Below are positions 1 to 64,000 of a stretch of 64,000 nucleotides of DNA, in pieces; the first letter of the stretch is position 1, and each line of letters begins with the position of its first letter. The notes below the pieces were generated by a model, which was given only the letters and a program-made list of their open reading frames with translations, searched no databases and was not told the DNA's origin. The translations under genes were made by a program, and so were the position numbers. The stretch comes from Carpediemonas membranifera BICM (taxonomy: Eukaryota > Protista > Fornicata). The stretch lies in NCBI GenBank assembly GCA_019828565.1, contig JAHDYR010000069.1:663794-727793 (forward strand), given 5' to 3'.

Positions 1-1160
1 CGCGCGTGTGAGCAGGTCGCGGAGAATGCGTAGAAAGGAGTCATCGTCACGGGCGTAGATGAATATGTCGTCGATGTAGGGGTTGGCGCCCTTGTACAAC
101 AGTGGGGCGAGCATGCCTTCGATCTCCCGCTGGAAGTGAGAAGGCGCGTTGCAAAGGCCGAACGGCATCCTGAGGAATTCCTCGTAGACGCCCGGGGCGG
201 TGAAGGCCGTCTTAGGCACGTCGTCTGGGTGCATGGCCACCTGCCAGTAGCCCGACGTCAGGTCTAGCGTCGCAAAGCGTGTGCAGCCCGACGCGAGGTT
301 GAGGAGTTCTCGCATGTTGGGGATCGGGTGCCGGTCGGGTACTGTCCAAGAGTTGAGGCGGCCGTAGTCGATACAGAGACGGTAGGCGTCGCCCTTTGCG
401 ACCAGGACGATGGGGCTTGCGTAAGGCCCCTCAGAGGGCTGTGTGATCTCGTCCTGGCGCAGGCGCTCGACGTATGGCAACAGCCACTCCAGCTTCTTCG
501 GGTGTAGGTTGCGCGGGCGAAGACGGATCGGAGGGGCGTTGTCGTAAAGCGGGATGCGCATAGGGGCAAACGAGCACGGCTGTTTGCTTATGACGGGGTC
601 GAATAGGTGATCGAACCGACGGAGGATCGAATGTAGCTCGTCGGTCTGGGCCTTGGTGGAGAGCTCGTGTATCTCACACGCGTCGGTGTGAAACTCGCTT
701 GAGGAGACGGCCTCGACGGGGGCGTCGAGGTACTTGTGGAGTGGGAGGCCATCGGTGGCGTCCTCCGGGCGTGAATCCGGAAGAAGTGGGATGTGGAGGC
801 CACTCTCGGAGAGATAACCGAGCGCGCGAAGCACGTCGCATCCAATGAGCACACGTTCAGTGGCGCGCGTCATGATGTAGAGGATGAGATCGACGATGAC
901 GTTTCCAGATGTGCTGGGCAACGTGATCCGCGCTTGGACGTAGTGAGTGATGAGGATGGGCTCATTGGTAACGGACTGAACAGTAAATGGCTTTTCAAGC
1001 TCATGTGTGACGAGTTGGAGCGTCTTAACGGAGGTTGTGGAGATGATCGTGATTGCGGAGCCGCTATCGATCAATATCACCTGTTCTTGGTCATTCACAG
1101 CTCCCTTAACTGAGAATGCAGTTGAAGCGGCAACTTCTTCGATAAAGGCATCATCACAAG
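1..1160 (-). CDS. pol: Gypsy Pol, partial (aspartic protease + reverse transcriptase)
   Basis: Manual translation gives VILIDSGSAI (protease), ASPIVLV, RLCIDYGRLN, FATLDLTSGYWQV, RMPFGLCNAP and PYIDDIFIY. Absent from the ORF track because no stop lies in the window. Confidence 0.9.
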
Positions 1161-2284
1161 CATTGTGTGCGACTTCGACTTCGTGGACTCCTGGACGAGA
1201 GTTGATCAGCTTGGATCTGTCCCGGAGCACCATGTTCCCAGCGCGTCTCTCGTCGGGGGCGAGGCTGTGGCTGCTGGGATGACTGTTGCTGCTGCTTCTG
1301 AGCAGCTGGTGCCGGCTGTGGCTGAGCCGGTTTGTTGGCCGCTTGGGGCTGGCGTTGCGGCTGAGGTGCCGGTCTGGCGTCGCGGGCCGCGGCGGGGTGG
1401 CCTTTGGTAGCCTGGGGCTGTCCGGGCGTGCTGCCGCGGTGCGGGCAATCAGCCTTCCAGTGCATGCCTCCACAGGAGCACGCGTATGGAGGAGGGCGCC
1501 GGCGCTCGCGGCGGGATCTGGTGTTGGCGTTCTGGCTATGTTTCGGGCCAGTGCTGGAGCTCGTGATGGAGCTCGTGCTGGAGGATGTGATGGATATGTC
1601 TTGAATCACGCTTCCGAGGACTTCACGGGCGTCAATGGCGTGCAGTATGAGCTCGCGCGTGTGCACAAATAAGCTATCGATGTCCCGGGCGCCAGAGAGG
1701 TCCCACTTTTGCTGAATACGGTTGGCAAGTGAGACCGGGCGAAGGGCGGCGATAAAAGCTTTGGCGATGATCTTATCGAGTCCGCGGGTGGGGCTGGCTT
1801 TTCTCGGGGTGTCCTGCTCACTCGGCGTGCTGTCTGGCTTCTGGGTGATGACCTTGCTGAGGGCGGCCTCGTCTTCATCCACCTCGGCGGGCTCGGGCTC
1901 TGGCTTGGCGCCGAGCTCGGCGTTGAGAAGGGCATGGGCGTGGGAGCGCAGCTCCTCGGTCTCAGCCATGAGACGAGATACGGCCTCGATCGTGGACTTG
2001 GTTCGGTCCTGCGTGAGGGCCCGGATTTCTTGGATGGTTTTCTCAAGGGTTCTCGGGAAAGAAAGAGCGGTGATTTCGGCGAGAAGTTCTGCGTCGTTGA
2101 GTGCTTCGACGTCGACGTTGCGGACAAATCGGACATGACTGACTTGATCCTCGGTGAGGCACTCGTAAGCCGTTATGACGGTTGTGGTAGGAGCATGCTT
2201 CTGCGCGAACGTGAGGGCGCGTTTGAACGCGCGAACGGACTCTCTAGAGAAGTCCGATAGTGATGGCGGAATCCAATTATTCAT
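1154..2284 (-). CDS. gag: Gypsy Gag with zinc knuckle
   Basis: 376-aa ORF upstream of pol; CSCGGMHWKADC knuckle; pol continues in the +1 frame. Confidence 0.8.
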   Translation of the reverse strand: MNNWIPPSLSDFSRESVRAFKRALTFAQKHAPTTTVITAYECLTEDQVSHVRFVRNVDVEALNDAELLAEITALSFPRTLEKTIQEIRALTQDRTKSTIEAVSRLMAETEELRSHAHALLNAELGAKPEPEPAEVDEDEAALSKVITQKPDSTPSEQDTPRKASPTRGLDKIIAKAFIAALRPVSLANRIQQKWDLSGARDIDSLFVHTRELILHAIDAREVLGSVIQDISITSSSTSSITSSSTGPKHSQNANTRSRRERRRPPPYACSCGGMHWKADCPHRGSTPGQPQATKGHPAAARDARPAPQPQRQPQAANKPAQPQPAPAAQKQQQQSSQQPQPRPRRETRWEHGAPGQIQADQLSSRSPRSRSRTQCL

Positions 2285-2361
2285 TTCGGAAAGTGATCAC
2301 TGTGCCGGGGCGAAGAGATTGGAACATTTACATAAACTGCGGACGTGGATGCCTTATGACA

Positions 2362-2900
2362 GCCGTCGGGGGTCTCGATGATGTCCCTGCGTGATAGGGC
2401 CAGGACCTCACCAGGGCGCGACACGGAGGCATAACACGTCAGCGCGAATGTCATTAGCTGCCGCCACTGGTGGCACATGAGGTCCTCGGGTGTCCGGGTG
2501 AGGACTGCATTGATCCACTTGAGCCTGACAGGTGCCGCGGGGCCGTGTGCTGCTGTCGTCGAGGCCGTAGCTGCTTCTGCTACGATTGGCCAGAAGTCCT
2601 CGGCGAGGGCGTAGGTGTCTGGAAGCACGCGGTGGGCAAACCTGACTATCACCCCGGCCTTGGCCATGATGCGGTCCTTTCCAGCGGTGTGGGCCTGTTC
2701 GTCAGCCCAGCGCTTGGCTGCCTCGACCGGGGGGAGTGTGGACGCGTAGGCCAGGAAGCCCGCAAGGGTCCTCGCGTAGTCTTGCCGTGTGGCCCGAGCG
2801 AGGCCACCGAACATCGCATGCTCGCTTAGGCCTGTGACAAACGCGTCGGAAGGCACAGGGCGACTAGTCTGTGCTTTCCATTGGCGCCTGGCAGCTCTGA
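2362..2900 (-). pseudogene. Tyrosine recombinase, N-terminal part (interrupted)
   Basis: SRPGE box-I Arg, homologous to SRAGE/SRSGE of copies 2-4; the HxxR and Tyr boxes are cut off by the Gypsy insertion. Confidence 0.75.
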
Positions 2901-4720
2901 CCCTGGCTGTGCTGGGATTGAGAAGTACATCTTCTCGGGCGCCAGCCTTTTTAAGGCGAGTATAGGAGCGGACCTGATGTCCGGCAAGACCAGAAACGTT
3001 ACGGAGCGTAGTTGTCGAGGGTCTCGGTCTCCTAGAGGCTCTATGATACGGTAGAGCTTGGCTAGCACCTTTGGGACCATGGCCCAGGGGGGCGCAAGGA
3101 AGACTCTCCGACCGCACCAGTTCTGGTTCAGACCGTCTCCGGAGAACGGCACGGAGCGGCTGGTGTACGACGGGAGGAGCAGCTCCTTCGTGGGGTGACC
3201 AGTCAAGTCGACCTCGGCCGGCCCCCACGAGTCTAACATGCGGCGGAGCACGCCCGCCGGGGTTTGCCAGTCCGTCTTGGTGAACCTTGACAGCGAGTCG
3301 GCGGCTATATTCAGGTGGCCTGCGGTGTGTCGAGCCCTCAAGCTGACGCCTCTCTCCGATAGGAGCGTGAAGAAGGACAGCGACTCGGAGACCACCTCTG
3401 GTGGCGCGCGAGTGGAGGCCTGCTTGTTGAGCCAACCAACTGCCGCCGTCGAGTCGGAGAACACCGTTATCTCCCCTGCCCTGCAGGTCTAAGCCCGAGG
3501 ACTCGAGCAGACGGCGCACAGCGGTCACCGAGGCCAGGAACTCCTTGGCGGTGATATGCAAGTGTGCTAGTGAGGGTGGCACGGGAAGGGAAAGCTGTAT
3601 ATCGGGGGCACCCGGCTGCCGGATGACAGCTCCCATCCCCTCGTCCGACGCGTCTGATATAACGGTGACATCTATCGCCGGATGCATGCCCCACAGGGTC
3701 ATAAGGCTGTCGAACGACCGATGAGGCACGTTCCTCATTCGTCTGGCCCACTCTTGCAGAGCTCGTTCTGCTTGGGGAGTGTTGGGGGCTGCGGAGACCT
3801 GAAGGGGTCGAAGCCATGCCCTGCCGTCCTGCCATGCGATAGACGCGAACGAGAGCTTGCCTAGGAGGGACTGCCACTCCCGCCCTGATGGTGGCACGAG
3901 TAGAGCTTCGTCCAGTTTCGCCGCGTACTTGGTGGCTTTCGCCTGCGTGATAGTGATGCGTCTCGCGGCCAGGTCGACCCTGAAGCCTAGGTACTCTATC
4001 ACCCCTGCCAGGAGTCAGCATTGACTTGGCCAGGTTGAGGATGAGGCCTAGCTGCTGCATGCACTTGACGATACCGGGGACTACACGCTTGAGGTGGCTC
4101 TGCGGTGCTAGGACGGCCCAGTCGTCCAGATATACAGCTACCTTCACCCCGAAGCGGTGGGATATGATGGACGCGGCGGATATCATGACGCGCTGAAACA
4201 CATAAGGCGCTGCTGTCCAGCCGAAGGGAAGCACCTGGAACTGGTAGAACTGGCCGGCGTAGGCAAAGCCGAGAAGCGTTCTGTCCGATGGCTTCACGCC
4301 GAGTTGGTAGTAGCCTGAGCGTAGGTCTAGCTTCACTGCGCTGTCGTCCGGGGCTGCGATCTCCAAGAGGCGCTTGAGGCCGAAAAGGCGGAACACCCGC
4401 CGTTCCTTCGTGACGTCGTTCAACGTTCTGAGATCGTGTATCAGTCGCGGGGAGCCGTCGGACTTTGGAGTAGTGAATATGGGGAGACTAGACGAGGCCT
4501 GCGACTGCAGATGCGCACGACTTGGGACTTGACGAGCTCCTGCATGAGTGGTCGGAGGCACTCGGAGGCCGCGGGCGATAGGGGTCGGGGCTTGGGCTGA
4601 CGTGGCGACCCGGTGATCTCGATCGGGACGCCTGCCTCGATCCACGAGACCACGTCTGAGGGCGCTCCCGAGGCGGACCAGAGCTGATGACGGGCTATCG
4701 TGGGAAATGTGAGGAGTCTC
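2826..4720 (-). pseudogene. RT-RNase H-MT polyprotein of copy 1, split over several frames
   Basis: Motifs are distributed over ORFs 4441-5376 (end), 3467-5122, 2281-4002 and 2826-3464. Confidence 0.8.
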
Positions 4721-5376
4721 GGAGGAGGAGAGAGACGTTGAGGAGGGATGTGCGAGTGTGAGAGGTGGTGAGAGAGATCTTGAAGATGGCTTGTTACTGG
4801 CGGCTTCTTTTTCGGTCCGGGCTTGCCCGCCTTGAAGGCGGAGCGCTCTTGCTGAGCCTGGGCCAGACGGGGAAATTTTGCCAGCGTGTGAAGAATGCGC
4901 TGCTCGAGCTCCAGTTGGCGCGTGGCAACATCGGCGTGTTGGGCGTCTCTCGGCGGGGTGGCGATGAAAGCCTTTGAAGCGATGCTCACAGCTGCGGCTG
5001 CCTGGTAGCCGTAACGGTCCTTGATGTCGAGAGATCGGTGGCGTGCGTAGAGCTCGAGCAAGATGACGTCGATGTCGATCGGCTCCTCGTAGCGCATCAT
5101 ACGGTATATGCGCTCGATCCAATCAGCTTCCTCGCGCATTGAGGAGGACTGAGGCTTGGACCAGCCCTCGTTGCGGGTGTTCCTCTGCAGCTCCTGCACA
5201 CGAGCGTTCATGAGGAGTAGTTCCTTGCGTAGGACCTTAAGTTCATCTTCTTCGACTGGTTGGACGTTCCCCTGCTCGTCAGGGGCTCTGACTTCTTCTG
5301 CTTCTCCTTCCATCTCTCCTTCTGCCTGATTCGATCTCCTCCCGCCAAACGAATCATCAATCAAATCGCCTATCAA
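4720..5376 (-). CDS. ORF1/Gag-like protein of copy 1 (approximate bounds)
   Basis: Position upstream of RT; coiled-coil then helical region resembling ORF1 of copies 2-4. Confidence 0.6.
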
Positions 5377-5490
5377 ATCTCATAAAGATTCACCTCGGAT
5401 CTCCCGGATCTCGGAGGCTTGCCCAGGACGCCGCATTTGGCGTGTCTCCGCCCCGTCGCGGAATTGTCACGTCGCCGTTGGTCTCGGCAA

Positions 5491-5823
5491 CGACTGTTAG
5501 TCGACAACAGTCGAAGTCTCCAATTGATCTAATCAAATTTATACTCCTGGATCAGGCTGAGCGTCTTGCTCGTCGTCAGCCATTTCCAGGGATGTGCCGA
5601 ACAGGGGAGGTTTTCCCCCTTGGTTAAATTGGCTTAAACGTCCCAGGTCACCAGCCGAATATTTTCCACGAATCTAGAAGATTCTCCCGAATCTTTTGGG
5701 TTTGGGTCCAGGTGATCGGCACCCCACTCGGACCCTTGTGGACCGCGCCCCAAGGCGCACTGTGTCTACGTCTACGACGGTACGCCGACTGTTAGTCGAC
5801 AACAGTCGAAGTCTCCAATTGAT
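5491..5823 (-). repeat. Split direct repeat block B1-A2-spacer-B2 of copy 2
   Basis: cgactgttagtcgacaacagtcgaagtctccaattgat at 5491 and 5786; 5561-5785 matches 9810-10034. Confidence 0.93.
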
Positions 5824-6053
5824 GTATCCCGCCATCAAATAAATATAATTGAGACACCCCTTACCGAGTTCTATAGACCCTATATGGTCGTCCGCCCCTC
5901 CTCTTCTGACGTTAGTTTTTTCACCATGACCTTGACTTTGCAACTGGGCATAATGGTTCTTTGGTCTCTGTCTTCGCTTCTGTTCTTATTTTTAACACTC
6001 ATTTGTACACATTGTGCTCTTCTTATCTTCTATATCTTCTATCTACAGTTAGC

Positions 6054-7220
6054 TCAGCTCCATGCGCTTCTGGACAGTCGTATTGCTTCACTGATGTACG
6101 TTTGTACTGAGTCTTGCGCCCGCCATCCCCCCAAGGCTTGCACCACTTCCATTGGAGTTCCAGATTCAACCAGATGTACTGCGGCGCCGCGGCGGAAGGA
6201 ATGTCCGGTGGCCTTGAATACTTCCTCGAGGTCCATCATCATTTCGAATCGCGCCCACGGCTCCTGCGCCCCCTTCAACGCGGACCGGCTCTCTCGTAGT
6301 GTTGCCTGGCTATGGGTGTACGAACGCCACAAGGGGCCTTCATCTGGTAGGTTACTCATGTGCATGGCGAGCCACCAGGCTGGTGACCGCAGCTGGTCGT
6401 CGGCTGAGGGAACCAACTTCAGCGTCGCTTCATCCCTTGTCTTTGTGTGTCGTATCGTAATCTCCAGCGCGCCGTCTGCTCCGCCGTGCCTCACATCCTC
6501 TGTCTTGAGTGCCCGGATCTCGCCTGCTCGCGACACTGTCGCAAACGTCACCAGGCCAAAGGCAATTGCCTGAGTGAGGGGCGGGGTCGCGTGTGCCCCG
6601 GCTGACCTAGCCGCAGCCTCCAGCGTCTCACGCCTGATTGGCCAAGCCTTCCCAGTCTTACGTCCGGGCGTTAGCTCGCATCGGCCTGCTAGCCTCGCAC
6701 CTGCCCTGGTCAGGGCCCGATGCAACCTTGTCGTCTCAGCGCTCTCGCCCAGTGCCTCCAGTCCCATTCTGATGTTCGCCTCCTTCGTGATGAATGTGTC
6801 TCTGGCGACGAAGGGGATTTCGGAAAATAGATACAACATCAGTGTGTCTGCCGGCTCAATGGCGTCAAGGAGCTCGGCGAACTCGTGCAACCACTCGCGG
6901 TCTGTGAGTTCCTGCCTTGCTCGGTCCAGCGTCGCCTGTGCCGTGTCCCTGGCCGTCGGGGCAGGGTCGTCCTGAGGTAAGTCACAGTCAGAGTCACAGT
7001 CGGGGTCATGCCGGACTGATGATCGGAAAAACGTGAATTTGGCTGTCTCTGCGGCGATGCGCTGCCTGGTAGATACTTCCTTGTCCATGAGGAGGGGGTT
7101 ATTCGTGAGCTGGGCCTCTATTTGACTACTCTTGACTCTTGGCTCGCGTGTCCATTGACACGAGAGGTGGCCTCTCTCTGGGGTCTGACCTGCGGCTCGC
7201 ATGGCCCTGTGTCTTGCCAT
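6054..7220 (-). CDS. Tyrosine recombinase (copy 2)
   Basis: SRAGE(R), HTKT(K), GHSFRRG (HxxR), LGGW and VQTY(Y): complete catalytic set; C-terminal part of ORF 6054-9227. Confidence 0.92.
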   Translation of the reverse strand: MARHRAMRAAGQTPERGHLSCQWTREPRVKSSQIEAQLTNNPLLMDKEVSTRQRIAAETAKFTFFRSSVRHDPDCDSDCDLPQDDPAPTARDTAQATLDRARQELTDREWLHEFAELLDAIEPADTLMLYLFSEIPFVARDTFITKEANIRMGLEALGESAETTRLHRALTRAGARLAGRCELTPGRKTGKAWPIRRETLEAAARSAGAHATPPLTQAIAFGLVTFATVSRAGEIRALKTEDVRHGGADGALEITIRHTKTRDEATLKLVPSADDQLRSPAWWLAMHMSNLPDEGPLWRSYTHSQATLRESRSALKGAQEPWARFEMMMDLEEVFKATGHSFRRGAAVHLVESGTPMEVVQALGGWRAQDSVQTYISEAIRLSRSAWS

Positions 7221-9227
7221 CACCCATGGGGCGGACAAAGCTGTGCCAATGTCGACCTCACCGGCACCCAGTAAGCCACGAAAGGGATACGATCCTTCCC
7301 GGCGAACAAGTTCTCTATCTCTGTGCCGGTCCACCAGTGTGCCGGCAGCGTGACTTCGATTTTGTCCTGGGACATCCGGTTCAGGTCCAGGTCCACGTTG
7401 GTGCCTCTCTGCGGTGCGATTACTACCACTCCCCTGGGCTGCTGGGCTGGGGTGACCTCTGACTGTTGCCATATCTCTCTCAATCTGGCGGTCACGCGGG
7501 GTAAGAGCGCAACTGGTGGGACTGCGATTGACCTGCACTCGGTCCAGTCCGCCGTGAAGGCGTCTTCTACATAGCCCAAGTCCTCTGGCAGGAAAGTTCG
7601 TGTTGCGAACAGCGATCTGTCGGTTGTGCCCCACTGCTCTGCTGCCCTCGCCGCTAGTGATGCCGGCATCGCCCAGTCGAGCTTCTTGAATCTCGAGAGG
7701 TCGTCCGCTGTGGTGTTGAGCAGACCCGGGACGTGCTTTGTTCGCACCCTCGCCCCGATCGCGTGTAAGAAGTCGTGGAGCTCCTTCACCTCTCGTCGCA
7801 TGTGGGCCGGTGCCTTTGTACTGCTCTTCCCGATCCAGGCCAGTGCTGACGTGTTGTCGCCGACTAATAAGACGTCCCTGCCGGCTATCCTCCGCTCCCA
7901 GCGGCGCAGCGCTATGTCCATGGCCTTCGCCTCCTTGCAGTTGATTGATTTGCCTACGAATGTCTGGTCGAACGTGTCCTGAAACGAGTCGGTCCCGAAC
8001 TCTGTCCAGATGGCGCCACCGTAAGCATGGTCGCTCGCGTCCGTCTCGATCCGAATCTCTCTCCCGTTCGTGAGAAAGCACCAGTGCGGGTCTCTCCTCA
8101 GTGTTCTCGCCCACCACCGCAGGTCTGTCCTCGCTTCCTGTGGGATGTCCTTCTTCGTGCCCCGTAACTTTCCTGCGAGTGAGGCCGCCGCACATTGAAG
8201 CTCGCGTAGCCTGGGCAGGGCCCGAGCTCCCACGGCGAACCGTGCGAACAGCAGCTTCCCGATGAGGGCTTGGAGGTCCTTGACTAGGAACCGTCTCTCC
8301 TTCTGCAGTCTGTCGATCAAGCTGATCATGTCTGTGGCCTTTCTCTCTGTCAGGTACATGCATCCCTCTGCTGAGTTGATCACCACCCCGAGGTACTCGA
8401 GCTCCTGCGTTGGCACAGCAACAGACTTCTCCTGCGAGATTACCATGCCGAGTCTTCTCATCAGCGCGAGTATGCCTGGCATCTTCTCCGCGAGTGATGC
8501 GCGTGAGTGGTCTGCGAACAGCAGGTCGTCTAGGTATACGAACACCTGCACGCCAAACTCTCTTCGAATAATCTTTGCCGCCTGGGCGGTGACCCTCTGG
8601 AATGCCTCTGGTGCTGTGTTGAGGCCGAAGGGCAGGGCTCTCCACCGATATGTTGTTCCTTCGTGGGTAATCCCCAGGTACTCCTTGGCCTCCTCCGCCA
8701 TGAGCACCTGGTAGTAGCCGGACTTCAGGTCGACGCTCGTCAACCATGCCCCCTGTGCCAGATTGGCCGCCACCTCCATCAACCCCTTCAACCGAAACTT
8801 GCGGACCTGTTGGAAAAAAGTTGACCGGCCGGAGGTCGTGTATGAGTCTCCAATCCGATGGTTTCTTCGGAATCAGGAAGACCGGGGATATGTTGCTCGC
8901 CGTTGCTACCTCTAAAGCTTGAATGTTCACTAGCTCCTTCAGCATCTCGCTTATTGGGCCTTCCCTCCCGTTCGCTCTCGGGGCGTTGGGCGTTGCCGGG
9001 GCTACCTTCACCCCGTCTCTCAGTGTGCTCACGACCTCCTTGCTGGCCCCCAAGGCCTCCCACTCCCTCCAGGCGCGGCTCATCGAGCCCACCACCTGTG
9101 CCCGGGACACCGGGCAAGAGTCGGGCGGAGCGTCGTACGACTTGCGTGACTGCGCAGCTTTGATCGGTTGCTTGTCTGTTGATGTCTCTTGCTCTTGTAC
9201 TTGCTTTCTTGCTTCTTCTCGTCTCAT
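7220..9227 (-). CDS. RT-RNase H-MT polyprotein (copy 2), one +1 frameshift near 8815
   Basis: WRLIHDLRPVN | VDLKSGYYQV, ALPFGL, VYLDD, ETDASD, INCKE, GDNT, ADDLSR; MT-like RSLFA..DAFTADW..AVPP. Removing one T from the run at 8814-8819 restores NFFQQVRKFRLK, matching copy 3. Confidence 0.9.
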
Positions 9228-9832
9228 AGTGCTCGTAAACGTAGATAGTGCCTTTTATTGTCTTCGAGGTGGGCATAACCTCTTCTTGGCCGCTTATTGC
9301 TGCCCCGGGGCCGCATTGCGGTTGCCCGAGGCGTTCGAAGCTGTGAAGTGGCGCTGTGGGGAGCGCTGGAAGTACATGTTGCGCGAGAAAGGCTTACGGA
9401 TCTGCTGGCGATGGCGGAAGCTCTGGGCGGAGGGGCTTTCTTCGCTTTCGCGGCTAGCTTGATGAATTCTCGCGGGTTGTTCTCGGTTGCAGCTGTAACT
9501 TGGAAGTAGCGTGCGGCGTCCTCCCCGGCGTCGTCGAGGACACGGAGGAACTCAAGGCGGCGCTCGATAATGATGTTCACTTTGGTTGCTATGGTCTCAA
9601 TAGACGTGGTTGCGGGGTCAGCAAGAACGGTCTTGATCTCGGCGTGAATAGCACGCAGGTGCGAGAATTCCTTTGTGACGGCCGGGATCTTAGAAGGCTT
9701 TCGAGTGTCCTCGGCATTGGTCCGAACGTCCTCAACAGACTCAACAAGGCTTGCAATTGTCTCAGCCTGAGTCTTGACGAGCTCCTCGAGTTGGAGGAGC
9801 TTACTGGCTGCGTCTTGCTCGTCGTCAGCCAT
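9224..9832 (-). CDS. ORF1/Gag-like protein (copy 2)
   Basis: Homologous to 13730-14269 (ERRLEFLR...AARYF); its ATG lies inside repeat A. Confidence 0.8.
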   Translation of the reverse strand: MADDEQDAASKLLQLEELVKTQAETIASLVESVEDVRTNAEDTRKPSKIPAVTKEFSHLRAIHAEIKTVLADPATTSIETIATKVNIIIERRLEFLRVLDDAGEDAARYFQVTAATENNPREFIKLAAKAKKAPPPRASAIASRSVSLSRATCTSSAPHSATSQLRTPRATAMRPRGSNKRPRRGYAHLEDNKRHYLRLRAL

Positions 9833-10583
9833 TTCCAGGGATGTGCCGAACAGGGGAGGTTTTCCCCCTTGGTTAAATTGGCTTAAACGTCCCAGGTCAC
9901 CAGCCGAATATTTTCCACGAATCTAGAAGATTCTCCCGAATCTTTTGGGTTTGGGTCCAGGTGATCGGCACCCCACTCGGACCCTTGTGGACCGCGCCCC
10001 AAGGCGCACTGTGTCTACGTCTACGACGGTACGCCGACCATTTGGTCGACGATAATCGACTATTCCAAATTGATCTAATCAAATTTATATTCCGTTTGGC
10101 GGCCTTGGCCCGTCATCCGTGTCGCCTTCGGCCATCCTCACGGTTTCTGCTGGAGGGATACGATCTGCTCGCGATCGGGACGGATCAAGACCGTATCCAC
10201 AATCATATCTTTCGAGATTTTCTAAATATTTTGGCCATCTTTCTCGTGTCCCCGGAATCCTGTTCTGACACACCCTGACCCAGCAGTGTCAGGGCGTGAG
10301 CCACGCCCGAGGCGTGATAGCTTACATATCGATGATATGCCGACCATTTGGTCGACGATAATCGACTATTCCAAATTGATGCATCCCGCCATCTAACCTT
10401 GCGATGGTACCCCTGAGCCTTCCTCTACTGCACTTATGACCTTCTGTGCCGGTTATACGTGGCATATGTAATTCCTGTTCCGAATCCGAGAAACATCCAT
10501 TTCTCTAACTCTTGCCTGATTCTTTTCCCCTCGTTCCGTTTCATCTCCCTTTATCGCTACAATGCTCTCTTATGTCCTATATT

Positions 10584-13500
10584 CTATGTTCTTCTCTGCA
10601 GAGCATGCTGTGAGATTCGAATGGCCTCTTCACAGTATCTATTCACCGAATCGATCGACTTCCAGCCTCCTAGTGCCTGAATAATCAATGGGGAACGCCC
10701 TTCATCGATCATGTGAACGACGGCTCCACGTCTGAAGCTGTGTCCTGTTGCCTTGAAGACCTCGTTGACGTCCATGATCATCTCCCATCTGCGCCACCTT
10801 GTTGCTGTCAGTGGAAGGCAGTTGTCTCTCAGCAGGCTCTCGGTGTGCTGTATGGATCTCCACAGGGGTCCTTCCGTCTGAATGTCGTTGAGGTGTGCTC
10901 TCAGCCACTTGGCTGGGCTTAAGCCTCCTGCTGCTAGTAGTGGGATCAGCTTCACCATGGGCTCATCCCTGGTCTTGGATCTTCGAATAGTGATCTCGTA
11001 GCCCTCTCTCACCCGCCGAACGTCGGTCGTGAGTAAGCTCATTATCTCCCCTGATCTGCTGACGGTGGAGAAGCACGTCAGTCCGAAGGCTACTGCCTGC
11101 GTGAGCGCCGGTGACTTGGTCTTGCGCGCCGCGGCTGCTGCTCTCTTCAGCTGCTCGACTGTCACCGGGTATGCCTTTCCAGTCTTACGACCCACAGTGA
11201 GCTCGCATTTGCCGGCCATTCTTGCACACGCGCGTATAAGAGCCCTGTGGATGGGTGAGCTCTCCAGACCATGGTTGATCGACTCTAGGCCAGTCCTGAT
11301 ATTTGCTTCCTTGACGAGGAATGTGTCCTTGGCAATGAAAGGGATCTCTTGTATCATGTAGTGTAGGAGGTAGTCGTCATCAGGCGCCATCTGTGCGATC
11401 TCTTCGACTTCTGCTCTCCAGTCTGCGTCCCTAATGCGTTGTGCCATCTCGCCCAGGAAAACGGCTGTTTCTGCCCTTGCTCCTACCGTGTCTCTGTTCT
11501 CTCCAGCTTCCTCCTCTTCCTCCATCATACGTTCTGCAAAACTGATGTACTTTGCCGTCTCCACGGCTATGCGCTCTCGGGTGCTCCGTTCCCGGTCCCT
11601 GATGAGTGCTGCTCCGAGTATCTGATCTCTGAGGCCTGTCTCGAACTCTCTGGGGCTTCTTCGCCACCTGTGCTCCTCCTGTCTTCCGCTGGCGATACGT
11701 TCTCTCGCTCTCTGTTGCAGGACTCCCCCGGCTGTGAGGACGAGGTCTCTGTGGCGATCGGGATCCAGTAGGCTATGAACGTCGCTCTCTGCTTGCCTGT
11801 GAAGAGGCTCCCTATCTCCGTGTGGGCCCACCAGCTGGTCGGGAACGCTGCCTCGAACCAGTCCTGTGCTATGGCTGCCAGTCTGGCGTTGGAGTTCGTC
11901 CTGCGTTGTGGTGCGATGACTAATAGGCCTCTCTGCTGCAGTGCGGGGTGCGTCTCGTCTGACGTGGCGATCTCCTCCGCCCTGGCGATGACCTTGTCCA
12001 GTAGGCTGACTGGTGGGACCGCCAATGACCTCATCTCTGACCAATTGCATGTAAATGCGTCCGTCTGGAAGTCGTGGTCCTCCGGCAGGAATCTCTCCGC
12101 GCAGAAGAGTGATCGGTCTGCTGACCCCCATCGTTCCAGCGCGCTCTGGAGCATCGCCGCGGGTGAGTTCCAGTCCAGCTTCCGGTACCTGGACAGCCCG
12201 TCGGCAGTCGTGTTGTATCTCCCTGGAATGTGCTTGGTTCTTATCCTGCAGCCAATCTCGAACAAGTAGTCGTGAAGCTTCACAATCGTCCTTCTGATGT
12301 GTCGGGGAGCTCTGGTGCTTGACTTCAGGACCCATGAAAGCGCTGATGTGTTGTCCCCGGCTAGGAGTAGGTCCCTCTCCTGAATGTCGCTCGTCCATCT
12401 CCGCAGGCCTTCCTCCATTGCCCATAGCTCCTTCGCGTTGATGCTCTTGGAGCATTGTGCCTCTGAGAACCTGCCCTGGATGTTGAGGGACGTGTCTTCG
12501 ACAAACAGCGTCGCGCCGAACGCATAGTCCGACGCGTCGGTCTCCATACGAAGTACCTGGCCTCTTGGGCCGAAGTACCATGCCGGATCGGATGATAGCT
12601 GTCTGGCCCACCACCGCAGGTCCGTTCGTAGGTCCTGGGGCAGGCTGGACTTTGTGTACCGCACTCGGTCGTCGCAGCCAGCGATCCTGACCTGCAGCTC
12701 TCTGAGCCGGACAAGTGCCCGCGTCCCTAGTGCGAACCGGCAGAAGAGTAGCTTTCCGTGAAGGGTCTGAAGGTCCCGCTTTGTGTGTCTCTTGAGTTGC
12801 AGGTTGGCTATGAGACTGCTGTACTGAGCCCTCTTCTCCTCTGGCAGCGACATCGTCATCTCGCGCAAGTCGACTATCACGCCCAAGTAAGTTACCCTCT
12901 GGGACGGGGTCAAGTGGCACTTCTCTCTCGATAGGACGACTCCAAGTGAGTCCAAGATCTCTAAGATCCGTGGGACCTGGGCGCTCAACGACTCTCTCGA
13001 GCGACTGATTATGAGCAGATCGTCCAGATACACGTATATTATCAGTCCTTCGAGAAGTGAGCGCAAGATCTTCGCCATCTGTGACGTAACCGACTGAAAC
13101 TGCCGTGGCGCCGTTGAGAGGCCGAAAGGGAGTCCTCTCCATCTGTATTGTTCTCCCTCGAACGAGAATCCGAGTTCCTGTCGTGAGTTCTCCTCCACTA
13201 GGAGCTGGTAGTACCCGGACTTCATGTCCAATGTTATTCCCCACGAGTTTCTCGGAACGCCATGCTGTATCTCTGCTAGGCCCTTCAGCCTGAATGTTAG
13301 GTCTTCTTGGTATGCATTGACCGGTCTCAGGTCGTGTATCAGACGGTAGCTGCCTGCGATCTTCTTCTCTAATGTAAACAGGGGGCATATTGTCGTCGCC
13401 TCGCCCTTCTCTATTGCTTTCTGTTGCAGTAGCTCCTCTAGTAGAGCCTTCATCGTGTCTGTCTCCTTCTGGAGGTGCGCATTGAGCGCCGGTGCTGCCG

Positions 13501-13700
13501 GGGTGACCTTCACTCCCTCTCGTAACAGTTGCACCACCTCCCTGCTGGCCCCGAGGGCCTCCCACCTCATCCACCGACGGCTCATCGAGCCCGTCAGCCC
13601 CTGTATACACTGGGTGGAGGTGTCTTGCTGATCTTCTTGTGCTTCTTCTCTTTCCATTGCAAACAAACTCTTCGAAGTATATCGAGCCTTTTATAGTCAT
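10584..13700 (-). CDS. Tyrosine recombinase ORF (copy 3) with long N-terminal frame overlapping RT
   Basis: SRSGE, RSKT, GHSFRRG, LGGW and VNRY in the C-terminal ~330 aa. Confidence 0.9.
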   Translation of the reverse strand: MTIKGSIYFEEFVCNGKRRSTRRSARHLHPVYTGADGLDEPSVDEVGGPRGQQGGGATVTRGSEGHPGSTGAQCAPPEGDRHDEGSTRGATATESNREGRGDDNMPPVYIREEDRRQLPSDTRPETGQCIPRRPNIQAEGPSRDTAWRSEKLVGNNIGHEVRVLPAPSGGELTTGTRILVRGRTIQMERTPFRPLNGATAVSVGYVTDGEDLALTSRRTDNIRVSGRSAHNQSLERVVERPGPTDLRDLGLTWSRPIEREVPLDPVPEGNLLGRDSRLARDDDVAARGEEGSVQQSHSQPATQETHKAGPSDPSRKATLLPVRTRDAGTCPAQRAAGQDRWLRRPSAVHKVQPAPGPTNGPAVVGQTAIIRSGMVLRPKRPGTSYGDRRVGLCVRRDAVCRRHVPQHPGQVLRGTMLQEHQREGAMGNGGRPAEMDERHSGEGPTPSRGQHISAFMGPEVKHQSSPTHQKDDCEASRLLVRDWLQDKNQAHSREIQHDCRRAVQVPEAGLELTRGDAPERAGTMGVSRPITLLRGEIPAGGPRLPDGRIYMQLVRDEVIGGPTSQPTGQGHRQGGGDRHVRRDAPRTAAERPISHRTTTQDELQRQTGSHSTGLVRGSVPDQLVGPHGDREPLHRQAESDVHSLLDPDRHRDLVLTAGGVLQQRARERIASGRQEEHRWRRSPREFETGLRDQILGAALIRDRERSTRERIAVETAKYISFAERMMEEEEEAGENRDTVGARAETAVFLGEMAQRIRDADWRAEVEEIAQMAPDDDYLLHYMIQEIPFIAKDTFLVKEANIRTGLESINHGLESSPIHRALIRACARMAGKCELTVGRKTGKAYPVTVEQLKRAAAAARKTKSPALTQAVAFGLTCFSTVSRSGEIMSLLTTDVRRVREGYEITIRRSKTRDEPMVKLIPLLAAGGLSPAKWLRAHLNDIQTEGPLWRSIQHTESLLRDNCLPLTATRWRRWEMIMDVNEVFKATGHSFRRGAVVHMIDEGRSPLIIQALGGWKSIDSVNRYCEEAIRISQHALQRRT
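11567..13666 (-). CDS. RT-RNase H-MT polyprotein (copy 3)
   Basis: YRLIHDLR, LDMKSGYYQL, GLPFGL, VYLDD, ETDASD, INAKE, GDN, ADGLSR, DAFTCNW..AVPP. Confidence 0.95.
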   Translation of the reverse strand: MFAMEREEAQEDQQDTSTQCIQGLTGSMSRRWMRWEALGASREVVQLLREGVKVTPAAPALNAHLQKETDTMKALLEELLQQKAIEKGEATTICPLFTLEKKIAGSYRLIHDLRPVNAYQEDLTFRLKGLAEIQHGVPRNSWGITLDMKSGYYQLLVEENSRQELGFSFEGEQYRWRGLPFGLSTAPRQFQSVTSQMAKILRSLLEGLIIYVYLDDLLIISRSRESLSAQVPRILEILDSLGVVLSREKCHLTPSQRVTYLGVIVDLREMTMSLPEEKRAQYSSLIANLQLKRHTKRDLQTLHGKLLFCRFALGTRALVRLRELQVRIAGCDDRVRYTKSSLPQDLRTDLRWWARQLSSDPAWYFGPRGQVLRMETDASDYAFGATLFVEDTSLNIQGRFSEAQCSKSINAKELWAMEEGLRRWTSDIQERDLLLAGDNTSALSWVLKSSTRAPRHIRRTIVKLHDYLFEIGCRIRTKHIPGRYNTTADGLSRYRKLDWNSPAAMLQSALERWGSADRSLFCAERFLPEDHDFQTDAFTCNWSEMRSLAVPPVSLLDKVIARAEEIATSDETHPALQQRGLLVIAPQRRTNSNARLAAIAQDWFEAAFPTSWWAHTEIGSLFTGKQRATFIAYWIPIATETSSSQPGESCNRERENVSPAEDRRSTGGEEAPESSRQASEIRYSEQHSSGTGNGAPESA

Positions 13701-13729
13701 CGGGTTCAGGCTTAACCCTTCTCTGGCCT

Positions 13730-14269
13730 CTACTGGGCCCGCCCCGGTCCGAGGTCGGTTGCCGGGGCACGACGGTTGTTGTTGTTGAAGCGGGGAGAGT
13801 TGCGGCTGAAGCCGCCGAAGCCTCTCTGGAACCGCTTGGGTCGAGGAGGCGGTGGGGTGGCCTTGGCCGCCTTGGCGGCCAGCACTACGAAGCGTTGCGC
13901 GTCTCGTTCTTCTCTCGAAATAGCCATGAAGTAGCGCGCAGCGGTGTCGGAGTGGCTGTCATATAGCCGTAGGAACTCGAGTCTGCGCTCGAAGACCGCC
14001 TCGATCGCGGCTTCGATCTGGTTGACGCGCGTCATCTCCGGGTTGTTGAGGATACCTCTGATGTCGGCAAGTGTCTCGCGGAGGTGGTCGTACTCCTTAG
14101 CAACGGCTCCTATCCGAGACGGGCGTCTCGGGTCCCGTGTACTGTCCTTAACCGATGAAACCTCCGAACGGAGTGCCGTAATGACGTTCTGCTGCTGTTG
14201 TATGAGCTCAGCAAGGCTCTCCATGGTGACAGGCGGCGGATCAGCGTTATCCGTGTCGCCTTCGGCCAT
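13730..14269 (-). CDS. ORF1/Gag-like protein (copy 3)
   Basis: First ATG (MAEGDTDN) at 14269; homologous to ORF1 of copy 2. Confidence 0.8.
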   Translation of the reverse strand: MAEGDTDNADPPPVTMESLAELIQQQQNVITALRSEVSSVKDSTRDPRRPSRIGAVAKEYDHLRETLADIRGILNNPEMTRVNQIEAAIEAVFERRLEFLRLYDSHSDTAARYFMAISREERDAQRFVVLAAKAAKATPPPPRPKRFQRGFGGFSRNSPRFNNNNRRAPATDLGPGRAQ

Positions 14270-14718
14270 CCTCACGGTTTCTGCTGGAGGGATACGATCT
14301 GCTCGCGATCGGGACGGATCAAGACCGTATCCACAATCATATCTTTCGAGATTTTCTAAATATTTTGGCCATCTTTCTCGTGTCCCCGGAATCCTGTTCT
14401 GACACACCCTGACCCAGCAGTGTCAGGGGCGTGAGCCACGCCCGAGGCGTGATAGCTTACATATCGATGATATGCCGACCATTTGGTCGACGATAATCGA
14501 CTATTCCAAATTGATGCATCCCGCCATCTAACCTTGCGATGGTACCCCTGAGCCTTCCTCTACTGCACTTATGACCTTCTGTGCCGGTTATACGTGGCAT
14601 ATGTAATTCCTGTTCCGAATCCGAGAAACATCCATTTCTCTAACTCTTGCCTGATTCTTTTCCCCTCGTTCCGTTTCATCTCCCTTTATCGCTACAATGC
14701 TCTCTTATGTCCTATATT

Positions 14719-15699
14719 CTATGTTCTTCTCTGCAGAGCATGCTGTGAGATTCGAATGGCCTCTTCACAGTATCTATTCACCGAATCGATCGACTTCCAG
14801 CCTCCTAGTGCCTGAATAATCAATGGGGAACGCCCTTCATCGATCATGTGAACGACGGCTCCACGTCTGAAGCTGTGTCCTGTTGCCTTGAAGACCTCGT
14901 TGACGTCCATGATCATCTCCCATCTGCGCCACCTTGTTGCTGTCAGTGGAAGGCAGTTGTCTCTCAGCAGGCTCTCGGTGTGCTGTATGGATCTCCACAG
15001 GGGTCCTTCCGTCTGAATGTCGTTGAGGTGTGCTCTCAGCCACTTGGCTGGGCTTAAGCCTCCTGCTGCTAGTAGTGGGATCAGCTTCACCATGGGCTCA
15101 TCCCTGGTCTTGGATCTTCGAATAGTGATCTCGTAGCCCTCTCTCACCCGCCGAACGTCGGTCGTGAGTAAGCTCATTATCTCCCCTGATCTGCTGACGG
15201 TGGAGAAGCACGTCAGTCCGAAGGCTACTGCCTGCGTGAGCGCCGGTGACTTGGTCTTGCGCGCCGCGGCTGCTGCTCTCTTCAGCTGCTCGACTGTCAC
15301 CGGGTATGCCTTTCCAGTCTTACGACCCACAGTGAGCTCGCATTTGCCGGCCATTCTTGCACACGCGCGTATAAGAGCCCTGTGGATGGGTGAGCTCTCC
15401 AGACCATGGTTGATCGACTCTAGGCCAGTCCTGATATTTGCTTCCTTGACGAGGAATGTGTCCTTGGCAATGAAAGGGATCTCTTGTATCATGTAGTGTA
15501 GGAGGTAGTCGTCATCAGGCGCCATCTGTGCGATCTCTTCGACTTCTGCTCTCCAGTCTGCGTCCCTAATGCGTTGTGCCATCTCGCCCAGGAAAACGGC
15601 TGTTTCTGCCCTTGCTCCTACCGTGTCTCTGTTCTCTCCAGCTTCCTCCTCTTCCTCCATCATACGTTCTGCAAAACTGATGTACTTTGCCGTCTCCAC
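14719..15699 (-). CDS. Tyrosine recombinase domain (copy 4), separated from its upstream frame
   Basis: Protein identical to the C-terminus of 10584-13700. Confidence 0.85.
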   Translation of the reverse strand: METAKYISFAERMMEEEEEAGENRDTVGARAETAVFLGEMAQRIRDADWRAEVEEIAQMAPDDDYLLHYMIQEIPFIAKDTFLVKEANIRTGLESINHGLESSPIHRALIRACARMAGKCELTVGRKTGKAYPVTVEQLKRAAAAARKTKSPALTQAVAFGLTCFSTVSRSGEIMSLLTTDVRRVREGYEITIRRSKTRDEPMVKLIPLLAAGGLSPAKWLRAHLNDIQTEGPLWRSIQHTESLLRDNCLPLTATRWRRWEMIMDVNEVFKATGHSFRRGAVVHMIDEGRSPLIIQALGGWKSIDSVNRYCEEAIRISQHALQRRT

Positions 15700-16934
15700 G
15701 GCTATGCGCTCTCGGGTGCTCCGTTCCCGGTCCCTGATGAGTGCTGCTCCGAGTATCTGATCTCTGAGGCCTGTCTCGAACTCTCTGGGGCTTCTTCGCC
15801 ACCTGTGCTCCTCCTGTCTTCCGCTGGCGATACGTTCTCTCGCTCTCTGTTGCAGGACTCCCCCGGCTGTGAGAAAGAAAGAAAGAAATTTATGGTGCTT
15901 GGATTCTGACCCCGGACTGAGCTTGTTTCCCGTTGTCTTGGAGCTGAGTGCCCCGGGGTACTGCCTATTTCCCGTGGCAAACTGGTCAGCAGCGTTTGCC
16001 TTGGGCTTTCGGTGCTACTGTCTCCGCGGAAAGCCGATTCCAATCGCCCCAGAGGCCCTGCGGCCATCTCCGTGCAAATATGCTTTCCTGTCTCCCTGAA
16101 AGTCCGGCAACTATCCGGGGAGCCTGGGGGTCTGTCCTCGGGGCATTGATAGGCAGGATCGTCCTGCAGAACCTTGACTATGACACTCCTTGCTTCCCTG
16201 CAGTCCTTGTAGAGCCGTTCAGCCACGGCACCCTCTCGTCTGTCCGGTTCCCCAATTCCATGCCCCCTCGACTCTGTTAAGAAGCCTACCCGAAGGCGGG
16301 GAAAGTGACTAAGTCCATGCTGTCTACCCCGGTTAGGTGGCGTGGGTCAGGGCATGGGTGGTGTACCCCCAGGCACTAGGCCTGGTTGTCCTGTTACCCC
16401 TTACAACATTTCGCTTGCACTACATGTCCTTGGTTTCCCATGTCGTTAACAAGGGCGGCAGGGGCACCTGTGCCCCTCCGACCCCCGTGGCCAGTCCCTG
16501 CAGTTTCCTTGGGGTCCCAACGAGTGGTGCAACCATATGAATATGGATTTCCTTGACCTTATCCTTGCTCTGTCCTTGTTGCATGTCCTTTCTTTCTTAT
16601 TTCTGGTCTGTCCTTCCTGTTATTTCCTTGCAGTCGTTCCTTCCATTGCTTTGGTTCCTGGCTACCGGGATACGTGGGGCCTTTCCTCACTGATCCCAGG
16701 AGCTTAGCACCCAGCGAGGGTGGTCCATGGCTGATTCCTTGTCCATCCCTTCCCGGTCCTGGAGTCAGGGGTTCATGACATGCTTCTATTCCACCTTGAA
16801 GCTGTTGTAAACCTTTGCCAGTTCCCGTAGTCCTGCCGTGAGGCCTTCCCAAATGTCCTCCGAGCCCCATATTATTAGTTGCTGTAATTCTAGGATGGGT
16901 CTTTCCTGGTACCATTCACCCTGGGGGCCCTGCC

Positions 16935-17609
16935 TTACTTCCAAGTCCTTAGTTTTGTGCTTCGCTGTATGATGGCTTTGAGCCTGTGCTTCTCCATCAT
17001 ATCCTTCCACCGGGTGGATCTTTCCATCTGGCCTGGGTCGATGTTCCAGTCTCCCATAATTATGGCCTCCATGCTCCCTTTCATGTCCATGATCTTCTGT
17101 ATAGTGTCCCTGAATCCATCCTTCTCCTGCTTGCTGTGGCCGGATGGAGGGCCATACACGTTGATGACTAGTATGTCCCTGCCGGTTCTCATTATGCTGG
17201 CTTGCACTCTTCCCGATAGGCTGTCCGTTATGCCGATGTCCCACTTTGCAGTTGCGTGTGGGCTCACTATCGTGCCGATGCCTTCCCTTGTTCCCTTCCA
17301 TCTTGGCGCAGGTTCGTCATTGCCTGCTATGCCTAGTTGTCGGTTGATGCGGTGCTGACTTTTGACATCCGCCTTTCGTTTTTCGTTGGCTAAGACCAGG
17401 TCCTCTTCCGTCTCCCTCCCTGCTAGTGCGTAGTCAAGGTCCATGAAGCAATGAACCCTCGTATTCGCCGTTCTCCATGTCTCTTGTATGAGTACTGCCT
17501 CTATGTCCTTCAACCTTAGCTGAATCGCCGTTGCCATAGACGCCGTGAAGTCCTTTCCTCTTCCTATGTGTCCCTCTGTGTTCAGACTAAGTATCTTGTA
17601 GGTTACCAT
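16935..17609 (-). pseudogene. APE/EEP endonuclease (start of ORF2), degraded downstream
   Basis: ILSLNTEG, VLIQETW, VINVYGP and IIMGDWN motifs; premature stop before the SDH motif; about 1 kb of broken frames follows. Confidence 0.85.
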
Positions 17610-18075
17610 TGCCTTTGTCCGGTTTCCTTATCCTGCGAATTCCCAGAATTTGGGAGCCCCAGCTTCCCGCTCCTCTCCTGCTATCCTTGTCCTAACAAGG
17701 GGCCTAGATGCCGGTCTCGGTGACCCTTGTCAGGCCAACCTTGTTACCACCTGGTGACCTTCCATTCTTCGGGCAGGGGTACTTAGGAGGGGGACGATAT
17801 GACGTGACCCCCCTTTGGCTGCCGCTACAGCCTACCGGCAGTGCATTTCAGCTAATGCCGGGCCCTGGGTGGGAGCCAGGGCTTGTGAATTATAAAGAAA
17901 ATGTTGCTTGTTCCTTGAAAGAATACTGCTTTACCATGTCCTTACTCCTCCTCCGTGGACTCCCCCACTGCCGCTGCAGCTGTCCTCGGCCTGACTCACT
18001 TGCTGTCCTTGTAGACTCTGCATTACCGTGATGAACTGGGTCATCAGGTCCATGGGTGAGATCTGCTTGGCCTTC

Positions 18076-18894
18076 TTAGCCTTCTTGTGCTTGTGCCGGG
18101 GGGATCGTGGGCTTCTCCTTGCTGGGCTTAGTCGCGACGCCGGAGAGCACCAACCTTCCGTGGCCTTGCTCTTGCATGAGTCGGGCAGCCTTGAGCGCTG
18201 AGATCTCTTGTTGCGCCTCTGCCAACTGCTTTCGGAGCCGCAGCTTCTCCGAGTCCATGCCGGTTGCCTGTCTGCTTCCAGACTCCCAGTCCATGTCCTC
18301 TTCGTGCCTGCTTCTCTTTCCGCTGTCCGAGTCCATGATCCTACTCGTGCTGCCCTCCTTGCGCTTGAGCGTCGTGGAGGAAGAGTGATCCTTGCTGTTG
18401 TCCATGCCTCCCTCTGAGCCTCTACCGGCCCAGGTGTTCCCGCTGAACGAGCCTCTCATCTGCGTTACCGTGTTGTCCTGTCTCTCCCTGTCGTCTCCTC
18501 CGTGGTTACGATCCGAGGTCCTGTTCATGTTACCAGCTCTGTCGCCGGTTCTGTCGTCAGCTCTGACACCAGCTCTACCGCCGGCTCCGTGTCCTACCCT
18601 TCTGTCCTCTTCCCTGTCTCCATGCTGGTCGTGATGTCCTTGATCCGCGTCCTGGCCGAAGTGCCTGCCCACCATCCTGGTGCTAATCCGCCTCGCCTTT
18701 TCCTCCAGGCCGTTGTCGAAGAACCTACTTTGGTATGGCTGTTCGGACTTTCCGTCGATGGTGGGGACATACGTGATGCCTGGGACATTGACTGTGTTGG
18801 CTCTGGGCTCGTCCGGGATAGCTGCCGAGACTAGTCTGGCCCCTTCCTTGCGCATGCGGCTTAGGATGGTCCCAGCCTCGCTGACCCTGACCAT
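18076..18894 (-). CDS. Low-complexity/coiled-coil protein, possibly the frameshifted C-terminus of ORF1
   Basis: Directly follows 18936-21449 on the same strand; G/C homopolymers lie at the junction. Confidence 0.45.
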   Translation of the reverse strand: MVRVSEAGTILSRMRKEGARLVSAAIPDEPRANTVNVPGITYVPTIDGKSEQPYQSRFFDNGLEEKARRISTRMVGRHFGQDADQGHHDQHGDREEDRRVGHGAGGRAGVRADDRTGDRAGNMNRTSDRNHGGDDRERQDNTVTQMRGSFSGNTWAGRGSEGGMDNSKDHSSSTTLKRKEGSTSRIMDSDSGKRSRHEEDMDWESGSRQATGMDSEKLRLRKQLAEAQQEISALKAARLMQEQGHGRLVLSGVATKPSKEKPTIPPAQAQEG

Positions 18895-18935
18895 GCCCCC
18901 AGTCTCTCGGGATGAAGCTCGCCCCTAGGGTGATC

Positions 18936-21449
18936 CTACCCCTGTTCCTGGGGGGCCTTGACGTTGACTATGACCTTCTCATAGTCCCTGAGGCTCTCTG
19001 CTAGGTCGTCGCAGCCCCAGACTCCTTGATGAGCCGTAGCCTCCTTCGAGGGCCACCACTCGTATAGCATGGCCATGGTTATGATGTCCTCCTCCCTTGC
19101 TGCCCCTAGGCCCTTCCTGACGCGTACCATGCGGAGCTGGTTAGCCGTGGCTCTTTCCATGATGGTCCATAGCGGGCTTCTCTCCAGTACACCTTCGTTG
19201 TCCATGATTGTGAGGGGGGCCAGTAAGATGCCCTTCATGCCCAACAGAACCTCCCCGAACCCGAAGCCGATGCCGAAGCGGTGTCCGTTGTCCGGGACTA
19301 CGAGGATCCTGTCGCCGACTTCCCTGCTGACGTCCCTTGCGTCCCCGATCGGGTACGTGCCGAAGATCTCAAAGGTGTCCCTCCTTGTCGCGAATTCCGG
19401 GCCTCCCATGATATCCATGCCCGGCTCCGCCTTCCCGACTGCTTCCATGGTCTTGTCGAGTGCCTTACCCATGTAGTGGTAGACGTCTGGGGTGCTCATC
19501 CTCTCCTTGCATAGGGCCCTGATCCTGGCTGTGAAGACTACTGTATCCGCCAACCCACAGTGGTAGCAACCCGCGGTGTGTCTGTGGTACGGACAGACTC
19601 CCTTGGGCTCGCTCCTGTTCTGCCATCCATTTGACCATGTTGTTACTGCTTCCAGGTAGTTGGTCTTGTCGAGGTTGTCCCTGAGGTTTTGGCCAGCCTC
19701 CTCCTTGCCGTTGGTCTCCAGGATCTCTGGTAGCTTCTTCTCGTCCACCAGCCTAGCTTGGAAGAATTCCCTGGTTCCTTGCTCCAGTCCATTTGTGGGG
19801 TTCGTGAGGAGGAAGCTTTCCATCTCCACCCCCTTTGCATACATGATTATCTTCCAACCCTCCGACCTTTCGATCCTTGCCAGCTGAGCCGCCAGGCGGT
19901 TGGCCCAGTCCCTGAAAGTATGTATGTGCTTCTCATACTCGATCGGCGGCCGCCCCGTCCCGACCTCCACGAAGGTGGCCGGCGGCAGCCCCGTCACTGC
20001 CCATGCCGTGTACCTCGCTTGGTCCATGCTTGCTGCCGGTATGTCCTGGTAATACAGGCCATGCCCGTGTCCAAGAATGTCCCCAGTGCTGAGGTCAAAG
20101 AGTACGATCCCGCCCTCAACCGGGATGGCAGGGATCCCTGCCTTCTTGACGCCAGGGTCTGCGCACTCGAAGTCGATGGCTCCGATCACCAGTCGTTTCT
20201 CCTTGTCCTTTCTAGGCATCCTCGGCGGCTGGCTGCTGACCTTGTTTGAGTCGACCTCCTCATCCTGGTCGATCTTGCCTTGGTTGGCCCCGACCATGTC
20301 CTTGTTCACTTCCAGGAGGCTGTCGTCGAGGCTTCTTCTGCCGGGCATGGTGGCCTGCTGGCGTCGTTCCTCCTTGTCCTTGACATGTTGCTCCTCGTCT
20401 CCGTCGATGACCGTGCTAGCGGACGACCTGTCCAGATCGGCATGTTCGTCCCTATTGCTGCGGACCGAGGTGGCCTTGAGCACTTCCAGCCTCACCTTCC
20501 GGAACGGCGGCTCGTTGCTAAGGGGGGTCTCCTCCCCTTCGCCCAGGATATTGGTTCTGCCCTTCAGGTAGATCCCTGACTTGTTCCATGCTGCCTGCCA
20601 TATGGCCGGGGCCTCCGGTGCCTGAAGCCTGAGGATGTCCCTAGCCTCCTCCATGAAGCGGCTGATGGACCATGCTGACGTGTCGCTTAGCTCTAGGATG
20701 ACCCTGTACTTGCCGTCCTCTTGCTCGTAGGCCACTCTGGTGACCGGGCCTTGGTTTGCCGGATCCCATACCTTGTCGTAAGGCACGCCTTCTACGGCCT
20801 CGTCTCCATGAGCCCCTGATACCAGTATGAACGACCCTTCGGCCTTCTTGACGCTGTCCCTGTCTACATCCCATTCGATGGGCCCATCTTCCTTCGGCTT
20901 GAGGATCGCCGTCTCGATGTCCTTCTCAGATGGCCATCTTGCCATGCCAGTGAAGCCCGCTTTCAGCGTCTTGGGCTCCAGTGCCTGTGCCATGTCCTTT
21001 GCTTCCTCGTCTCTGGGGTTGAGCGCCTCTGTGAGCATGTAGAAAAGGTCGCGGAGGCCGTGGATGCCGCATGGGTTCCTGAGGATGATGTCCTTGTTGT
21101 CAGTGACGCCGGTTGCGAAGAGGATGCGTCTGGCGTTCATGATTACTTCCTTGCGTCCTTTGGAGTTCGCATTGAGCGACTTTCCTGTAAACTTGCCTGT
21201 TCTACGAAGAAGTAGAGTCCTTGAATCGTTCCTTTCAGCGAGGAAGCTGTCCAGTAGTTCCCTGATGTCCTCCCACTGCTTCTGCGTGGAATCCCTGATC
21301 CTTGTCGGTATTTCTACCTGCATTGTTGAGTGCAAAATTTCTCCCCTTTTCCTAGTCCATAAACTGGGTCGGAATTTTTGGGTCCGAAAGTCGGGCCACA
21401 TGTACATATCCGGGTGAGGTCTCCGTCCAGGCCTTCCAGTTTCTCCCAT
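18936..21449 (-). CDS. LINE ORF1 containing a Maelstrom-like (DEDD + ECHC) nuclease domain
   Basis: IGAIDFEC...IPVEGGIVLFDL...TGLPP...YAKG..E...VCPYH..CYHCGLADT at about 20195-19500. Confidence 0.7.
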   Translation of the reverse strand: MGETGRPGRRPHPDMYMWPDFRTQKFRPSLWTRKRGEILHSTMQVEIPTRIRDSTQKQWEDIRELLDSFLAERNDSRTLLLRRTGKFTGKSLNANSKGRKEVIMNARRILFATGVTDNKDIILRNPCGIHGLRDLFYMLTEALNPRDEEAKDMAQALEPKTLKAGFTGMARWPSEKDIETAILKPKEDGPIEWDVDRDSVKKAEGSFILVSGAHGDEAVEGVPYDKVWDPANQGPVTRVAYEQEDGKYRVILELSDTSAWSISRFMEEARDILRLQAPEAPAIWQAAWNKSGIYLKGRTNILGEGEETPLSNEPPFRKVRLEVLKATSVRSNRDEHADLDRSSASTVIDGDEEQHVKDKEERRQQATMPGRRSLDDSLLEVNKDMVGANQGKIDQDEEVDSNKVSSQPPRMPRKDKEKRLVIGAIDFECADPGVKKAGIPAIPVEGGIVLFDLSTGDILGHGHGLYYQDIPAASMDQARYTAWAVTGLPPATFVEVGTGRPPIEYEKHIHTFRDWANRLAAQLARIERSEGWKIIMYAKGVEMESFLLTNPTNGLEQGTREFFQARLVDEKKLPEILETNGKEEAGQNLRDNLDKTNYLEAVTTWSNGWQNRSEPKGVCPYHRHTAGCYHCGLADTVVFTARIRALCKERMSTPDVYHYMGKALDKTMEAVGKAEPGMDIMGGPEFATRRDTFEIFGTYPIGDARDVSREVGDRILVVPDNGHRFGIGFGFGEVLLGMKGILLAPLTIMDNEGVLERSPLWTIMERATANQLRMVRVRKGLGAAREEDIITMAMLYEWWPSKEATAHQGVWGCDDLAESLRDYEKVIVNVKAPQEQG

Positions 21450-21924
21450 TGTCCATGCTCCGTACTATATAGGCCATTCTTTCCAAAAAGGCGCGGTCCT
21501 AAAAATGCGTCGCCCTTTTCTGAGTAGCGGGGCCTTTCTGTGTAGTTGTTGTTGCTTTGTTCGTAGTCTCCTTTTAGCCTCTATCGACGGCCCCTGTTTC
21601 CCTTTTGTGCTGCCCTTCCTTCCTTGTGGTCTTGACAAAACCATGTAGCCGCCGGTGCTAGCACTGGCCCTCGACGGTTGTTTTCCTTTTCCTTGTAAAC
21701 ATACGTTCCATGAAGACACTTTGATTCCTTGGTATGGGCGTGGAGCTCCCACTCGCGCCCAGCGGTATGCCCTGATAGCAACCCTTGAATGTTCAGACAG
21801 GAGGCCAAGGCCGCTCCTTCTGAGCTCCATGGGGCACTGCCCTATCCATATAGGCCAGGCCTGTTGGTCCTTGTCCATCCATGATCGAAGTGTTTCCACT
21901 TTGCTGAAATCATTGGTGGACTGA

Positions 21925-23866
21925 CCCCCGGCTGTGAGGACGAGGTCTCTGTGGCGATCGGGATCCAGTAGGCTATGAACGTCGCTCTCTGCTTGCATGT
22001 GAAGAGGCTCCCTATCTCCGTGTGGGCCCACCAGCTGGTCGGGAACGCTGCCTCGAACCAGTCCTGTGCTATGGCTGCCAGTCTGGCGTTGGAGTTCGTC
22101 CTGCGTTGTGGTGCGATGACTAATAGGCCTCTCTGCTGCAGTGCGGGGTGCGTCTCGTCTGACGTGGCGATCTCCTCCGCCCTGGCGATGACCTTGTCCA
22201 GTAGGCTGACTGGTGGGACCGCCAATGACCTCATCTCTGACCAATTGCATGTAAATGCGTCCGTCTGGAAGTCGTGGTCCTCCGGCAGGAATCTCTCCGC
22301 GCAGAAGAGTGATCGGTCTACTGACCCCCATCGTTCCAGCGCGCTCTGGAGCATCGCCGCGGGTGAGTTCCAGTCCAGCTTCCGGTACCTGGACAGCCCG
22401 TCGGCAGTCGTGTTGTATCTCCCTGGAATGTGCTTGGTTCTTATCCTGCAGCCAATCTCGAACAAGTAGTCGTGAAGCTTCACAATCGTCCTTCTGATGT
22501 GTCGGGGGGCTCTGGTGCTTGACTTCAGGACCCATGAAAGCGCTGATGTGTTGTCCCCGGCTAGGAGTAGGTCCCTCTCCTGAATGTCGCTCGTCCATCT
22601 CCGCAGGCCTTCCTCCATTGCCCATAGCTCCTTCGCGTTGATGCTCTTGGAGCATTGTGCCTCTGAGAACCTGCCCTGGATGTTGAGGGACGTGTCTTCG
22701 ACAAACAGCGTCGCGCCGAACGCATAGTCCGACGCGTCGGTCTCCATACGAAGTACCTGGCCTCTTGGGCCGAAGTACCATGCCGGATCGGATGATAGCT
22801 GTCTGGCCCACCACCGCAGGTCCGTTCGTAGGTCCTGGGGCAGGCTGGACTTTGGGTACCGCACTCGGTCGTCGCAGCCAGCGATCCTGACCTGCAGCTC
22901 TCTGAGCCGGACAAGTGCCCGCGTCCCTAGTGCGAACCGGCAGAAGAGTAGCTTTCCGTGAAGGGTCTGAAGGTCCCGCTTTGTGTGTCTCTTGAGTTGC
23001 AGGTTGGCTATGAGACTGCTGTACTGAGCCCTCTTCTCCTCTGGCAGCGACATCGTCATCTCGCGCAAGTCGACTATCACGCCCAAGTAAGTTACCCTCT
23101 GGGACGGGGTCAAGTGGCACTTCTCTCTCGATAGGACGACTCCAAGTGAGTCCAAGATCTCTAAGATCCGTGGGACCTGGGCGCTCAACGACTCTCTCGA
23201 GCGACTGATTATGAGCAGATCGTCCAGATACACGTATATTATCAGTCCTTCGAGAATTGAGCGCAAGATCTTCGCCATCTGTGACGTAACCGACTGAAAC
23301 TGCCGTGGCGCCGTTGAGAGGCCGAAAGGGAGTCCTCTCCATCTGTATTGTTCTCCCTCGAACGAGAATCCGAGTTCCTGTCGTGAGTTCTCCTCCACTA
23401 GGAGCTGGTAGTACCCGGACTTCATGTCCAATGTTATTCCCCACGAGTTTCTCGGAACGCCATGCTGTATCTCTGCTAGGCCCTTCAGCCTGAATGTTAG
23501 GTCCTCTTGGTATGCATTGACCGGTCTCAGGTCGTGTATCAGACGGTAGCTGCCTGCGATCTTCTTCTCTAATGTAAACAGGGGGCATATTGTCGTCGCC
23601 TCGCCCTTCTCTATTGCTTTCTGTTGCAGTAGCTCCTCTAGTAGAGCCTTCATCGTGTCTGTCTCCTTCTGGAGGTGCGCATTGAGCGCCGGTGCTGCCG
23701 GGGTGACCTTCACTCCCTCTCGTAACAGTTGCACCACCTCCCTGCTGGCCCCGAGGGCCTCCCACCTCATCCACCGACGGCTCATCGAGCCCGTCAGCCC
23801 CTGTATACACTGGGTGGAGGTGTCTTGCTGATCTTCTTGTGCTTCTTCTCTTTCCATTGCAAACAA
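21925..23866 (-). pseudogene. RT-RNase H-MT (copy 4), C-terminus interrupted
   Basis: Differs from copy 3 at only a few residues up to SSSQPG, then runs into the insert. Confidence 0.9.
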
Positions 23867-23929
23867 ACTCTTCGAAGTATATCGAGCCTTTTATAGTCAT
23901 CGGGTTCAGGCTTAACCCTTCTCTGGCCT

Positions 23930-24469
23930 CTACTGGGCCCGCCCCGGTCCGAGGTCGGTTGCCGGGGCACGACGGTTGTTGTTGTTGAAGCGGGGAGAGT
24001 TGCGGCTGAAGCCGCCGAAGCCTCTCTGGAACCGCTTGGGTCGAGGAGGCGGTGGGGTGGCCTTGGCCGCCTTGGCGGCCAGCACTACGAAGCGTTGCGC
24101 GTCTCGTTCTTCTCTCGAAATAGCCATGAAGTAGCGCGCAGCGGTGTCGGAGTGGCTGTCATATAACCGTAGGAACTCGAGTCTGCGCTCGAAGACCGCC
24201 TCGATCGCGGCTTCGATCTGGTTGACGCGCGTCATCTCCGGGTTGTTGAGGATACCTCTGATGTCGGCAAGTGTCTCGCGGAGGTGGTCGTACTCCTTAG
24301 CAACGGCTCCTATCCGAGACGGGCGTCTCGGGTCCCGTGTACTGTCCTTAACCGATGAAACCTCCGAACGGAGTGCCGTAATGACGTTCTGCTGCTGTTG
24401 TATGAGCTCAGCAAGGCTCTCCATGGTGACAGGCGGCGGATCAGCGTTATCCGTGTCGCCTTCGGCCAT
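23930..24469 (-). CDS. ORF1/Gag-like protein (copy 4)
   Basis: Protein identical to 13730-14269. Confidence 0.8.
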   Translation of the reverse strand: MAEGDTDNADPPPVTMESLAELIQQQQNVITALRSEVSSVKDSTRDPRRPSRIGAVAKEYDHLRETLADIRGILNNPEMTRVNQIEAAIEAVFERRLEFLRLYDSHSDTAARYFMAISREERDAQRFVVLAAKAAKATPPPPRPKRFQRGFGGFSRNSPRFNNNNRRAPATDLGPGRAQ

Positions 24470-24674
24470 CCTCACGGTTTCTGCTGGAGGGATACGATCT
24501 GCTCGCGATCGGGACGGATCAAGACCGTATCCACAATCATATCTTTCGAGATTTTCTAAATATTTTGGCCATCTTTCTCGTGTCCCCGGAATCCTGTTCT
24601 GACACACCCTGACCCAGCAGTGTCAGGGCGTGAGCCACGCCCGAGGCGTGATAGCTTACATATCGATGATATGC

Positions 24675-27600
24675 AGGGCGTGTAGCTCATGAAGTTTGCC
24701 AAAAGCGCAATCCAGGACGCTTTAGCTTCCGGAGGCGTTGTAAGCACCCTTCAAGAGCCGTCAGACGCGATTTTCGCGTTCCTCCGTGCGACTTTGCTTC
24801 GATATGTGCCGCCGTCGCTAATGCGGGAACATGCGTCGACAAGACAGCGTTTCAAACGAGCATTGTGCTCGAAGAACGTTATCTCGATGCTATTTACTGC
24901 TGATGCCAGCGCTAAGAGCAAGCGTTTCAACGTCGCCGTCGCGAACGAAATCGTGTACTTCCTGTCGCCGCTATTCAACGCTCATCCTGTCCTGTTCGAC
25001 AAAAAGGACTCCATTGACCGGATATCCGCTGGTCTGGAGCGCATCTGCCTTCACGTTGAACAGATGAAGCTTTCTCCGACATCTCTTCGTCTCCTTATTC
25101 TCAAGCTCGACACGCGAGTGCTGCTGGACTCCTCTGGCACACAGAGCGTTCTTCATGAGAGTAAAAGAGACGATTTGATCGACGAGTTGCTTTCCATGGG
25201 GTGCCCAATCAACACAATGGGCCTCCTGCCGTCGGATAGTCCGACTGATGCCAGCGGAACTCAGGCCGAACCGGTTAGTGTGCCCCAGGAGGCATCGTTG
25301 GCCGTGCCGGACTCCCCGCCGTCCGTTCCCGCCGAGTTGGCCGGGCCGGAGAATGCCTCGCCCAGCCCGTCTCAGACGAGGCCAGCCGCAGTGATTGTGC
25401 GCTCTCCGGAGCCACCACGTGCAGGCGGCCAGACATCTGAGGCGGGTGGTGCCGTTGCCCTGGTCGACAGAGTTGTAGGTGTTGAGTCACCTTACGGCAC
25501 CGGGGGCGAGGCCTCTAGTCAGGATACCTCGGCACCCACGCAACCGAGCTCGAGCTCGGACAGCAGCCCTGCTGCTGTCATCAGGAGCCACCTTTGACGA
25601 GTGGGTCCCCGACGCCATGCGCGCCGACCACTGGACCACTCCAGAGCAGGTGACGGCCACCCTGTGCGACCCAGCCCTCGTCCGGGCCCTTATGGACGAG
25701 TCCAACCGTGGGTCGGCCACGGGTCGATTCAGCCAGAGTCGGCTCCGGCAGCTCTGTGAGGCATTGAGGGGCTTTGTCCCCGAGACCGTCAGGTCGACAC
25801 TGCCAGTCCTGCCCAACGGCGGTAGGATCTTCACCAAGCTGCCCCCGGTGGTTGCCAAGATCGCCCAGGCCTGCTTCGGGTCAGTCCCGCAGCCGGCGCC
25901 CCGGGTGACCTGGGTACCTGATGGGGCCGCACGCCAGCGCAGTGTCCCCGAGCCGTTCTTGCCAGCTCACAGCGCCATGTTTGTGGGGAAGTTGCTCCCC
26001 ACGAAGAGGGCCAGACTGGCATGGGCGAAGAGCTTTGTCGCGCTGCTCAATGAGTACGCCGCAGCCCCGGCCCACGGGAAGCCCGACGTTGTCCGCCGCA
26101 TCTTGACCTTCGCGCAGGGTCTCTATGCTCCTCCGGAGCGGACCACCGAGCAGCCCCGGCTGAAAGCCAGTGCGCGCGCACTCAGGTTGGGACAACGAGG
26201 CTTCTATTCTCGCGCCACGCAAGCTCTCTCCGCCGGAGAGTTCGCTGGGGATCGCGCGTGGGTGGAGGCCAGGCTCTGTGAGAGCCAGGTGCAGCCGTCT
26301 GGTAGTCGGCTGGCAGCAGTGTCGGGTCCCGCGTCCACACTGAACCACTGCCAAATGACTGTCCCTGCGGTGAAGAAGGCACTTAAGAGCCTCAACGCCG
26401 AGTCCGCACCGGGTCCTTCAGGCCTATCTTACCTTCATCTGAAGGCGATGGGCCGGGCCATCGGGTGGAATGAACTCGCCGCGGCTCTTGTGCCCCTGCT
26501 CGAGGATATGCTCGAGGGCGTCGCCTGCCTGGAGCCATTTTCCCACTGCATCCTTGTGCCGATCCCGAAGAAGGATGGCAAGCCGCGCCCCGTCTCAATA
26601 GGCGACAGCCTTCGTCGTCTCGCAGCGAAGGTGGCAGTTCGTCAGGCTGCTGCCCGGCTGCGGGACGACAAGGCGTTGCCGGGTCAGTATGGCCTCGGCG
26701 AGAAGTGCGGGCTCGAGGAGCTAACCAATCTTGTGAGGGAGCATCATCGTGGCGGCGGTCAGGTGATCGCTTTGGATCTTACCAACGCATATGGATGCAT
26801 GAGTAGATCTCACCTTCGCGATGCGACAGCTGCATACTGCCCGTCGCTTTCCGAGTACCTCGAACTGATGTTGCTTAATCCAATGCTGTTCTCAGCAACC
26901 GGGATGGTCCTCAGATCACTCGAAGGAATTCCGCAACGGGATCCTACGAGCCCGCTGCTGTTCAGTTGCGGCATGAAGCCCCTTTTGGACGATCTTCGGA
27001 CCGAGTTTCCAAACTACGCATTTTATGCCTATCAGGATGATGTCTACTGCCTGGTGCCCAAGGACGCTACAGAGAGTGAGACGAACACGGTCATCATGAC
27101 CGCGACGTCCAATTTCGCCAGAGTCGGGTTGAAGGTCAACGAGAAGAAGACTGTCATCGCCGGGCTGGGCCTAGTGGCCAGTGAATCCTCGCTTGCGCCG
27201 CGCGGCGAGGCTTTCAAGGTCCTGGGCACGCCGGTGGGGCCGGCTGCGTACGTCAAGGAGCAGGTCTGCAGGCAGTTCGAAGGCGTCAGCGAGCAGGCTG
27301 GACGCGTGAGCGACATGGTGGCAGACGTAGGGCCCACGTCTATCATCGTCGCTAACAACATGACGCGTGCGTGCCTGCTGCCCAAACTGTCGCACCTCTA
27401 CCGCAATGTGTGCCCGACGTCCGACCTCGTCGGCGTTGGGCGTCGCTTTGAGGAGGAGACGCTCGTTCCATTGCTCTCCAACCTCGTTGGTGCCGATGCA
27501 GTGATTGGTACGCTCGAAAGAGCGGGCCTTAGCATCACGCAGGGAGGTCTTGGATGGGGAATTCCGTCCATCGTGTGGCCGGCGGCATATCTCGGTGCCG

Positions 27601-28692
27601 TGAAGCAGCTCTTTGACCAAAACATCTCACTGAACGTGCCCAATGAGGCATTTCAGGCGGTTGGTGCTGCTGGTGGTCCGCAGGACGTGGATGCCCTGAA
27701 GAAGTGGAAGACTTCGACTCCGCAGTTTGAACTGACGACGAAAGTGCGGGAGTTCAAGCAGAAGGAGCTTACGGCGAAGAGATCGTTTATTTCTGAGCCT
27801 TATGTGCGTGCAGTGTCCACATTGACGCCGTTCGATCCCGTTCTTTCGGGTTCCGATTTGGCAACTGCAATTCTCCGCCTACACCTGTCTCTTGACCCCT
27901 ACGTGATAGACAAAGCCAAACCATGCCCCCTGTGCGGCAGATCTGTTGCGGATTGGTCTCATGGACTCTCTTGTGTTCGCCTCAAGGGCGGTGCCCGGAT
28001 CGAGCGTCATAACGGCGTCAGAGACGCCATCTACGACGTTTGCTCGGAGCAGTTCGTCCCCAAACGGCGCGAGGTTCCGCTGGATCACACCAGTATGGCC
28101 TACATGCCCAACGGGACGGGCCCGACGGAGGTGAAGGCCGATCTGCTCATGCTAGCGGCAACGTCAGCTGATGGAACGCCCCTCCACGGCGATATGATCG
28201 TCGATGTGGTCGTCTCACAGTCGATCAAGGATGGGATCCGTGACAAGGCCGCTCAGTTCTCGAGGTTCGACTGCGAGCTCATCGCGGCCAGCTGTGACCT
28301 CGTTGGCAACACGAGAGCTGACCCCGAGGACCGCAAGTCGTGCTGGGTGTGGCGTCTGTGCGAGAGGCTCGGTCTGAGCGCGGAGGTCCGTCGGGACCTG
28401 CGCAGTCGGGTCGTCTTGGCTGTGTGGGCTGGGAACGCGGCGGTCATCCGTGACTACCGCGAGCAGTGCCGCGTGGCACAGCTCTAACTGTGGTGTGCCC
28501 TTCGCGTGTGAGAGAGGCGTCGTAGTCGAGCCAGTCGAGACATCCGAGATTTTTGCACATGTGCAAATTTCGATTTCCCGAAAGCGACCCCGCCGAGGCT
28601 TACGACTCCGACTACATAACCCACGAGCTCTACTAGGGACCCCCACCTGCTGACCCTCTGCGCGCGGTAAGAACGTTCTTTCAGATGATTAA
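24675..28692 (+). mobile_element. RLE-type (CRE/R2-like) non-LTR retrotransposon, tandem unit 1
   Basis: Single long ORF: SAPGPSG, RPVSIG, LDLTNAY, GIPQ(R)DP, YQDD, CPLC..H..C, RHN, KADL..IVDV. Confidence 0.9.
24689..28487 (+). pseudogene. RT-zinc knuckle-restriction-like endonuclease ORF, with +1 frameshift (~25586) and QGDP>QRDP
   Basis: Comparison with unit 2: atcaggagcc vs atcagggcc; caacgggat vs caaggggat. Confidence 0.85.
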
Positions 28693-31405
28693 AGGGCGTG
28701 TAGCTCATGAAGTTTGCCAAAAGCGCAATCCAGGACGCTTTAGCTTCCGGAGGCGTTGTAAGCACCCTTCAAGAGCCATCAGACGCGATTTTCGCGTTCC
28801 TCCGTGCGACTTTGCTTCGATATGTGCCGCCGTCGCTAATGCGGGAACATGCGTCGACAAGACAGCGTTTCAAACGAGCATTGTGCTCGAAGAACGTTAT
28901 CTCGATGCTATTTACTGCTGATGCCAGCGCTAAGAGCAAGCGTTTCAACGTCGCCGTCGCGAACGAAATCGTGTACTTCCTGTCGCCGCTATTCAACGCT
29001 CATCCTGTCCTGTTCGACAAAAAGGACTCCATTGACCGGATATCCGCTGGTCTGGAGCGCATCTGCCTTCACGTTGAACAGATGAAGCTTTCTCCGACAT
29101 CTCTTCGTCTCCTTATTCTCAAGCTCGACACGCGAGTGCTGCTGGACTCCTCTGGCACACAGAGCGTTCTTCATGAGAGTAAAAGAGACGATTTGATCGA
29201 CGAGTTGCTTTCCATGGGGTGCCCAATCAACACAATGGGCCTCCTGCCGTCGGATAGTCCGACTGATGCCAGCGGAACTCAGGCCGAACCGGTTAGTGTG
29301 CCCCAGGAGGCATCGTTGGCCGTGCCGGACTCCCCGCCGTCCGTTCCCGCCGAGTTGGCCGGGCCGGAGAATGCCTCGCCCAGCCCGTCTCAGACGAGGC
29401 CAGCCGCAGTGATTGTGCGCTCTCCGGAGCCACCACGTGCAGGCGGCCAGACATCTGAGGCGGGTGGTGCCGTTGCCCTGGTCGACAGAGTTGTAGGTGT
29501 TGAGTCACCTTACGGCACCGGGGGCGAGGCCTCTAGTCAGGATACCTCGGCACCCACGCAACCGAGCTCGAGCTCGGACAGCAGCCCTGCTGCTGTCATC
29601 AGGGCCACCTTTGACGAGTGGGTCCCCGACGCCATGCGCGCCGACCACTGGACCACTCCAGAGCAGGTGACGGCCACCCTGTGCGACCCAGCCCTCGTCC
29701 GGGCCCTTATGGACGAGTCCAACCGTGGGTCGGCCACGGGTCGATTCAGCCAGAGTCGGCTCCGGCAGCTCTGTGAGGCATTGAGGGGCTTTGTCCCCGA
29801 GACCGTCAGGTCGACACTGCCAGTCCTGCCCAACGGCGGTAGGATCTTCACCAAGCTGCCCCCGGTGGTTGCCAAGATCGCCCAGGCCTGCTTCGGGTCA
29901 GTCCCGCAGCCGGCGCCCCGGGTGACCTGGGTACCTGATGGGGCCGCACGCCAGCGCAGTGTCCCCGAGCCGTTCTTGCCAGCTCACAGCGCCATGTTTG
30001 TGGGGAAGTTGCTCCCCACGAAGAGGGCCAGACTGGCATGGGCGAAGAGCTTTGTCGCGCTGCTCAATGAGTACGCCGCAGCCCCGGCCCACGGGAAGCC
30101 CGACGTTGTCCGCCGCATCTTGACCTTCGCGCAGGGTCTCTATGCTCCTCCGGAGCGGACCACCGAGCAGCCCCGGCTGAAAGCCAGTGCGCGCGCACTC
30201 AGGTTGGGACAACGAGGCTTCTATTCTCGCGCCACGCAAGCTCTCTCCGCCGGAGAGTTCGCTGGGGATCGCGCGTGGGTGGAGGCCAGGCTCTGTGAGA
30301 GCCAGGTGCAGCCGTCTGGTAGTCGGCTGGCAGCAGTGTCGGGTCCCGCGTCCACACTGAACCACTGCCAAATGACTGTCCCTGCGGTGAAGAAGGCACT
30401 TAAGAGCCTCAACGCCGAGTCCGCACCGGGTCCTTCAGGCCTATCTTACCTTCATCTGAAGGCGATGGGCCGGGCCATCGGGTGGAATGAACTCGCCGCG
30501 GCTCTTGTGCCCCTGCTCGAGGATATGCTCGAGGGCGTCGCCTGCCTGGAGCCATTTTCCCACTGCATCCTTGTGCCGATCCCGAAGAAGGATGGCAAGC
30601 CGCGCCCCGTCTCAATAGGCGACAGCCTTCGTCGTCTCGCAGCGAAGGTGGCAGTTCGTCAGGCTGCTGCCCGGCTGCGGGACGACAAGGCGCTGCCGGG
30701 TCAGTATGGCCTCGGCGAGAAGTGCGGGCTCGAGGAGCTAACCAATCTTGTGAGGGAGCATCATCGTGGCGGCGGTCAGGTGATCGCTTTGGATCTTACC
30801 AACGCATATGGATGCATGAGTAGATCTCACCTTCGCGATGCGACAGCTGCATACTGCCCGTCGCTTTCCGAGTACCTCGAACTGATGTTGCTTAATCCAA
30901 TGCTGTTCTCAGCAACCGGGATGGTCCTCAGATCACTCGAAGGAATTCCGCAAGGGGATCCTACGAGCCCGCTGCTGTTCAGTTGCGGCATGAAGCCCCT
31001 TTTGGACGATCTTCGGACCGAGTTTCCAAACTACGCATTTTATGCCTATCAGGATGATGTCTACTGCCTGATGCCCAAGGACGCTACAGAGAGTGAGACG
31101 AACACGGTCATCATGACCGCGACGTCCAATTTCGCCAGAGTCGGGTTGAAGGTCAACGAGAAGAAGACTGTCATCGCCGGGCTGGGCCTAGTGGCCAGTG
31201 AATCCTCGCTTGCGCCGCGCGGCGAGGCTTTCAAGGTCCTGGGCACGCCGGTGGGGCCGGCTGCGTACGTCAAGGAGCAGGTCTGCAGGCAGTTCGAAGG
31301 CGTCAGCGAGCAGGCTGGACGCGTGAGCGACATGGTGGCAGACGTAGGGCCCACGTCTATCATCGTCGCTAACAACATGACGCGTGCGTGCCTGCTGCCC
31401 AAACT
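28693..31405 (+). mobile_element. RLE-type non-LTR retrotransposon, tandem unit 2, 3'-truncated by the DNA transposon
   Basis: Near-identical to unit 1 from agggcgtg to cccaaact; ORF from 28707 is open through the RT domain. Confidence 0.9.
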
Positions 31406-31480
31406 CATACTGTCCAGGGTTCAGGAATTTCCCTTATTGGGTAGGGGAATTTCCTCGGGCTTTCCCCCGAGGAAATTCCC
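31406..31480 (+). repeat. Left TIR
   Basis: Reverse complement of 48064-48138 (74/75). Confidence 0.95.
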
Positions 31481-31920
31481 TAGCATTTCGACTCGGTAAG
31501 AAAAAAAATAAATCAACAACGAGCTGTATTCATAATCTATAAATGAGGTTGAATACATGCCTACACATGAGGACTACTCATGCGTAGTTTTGAGCTTTAA
31601 ATCCTGCTAGAAAAAAGTAACATAGGGACAATTATTCCTTGGGAGTTCAGACTCAAAAATCGGGCTGGGGGGAGGAAATGGTCCATAAGTACGCCTTATG
31701 GGTCGCTTCCTCCTCTCTGCCCTTTTTTTATTGACTTCTGATTTGCCAGATTTGACACATGTTCGAGGTGAGTCTTAGATTACTCAAAATGGCCTCCTGA
31801 TTCAGCAGATAGACTCAAAATTTCACAATTCGTACTCAAAACCAATTTCAACAGACGTCTGTTGCAAAATCTGCCAAAAACGCACTTTAAAAGTCATTTT
31901 TGCAACAGACGTCTGTGGAA

Positions 31921-33174
31921 ATGGTCTTTAAGCTCTCCGCTGCCGATTTGACGCAACTACACAAGACTAACTACAGTAATACGTACATTGCCGACATTAG
32001 CGGGGTCAAAACTGTCGTCAAGGTCGATAACTGTATGACACTTCGCCTGACACACGAAAAGACGATACTTCAGGCAATGAAAAGCCCATTTATTGTTACA
32101 ATCGTCGATGTGGGCTTTGTTGACAGCGATCAAGCGTTTGCCACTCGCTTTGTTGACCATATGTCGTGGCGAGACGTTCTGGCACTACCAGTACCGGATC
32201 AATGTCGCTACTTGCGGCACTTACTGTTAGCTCTCAGCCATGTGCATGAGAATGGATTCATCCACGGCGACATCAAGCCCGACAACTACCTTTTCAACCG
32301 AGAAGACGGTGGATTACTCATTGACTTCGGCTCTGCCATCAAAATAGAGGCTCCTACTGGGATTAACAGGTATATGGGACAAGACATGAGAGGGACACCT
32401 GGTTTTATCCCCCCCGAGCTTCGTGCCGACGAACTCAGTCGGAAATCGAAGCATTGTACAGTAGCTATGCGGGAACCACAGAATTTGAACCCCTTCCAGG
32501 CTTCCAGGAACACCACAACCAGAAACACCAACATGCACACAGTTGATGCGGCATACGACATCTTTTCCTGCGGCGTTATCGTCCTCATGATGGCATTGCG
32601 ACTGGATAAGTCTCCATTTCGATCTGTGAGAGTGGATGGTGGCAAGCCAAGTAACCCAGACGAGCATATTGGCGCTCTATATAACATGGCGTACTTCTAC
32701 GGCCGCGAAATCACGATACACAGCAAGAAGAAGAATGCAGCCCGTGGTTTGATGATCAATCCGACTCTCTGCACGAGAGGAAGCCCTCCGACACAGTATA
32801 GGAGCCTTTATGACCTTGCAATGGGGATGCTCAGCTATAATCCGGAGGATAGACCAACAGCTTTGATGTGCGCTGAACATCTCAACGATATCGCCGCCCT
32901 AGCAGCAACGTTCGCATCAACACCACTGATGATCAACGACCAGGTGACAATCTCTCAGGAAACGCTCGCTGCCGCCAAACTCACCGTTGAAGCACTTCGA
33001 GAAACCCGATTTGCTGGCCGATGCATTGCATGTGGCATGCCGGTTCACGATAATCGAACAATAACTTGCAAGACACACCACCAAGATTACAGAAGCATCA
33101 TGAACCCCCACACAAAGAGAAGAGGACGAGTTTGGAGGGTTCATCGTGATCTATCATTGATTATTGATATGTAA
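31921..33174 (+). CDS. Ser/Thr protein kinase, CDC7-like, with C-terminal Cys/His cluster
   Basis: VVK, HEK, HGDIKPDNYLF, IDFG, RGTPGFIPPE, DIFSCG, RPTA; degenerate Gly-loop; CIAC..H..C..H tail. Confidence 0.85.
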   Translation: MVFKLSAADLTQLHKTNYSNTYIADISGVKTVVKVDNCMTLRLTHEKTILQAMKSPFIVTIVDVGFVDSDQAFATRFVDHMSWRDVLALPVPDQCRYLRHLLLALSHVHENGFIHGDIKPDNYLFNREDGGLLIDFGSAIKIEAPTGINRYMGQDMRGTPGFIPPELRADELSRKSKHCTVAMREPQNLNPFQASRNTTTRNTNMHTVDAAYDIFSCGVIVLMMALRLDKSPFRSVRVDGGKPSNPDEHIGALYNMAYFYGREITIHSKKKNAARGLMINPTLCTRGSPPTQYRSLYDLAMGMLSYNPEDRPTALMCAEHLNDIAALAATFASTPLMINDQVTISQETLAAAKLTVEALRETRFAGRCIACGMPVHDNRTITCKTHHQDYRSIMNPHTKRRGRVWRVHRDLSLIIDM

Positions 33175-33284
33175 CCGCCCAGTATCGAATCACCTCACTA
33201 CCATGGGATGATCGCATTCACCTTCAAAGAAAGAGATGAGGCCGCATACTCGACCAGATATAAAGGAGATATGCTGCAGCCTTG

Positions 33285-33353
33285 AAAAGAAAGAAAGAAA
33301 GAAAAGAAATTTATGGTGCTTGGATTCTGACCCCGGACTGAGCTTGTTTCCCG
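33285..33353 (-). mobile_element. 69-bp 5'-truncated copy of the LINE-like element
   Basis: Matches the 3' end at 15874-15933 including the (TTTC)n tail; 13-bp TSD tgctgcagccttg at 33272-33284 and 33354-33366. Confidence 0.92.
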
Positions 33354-33622
33354 TGCTGCAGCCTTGCGCTGGCTTTATAGACAATACCCAGTTGTTTACA
33401 CTAAAACCGAAAAATCAGTCCAGTAGACGCTCGAATCGAACTGGAGTGGGGTGGCTGTGATACAGTGTTCGTTCCTGTAGTACCCAGGCAGAAGACCCGA
33501 CCGGACGATATGGCCTGGAACTCTACCGGCAAAAAGCAGCTGGCGGCCGCTGAGGAATATGTGGAAGGCGCTTCCAGAATGATCTTTACACTACTTTCTT
33601 TGCTTCTATCTTGTACTTACTG

Positions 33623-35302
33623 TTAATCACTCTCATCATCTTTTTGTCTACTTGTGGATGACGGAGCGCCTTCCTGTATTTGCGCTTTTCTTTTGATACC
33701 CTCTGGGAGACTGACAAGTTCCGCATGGTCGTCCTGGAGCAGAATAAAGTGGGTAATGCCATGTCTGGAACAGAACACCTGGAAATTCTCACAACGATCA
33801 GCAGCTGAGTCGCCAGAAGGGTACAAACCCCAAAACTGGTGACCATGTGTGAACAATATCACTGTAGAATTATTACCGTTGTTGCACACCATGATGACAT
33901 TACGCATGTAGATCATGGAAAACTCTCGCACAGCATCATCGGTAAGCCAGCCCATCTTGGAAAACAGTTCTGCCTTAGCGGAATCCTCCGTCAGAGCCGT
34001 CCGCTTCACCCGGCTTTCCACCAGCTCGGCACGCAAAGCCATGGCTGCCTCAAGATCTGTTCTGTGGGTCGGGGTGGTCATATCCCGGAAATGGCCGTCC
34101 CTAATCATGCAACAGCAGTGCGCAACACAGCTGCCATCACGGTGTGTCGAGTATTTCCTCCATGACTTCAACCCATTCACAATTTCCTCAACGAAGGACT
34201 GTGGCTGACCGCTGGTGCCGATTGGAATCTCTTTCTTCTCAATCATATTGTTGATGTGAGACTCAATGGCCACAGATGACTCGTGTTCAGACTTGATCAA
34301 GAGCAGAGAGCGAAAGTCGACGATCTTAGCAGTGGAATCGAAGTTCGGGTACGCAGGCCGGTAAACCTTGTTAAGCAAAGGATAACAACGCGGCGGGAGT
34401 CTTGCGTCTTCCTCCGATACGATCTTCGCTTTTGCACAACCGTCAGGTCTTGCGATAATGACTCTTCGCTTCATGTACGAGAGCTTGGACATCCAGAACC
34501 AGAATTGCGCGATCTCATGGAGGTGATCTGGCTGAGTCATGATTCTGATGAGCCACGTGGCGTCATGGGCGGCAAGTTCGACGGCGGGTAGCTCATCTGG
34601 TGTCAAAAGCACCACACACCGTTGCATTGTGAACTTGAACTTGCCAGAATACAACTGAAAGATCGGCCGTGGGTCACGGGCGGAAGACTGGCAGGCGGCA
34701 ATATACACACCCATGATTCGGGCGAACTTGCAGACATGACTCTCATAATTCTTCAGAATTGCCTCGATGAAGTCGAAGGCAGTTGTCCAGATGGCTGGTA
34801 TCGTGCGGGCATCGACCACAAACCGACCATCAGAGTCCGAGTGACCAGTGATAATGAAAAAAGTCTCATAGTCACCATACAGCTTGCCGAATTCCTTGAT
34901 TTTCGCCTCAAAATCGTCCTCGTTCTCGAACTGGGCCGTCTCGATAACCGTATACTCGCTATGCATTGCCGCAAAGATCTGACGAATGCGTTCTGCGTGC
35001 CCTCCAATGGAGACAGATTCATCAATCGAAAACTGCCTGCTATCTCCAGCAACGAACCCATAGGTTGGCTCGAACACGATGAGGACACGTGTATTCTTCA
35101 GCGCCAGTGCAGTACGGGTGCACTTGTGACGTCGGGATGGCGAGGGAAAACCGACGTTGCGTGTTTCGCTACTGATGTCCCCACAGACACATTCAAACAG
35201 CTTTGATCCATCCAGATATCGATTTCTCCACCCCATTGCATTGAAAAATGTCTGATCGTCGTTCATGACGCCAATGCCAAATTGAGGGTGAGAAAATGGC
35301 AT
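33623..35302 (-). CDS. Putative caspase-like peptidase + OTU-like deubiquitinase fusion
   Basis: FFIITGHSD...VYIAACQS (His-Cys dyad); RDGSCVAH...GWLTD...RNVIMV...LLQDDHAELV (OTU-like). Confidence 0.6.
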   Translation of the reverse strand: MPFSHPQFGIGVMNDDQTFFNAMGWRNRYLDGSKLFECVCGDISSETRNVGFPSPSRRHKCTRTALALKNTRVLIVFEPTYGFVAGDSRQFSIDESVSIGGHAERIRQIFAAMHSEYTVIETAQFENEDDFEAKIKEFGKLYGDYETFFIITGHSDSDGRFVVDARTIPAIWTTAFDFIEAILKNYESHVCKFARIMGVYIAACQSSARDPRPIFQLYSGKFKFTMQRCVVLLTPDELPAVELAAHDATWLIRIMTQPDHLHEIAQFWFWMSKLSYMKRRVIIARPDGCAKAKIVSEEDARLPPRCYPLLNKVYRPAYPNFDSTAKIVDFRSLLLIKSEHESSVAIESHINNMIEKKEIPIGTSGQPQSFVEEIVNGLKSWRKYSTHRDGSCVAHCCCMIRDGHFRDMTTPTHRTDLEAAMALRAELVESRVKRTALTEDSAKAELFSKMGWLTDDAVREFSMIYMRNVIMVCNNGNNSTVILFTHGHQFWGLYPSGDSAADRCENFQVFCSRHGITHFILLQDDHAELVSLPEGIKRKAQIQEGAPSSTSRQKDDESD

Positions 35303-35364
35303 CGCACTTTAAAAGCAGCTTTATGTGAGAAATGTATTGCATATAATTCTGCATTCAGAAGACG

Positions 35365-36223
35365 ATGGCTAGAACAAAGCAAACGGCTCGCCGGCCTACG
35401 CAAGGTGGAAAGGCGCCTCGCAAGCAGTTAGCAGCGATAGCTGCGCGGAAACGAATACTTCGTCGTACCGCACCTACAAGCCGTTGTCTCAGGCCGCGTT
35501 GGAGAATTGCACGGCAGTCCTGCAAAAAGGCTGATGCTGATATCCAAGAAACTATTCTGTCGTGCATCAAGAAGACGGAGGCGCACAACTTCAAGCAGAT
35601 GGTCAAGAATTCAACACGAGCTGGTTTCCGACTTGCATTCAACACTGAGTCCGAGTCTGTCCACATGAACCCATCGAGGGAAGGACGAGGTGGCAGCGCG
35701 GGCAGAAGCTGCTTACCAATCAGCGCTGCATGCCTTCCGCAGCGTTGACCCTGAGACTGCTGCGACAGAAGATATGAAGACACTGCTTGACACCTTAGCG
35801 GTTGCTCTTGACGCAACGCCAGATGTGCCACATGCTCGCCTGGATCCTGAAGAACAGCGTCGGTTCCTGAAGCTGAAGGATACGAAGAAATTCTCCAAGT
35901 ACTGCCTTCCTCGCAGTGACGAGAAGTTTTTCTCGACCAATCTTCGCGCTGCCTTGCGCGAACACCTAGCGAAGGTGTTTCCAAACCTCCCTTGGAACAA
36001 GATTGTCTCCTGCTTCTCCCCTGAAGCGATCAATGCTGATTTCTTTATCCTGTCCACGAGCAATGCCACCTACGACGAAGCTTGCCTGACAATGCCGTCT
36101 GATGAGAGAAAGAAGCTTCGCAACCATCTTTCCATGACTGAAGAACGGCAGATTGCTCGTCAAGAGATGGAGGTTGAGATTTACCAGTTTTTAAGAGAGC
36201 TCGGTATGTTCTCTACAGTGTAA
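35365..36223 (+). CDS. Histone H3 N-tail-bearing protein (two frames: 35365-35748 and 35690-36223)
   Basis: MARTKQTARRPTQGGKAPRKQLAAIAARK matches 23 of the first 27 H3 residues with one insertion; downstream sequence is at best weakly H3-like. Confidence 0.75.
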
Positions 36224-36311
36224 AGATGCAATTGTTGACCATTGACTCGATCAGCGCGCCTCTAAACCCCACTATTCGAAGGCGTCTCTGCGGGCTGAAG
36301 AGACATAAAGG

Positions 36312-37220
36312 TTAAAACAGTTTAAGGAACTCGTCCAACGTCTTCGCATTGTGCGTCATGGCCACCTTGTCCTTCTTCGTCAACCTCGATTTGGTACCCT
36401 TTCTCTTCACAGTCGTCTTCTTCTTCTTAGAAGGCTCCCAGCTCCCATTGGCGCATGCTTTTCTTAGCTTCTTCTGCTCTAATCTGTACTTCTCCTCCTC
36501 CGTCATGTCTGCTTCCTTTTTCTTTGCCTTCGCCTTCTTCTTCGACTTCATTACATCTAACTTCTTCGCCTTCTCTGCATCCTCCTGGACCACGCGAGAA
36601 ATTGAGTGCTTCACGTCCTTCGGTACATCACGATTCCTCGCATGCTTAACCACGACAAAGACATTATCGTCAGTGCCGCCACCTTCAAGGATGACCTTGT
36701 CCTTTGGGATCTTGCTGGTGGCAACCAAGAAGCAGATCGGCTTCTTATCCACCTTGAATAGGGCAAACCTGCAGTTGCCAGCAGCCGAATGATGGCAAAG
36801 CTTGTTGACGCATGCTTCATCAGGAGTCATGAGGTGCAGCTGTGACGATAGCTGAATCCGAGAAGGCTGATCGCTAAGAACACCCTTGGCAATCCCGAGC
36901 ACTTCTCCCTCATCAACATCGCCAGCCGTGACCAAACCATACATCATGTCATCGCCCTTTGACACCATGCATGTGCTGCACTTCAGAGAAATGAGCGATT
37001 GGCCGTCAAGCTCGACAATTTGGTCATCATCGAAAGGCAAGGCGTCTATCTTCATCGCGGCTTCGCCCATGTCCGCCCAATTTGCATAGACACGACGCGC
37101 AAGCTCTTCCGGAAAGCAATCGCAGCAAAAGTTGACAGTTCCACTTTCTTGCTGCATTCTACGCAGTTTATACCAGCAGTTTATACGCAGCAATGACACA
37201 GCACCAAGAGCGTGGCACAC
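36312..37220 (-). CDS. Divergent SET-domain protein with Lys-rich C-terminus
   Basis: YGLVTAGDVDEGEVLG..KG; NKLCHHSAAGNC (NHS-like); LVATSKIPKDKVI; terminal Tyr motif missing. Confidence 0.65.
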   Translation of the reverse strand: MCHALGAVSLLRINCWYKLRRMQQESGTVNFCCDCFPEELARRVYANWADMGEAAMKIDALPFDDDQIVELDGQSLISLKCSTCMVSKGDDMMYGLVTAGDVDEGEVLGIAKGVLSDQPSRIQLSSQLHLMTPDEACVNKLCHHSAAGNCRFALFKVDKKPICFLVATSKIPKDKVILEGGGTDDNVFVVVKHARNRDVPKDVKHSISRVVQEDAEKAKKLDVMKSKKKAKAKKKEADMTEEEKYRLEQKKLRKACANGSWEPSKKKKTTVKRKGTKSRLTKKDKVAMTHNAKTLDEFLKLF

Positions 37221-37328
37221 AACCCTTCAATGACCCATGTAAGGTTGGGTGGGTCTTATGTCAGGCTGTTTCTTTTCAATCATTTCAATCATATCCTGCA
37301 CAGACTTCGTTGATGAAGAAGTTCTGCT

Positions 37329-38078
37329 ATGACGAAGCCGGCTTGTCGCGACGAGAACTGGGCCATAGAACTGAAATCGGCATCCGAATATCGCGGCACG
37401 CATGGGTATTTACCCCCAGAAATGTTCAAAGTGTGTTCGTGTTCGGTCATTCCGCCGTCAACGAGCGCCATACGAGACCTCCAAGCATACGCGCATGACT
37501 GCATCGGCTCTTCCCGCCTGTTCTTCATGTCGTCACACCTGCCTCCGACATTTACTCGTGCGGTGTAGTCATTGCTCTTTTACGGTCTCCCCAAGTCCCC
37601 CTTTGCCGCGAAGGTGACTGACATGGCGCAGATCGACAACAAGAAGAAGAATAAGATGCTGAAGCTTGGTAGCTTGCTGAACTGGTGCCACTTCTATGGT
37701 GGGCAGTTGCAGTTGTCACGTAAGACACTCGAACCGCTCAGAGATTGTCTCAACTTCGTGAACGTGAACTCTGCACTACCGATTCGCGGCACAACGCCAC
37801 CCACTTGCCTCGGAATGTACGACCTGGCAATGCAGATGCTCCACTTCGACCCAACGAAGCGTCCCACTGCTGCCGAATGTCTTGACAAGCTCAAGGTCAT
37901 CATGCGCGTGCATGAATGCGTCGCCAAGCCGAGTCCGCTTCTGTTAGATGACACTGAACAGGTCTTACTCTCTGTAGATCAGCGAAAGAGAATGGTCGAC
38001 TGCTGCCAACTGGGGTCCTGGAGGAAAAGTTTAGAGATGCGATTCGAAAGGGTCGTAGCATTGAACTCGAAACCATGA
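37329..38078 (+). pseudogene. Second kinase, C-lobe fragment, paralog of 31921-33174
   Basis: YRGTHGYLPPE; KSPF; YDLAMQMLHFDPTKRPTAAEC vs YDLAMGMLSYNPEDRPTALMC. Confidence 0.75.
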
Positions 38079-39400
38079 GTCCTAAGAACACCGGCGCATG
38101 CCCAACACTCACCCCCGGTGAAGCCTGGCCGTGGTTTGAACATATACCGACACATAACTGGGTAAATACGTAAATGTTGTGCGAAAATTGCGTCTTGTTC
38201 TGCACAGAGCGATGACGAAACTAAAACGGAACAAGAAGAGGCCTGAAGATTTAACTGCCCGGCGGTGCAGGTTCGTCAAGTGGCCGGAGATGCCGCTTCC
38301 AGTAAGGTGTATGCCGTACAGCTCGCCGTATCCATCTCCGTGCCCGTCTCCATCCCCCACTCCGCCTTCAACGCCAGCCCCCGCCACGCCTGTTGTAAGT
38401 CCGCCTCCATCTCCTGTCCGCAGTTCACCACCGAGTCTCGAAATCGAATCACCTCACTACCATGATTCCCCGCAATACCATGATGTATGTGATGACCATT
38501 AAACGATCTCCTTCTATACAATGACTTCTGAAGCCGTCCGACCAACGGCACAGAACGGTTTATAGCATGCATATGATCCATTCTGGTGCCTTTATCCTCT
38601 ATAACCAACATCAGTCCATCAAAATGAATCTTGCAACAGAATACTCATCCACACGCATCGAGAACGAAAAAGAAGCATATAACCAACATCAACAACCTAA
38701 TAGAAGGCTGCATGCAAGCGTAGAGCTCTCCTAGTCGATTCTTCAATTTATCAAGCATCAATCTCCACGTCAGGATGAAACTGTGCGCCCAAAAGCTCAG
38801 AGATGCCGTTATAGATGATATAACGACGTCTCTGAGCTTTTCAGCGATGTCAGTTTCTGGCCACGTCAAGTTCGGCTCTGCGAAAATAACAGTGCATTGC
38901 ACTATAAGTCATACATTTGGAATACAGCAATGCACTGTTATTTTCGCCAAAACCACGCTGACCTACCATTGTCCATGGGCTTGACGGGGGTGATCTTCTC
39001 GGCTTGGATTTGGCTGAAACTTGGTATATGTGTAGTATTTGATATGTTAGGACGGATCCAAGATTTTTACATATCGTTCGAGTCTATTTACCGAGATATA
39101 CGTAAAGCAAAATTAGGGTTGAGTCTATTCTGGCTGAAAAGCGGTATGGTGGGTTCTCTGACTGTCTGAACACGGCTCCAGAAGTTTTACGTGATGAATT
39201 GGCATATTTATATTGCTTTGCGTAAACAGAAAATTTTGACAGTACCTACAATCAACTACCTGCATATACATGCTATAAACATGCTTAAAATGCCTTCAGT
39301 CGTACGTGCTATATACTAAAGCTCTTCCTGCATCTTATTTCGAAAGAACAAAATATTCACTCTGAAAATAACACTGCATTGCTGTGAAATTTTGGAAAAG

Positions 39401-41020
39401 ATGCTAGATATCACTATTCTACGCAGCTGGATTCGTGAGCATCATGAGAAGACCGTTAGGATTGCTTCTGCTGCACCTGGTCAAGAGCGTAAGGCTATTC
39501 GAGCAGATAAGAGTATGTTCGAGAGATGGTTCGCACTCCGGACGAATAAGAGCCGCTTGGAGCACCTCAAGGAGCACAAAGTGATAACGAAGACAGCCCT
39601 GAGATGCGCGCTGGTCGATAACATCGTCATTGACGAGATTCGTGATGTGTTTGGTCTCGCTGGCCGAGTTTCACTAATGGATCTCATCAACAAGGCTTCC
39701 CTTCCCGAGCTCATGGCCATTAGTGACGACCTTGCCCGGCCCGAGCTGTCTAAGGTTCCTGCAGGCTTGTTTATGGAGGATGATCAGGTTGAAATCGTGC
39801 GGAAGCAGTTTTTGACCACTACACCGGATCAGCGATCACCTTTGAGGATAACCGCGAGGCTGTCATGCCGTCACATCGTGGCTCTATTCATCTAGAAGGA
39901 ACAGGCCGTCTCTTTCTTCCAGATCAAGTCAACCTGATCCTTCGCGCTCTCTTCGTCGCCCCTGAGGGGCACTGTCGAGGAGCCCGCCGCGTGCATTCCC
40001 CCTACGAGGACATTCTTTCTGGTTGCAAGAATGATCCGGGAAGCGATGTGACATCAGCCCAGCTTGAGCGGTTGCGTCGAGATGTTGCCAAGGCAGCCGC
40101 CGAAGCTATTCAGGCAAGGAATGACCGCGAGGAAGCCATACACTCGCTTGAACTCGTTACTGCATCCTATGCGCAAGATACAGGGCATGCATATGTGACA
40201 CCACCCGCCAGCGACGCCGTGGAATTTTCCGACACTGACGAGGACGAGTCCGATGGCCACGCTGAACCGGCCGCCATGCAGGGTGACGGCGTTCCTTTGC
40301 CCCAGACTGATCAAGACGTCGAAGTAGAGTCCGATGTGGACGACACAGACACCGTTGGTCTCCAGACGGTTTACGATGTTGATGCAGAGGCCGATCATGA
40401 CGTCCGCGAGCCAGTGTCCCTGCTTAATCACAGCTTAGCACAGCTAGACGACACCATTGCAGGCCTTGATGATGTACCCGAGTCTGTGCGCTTGTTGGAG
40501 CAGTACGAGCCCTTGATGAAACGGCTTGCTGAGGAGAGGGGAGGCGAGGGAGGCGCTTGAACAGGCTAACAGAGATTCTGAGGAGTCCCAGAAGAGACTA
40601 GAAGCTGAGTTAGGTCAGCAGAAGGGCGAGGATCAGGCGATCCATCAGTTTACTCAAGCAGAGTTGGCACGCGCGAGTGAGGCTGGGCTTGAAGCACTCG
40701 CCGATGAACTCGAAGACAACTGGGCGGAGCTTATCAGGCGCGCCGAGGAGGCAACAATCGAGCTTGACCGCTACGTTGCTCTCGCTGCCTTGATGGAACT
40801 GTTCCAGAGGAACAATGTGGCTGGAGCTTTGTGGACTCGGATCAATAGCACCATGATGAGGTACGGGGGCCAGAAGTTCATAACGGTCCCACCCCTAGAC
40901 CTCGGTCTTACGCCTGAGATGAAGGCTATCATCGCACAGCACTCTCGAGAGAAGAAGACAAAAGCTCGTGTAACACAGGGAGAGAAGCTGGAGTTTCCCC
41001 TGGAAGGGCGTTCATGCTAG
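39401..41020 (+). CDS. Hypothetical acidic/coiled-coil protein, three overlapping frames
   Basis: Consecutive overlapping ORFs 39392-39895, 39865-40560 and 40526-41020; C-terminal part resembles 62157-63443. Confidence 0.5.
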
Positions 41021-41507
41021 TGGAGCAGTTGAAGTAAATGGGCACGGCGACAGGGCGGAACAAGCAACCGCGAAATAGAGATATCAGGTCATCCCTGACA
41101 TTGTATGGCGAGAACTGTTCTCAGTCTCCGCTTTGGGAGCTCTAAGATCAGTCTGAGATGAGTTACAGATGTCCACACGGTATTCGTCAAACTGAGCACT
41201 TCTCCAAATGAAATGTACTCGTGCTGCTTTAATGAGTCTTTGTTGTAGTCATAAACATAAGCAGCACCAATTGCCTTCATTTTGCCTGTTTCTGCCATTA
41301 TTGATCTGCATATTGATTCCAAGCGACTATCTAAACAAAAGCGGCTTTGAATTTCTTCAACAATGCCAATTCCGCGCATAATGTCCGATGAAATGCTGAC
41401 CACTTGTGATGCAGCTCCCTCAGGCGTTTCTAGATGTGGTTTCATTGGTTTCATTCTCAGTGACACCCTTTACATAATTCATTTACGTTATAAACATATC
41501 GAACGAA

Positions 41508-42739
41508 ATGAAGCAAGTGCCGAAAAAGAAGTCTCCTGGAACCTATCGCGCGTTCACTGGTCATGATCTTACTACAAATCTTTCAAAGATCACTTTTCGG
41601 GCCATGTTGACATGCTTCTTTGTCATTGTCGATGATATCGACGTAGACAGTGGCCTCTCACTGGGAATGCCCAAAGACTCCGTGTTATCGGCCTATAACA
41701 CTGTCGTGTCGAACTTGCTTGTCCCTGTGTACGGTGGTTTTGTTGCTTTGAAGAAGAAGAACTTCAACGAGAAGGGGTTGCTAGACTGGGCGAGAGATTT
41801 GGGTTATAAGCTCGGTTACACCAAGACTAAGCCGATCATCTACCACCAGTTGACGCCGAAAGAGAAGCCTAGCGCCAAGGATCTGTCAGTTTTCATGAAG
41901 GAGATGGCGAATGTCCTCAGACTAGCCAACGCCCCTGATATGGACATCGAGAACCTGAAGAAGATGAAGTTCATCTTCCCGACAGGTCTACTTCTTGATG
42001 CCAGGCAAAGATATCACAAGCAAAGCGTGCAGACCAAAAAGGCTGAGGGGAGATGAACCCAGCTTTCCTGCGTCTCCAATCAAATCTGAGTCACTGCTCA
42101 ACGATAACAGCCTTCTTGGATCCATTAAGACTGAAAGAGATGCGAAGACTCCCGCTCGTGACTCTTCTCTGACAAATCCTTCGGTCCAACACCAAATGAT
42201 CCAGGATCTTCACCAATACGTTGTTGGTGAACGAAAGTTCGATATGGCACATCAGCAAGAGCTGAAGCGTCCTACTGCTGATGACAGTGATGACAGTGAT
42301 GTCAGCATTGCTGAGAAAGACAGGTCCGCTGATTTCTTTCGATATGTTTATGCGTCAACTAGCATTTTGCTGCGGGCATTGCACTTCCCCGGATTGGTTG
42401 GGCAATCCGGAGAACGAAACTGACTTCGCCCAGTGCGGATCATGCAACCGCTACTACCATGGGAGGTGCGTGAGGTGGCTCAGCAATGGGAAGAAGGCCA
42501 TTACCAATTTCACGTGTCCGGATTGTGCTGCTGCTTCTGAATGCACCCGCTGCAAGGCTAAGATCAAATCGTCAAAGGGAAGGGACTCTTTCTTCTGCAA
42601 CATGTGCAAATCTTGGTATTGCAAGCCATGCGGTGTGGCCATGTGGGAGACCTCGATTGATGGAACCGTTGCCAGGTTCTTATTTTGCCAGGTCTGCAAG
42701 GAAAGCCTCCTGGCACTGAATCCGAGTCTGGCATTGTGA
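41508..42739 (+). CDS. Winged-helix-like + tandem PHD/zinc-finger protein, three overlapping frames
   Basis: CCGHC..AQCGSCNRYYHGRC..FTCPDC (C4HC3) plus a second Cys cluster; N-terminus has an RFX-like pattern (MPKDSVLSAY..KPIIYHQL). Confidence 0.65.
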
Positions 42740-42951
42740 GAGTAAAGGAAGGAAGAAGCGATCCAGCCTTTATGTAATTTAATCACTTGCGGCTTATCTA
42801 CATACAGCGGCCGGCCGGGGTTAGCCACTCACTGGGGTCAACATCATCCCACGGCAGCAAATTCGCTGCAGTAGATTGACTGTCGTCCCCGCTGGGGAAG
42901 GTGGGGAAGGTGTGGAGACGTTTCTATTACGCGTTTATTGGGCAATGTGGG

Positions 42952-44346
42952 TCAAACAACAATTTCTGCTGGTATTGGTTTCTCATACAACGGCATCCAT
43001 GGAAGAGTTGGTGTCCACCGCAGAATATTGTTGTACGCGTACCACCGTTTGTTGAGTGGGTTGAACAGCCAGTAAGTGCTGGGGGACTTATCCATCAGTG
43101 TCACTGCATATTTTGATGCCTCAAAGCGCGCAATAGCAGGAAACCCATGCGATTGTCTCGAAACCACAGTTTGTCTGCTCCCGCCGTCTACTCGCACATA
43201 GATAAGGACGTTGTTGGGCAATAGCACAAACTTGGAAAGTGGGTACAACCTATACACCTCATGTTCGCTGCAAGGAATCGGGTTTGGGTCCAAAAATAGA
43301 GATCGGACAATGTTGGGGATGAGTCGGGATCTACCGATGAGATAGCAATCATTGCCAGATCTAACGATCATAAACCTAGACTGTGCAACAAAGATGATTG
43401 CGTCGATCCAGACAGGTGTCCTCCTGAACCCCGGATGGGCGACATCCGTCATGTCATCAGCGGGAATATGACCAGTGGTATTACCGGTGAAGAACTGGGC
43501 TGGGACTATATTCTTTGTCTTGGATGCCCGGACCGTTCCGGACAAGATAACAAGTCCAGGCACGGCCCTGATCCCTCCAAGATTGACGGGAAGTTTCACC
43601 TTAGCAAACGAAGAGAATCGGTGAGTGAGGGCCACATCGTGTCCAAACCAAGCCATCATATTAACGCCATACTCCTGAGAAGGCGCTGTAACGAGCACCC
43701 CGTGCATTGTGTGCAACATGATGTAAGTGTTGCAGTGGCAGTCAAGAACAAATCGATGCCTGCACCACAGATGCATCTTGGCAAGCTTCTCAGCTATGGC
43801 TGCGGGGAAAACCGCCTGATGGACAGATGTAACACGAGCGAACCACAAGTTGCCAATGTAGAACGCCTTGCTGGTTGAGAAGAAGAAACACTTGCCATCA
43901 GACCAGAACCGCATGATCCGGTGACGGAATGAACGATGATTGTCGTGGAAGACAAACCCACAATAATGCACGAGCTCTGATGCATCATAGCTCTTGATGA
44001 CAGTCCGATCTCTCTTAGCAACACTATGTGAAAACATGAACTTCCTGCACATGAACCAGAGAGCGCTCGAGTCACCATCGGTCACCGTCCTCAGTATGGC
44101 CCACAACGTCCCTTGTATAAGCGTGTGAAGACGGTCGGGCAGCGATTCGCCTTCGCGAAGCTGAACATCCATGCTTAGCTGTGGATGGCTTCGCAGTTTG
44201 ATGACGCGAGAGAGAATCCGGGCAACCTGCGATGCCTGATCCGAATTCTCAAGCTCTTGCGCGTGAAGACAAGCAAGCTGAAGCATGTCATCAAACGTCT
44301 CCAGGTCTTGAAAGATGTGATAGAAATGCGAACGCGCAGGGAACAT
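42952..44346 (-). CDS. Hypothetical protein, beta-rich C-terminal half
   Basis: 464-aa ORF; no motif I can name with confidence. Confidence 0.5.
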   Translation of the reverse strand: MFPARSHFYHIFQDLETFDDMLQLACLHAQELENSDQASQVARILSRVIKLRSHPQLSMDVQLREGESLPDRLHTLIQGTLWAILRTVTDGDSSALWFMCRKFMFSHSVAKRDRTVIKSYDASELVHYCGFVFHDNHRSFRHRIMRFWSDGKCFFFSTSKAFYIGNLWFARVTSVHQAVFPAAIAEKLAKMHLWCRHRFVLDCHCNTYIMLHTMHGVLVTAPSQEYGVNMMAWFGHDVALTHRFSSFAKVKLPVNLGGIRAVPGLVILSGTVRASKTKNIVPAQFFTGNTTGHIPADDMTDVAHPGFRRTPVWIDAIIFVAQSRFMIVRSGNDCYLIGRSRLIPNIVRSLFLDPNPIPCSEHEVYRLYPLSKFVLLPNNVLIYVRVDGGSRQTVVSRQSHGFPAIARFEASKYAVTLMDKSPSTYWLFNPLNKRWYAYNNILRWTPTLPWMPLYEKPIPAEIVV

Positions 44347-44600
44347 AAAGAAAGACCCTTGTGGCTTGTTCTAAATAGCCCGGCAGGTTGTTGGGCAAAG
44401 TTTTGCACAGGACACAAGAGTTCCAGTAAAGGTCACAAACACTGAGCGACAATTGTCTGTGATTAGAATCAGTCATGTTCCCCCTATAGCTGTTCTTAAA
44501 CTGCACTGCCAAAATGAGGTGGAGAAAATGGCATCGACATTTTTTACGTAGGACCAATATAAACAGCGAAAAAACGTAAAGGAAACAAAACTGGGAGGAC

Positions 44601-47170
44601 ATGCATATCTCCACACAAGCTACTTTGGTCATCTGGAGAATGACACCTTACGGTAACATTCTAGCACCATCAAGCGTTTCCGCCGTCAATGTCATTCTAG
44701 CAAACGTTTACACCTCGATCCAAGGACACCACGCTAATGGCATGGATCGACGGTTCCGTCAATGCGATAAGGATTCGCGTTCGTTGTTCAAGGCTGTCTT
44801 GCTATCTCTAACTGATGGTGATATTGACAAGAGCATTCTTGATCCTGTCTTTGTTTCCTTGCTTGATGGTAATACGGATCGTTTTCGACGTAACATATGT
44901 GCTACTGTCAGAGAGTACACACCAACATGGTCCCATGCCTTCTCACCTGCGTCGGACGAGAGAGATAGCTTGTGCGAGGACAACCACCTGCTACTCGAGA
45001 AGATTGAGAACACCGAGCATGCATTTCAGTTCGCAATGGCGCTCAAGCGGATCACTGAAGGTGTCAATGTCGTTGATGATGAGGTTACTGTCTTTAACGC
45101 GATCGCCAAAAGGCTGGGTATCCAGACCATGAAGTTTGATGTCTCACATTATGCTCTCAAAGACCTTGGGTGTGATATTAGGAACGTGTTCGGAGTGAAA
45201 GAAGCCATGAAAGATCACGAGGCAGATTTTTTCGAGAGTCTTGTACCAGACGAGATACACTGTTCGCACAACACGTTTCGTTATGATCAAAACAACCAGA
45301 AGTTCCCTCTCGAACATACGACACGTTTCCCAATTGCAGCTGACGCAATAGGCTCCTTGCCGGTTCCGGTCAACAACTACTTACATGATGGAACGCACAT
45401 TACTATCTTCTTCAACAGCGAAGATGAACGAGATCAATGTGTCTCCATGCTTTCCCACCTCAACCCCACCAAGTTGAAAAGCGATCGGTGGGCCTTTGTC
45501 AAGTCGGTTAAGTATAACATTTCCAGCCGTATTGCACGAGGCATTCAGTCACCACAGTATCTCGAGACAGCCAGAGATATTTGGTATGATACAACGACAC
45601 ATGTTAGCAGAGAAGCGCGTGTTGAAGCTAGCTACATTCCAGTTGACATTCTCATCTGGTTTGATGCATGGCGAGGGACTACGACCGCTGTCAAATTCAG
45701 GCTGATTGACATGACAGGAGAGGTCTTTCCGCAGAGAGTGACATCACCATTCAGACTGCTTGAGTACCAGGGAAAGGAGGATCTTTTTGCCAACATACTT
45801 TGAGTATATTCAGTCTAACGTGGAAGAGGCAATCCAGAAGTCATTCCAAGTGCGAGAAACTGGAAGGTGGGCAAGAATCAACAGAGTATTGCTGATTGGT
45901 GACCACCCTGCCATGTCGACAGTTGTGGGCTCGCTGCAAGGAGGGCATTATCCATCGCCTTTCCAATCGAATAGTAAGCGAAACATGGGTTGGATGCCGT
46001 TTGGCGCCACGTTCCGGACCACACTTCAGCACGTCCTCCAAGCCAAAGAAGGTAGTATTGCTGAATCTACATCGGGTATTCCAGATCCTGCCGCGCACTG
46101 GGGCAGCTTTCTCCCTGGCGACTGACCGAAGGCGTTCGTTGGAATACAGAAGAAGAAGGTTACGTCAAACTCTCTTTGAGGGATCGTCGATTGCTCCTGA
46201 CAGTGTGTTTCTTATCCCCCAATCATGCACTGTTGCCATCATTTCATGGGTCAGGTGGCCCTAATGGCGGGAATGTTCAAACCGCGGAATGACGGCTCAC
46301 GAGAAGAGAACGCTCAGTGGGGACGTTATCTGCAATCTATCCAAGATTTCAAACCGCCAGATCGTACAACTGGGTGTAATGAGCATATGTTAGGCCGCAG
46401 GTTGATGGCCAACATGGCAACGACGTACTATCATGCGTTTCCTGTCTCTGTTCAGTCCATCTTCAGACTAATGGGATATCTTTTCTCCCATTATTACTCA
46501 ACTGCGACAGTGACGGAAGATATCGTGTGGTGGCATCGAGTTGCTGCACTGTTGGTCCACTTACTCCATGTAAGCCTCTCCTTGGTCACTGATAAGCCCA
46601 TCCCGGTTCCCACACCATCCGAGGCAAAATCAATGCGGCCATTCACTCAGACGCTATATAGCAATGCAATTGTCGCAACCATTCCCGAGATACAAGCCGC
46701 AACAATGCTTCCTTTTGGTGTCATCATTGAGGAGTACTTCGAGAGAGACTTCATTGGCAACCAGGATGCTCGTGTACATTTGAGGGAGGAACACAGTTCT
46801 GCAGCAAGTTATTCTGAGAGAACAAGCGGAGATGTTCTATCGGTTCCTGCGCGGTCCTGTATCTTATGGTCGACGTGAGGGCCACGTACCACTTCTTTCC
46901 CCTCTGATCAGCCTCCGAGTACACAAATGTTGCAAAGATCACGCTCAATGGATTCGTATTCAACAGGATATGACAGAAACGTTGCCAAAGTCTGATGTCA
47001 ACGATCTGAATAGAAAATTCGAGCAGAACGTCGCTCATTTGTGGGAAAGCATGCTGAGACGAGCGCGAAAGTCATGGAACAATGAAGACTGGCTGTTTAT
47101 CAAGGTTCGGGATGATCGTGAGAACGGTGTTCGTCTTGACGTGTGTCTATGCAGAGAAGGCTGTCCATAA
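44601..47170 (+). pseudogene. CMC (CACTA/EnSpm-Mirage-Chapaev)-like DDE transposase, frameshifted
   Basis: Motifs in the expected order across frames: ILIWFDAW (D1), VLLIGDHPAM..V.G..GGH (D2), FRTT..H, MH...MG, EEYFER (E). Confidence 0.7.
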
Positions 47171-48063
47171 ATCGTAGTTGTATTTAGCGGGGGAGACAAT
47201 AATCAACCACACGCCCGACCAAGCAGGAAAGTGACGCCCCTGGGATTGACGGGGAAACCCCGCATATTCCGGCAGCAAAACTTCGCTGAAACGGAACCAC
47301 ATAATTACTTGACTGATTTTTGGATCTTAGAGAAGACTTGACGCGCATAAACTCAGGTTGATCGTCAAGATCTCCGAAAGGAACGCAACTGCTGCCTAAA
47401 TCACCTTTTATCATTATTAGTCGGTTCAGCTTTTTTCTCGCAAGTCCGTCATCATTTCGTGACATAATCCGCGGGATCCGTAGCGAACGATGACTCCTCG
47501 GAAAAAAACACATAGTTGTGCTCTACACTTGACCTACATTCCAAATATTCACTTTGTTCTTTCCAACGGCTCAGTTTTGTCATGCGTTGACCGACCAAGA
47601 ATGTGAGCGTACACTGACACTATTGGTTGCATGATGTGAAACATCGTGTATTGCGTACATGAACAAAGTTTTAAGCTGTTATGACTCGTATTCGTTGAGA
47701 TATGGCTGTTTGTTCATACGCCTAAAAATGCACACATGGTCAAATCTGTCGAAACAAAAAAGAATTGGGAATATCTCGGGAATGACACGTTGCCGTTTTT
47801 CAAAAAATCGGGCAAGCCCAACGAATGATAGTATGGGATCGCCTGCATCATTTGCAAAAAACGGCAACGTGTCAATCTCTAGATATCGCCAATTCTGCAT
47901 AAAAACTTTTTTTTGCAAGGCATAGAACTCTACACTGTGAGCACTAGTGTATTAGTGCTTGCAGAAGCGGTTACTTGAGTCGATGAAGTATACGCACATG
48001 ACATAATTAATTAAAACAGTTTAATATTGAGTGAGCCACCAGGAATTTCCCTTATCCAATCAG

Positions 48064-48138
48064 GGGAATTTCCTCGGGGGAAAGCCCGAGGAAATTCCCC
48101 TACCCAATAAGGGAAATTCCTGCACCCTGGACAGTATG
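48064..48138 (-). repeat. Right TIR (within an 81-bp palindrome, 48041-48121)
   Basis: Reverse complement of 31406-31480. Confidence 0.95.
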
Positions 48139-49927
48139 GGGGCAGAGAGCGGTGAGGCTCTATGAGTCTGCGCACGACCTGGACCGTCCGACCCCCCTAG
48201 GGAATCTGGACTGGGCGACAGCGGAGAGAGGATCGGTCTTACATCGCCTCTACCAATGGCGACGGAGCGTCCTCCAGGGCACACAGGAGGAGATGCCCGC
48301 CAGGGGAAAAGAGCAAAGAGGGGAGGCTGGACCCTCACAGCAGAAGAACTACTGCACACCGGGGAGCCGAACGGCCAAAGGGGTGGCAACAGTACTAGCC
48401 CCGGAAGTCATCCTCAGCATGCAGCAAGGGAAGAGACCCAAGAAACCAGGAATGATCAAGGGTGAGATGATAACCAGACGGGAAGTCAAGAGAGTAATCA
48501 TGACTGCATCCAACACACTCCCCTCCCCCCAGCAACAGTGGCAGAAGCAGAGCCATACTTGGGAGCGCGATCGGCCAGCCCCAGGCCCTCCTGAGCAGGA
48601 TCAAGCGGTGTTGCCCCCTATGTACCCTGGACTCAGAAGGTGACACCATTACTCGCCTGTACACTGTCACCAGAACCGCGGCGGAAACCACCAAAATCCT
48701 CTCAGAATGGGCATACAACCAGCCCCTGGGAACACAAAGCCACATCATCTGCCAATGCAAGGCGGTAGAACGCCCAGGAGGATGGAATGACATCCTGGCG
48801 GAGGCGCATCTACGCACACAGTACCACGCCCTAAGGCAAGGGCAGGAGGCGGAGTGGTACAACTCAAGGGCAATCCTGGAAATGCTCTGGCTCCTCCGCA
48901 GCGAGGACCATACCGTCAGAGAGGGACTGCAGAACGGCAGACGTGCCCTTCTGAACCTCCGGAAAGACGGGTAAGTACACCATCCCAGAATCCTATGACC
49001 TCTGGGACCAGGGGTCAAACTGGGACCCAACCCCCTGCCTCAACCGAAGCGGAGCGCTCCTGGGATCAGCGGGGGACGCAAGCCCCACGTATCCCGGTAG
49101 CACCCAGCCGCGGAAGGGGGACTCAACCCCGAACACTAATCTCGCTAACACACAAACGCTCACCCATACTGGGAACGTAGACAACATTCAGCCGGCAGAA
49201 CCGGCACACTCTTCACACGTATAAGAAATAACCCAGAGCCATAGGGCGGGGCACGTATGCACATGTATACACGTACGTGCGAGGTATCGGGGCGCAGCAG
49301 CCAAACAGGAGGGTAACCATAAGGCAACAATACCACCTGGGCGGCACCTGGACCAAAAACAGAGCTGCGCCGAACGGCCCGGCACCCAAAACTGGGAACC
49401 AGCCGGAAGCTAGGGAAGAAGCCCTATAGGGAACAAATCCTTGAGGAGGGGATCCATGCCGGAACGGAAAGTGTGGAAGAGCCCGAACGCAGCCGTGAAT
49501 CATATAGCTACCCAGCGATGATCGGTGGGTTTCATAACTGGCCCAATTGCGTGGTACGGCAAACGCCAAGCCCGAAACCGCTTCGGCGGGTGCCTGAAAA
49601 ATTGCAAACTGGGTCGAATGGTATGGAGAACATATCCCTGAGAGGAGCCCTGTAGGGGAAACCGAGCAGAAGGCCCCGGTGGCGGGTGTGCAGGGCAAGG
49701 CCTTGCGGGTGCCAGGCAGAACGGGGGCCCGAAGGACCCCCAAGAGTAAGACCTGGGTTATCCCGACTTTGGGGGTATCGGGCCAGCCAGTTGATAGGTC
49801 AACATGCAAGGGACTACCCAGCCTTACCAGCTGGACCCTGACGGTGATGGTGCTAACGCCCCCAACGTAGTATCAGGCTCGCTCACGAAGGGAAGTCAAC
49901 ACGCTAAGGCGTTCCCGGGGACATGGG

Positions 49928-52900
49928 GTGGTGCAAACTGGTAATTCCCTGATTTACACAGGTGTACAGGATACGTTAAATTTCTTTCTTTCGGGAGCCC
50001 CAACGCGGTTTAAGGCGAAGTTCGCAATCCTCAGTGGGGACCGCGAGAAAATCCTTATTGGCACCGACATTCTTCGTGTACTCGGGCTTCTTACGAAGGA
50101 TTCCTTATTCCTCCAGCTCGTAGCCGAAAATCTGAGCAAGGAGGACGGGGACGACATTCCGCTGAGTTTGAACCAGTTAGACGTCTCGGAGGACGTTGGT
50201 GCTGTTGAAATTCCCGAATCCGCGAGCGCCACGCTCCGAAGCGAGGTACGAGCGCTACTTGCTGAGTATTCCACGTTGTTCGGCCCCATTCCGGCTCAAG
50301 GAGCCAAGGTTGAACCTATGCGGATCCGATTGAATGACCCGGACGCCCTGGTCCAGGAACGAGCCCGGGAGACTATCAGGGGAACGACGCCTTCAGGTGC
50401 GGGAAGAAGTAACCCGCCTACGCCACCTTGGCATCACCAGGAACAGCGTCGGACCGTTCTCCTCCCCGATCGTGGTAGTGGATAAGAAGAACGGCGCCAT
50501 ACGCCTCTGTGTGGACTACACAAAGCTCAACATTCTCACCATTCGTGACCATTTTCCCCTTCCCGACTTGAAAACCTTCGTGCAGGAGGCGGCGGGGGCT
50601 CAATTCTTCGCCAGCTTGGACTTGACGTCCGGGTACCATCAGATGCCCCTCCACGAGGAAGACAGAGCTATGACGGCGTTTGTAACACCTGACGACTACG
50701 AGGAGTTCAACCGAGTCCCATTCGGGCTGACTAACGCTCCGAGTTATTTCCAGCGTACCATGCAATCCATCCTCGCCCCGGTACTCCACCGGGGGGTGCT
50801 GGTCTATATTGACGACATCTTAATCTACGCCCAATCTGAGGAGGAACTTATAGCACGCTTAGAGCAAACCTTCCAGTTGCTGACAAAGTATGACCTTCGG
50901 CTTAGCCCGGCAAAATGTGTGATCGGCGCGGAGGAGTTAGACATCGTGGGCTTCCACCTTTCCCGCGAGGGGAAGAGCATCGACAAGCGACGGATTGAAG
51001 CACTCACGTCGATAGAGGCTCCGAGCAATGTTTCAGGGGTCAGAACACTCTTAGGGATGTTTAATTACGTGATCGACTTCATCCCAGCCGCGGCGGACCT
51101 TGTGGACCCCCTCTATGAGCTGATCAGGAACGCCGGTGAGCCATTCGTATGGGGACCACGCCAAGAGGAAGCCCTCGTGGCCCTGAGAGAGGCGGTAGCC
51201 CAAGAGACCGTCCTGGCTCAGCCTGATCCCAGCCTGCCATGGGACGTTTACACTGACGCAAGCGACCGGGGGCTTGGGGCCGTAATCACCAGGGAGAGGG
51301 CGCGAATCGCCGCCTGGTCGCCTTCGTTTCGAAATTATTTAACGCGACGCAGAGGCGCTGGGCCACCTACGACAAGGAGCTGTACGCAATCCTTCATACC
51401 CTCACCCGGCCTGACTTGAGTCCTCTACTCAAGATGGTTAACTCGCTCACTATCCACACAGACCACCGGAATATTGTGTACCTCATGCGCCGCTCCCTCG
51501 TATCCCCCAAGGTGATGCGCTGGCGGATTGCTTTGCAAGAATTCAATTTCAACATTGCCCACATATCAGGCGAGCATAATGTGGTCGCCGACGCTCTTTC
51601 ACGGCTAGAATCGTCGACTAAGACTGTGAACAGTGCCGAGATCGTACCATCGGAGGAGGAGAAGCTGCGCATACTTCAAGATCTGCATGAGGGCGCCAAT
51701 GGCCACCCCAAGGCAGTACGCCTTACGACTCTTGCGATGGAGGCGGGTCATGTTTGGCCCGACGTCTCGGCACTCGCCAAGCGGGTAGTCAAGCAGTGCT
51801 TGACATGCCAGAAGTTGCGCGCACACAAGCGATCGCCCCCGGCGAAGAACAGCACACACCGGTACACGCCCTTTGAATGCGTCCAAGTCGACACTCTCTC
51901 CCTGGGGGCTAGCGGTGAGTACAAGGGCGTCTTGGTCTTCACAGATGTCTTCACGAAATACGTGGTACTGAAGCCGGTGAGATCAACCACGGCCGCCGAG
52001 ACAGCCCAAGCAATGCTAGAAGTCTGGGCCCTATTTGGGAAACCAGCGCTACTTCAAACTGATGGCGGACCGGAATTTAGGAACCAAGTGGACGCTGAAG
52101 TCAACCGGATCCTCTCCCTCAAGCATCGTTACTCGACCCCACATCACCCAGCCTCCAACGGAATTGTTGAACGCACGAATGGAAAAGTCCTTCGTCTGTT
52201 GCGGGGTTTACTATTTGACAGCCAGGACTATGACTGGGTTCCTTTCCTCCCTTTAGTGCAGTACATCATTAATACACGGCCAACACGGGCCACGGGGCAA
52301 GCCCCCTTACGCCTAGTGACAGGCAATTCGGGATCCGACTCCGAGCAGTTTTCAGTCGCGCAATACGAGCGGGCGTGGGCCCTATTTAAGGAAATGTCGG
52401 CGGGCCAAGCCGATTGCCTGAAGGCGTTCCGCGACGCCCTTAATACCCGCCGTCTGCAAGCCAAGGCTCATCTCCAACGGTATAGCGAACGAAACAAGAG
52501 CGGCGAGGACAGCGACACACCTCCGAGCTTCCCGGATGGCTCCTTCGCACTCCTCCGCTACGTTGGCAGAGCTCCCAAGCTGCTCACCAGCCTCCGGGGC
52601 CCGATGAAGGTTGTACGAGCCGGCGAATCGCCCGCTACGCACGTGGTTCGCGACTTAGTGTCGCTGGCAGAGGTCCTGGTCAGCGATGAGCGACTCATTC
52701 CTGTCGAGACGCCAGAGGACGAGCAAGCCCTGATCGCTAGACTTGCCGCCGAGTGCGGTGAGTACGTGGTCGACAATGTCTACAAGCACAGGGTCTCAAA
52801 CAAGGGGTCCAAGGTCGAATTCAAAGTCCACTGGCTGGGCTACGAGCCGAGCGAAGACTCTTGGATTAGTTTTACCAGAGACACCGACCAGCTGGAGGCC

Positions 52901-52981
52901 CTAGACCAATATTTGCGCGAGAACCCTGCACTAGAGCCGACTCTGGCTCGTATTCGTCGCAGGTGGCGGGCCCGGTCCTAG
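49928..52981 (+). pseudogene. pol: Gypsy Pol (PR-RT-RH-IN-chromodomain), frameshifts near 50360 and 51295
   Basis: RLCVDYTKLN, LDLTSGYHQ, YIDD, TDASD, TDH, ADALSR, H..H..C..C, QVD/TDGG/VER, and FKVHWLGY..SEDSW. Confidence 0.92.
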
Positions 52982-53552
52982 CCGCAGTATTAGGCAACTC
53001 AATCGGCGAGCAGCCAATTATGCTCAATTACCCCAGGAAGTAATTCTTCCGCCCAATATCGCTCTACACATGCTTGTTACACCTCTTTTGCGGGGAATTT
53101 CGGTCCAAACCTCCCCAGTTAATCGATAGTCGATTGATTCCAAATTTTTGCGCATTGCGGGGGAACCAATGCCCGTGAGAACCTAGTGCTACAGCAGTAC
53201 AATCACCTTTATATATCTCCCCATTTCCCTCGGGTTCAGCTCTCGTTGCGATCATCTTCCCCGTTCACTCTTTCGCCATCGACTCGTGTTTCGGCCACCA
53301 CACGAGGTACTCAGACCTCAGACAGGAGGTGGAGGTAGGCCGCTGCAAGGGCATATCGAGTACACCCTTTCCATTTTTTTCCGTCCTTCGCCTCCTCCTT
53401 CTTTTCGACTCATCGCTGGGTCGTGCAGGTTAAGACCCATTCAATGAAAAATATGGTGACCCCGGGGGTCGAACCCGGTTCCACCCTGAAGGAAGATCCT
53501 CGACCATCGGATGGGTTTCTGACACAATTTGCAAAGTGGCTTTAATACTCTC

Positions 53553-53677
53553 GGTGGGGGGAGGGGTAGTGTCGCAATACCGTATTAATATTTATATATT
53601 TTATGGGTGTCGTCTTGGTCCTACTTGGTCCGAGACGACACCAGTGTGTCGAAATAAATTAGCGCATCGTTACAACA
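53553..53677 (+). repeat. Polypurine tract (53553-53566) and short 3' LTR (about 53570-53677)
   Basis: ggtggggggagggg, then TGTCG...TTACAACA with TATA-like and AATAAA signals; Gypsy C coding sequence begins right after. Confidence 0.6.
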
Positions 53678-56600
53678 GGCCACGATGCCACAAAGTGCTG
53701 GAAGAAGCAGAGGGACGAACGCAAGAAGGGTGTAAAAACTCAGGCTTGTTTCTCTCTGTCTTCTTCCTCTTTGGTCGCCCAGGGGATAGCGAAGCGTCCT
53801 GAAGCCGTGGTGTGTGTAGACGGTCGCGACGTTAACACATTGCTAGACACCGGGGCCGACACAGATTTTGTCGACAAGACGTTGATCGACGAGTTGGGGT
53901 TCGCGGATGAAATTATCCCCACAAACGTGAAGGTTCGATTGCAAGGCGGGACGGTTTACAACGTGCATGAGAAGATCGAAGTCAACATCGCTCTAGGAGT
54001 TATTCCGAAAACAGGACGCCGTACTACGGCGAAGCTAGTACTCTACATCCTACCGAGGCTTAAGCCGCAGATAGTGTTCGGATTCCCGACGCTAACGGCC
54101 TTGGGCTTGGTGGAAATCCATCTACCAACAGCTGGAGAAGGGACCAAGACGTTCCTGGAGCTGGAGGGCGATGAGTTTGACGAAGAAGTCTACCTGTCGA
54201 GCGCGCAGACGACCAATGATGCCAAGCCGGTGATAATGGACCTGACCGTGGAGGTCGAAGAGGTGTTAGCGAAGCTAGGGGGGTTGTTCGGAGGTATTGA
54301 TGAGCCGGCCGATGTGGAGCCATTCGGGTTGGACCTTCGACATGACAGAGTGGTCAACGTACCGCCCTACCGCTACGGCGAGGGCGAAGTGGAAGAGATG
54401 AAGCGACAGGTCGAGGAGCTTTGCAACATGGCGGTTATAAGACGTTCCGAGAGCCAGTACAACAACCCGGTTGTGTTAGCTTGAAAGCGGGACCGTACAC
54501 GTCGCATTTGCCTTGACTTTAGACGTCTGAACGAGAGCAAGACTGACCTGACCCACCCCTTGCCTCTAATAGACGACCTCGTAGAGAGGCTGCAGGGCAA
54601 CTCATGCTTTGCAGCCCTTGATTTGAGCAAGGCGTTTCTTCAAATCCCGTTGAAACGCGAATGCCAGGATATGACGGCCTTCATCGTTGACGGTGTCAAA
54701 TACTGTTATACGAGGATGCCCTTTGGGCTAAAAATGCTGCAGCGTACTGCCAACGGGCCCTGGAGGCAGCGCTAGGAAGCAGCGTGTACACCGACTGTTT
54801 GGTGTACGTGGACGACGTAGTGGTCTACGGCCGGGACAAAACCGAATTTCTACGTCGCCTGGAGACCGTTCTCGGAAAACTCCACGCTCGAGGACTCCGT
54901 CTCAATGCGAAGAAGTGCATCTTCGCTGCGTCCGAGATCGATTATCTAGGATGGACCGTTAGCGCCGACGGCAAGAGGATCGCAGAGAATCGCCTGCAAG
55001 GAATTCACGATCTTGCACCCCCCCGTGACCTGTCGACGCTTCGTACGCTCTTGGGGACTATTAACTACTTCCTCCCCATGATTAAGCGCTACGCGGACAT
55101 AACTGAGCCCCTTGCGGCCCTCACCCGGGCCAACAGGAAGTTTGAGTGGGGACCAGACCAACAAGACGCATTTGAGCGCGTCAAGACCTGCCTGCTGGAC
55201 AACAGAATGCTCGTACACCCCAAGCCTGGGTCGAAGCTGATATTGCAGACCGACGCAAGTGACGTCGCAGCAGGTGCCGTACTGATGCAAGAATCCGCGT
55301 CAGGTCCCAGTCCGATCGCCTTTTACTCGAAGACATTCGACGCTACTCAACGCCGATGGTCGACGTATGAGAAGGAGGCGTTCGCGATTTATTTCGCAAT
55401 GCAGAAGGCAGAGCGACTACTGATCGGACGAGAGTTTGTTGTGCGCACTGACCACAAAAATCTGCTCTACCTGGTCACCTCTGCCAACGATAAGGTGGTT
55501 AGGTGGCATCTGGCCATGGCACGGTTCAACTATTCCGTGGAACACGTGCCAGGAGTGGCCAACGGCGGTGCAGACGGCTTGTCCCGTCTAGTACACCTAC
55601 AAAGTGCCGATACGAGCCATACTGACCTGATCGAAAGCATACATGGGGGTTTACAAGGACATCTGGGCATTCGGGCTACCCTACAACGCCTGATTGAAAG
55701 AGGAGAGACGTGGAAGGGGATGTACAACGAGGTGAAACAGTTCGTCAAGGCCTGCCCGGTCTGCCAAGTCCATCGGCAGACAGCTGAGCGAGTGCCGCAG
55801 GACCGGCATTCGACGATGGGACGCCTTCCATTTGACGTAGTACAACTAGACACTGTTGGACCCCTACCTGAATCTGACGGCGGTTACCGCCACATCGTGG
55901 TGGCCATCGACACGTTCTCCAAGCTTACGATGTTATACCCCACCCACTCCACGACAGCGGCAGAGTCAGCTGAGGCCCTATTACAATGGGTCGCCCACTA
56001 CGGTATACCCCGTTTAATCCATACAGACGGCGGGTCCCAATACCGAAATCAGCTCGTCGACACCATGGTGGAGAAGCTATCGATGAAACATCATATCGGT
56101 ACGCCGTACCGACCGGCGTCGCAAGGCGTCGTCGAACGTCAGAACGCGGAACTGAAGAAGCATCTGAAGTGCCTTATGACGGAGTGCAAGACACGTGACT
56201 GGACGAAACTGATTCCACACGCTCAGTTCATCCTTAACTCGACGAAGAATAGTACCACGGGCATGTCCCCGTGGACGGTACTGTACGACCAGGAGCAAGA
56301 CTCGACGCTTGACGAGTTGAGTGACGATACAGTCTCGTTGGAGCTCTTTAGGCGTAGGATTGAAGTTAATCGCGTGGTTCAGCAACAACTGTGTGATGGA
56401 GAGTCGCCAAGTCGCGATCACATCGAGCTACAAGACACCGCAGTCCTGGTGGCGTCGAACTCCGGTAGGAGGTCGACTCTGCTCGGGCCAATGTGGTGCA
56501 TAGGCCCAGACAAGTCCCCGAACGTTTATCGTGTCCGTAACCTGACGTTATTTAGCCTGCATTAGATGACTAATATAACTGAGTTGGACACCAGGGTCGA

Positions 56601-56690
56601 CCTAACAGACGTTGGAGACGACAGTGCGGTCGACAGGAGGAGTATCCAGGCTGAGACACGGTCGACAACGACTACATCGGTGACAGGGAG
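53678..56690 (+). pseudogene. pol: Ty3/Gypsy C gag-pol remnant (knuckle end, PR, RT, RH, IN)
   Basis: GHDATKCW, LLDTGA, ICLDF, YVDD, TDASD, integrase D-D-E; stop at 54482-54484 and frameshift near 54735. Confidence 0.9.
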
Positions 56691-57262
56691 GACATATGGA
56701 TAGTATTTGAGCATGTGAGTAAGCGTGAAGTTCTGATCAGGATGATGCGAGGGTGGGTCATAAACATTGATGAGATACAACCACATTCGAGGCCAAAAGT
56801 CGCTCAAGTATTGCTTACTGTTACCTGCAGAGTAGCCCTGTATTGTTCCGTGCCTTTCAATCAAGCTCAAACACCATGCGCAGGTAGCTGGCAAATTTTC
56901 AGTCTTAAAGTGCATTATTTGCCAGCTACCTGCGCGTCGCTACGAGGGAAGCAGCAGCGGAAATAAAGACAGGAATACCTTATGGATAGCATTTATCGAC
57001 AACATCAGTGATTCTCTTGGCGAACAGTGGTCTCAGTGCAGAGAAGCATTTCGTGAAAATGTGTGAAAAATGCAGAAGCTCACAGATGCATGGAAAGCAT
57101 GTAGTGATGTCCTGTACATCCAGGGGTGTTCAGTGCCATCTCTTTCGTGTTCTTGCGCCTTGTGAAAATGGTGAAAAGATTTCACTGAATCTAATGTTTT
57201 CACCACTTTTTTTCGTGAAAACGGACTTCCTCATGATTTCCTCAGGCATCGAAACCCCGTTT

Positions 57263-59170
57263 TTAACAGTATGACGATAGCGTAGGCCTCCTTCTCGCCG
57301 GTACTCCAGCGAGACTGTACATCATTGAATGCGCGCGACATATAGCAGACGGGCTTCCCCTCTTGGAGGCGCCATACCCCACATCTGAAGCGTCTGTCAT
57401 GACAGTGTGGGCTTTCAACGCATCGAACATGGCTAGTGCGTCAGCGGAACATAGTGCCTCCTTCAGGTCATCTAGAGACTTCTTGAGGACATCTGGGGGT
57501 GGTATCGGTCGGTCTGACATGGCATCCAGGAGGGGCTTGGCACGAGTGGCGAAGTTTGGGATATAGTCCCGGAAATAGTTGAGAAATCCAACCAAGCCCT
57601 GCATGCCCTTAGTGGTTGAGGACAGTTTGAGGTTGGCGATATCTTCAGTGCGCTGAGGGGAAATTTTCACGGAACCCTTGGAAATGATCCAACCGAGGAA
57701 CTCAACTTCCTGGCAACCAAACTGGCACTTGTCGCGTCCGAGTTGAAGGTTGAGTTGGTCGACACGCTGCATGACCTTCTCAAGGTTGGCCAGGTACTCC
57801 TCCTCGTCAGCACCCATCACAATGATGTCATCAATGTAGATAACACACGCAGGACCGACTAGGCCCTTGAATCCCTCCTCCATATTTCTCTGGAAATATG
57901 CGCCAGCGTTTCGCAGGCCAAACGGCATTCAAGTATACTGATACTGACCGAAGACAGTCCGAAAGGCGGTAAGGTGGCGGCACCTTTCTGTGAGAGGGAT
58001 TTGGTGATATCCGGCAGACAATTCCAGGGTAGCGAACACGGAATTACCTGTCAGTTGCGTCAAAACCTCATCAATGCGTGGTATGTGATAGTCGAAAGGT
58101 TCTGTGAGCAGGTTAATCTCGCGGAAATCGACAACGAACCGCGTTTTCCCCCCTTTTTTCGGAACAATGATGGTGGGGCTCGCGTATTGCGACTGGCAAG
58201 CTTCGATGTAGCGTTTTGCCAAGAGAGTGTTGATATGTTCCTGCACAATCGGAGCCTTTGGCGGAGGAATGTAGTAAGGCCGAATGTGGACTACCTTGTT
58301 GCCCTTGAGTATCAAGTCATACGGCTCTAAGCGGCTTGGTTCTGAGCGATCCTCAAAGGTCTTCGCGTAGCGTCTGAGGATATCGGCTTGTCTCTCGGAG
58401 AATGAAGCAGACATGGCCCGGGCTTGGGCGACGAACTTCTCAAAAGTGGGGGGTTCGTCGTCCGCGGCGTTTCCGGCGGTGGGCTCTGATAGTGAAGGGA
58501 GGAGACCCAGCTCTACCATCTGGGGGTAATTAAGGCTTACATCGAAGGCAGTAGACAAGACGTATGCTGTGAAGTAAATGGAACAACCCCGAGGAGTAAA
58601 TGGCGAGGGTTCTAGCACCAGTCGGAAGGACACTTGGCCTTCTGCCTCGCGCATGCCACCAACGGTCTGGATCAACGTCTTCTCATGAGATATCCACTTG
58701 ACCGTCTTCCCCACGCACAGCTTAGGATCTATGGTGGCGCAATCGGCGCCTGAATCGAACAGTACAGAGATAATCTGCTTGAGTATCTTGGCCTTGACCG
58801 AAGGCAGGGTGCCGGATTGGGATCCTAAAGAATAAGCGCATTGAGCTGAATTTACCACAGTGCGGCAGAATTCAGCTCGATGGCCAGGCTTCTGACACTT
58901 GGAGCAGGTCGACTTGGGTGCAGGGCACCGCGAGCAGAATGACCTGTCTTCCCACAGTTGAAACACACGAACGGCTTCTTCTCATGCTTGTTCGCAGGCT
59001 TATCGATCGGCTTAGAAACGGGTCTGGGCGAGGTAGTGTTGGGGCGGGAAGTTTCTTGGCGATGGTGGTTTCTCGGGTTACCGGTCTGCCGGTGGTTGTT
59101 GGAACTCGAGGGGTTGTGGCGCTGAGACTCGGACGAGCCAGATGCACCACATGCTGTCTGGAGGGGGTGT
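57263..59170 (-). pseudogene. Ty3/Gypsy D internal fragment (two CCHC knuckles, PR, RT, start of RNase H)
   Basis: CSKCQKPGHRAEFC, LFDSGA, FVVDF, QYT*MPFGL, YIDD, TDASD; no LTRs seen. Confidence 0.88.
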
Positions 59171-59952
59171 AATACAGCTACTCAAGCAAAGAAAAGTAGC
59201 AGTATACTGCCACCTTTTTCTGAGAAGGCCAAAACTTCGAGCCCTCATATTTTTGTATTGGGCTAGAGCTGTACAGCGAAATTTACTGGGCGGATGTTTG
59301 CATCCAAGGGCTACCTAAGGGACGTTAAATCTCGAGATCTATATTAAATATTTACTCAATATTTACCGCAAACTTTTCTAAGATATTTCCGACCATGGTA
59401 AGCCACGCTATGCGTTTTTATTGCGTGGCTGGGTCTGTACCAAATGATATATGCTCCAGAAGTTGCAAAAATCGCAAAAGAAGTTTGTCTGTTCTCGAAA
59501 TTGCTGATTGCCAACGGCAAACCAGAACCACCACGTTGTAGTATAGCACGTGTACTACAGCCTGGCATGTCTGGTCTAGCGTTGGCAATCAGCAATTTGG
59601 AGAAATGGACGTGTCAAATTTTTGACATTCCGGAAAAGCCGAACATGGCCAGAACTGAATATAACTCAATAGATCGCTACGGTTTACTGTGAATCACTGT
59701 ACTCTTCTGAACTTGATGGCGGAATCCCGCATTTGGCCCTTTCTTGCTCTATATTGAGTAAGTTCTTCGCTCTTGCTAATCTATCCATTCCAACACGCTC
59801 TGCTACCGCCCACAGTTCTGGATGTGCTAATATTGCATCAATTGCAGCTATAACGGTTCCTATCTCTTCGTAATAGTCTCTATACCTGTAGGATTCCATT
59901 TCCAACTTAAAACTGCACTCAGTTTTTTACACCCCCACAAAAGTGGGGCAGT

Positions 59953-61083
59953 ATGGTAGAAGACCAGGAGCGGCTTTCAAGAGATACTGTGCGTGATATT
60001 GTGCACACAATCATCGCAACATGCTATCGTTGGGAAGAGAGAAGCACGAAATGCGATTGTCGCTCCATCGCGGATGCAATCCTTGCAATCCTCCCAAAAA
60101 CTGTTCTAGAGCGCATGCCGCGTAAGCAGGACTTCATGAGGTCAGTACCCAAGGCTATCGAGAACCTTGCTGGCCGCAAACTCTCTCCTAACACGAAGGG
60201 CATCTACCAAGGAATTCACGCGACAGATACAGGGCGTGCCGCATTGATAGCCGGACTCAGCCAGCTTGTAACCCTCACTGACGCTGAAATTGATCATTTG
60301 CGAAATTCCAAGCTCGACAGCTCCCAAAGAGCCTTCCGGGTGTGCCAGCCGCGCCGCAATCCTGCCGTCCCCACCCCCCACCCCACTGTTCAGACCGCTG
60401 AGCAGCCCACTATGTCCGTTGACTCCACGCGTGCAATGCAAGCTTCGTCAGTCAACGGTGCCAACGTCGCTGAGATGATTGAGGCCGTGAACCACATGAC
60501 TGAGCAGTTTAGGAACACGAAGCCAGGCGCTTCCGACGCGGAATACTTTATGGGCACCACTGCCAAGATGTGGAAGAACAGCCTCCGCAAGTGTTGCCCT
60601 TACTGCGCAGACTTACGTGGCCTCTTCTTCGTTGACGGTAGAACAGACGAAACTGTCTTAGAGTGCGACTTCTGCCACAGGTTCGTCCACAGAATCTGTG
60701 AGGATGATAGCTTTTCGACGGTCACTCGCAAGGACAAGAACAACAATGACAAGACGTTCACCGTCTGTGAGCTCTGTTCAAACGCTGAGAAGCAGACTAT
60801 ATGCATGAAGGGAGGCTGTGAGACTGATATCTCCGCGAACGGTGTCAACTCTTTCATGTGCATGTACTGCCATGCATACTTCTGCAAGGACCACATCGCC
60901 TTTAATAAGTTTGAGTCTGGCCCCGACCTTATGGGTCGTCCCTCTGAGAGAGGCCCTATCTGCATTTCTTGCTATAAGTCACTGCATCAGGAAGGGGAGG
61001 TATTCGATCTCTCGCACTTCCGTGACATGATGAAGCATTTTGATACAGCTGATGCCGAGGATAACAGTGATTCGAATCAATAA
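59953..61083 (+). CDS. Winged-helix-like + PHD/zinc-finger protein, paralog of 41508-42739
   Basis: CCPYC..ECDFCHRFVHRIC..VCELC; SFMCMYCHAYFC..CISC; RKLSPNTKGIYQGI. Confidence 0.7.
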   Translation: MVEDQERLSRDTVRDIVHTIIATCYRWEERSTKCDCRSIADAILAILPKTVLERMPRKQDFMRSVPKAIENLAGRKLSPNTKGIYQGIHATDTGRAALIAGLSQLVTLTDAEIDHLRNSKLDSSQRAFRVCQPRRNPAVPTPHPTVQTAEQPTMSVDSTRAMQASSVNGANVAEMIEAVNHMTEQFRNTKPGASDAEYFMGTTAKMWKNSLRKCCPYCADLRGLFFVDGRTDETVLECDFCHRFVHRICEDDSFSTVTRKDKNNNDKTFTVCELCSNAEKQTICMKGGCETDISANGVNSFMCMYCHAYFCKDHIAFNKFESGPDLMGRPSERGPICISCYKSLHQEGEVFDLSHFRDMMKHFDTADAEDNSDSNQ

Positions 61084-62177
61084 AGGTCAATGAATGACAT
61101 ATTGTAAGTTTATGCCGCAGATTTGATACTGTGCGGGGGCTCATGCGAGACCTGTACCTTATGGACCGATGGTGGCCGGGAGACTCTCTAGATGAACTTG
61201 AGGCCGCGGTAGAGAGGGAACTCACGGTAGTGTGGGGCAGGGTCTTGCCGACCATCATGGCCATGGGTGGCGGGTCATCAATCTGATGGGGCTGGCCCAG
61301 CTGAATAAAGATGGGAGGCGTTGTAGGCAAAGGATGCGACGTCCTGAAGGGTAATGTTGGGGGAGGTGTTCTCGAGCACATGATCGTACTTCCTCAACAC
61401 ACTTTTATTCACTCACCCTTGTTAACCACCCGAGCAACAGGCTAACAGACCACATCTACATACAACGCAAGGAAGCATGCAGGCCGGCACGTCCGACTGA
61501 CTCAAGTCCACAGCCAGACTTCTGCATTGTCATTCACCGGAGGAGCAGGCCAGAGTCACTTGCCATCTGGCGCATCATGAGGAGATATTGGAATGTGTTG
61601 ATGTGTTTATTGACTAAATGAGCTGGAATTAGGCGGGTTTGATGTTGCTTACATGTTCTGTGGCATGCCTGATGTCCAAAGATGTATTTTGGCACAGTGA
61701 TGTTGTTTAGTGTGCTCATAGCTGACCGCGTAGTTATCTGACTTCAATGTGTCGTGTTGGTGCCAAGAAATCGATGGTAGCTCGCACGTTTGAGGTAGTT
61801 GCTTGTTGCATCGATGCAACGCACTTTAAGGATTAAAAAGCTGTACCCCATAGCCGTTTCCTAAGGCCAAATGCGGCCCTCTCTAGCGTATATACACGCG
61901 TGTATTGGGACTAGATGGGACTAGATGCAGTGTTGTGGCATGCCCGGTCTAGCTGAATCCACAAATGTGGATCGGCTCTGGCTGCCGTATAGGTGGCCAT
62001 GCTTTGGACTTATGGCTGGAGACTGATACAATTGGCAGGTAGTTGACTGGTACGTGCTCATATGGACAACCGACGGCCATTCACTGGCAGGGCTCGCTTC
62101 GCAACAGACAGGCGCTCCCTGGGGCTTGGGGCTGTGCATGAGCTTAGACAATAATCGTGGGTCAGTCTGACACCTGT

Positions 62178-63443
62178 ATGGACATCAACGCGGTCGTAAG
62201 CATGCTTCACCTTGTTTTGCCGCAGTTTATGGACGAAATGGATGTCTTCACAGGAAAGCACTCATCCTCTGAGCATTTGCGGTATCTCATGACAATGCTC
62301 GCCGCAGTCGATGTTCTTCGGGGATCCTCGCAATCCATAAGAGGCGAGCGCCACGGAAGGGCATACTCCAAGACTATTCACACCGAGTTCTTGCGGTCCT
62401 TCCTTTTGTTGGAGCGGGAAGTGCTCAACGAGGATCCAGAAGCGCTAGAGAAGATGGATGCATTGTATTCGGGCGATCGCGAGGAAACAATGAAGATTGT
62501 CGAAGTGCACGACGGAGAAGAGGATGAGCCACCCGTAACCAGCGCATCAAGCTCGCATAAGACAAAGAAGGCCCACAAGCGTCGGCTACTTTCGGCAAGG
62601 AAGACCCAGAAGCTAACCTTTCCGTCAGAGATTGTCCATCCCGATGATGCTGCCTTGCCGGTGGAGAGAAGTGCGTTCCTCCAGAAGTATCTCAAGACGA
62701 TCAAAGCTAGATTGCCTTCACTAGAGAGGTCAGTCGAGCGTGTGAATCGGCTGGGGGACATGCAAACTTCCCTGGCGTCACTCAACCATATTGCCGACAG
62801 CCTCTCTGAAGAGAACCTCACGGTGATGCGTATTTACGTTGCGTATAACCTAACTCTGTATGACTATATAGCGAAGGATAAGTTTACTGTGGACCCGATA
62901 ATTGCTCCAACAGCTGAACTGACTAAGATGGCCGAAAAACAACGCAGCGAGTTCATCAGCCGTAACCAGAGTTACTGCACAACCCGCACTCGCAGGACTA
63001 ACAAGTCAAGCTTCTATAATGATGTACAGAAACATGCCACGAATATGGGTGTGAAGAGCATAGAACGAAGCCACATCATCATCGGCATGATGTTGCTGAC
63101 ATACGCCGACTTCGGCAAGTTCCTGGAGGCTGGTTTGATTCCCAGGGACACGGGTGATGCGAGAGAGTTGGCAAACATGGTCTTGGAGAGCTTCTTCATG
63201 GCATATAACAGCGAGGGAGGAACGCGTGCAGCACTCATGCAGGAACTGAAGGATGGAGTAACTGACACAGACAGGCTATCGATGATGGAGCAAATGTTTG
63301 CGCTTTCTGTGGAGACGAACTCCCTGACGTATGTCAAGCCATCGCCCGAGACGGAATGTGAAGAGAGAAGTGGGTCTGGCAAGCGGAAAGGCAACGTGAC
63401 GGAGTCAGGCGATGATGATGGGAAGCGAGCACAGTTGGAGTAA
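62178..63443 (+). CDS. Hypothetical helical protein, probable paralog of 39401-41020
   Basis: Long open frame; IYVAY..KFTVDPIIAPTAEL vs RYVAL..KFITVPPLDLGLTPEM. Confidence 0.6.
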   Translation: MDINAVVSMLHLVLPQFMDEMDVFTGKHSSSEHLRYLMTMLAAVDVLRGSSQSIRGERHGRAYSKTIHTEFLRSFLLLEREVLNEDPEALEKMDALYSGDREETMKIVEVHDGEEDEPPVTSASSSHKTKKAHKRRLLSARKTQKLTFPSEIVHPDDAALPVERSAFLQKYLKTIKARLPSLERSVERVNRLGDMQTSLASLNHIADSLSEENLTVMRIYVAYNLTLYDYIAKDKFTVDPIIAPTAELTKMAEKQRSEFISRNQSYCTTRTRRTNKSSFYNDVQKHATNMGVKSIERSHIIIGMMLLTYADFGKFLEAGLIPRDTGDARELANMVLESFFMAYNSEGGTRAALMQELKDGVTDTDRLSMMEQMFALSVETNSLTYVKPSPETECEERSGSGKRKGNVTESGDDDGKRAQLE

Positions 63444-63450
63444 AGAAGAA

Positions 63451-64000
63451 TCAGTCAAATTTAAAGATAAGAGTGCAGTGCGGAGGAACACTCTTATTCT
63501 CCGAATTGTTGTTCATGCGAAAGAGGATGTATTTGTAGAACTCGGAGTCACTAATGCGATCTTCACTCAGAGCCTTGAACCATATGCTAAACTCATTCGA
63601 GAATGTCGCCAAAACATAGGCACACCATCGATCGAAGAGGGAAGCCTCGAAGTCGAAGGAAGCATGGATATAGGTTGCCAAGTCTTTCTTTCCGACTCGT
63701 AGGCCAACCTTCTTCCAGCGTAGCAGCTGGAGCTGACGGGAAATCTTTGATGTTGAAGAATCGATGGCATCATCGCTAATGTCTGAAAATGTCGAGTGCA
63801 CAATGCCATCACTCCATGATTCCCGAAGCTCATCAGTTTTTGCGAAAAAGACCGTTCTAGCTTGATCAGTGGTGAGCCAATATGAAGCAAACGCTTCCGC
63901 GCAATTTTGACGGACTCTTTCCATTCCTTGGTTGAAAGCTTTGATCCTGTCTACATTCAACATGCACCACAGCTTGTAGTAATGCTCAAACAATTGTTTT
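63451..64000 (-). CDS. Hypothetical protein, partial (start outside the window)
   Basis: Open frame of 180+ aa converging on the previous gene. Confidence 0.45.
   Translation of the reverse strand, partial: KQLFEHYYKLWCMLNVDRIKAFNQGMERVRQNCAEAFASYWLTTDQARTVFFAKTDELRESWSDGIVHSTFSDISDDAIDSSTSKISRQLQLLRWKKVGLRVGKKDLATYIHASFDFEASLFDRWCAYVLATFSNEFSIWFKALSEDRISDSEFYKYILFRMNNNSENKSVPPHCTLIFKFD

Follow-up and report, generated by a model that had tools for sequence, protein, structure and literature searches.

The 127-aa open reading frame at 35365-35748 (+) of the window (by which we mean the whole 64,000-nucleotide stretch of Carpediemonas membranifera DNA analyzed here) begins as histone H3 and continues as something else, and the question it raises is whether it encodes a histone variant, a drifting histone fragment, or a non-histone protein that carries an H3 tail. 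The preliminary description of this locus offered both an H3 tail mimic and an extreme H3 variant. Of the two labels "tail mimic" is the one that fits: the tail scores far above shuffled sequence, and no histone fold can be detected downstream of it. Coordinates of the gene, its neighbors, and the element in which they lie are collected in Table 1.

Table 1. Features of the inverted-repeat-bounded element and of the H3-tail gene, in window coordinates
Feature	Position	Strand	Basis
Left terminal inverted repeat, starts CATAC	31406..31480	+	74/75 nt complementary to right arm
Protein kinase, 417 aa, frame intact	31921..33174	+	Pfam Pkinase E 1.1e-22
559-aa protein, caspase/CHAT-like fold at about residues 66-300	33623..35302	-	Atlas structure rows
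62-bp AT-rich spacer between two head-to-head starts	35303..35364	.	sequence
H3 tail copy, H3 residues 1-28 with the changes given in the text	35365..35454	+	alignment to H3
Non-histone body part 1, basic stretch directly after tail	35455..35669	+	coding-like periodicity in tail's frame, not other two
+1 frame step at or near CCC run	35670..35672	+	best switch 35669-35677, Viterbi 35670
Non-histone body part 2, 184 open codons, predicted all-helical, orphan	35669..36223	+	codon periodicity, structure prediction
SET-like protein, 281 aa, lysine-rich C-terminus	36312..37157	-	Pfam SET
Second kinase, C-lobe fragment, several frames	37329..38078	+	33% identity over 129 aa to first kinase, E 1.8e-13
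Gene without assigned family, three frames	39401..41020	+	frame analysis
PHD-finger gene, three frames	41508..42739	+	Pfam PHD E 3.4e-5
464-aa gene without assigned family, frame intact	42952..44346	-	frame analysis
Putative CACTA/CMCT-type DDE transposase, five pieces	44601..47170	+	frame analysis
Right terminal inverted repeat, ends GTATG	48064..48138	-	pairs with left arm

The N-terminus is a copy of the H3 tail

Identity to canonical H3 extends over 23 of 29 aligned positions at the N-terminus of the ORF; residues 1-30 match solved H3 chains (best E 2.6e-5), and local scores against 37 fetched H3 proteins average 104.3, compared with 28.5 ± 4.0 for shuffled sequences, none of which (0 of 300) reached it. 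Relative to canonical H3, a reference that may not correspond to the host's own H3, the tail retains K4, K14, K18, and K27 and differs by K9R, S10P, a Q inserted after T11, T22A, K23I, and S28R; the retained lysines and four of these changes (K9R, S10P, K23I, and S28R) had been recognized correctly before, and the inserted Q and T22A had been overlooked. The alignment of the tail to H3 contains no equivalent of K36. Both ARKS motifs (K9-S10 and K27-S28) are broken, the surroundings of K4 and of K14/K18 are intact, and the tail together with the residues right after it is very basic in composition. Three of the 5 tail substitutions hit the four ARKS lysine and serine sites, a clustering with a post hoc p of 0.012, or of 0.049 (also post hoc) if S28 is left out. 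We wish to stress that K9R on its own is not rare and should not be over-read: R9 is found in 5 of 41 H3 tails from viral contigs, any ARK[ST] motif is absent in 6 of those 41, and K9R or loss of ARK[ST] also occurs in 42 of 54 hits of a query-biased set.

Two reading frames, probably one gene

The preliminary description overlooked that the tail ORF and the ORF downstream are likely to be one gene; codon periodicity indicates a single gene with one frame step and a joined length of ~285 aa. Frames were called with a 3-periodic Markov model for which eight further ORFs of the element served as training set; the coding signal stays in the tail's frame as far as about 35669 and then passes to the +1 frame, where it continues to 36220. 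In the body, the two proposed frames score +0.12 and +0.07 bits per codon and the remaining frames -0.56 to -0.63; for comparison, leave-one-out scoring of the 8 element ORFs gave -0.05 to +0.09 where the frame was the true one and -0.35 to -0.72 where it was not. The tail is less clearly resolved by the model, at -0.09 bits per codon and close to one other frame.

Such steps recur in the element: the Viterbi path places 7 in 4 genes, 5 of the 7 being +1, and none in four other element genes. Homopolymers of at least 3 nucleotides lie in 9/9 step windows versus 147/243 background windows, and homopolymers of at least 4 in 5/9 versus 40/243, the step windows in both comparisons being hand-chosen and of unequal length. 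Among near-identical repeat copies of the window, 2 internal single-base sites differ, versus 14 substitutions over ~7.1 kb, and possible GT..AG pairs are present around the frame step. The step could represent an assembly error, a real or late mutation, or a short intron. In the protein collection the 127-aa product is annotated, as a cluster of one, and the 149-aa downstream ORF is absent. A published assembly of the species, which may or may not be the source of the window, is described as nanopore reads polished with short reads (PMC8516963).

The body after the tail has no detectable histone fold

An H3 profile matches the tail frame only, over residues 1-44, and Pfam Histone (PF00125) finds no match in the gene. 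Residues 30-102 score 26.0 against H3, a value reached by 58 of 300 shuffles (23.7 ± 3.0), and hhalign of a 28-sequence H3 alignment against the two body pieces returns probabilities of 0.07% and 0.08%. In a frameshift-aware alignment to the histone core, 31, 31, and 29 of 40 shuffles did as well as the real sequence at three penalties; at the laxest penalty 2 of 40 did so, and the real alignment then needed six frame steps. No histone appears among the 10 structure rows of the Atlas model (pTM 0.20, low confidence), and the Atlas feature hits are short H3-like clusters, all under 0.9. Co-folding of the two body pieces with H4 from locus L026 scored 0.02, a result with no bearing either way. 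The model of body part 2 is itself of low confidence (pLDDT 57), and fold searches with it found nothing at E<=0.001, the best match being to generic helical repeats (Z 6.8).

We considered and rejected a histone fold spread across frames: H3-like words can be made out by eye in two other frames, one of them in exact register, but shuffles and periodicity are both against it. The faint echoes of the fold reported earlier (IKK..FKQMVK, AEAAY) do not survive these comparisons, since their scores are at the level of shuffles and, judged by periodicity, those in other frames are non-coding. The "about 150 unrelated residues" said to follow are real coding sequence, but they start earlier than supposed, in a frame that is open from 35669. 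As neither profile, shuffle, nor hhalign tests detect a histone fold, the histone-variant reading loses its footing, and the protein is most simply viewed as something other than a nucleosomal variant. Nor does it resemble CenH3/CenpA, which would combine an unrelated tail with a histone fold having a long loop 1; here the tail is canonical-like and the fold undetected.

Relatives of the gene

No homolog of the body was found among 305 candidates (0/305), and a further search produced one match among 1.84 billion, a repeat and apparently spurious. Two candidate homologs were judged to be chance: the tandem-repeat protein P0069 (E 1.4e-4), and locus L001, with 37% identity over 52 aa, which had been picked by an exact 8-residue pattern and is flanked by stops. 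The longer relatives of the 127-aa ORF comprise 12 hits, each matching via H3-like sequence, and of 41 loci on viral contigs 38 have the full H3 fold and none is related to the gene beyond H3.

H3 tails on other proteins came to light in the same searches. Five environmental proteins (P0076, P0077, P0078, P0079, and P0081) have a near-perfect H3 tail with K9R followed by a vWA domain; a U-box (PF04564) is listed for four of the five, which could represent a family of H3-tail-bearing ubiquitin ligases. P0074 combines an H3 tail with K9R and a tyrosine recombinase domain (Pfam E 4.9e-18), and may be a chimera or a mobile-element protein. A contig from a giant-virus bin (L023:3001-3435) encodes a 145-aa ORF in which an H3 tail occurs without the histone fold.

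The gene lies in a 16.7-kb inverted-repeat element

The preliminary description placed the gene beside a SET-like gene, but overlooked that it is cargo of an element bounded by inverted repeats. The element measures 16,733 bp, has 75-bp inverted repeats with CA..TG ends, and forms a lower-GC island (48.7% versus 60.7% and 54.7%); within the window the sequence that starts the inverted repeats is found at the two ends only. Its left end truncates a CRE-like LINE copy at 31405. A target-site duplication is absent, the flanks ending in AACT and beginning with GGGG, and the two flanks are not continuous with each other; later rearrangement may account for the missing duplication. With no target-site duplication, non-continuous flanks, and several broken cargo genes, this copy of the element may be dead. 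On sequence grounds it is likely to be a CACTA-type (CMCT) DNA transposon: CA..TG is given as the CMCT terminus in a source that defines CMCT elements with a target-site duplication of 2-5 bp (PMC12730594).

The surroundings consist of nested Ty3, DIRS/Ngaro-like, and LINE elements (labels from translations, with an RVT_1 hit). For two proteins encoded in the window, the other members of their sequence clusters carry the name Carpediemonas membranifera. Several DIRS/Ngaro-like elements with overlapping reverse transcriptase and tyrosine-recombinase frames occupy 2281-24674, some of them duplicated at 99.6-99.9% identity. Two CRE-like LINE copies (24665-27388 and 28684-31405) stand in tandem and are 99.7% identical, a single extra base at 25586 splitting the ORF of one. 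A 63-bp stretch of spacer (33292-33354) recurs, 98% identical, at 15872-15933, 17 kb upstream among the retroelements; Rfam returned 0 matches across the window, this repeat included. Just inside the right end of the element is a 40-bp inverted repeat (47761-47896), and each terminal repeat contains a palindrome; these are possible binding sites. A second low-GC island (59200-64000), with palindromes at 59492-59604, is possibly another cargo element. Two genes lie in it, a zinc-finger relative of the PHD gene (E 0.002) and one coding for 421 aa, and each has near-identical copies on other contigs.

Neighboring cargo genes

The head-to-head neighbor of the tail gene, with which it likely shares a promoter in the spacer between them, encodes the 559-aa protein with the predicted caspase/CHAT-like fold. 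Its Atlas rows fall in CHAT, Peptidase_C14, and DUF6642 clusters with TM by target of 0.54-0.80 (single-domain rows), all of them below the bar for naming a family, and it has no Pfam match. His154 and Cys204 form a candidate catalytic dyad, and we take Cys392 and His526, in the C-terminal part, to be a possible OTU-like motif.

On the other side, the "SET-like gene" of the preliminary description does show weak similarity to SET, but this lies under the curated Pfam cut-off (E 0.11 for the whole protein, 0.032 trimmed), and neither the NHS nor the Tyr motif is intact. SETD8 accounts for 13 of 17 rows against the PDB (best E 0.24). In that alignment the Asn of NHS is replaced by His122 and the Tyr at the alignment end by Glu158, and the Tyr next in the SETD8 motif would presumably fall on a Gly; the fold model has a pLDDT of 33. 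With His at the NHS Asn and Glu at the aligned Tyr, the protein is likely to be catalytically impaired and a poor methyltransferase, and methylation of the tail by its neighbor, an experiment suggested earlier, is for the same reason doubtful.

The putative transposase matched nothing in the libraries searched, Pfam among them. CMCT elements are expected to encode a DDE transposase with C(2)C and H(3-4)H motifs; by eye, the pieces contain candidate acidic motifs and an MH motif, and a C(2)C motif was not seen. Its assignment as a CACTA/CMCT-type DDE transposase, made from such motifs, is therefore putative.

A proposed tail for activating marks only, and its alternatives

We are confident, if short of certain, of the anatomy of gene and element set out above. 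Granted the anatomy, we consider the chances of the following mechanism to be evenly balanced, and the reading as a whole is therefore tentative, with somewhat less than an even chance of being right: the gene, a passenger of the 16.7-kb inverted-repeat-bounded element, would encode an H3 tail on a non-histone body, and the tail would be one for activating marks only. Specifically, i) the frame step would be a single-base error or late mutation, so that the working gene is one ORF; ii) the body would tether the protein to element DNA or to another cargo protein; iii) the free N-terminal tail would gain K4 methylation and K14/K18 acetylation and recruit their readers; iv) loss of both ARKS motifs would have removed the sites of chromodomain binding and mitotic phosphorylation; and v) the tail, acting with the kinase, PHD, SET-like, and protease-like proteins that the element also carries, would keep chromatin open at the element.

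Published background, so far as the source covers it, agrees with the proposed division of marks: methylated ARKS/T recruits HP1-like proteins, S10 and S28 are mitotic phosphorylation sites, and K4me3 and K9/K14 acetylation mark active nuclei, in Trichomonas too (PMC2939574). A tail that served to divert silencers should have retained K9, so we infer that this one is better read as bait for activators. The earlier suggestion that it might bait K27 readers or writers is weakened because the K27 motif has lost its S28 and because E(z) is reported to be absent from all studied metamonads (10.1101/2021.07.16.452543).

Four other explanations have to be weighed. First, the element could have captured a piece of a host H3 gene (transduplication) that came to form, in frame, the beginning of a cargo gene and is now drifting in a dying copy. 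This we regard as unlikely, though a serious contender: H3 capture by DNA transposons has been published, with drift or inactivation suggested in the accounts available (PMC3538342; PMC6710886), and the broken neighbors, the absent target-site duplication, and the single copy seen are all in keeping with it. Against drift, the tail provides the start codon for ~285 coding-like codons with no in-frame stop except at the one step, similarity to H3 stops at the tail boundary, and the terminal repeats are 74/75 identical.

Second, the tail may have been retained chiefly for nuclear import, or as a basic tether to chromatin, in which case its modification sites would be irrelevant and K9R a conservative change. 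Importins bind H3 tails, the basic charge of the tail and adjoining residues would suit this role, and K9R tails are carried by unrelated vWA and integrase-like proteins as well (6 of 12 hits); however, residues 1-8 and 12-21 are retained near-exactly, beyond what charge would need, and S10P and K23I reduce the likeness to H3 without a charge rationale, so that we judge this explanation improbable.

Third, and more improbable still, the protein could be a soluble decoy that titrates the K4 readers or writers of the host, or a substrate or regulator of the element's protease-like, kinase, and PHD proteins. The head-to-head arrangement with the caspase/CHAT-fold gene, 62 bp away, would favor such a function, as would the action of viral tail mimics, for example influenza NS1, on K4-type machinery according to the source at hand (PMC11738798); but titration of activators would bring no obvious benefit to a transposon, and no silencing lysine motif remains with which to bait silencers.

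Finally, that the protein is a nucleosomal H3 variant, extremely diverged and extended at its C-terminus, is very improbable despite the helices after the tail, BLAST alignments some of which reach residue 101 at 36-40% identity, the rarity of equal shuffles (2/40) at the laxest frameshift penalty, and the divergent H3 variants reported in this species (PMC8516963), since similarity after the tail is within the range of shuffles, Pfam Histone has no match, the Atlas model (pTM 0.20) has no histone in its 10 structure rows, and the other-frame echoes are non-coding.

Known systems and significance

The closest published counterparts of the gene are the H3L genes borne by hAT elements in Pyrenophora tritici-repentis and Pseudocercospora fijiensis, which, as described in the sources consulted, are likewise H3-derived genes with altered tails between DNA-transposon terminal inverted repeats; they differ in being multi-copy and in keeping the histone fold (PF00125), whereas residues 1-28 only are joined here to an orphan body, and they differ also in element type and host (PMC3538342; PMC6710886). 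Other giant or cargo-bearing elements carry chromatin genes: giant CMCT/Plavaka transposons of the red alga Bostrychia, 17.4-19.1 kb long, have SET and methylase cargo (10.1101/2025.02.11.637652), and fungal transposons carrying TET/JBP and HarbingerS/MuDR elements carrying SET are also on record (PMC12730594). The chromatin-cargo giants share with the present element its size, CA..TG ends, and several chromatin-related passengers, among them kinase and SET or SET-like genes, but the portions of these reports available to us describe neither an H3-tail fusion nor caspase-fold cargo; and unlike CMCT/Plavaka transposons, the present element has no target-site duplication and a transposase that is only putative.

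The proposed logic, in which an element-encoded protein keeps its own element active, is that of the VANC anti-silencing proteins of Arabidopsis VANDAL elements as outlined in the material seen, except that VANC acts on DNA methylation and not via a histone tail; a sequence relation to the present protein is not expected. Influenza NS1 (with a K4-like motif) and SARS-CoV-2 ORF8 are also non-histone proteins of genetic parasites with H3-tail-like sequence, but these viral mimics, in the account at hand (PMC11738798), are short motifs, whereas the present tail has 28 residues, forms a true N-terminus, and is clearly descended from H3. Viral histone mimicry is already known, as are whole H3 genes and chromatin enzymes as transposon cargo; for a full-length H3 tail grafted onto a non-histone transposon protein our literature search found no precedent, nor any transposon-borne tail-only H3 fusion.

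The genome paper, in the part available, lists for Carpediemonas membranifera, besides a canonical H3 and a candidate CenpA, other H3 variants that are divergent and in part incomplete (PMC8516963). The present ORF may already be among these divergent variants, and, as a caution, short proteins annotated as "divergent H3 variants" in genomes of this kind could turn out to be frame-broken transposon cargo. At its most general, the present reading would mean that giant DNA transposons of free-living fornicates encode a new anti-silencing system, consisting of a "portable histone tail" for activating marks only, displayed by a protein directed to DNA or to the element, and a co-expressed caspase-fold protease that might clip silenced host tails, a generalization that we offer as speculation and think unlikely. 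If the tail is under selection, it would show, as an experiment of nature, which tail residues are kept by a genetic parasite (K4, K14, and K18) and which are dropped (both ARKS motifs), and it would provide an entry point to transposon silencing in metamonads, a group reported to lack E(z).
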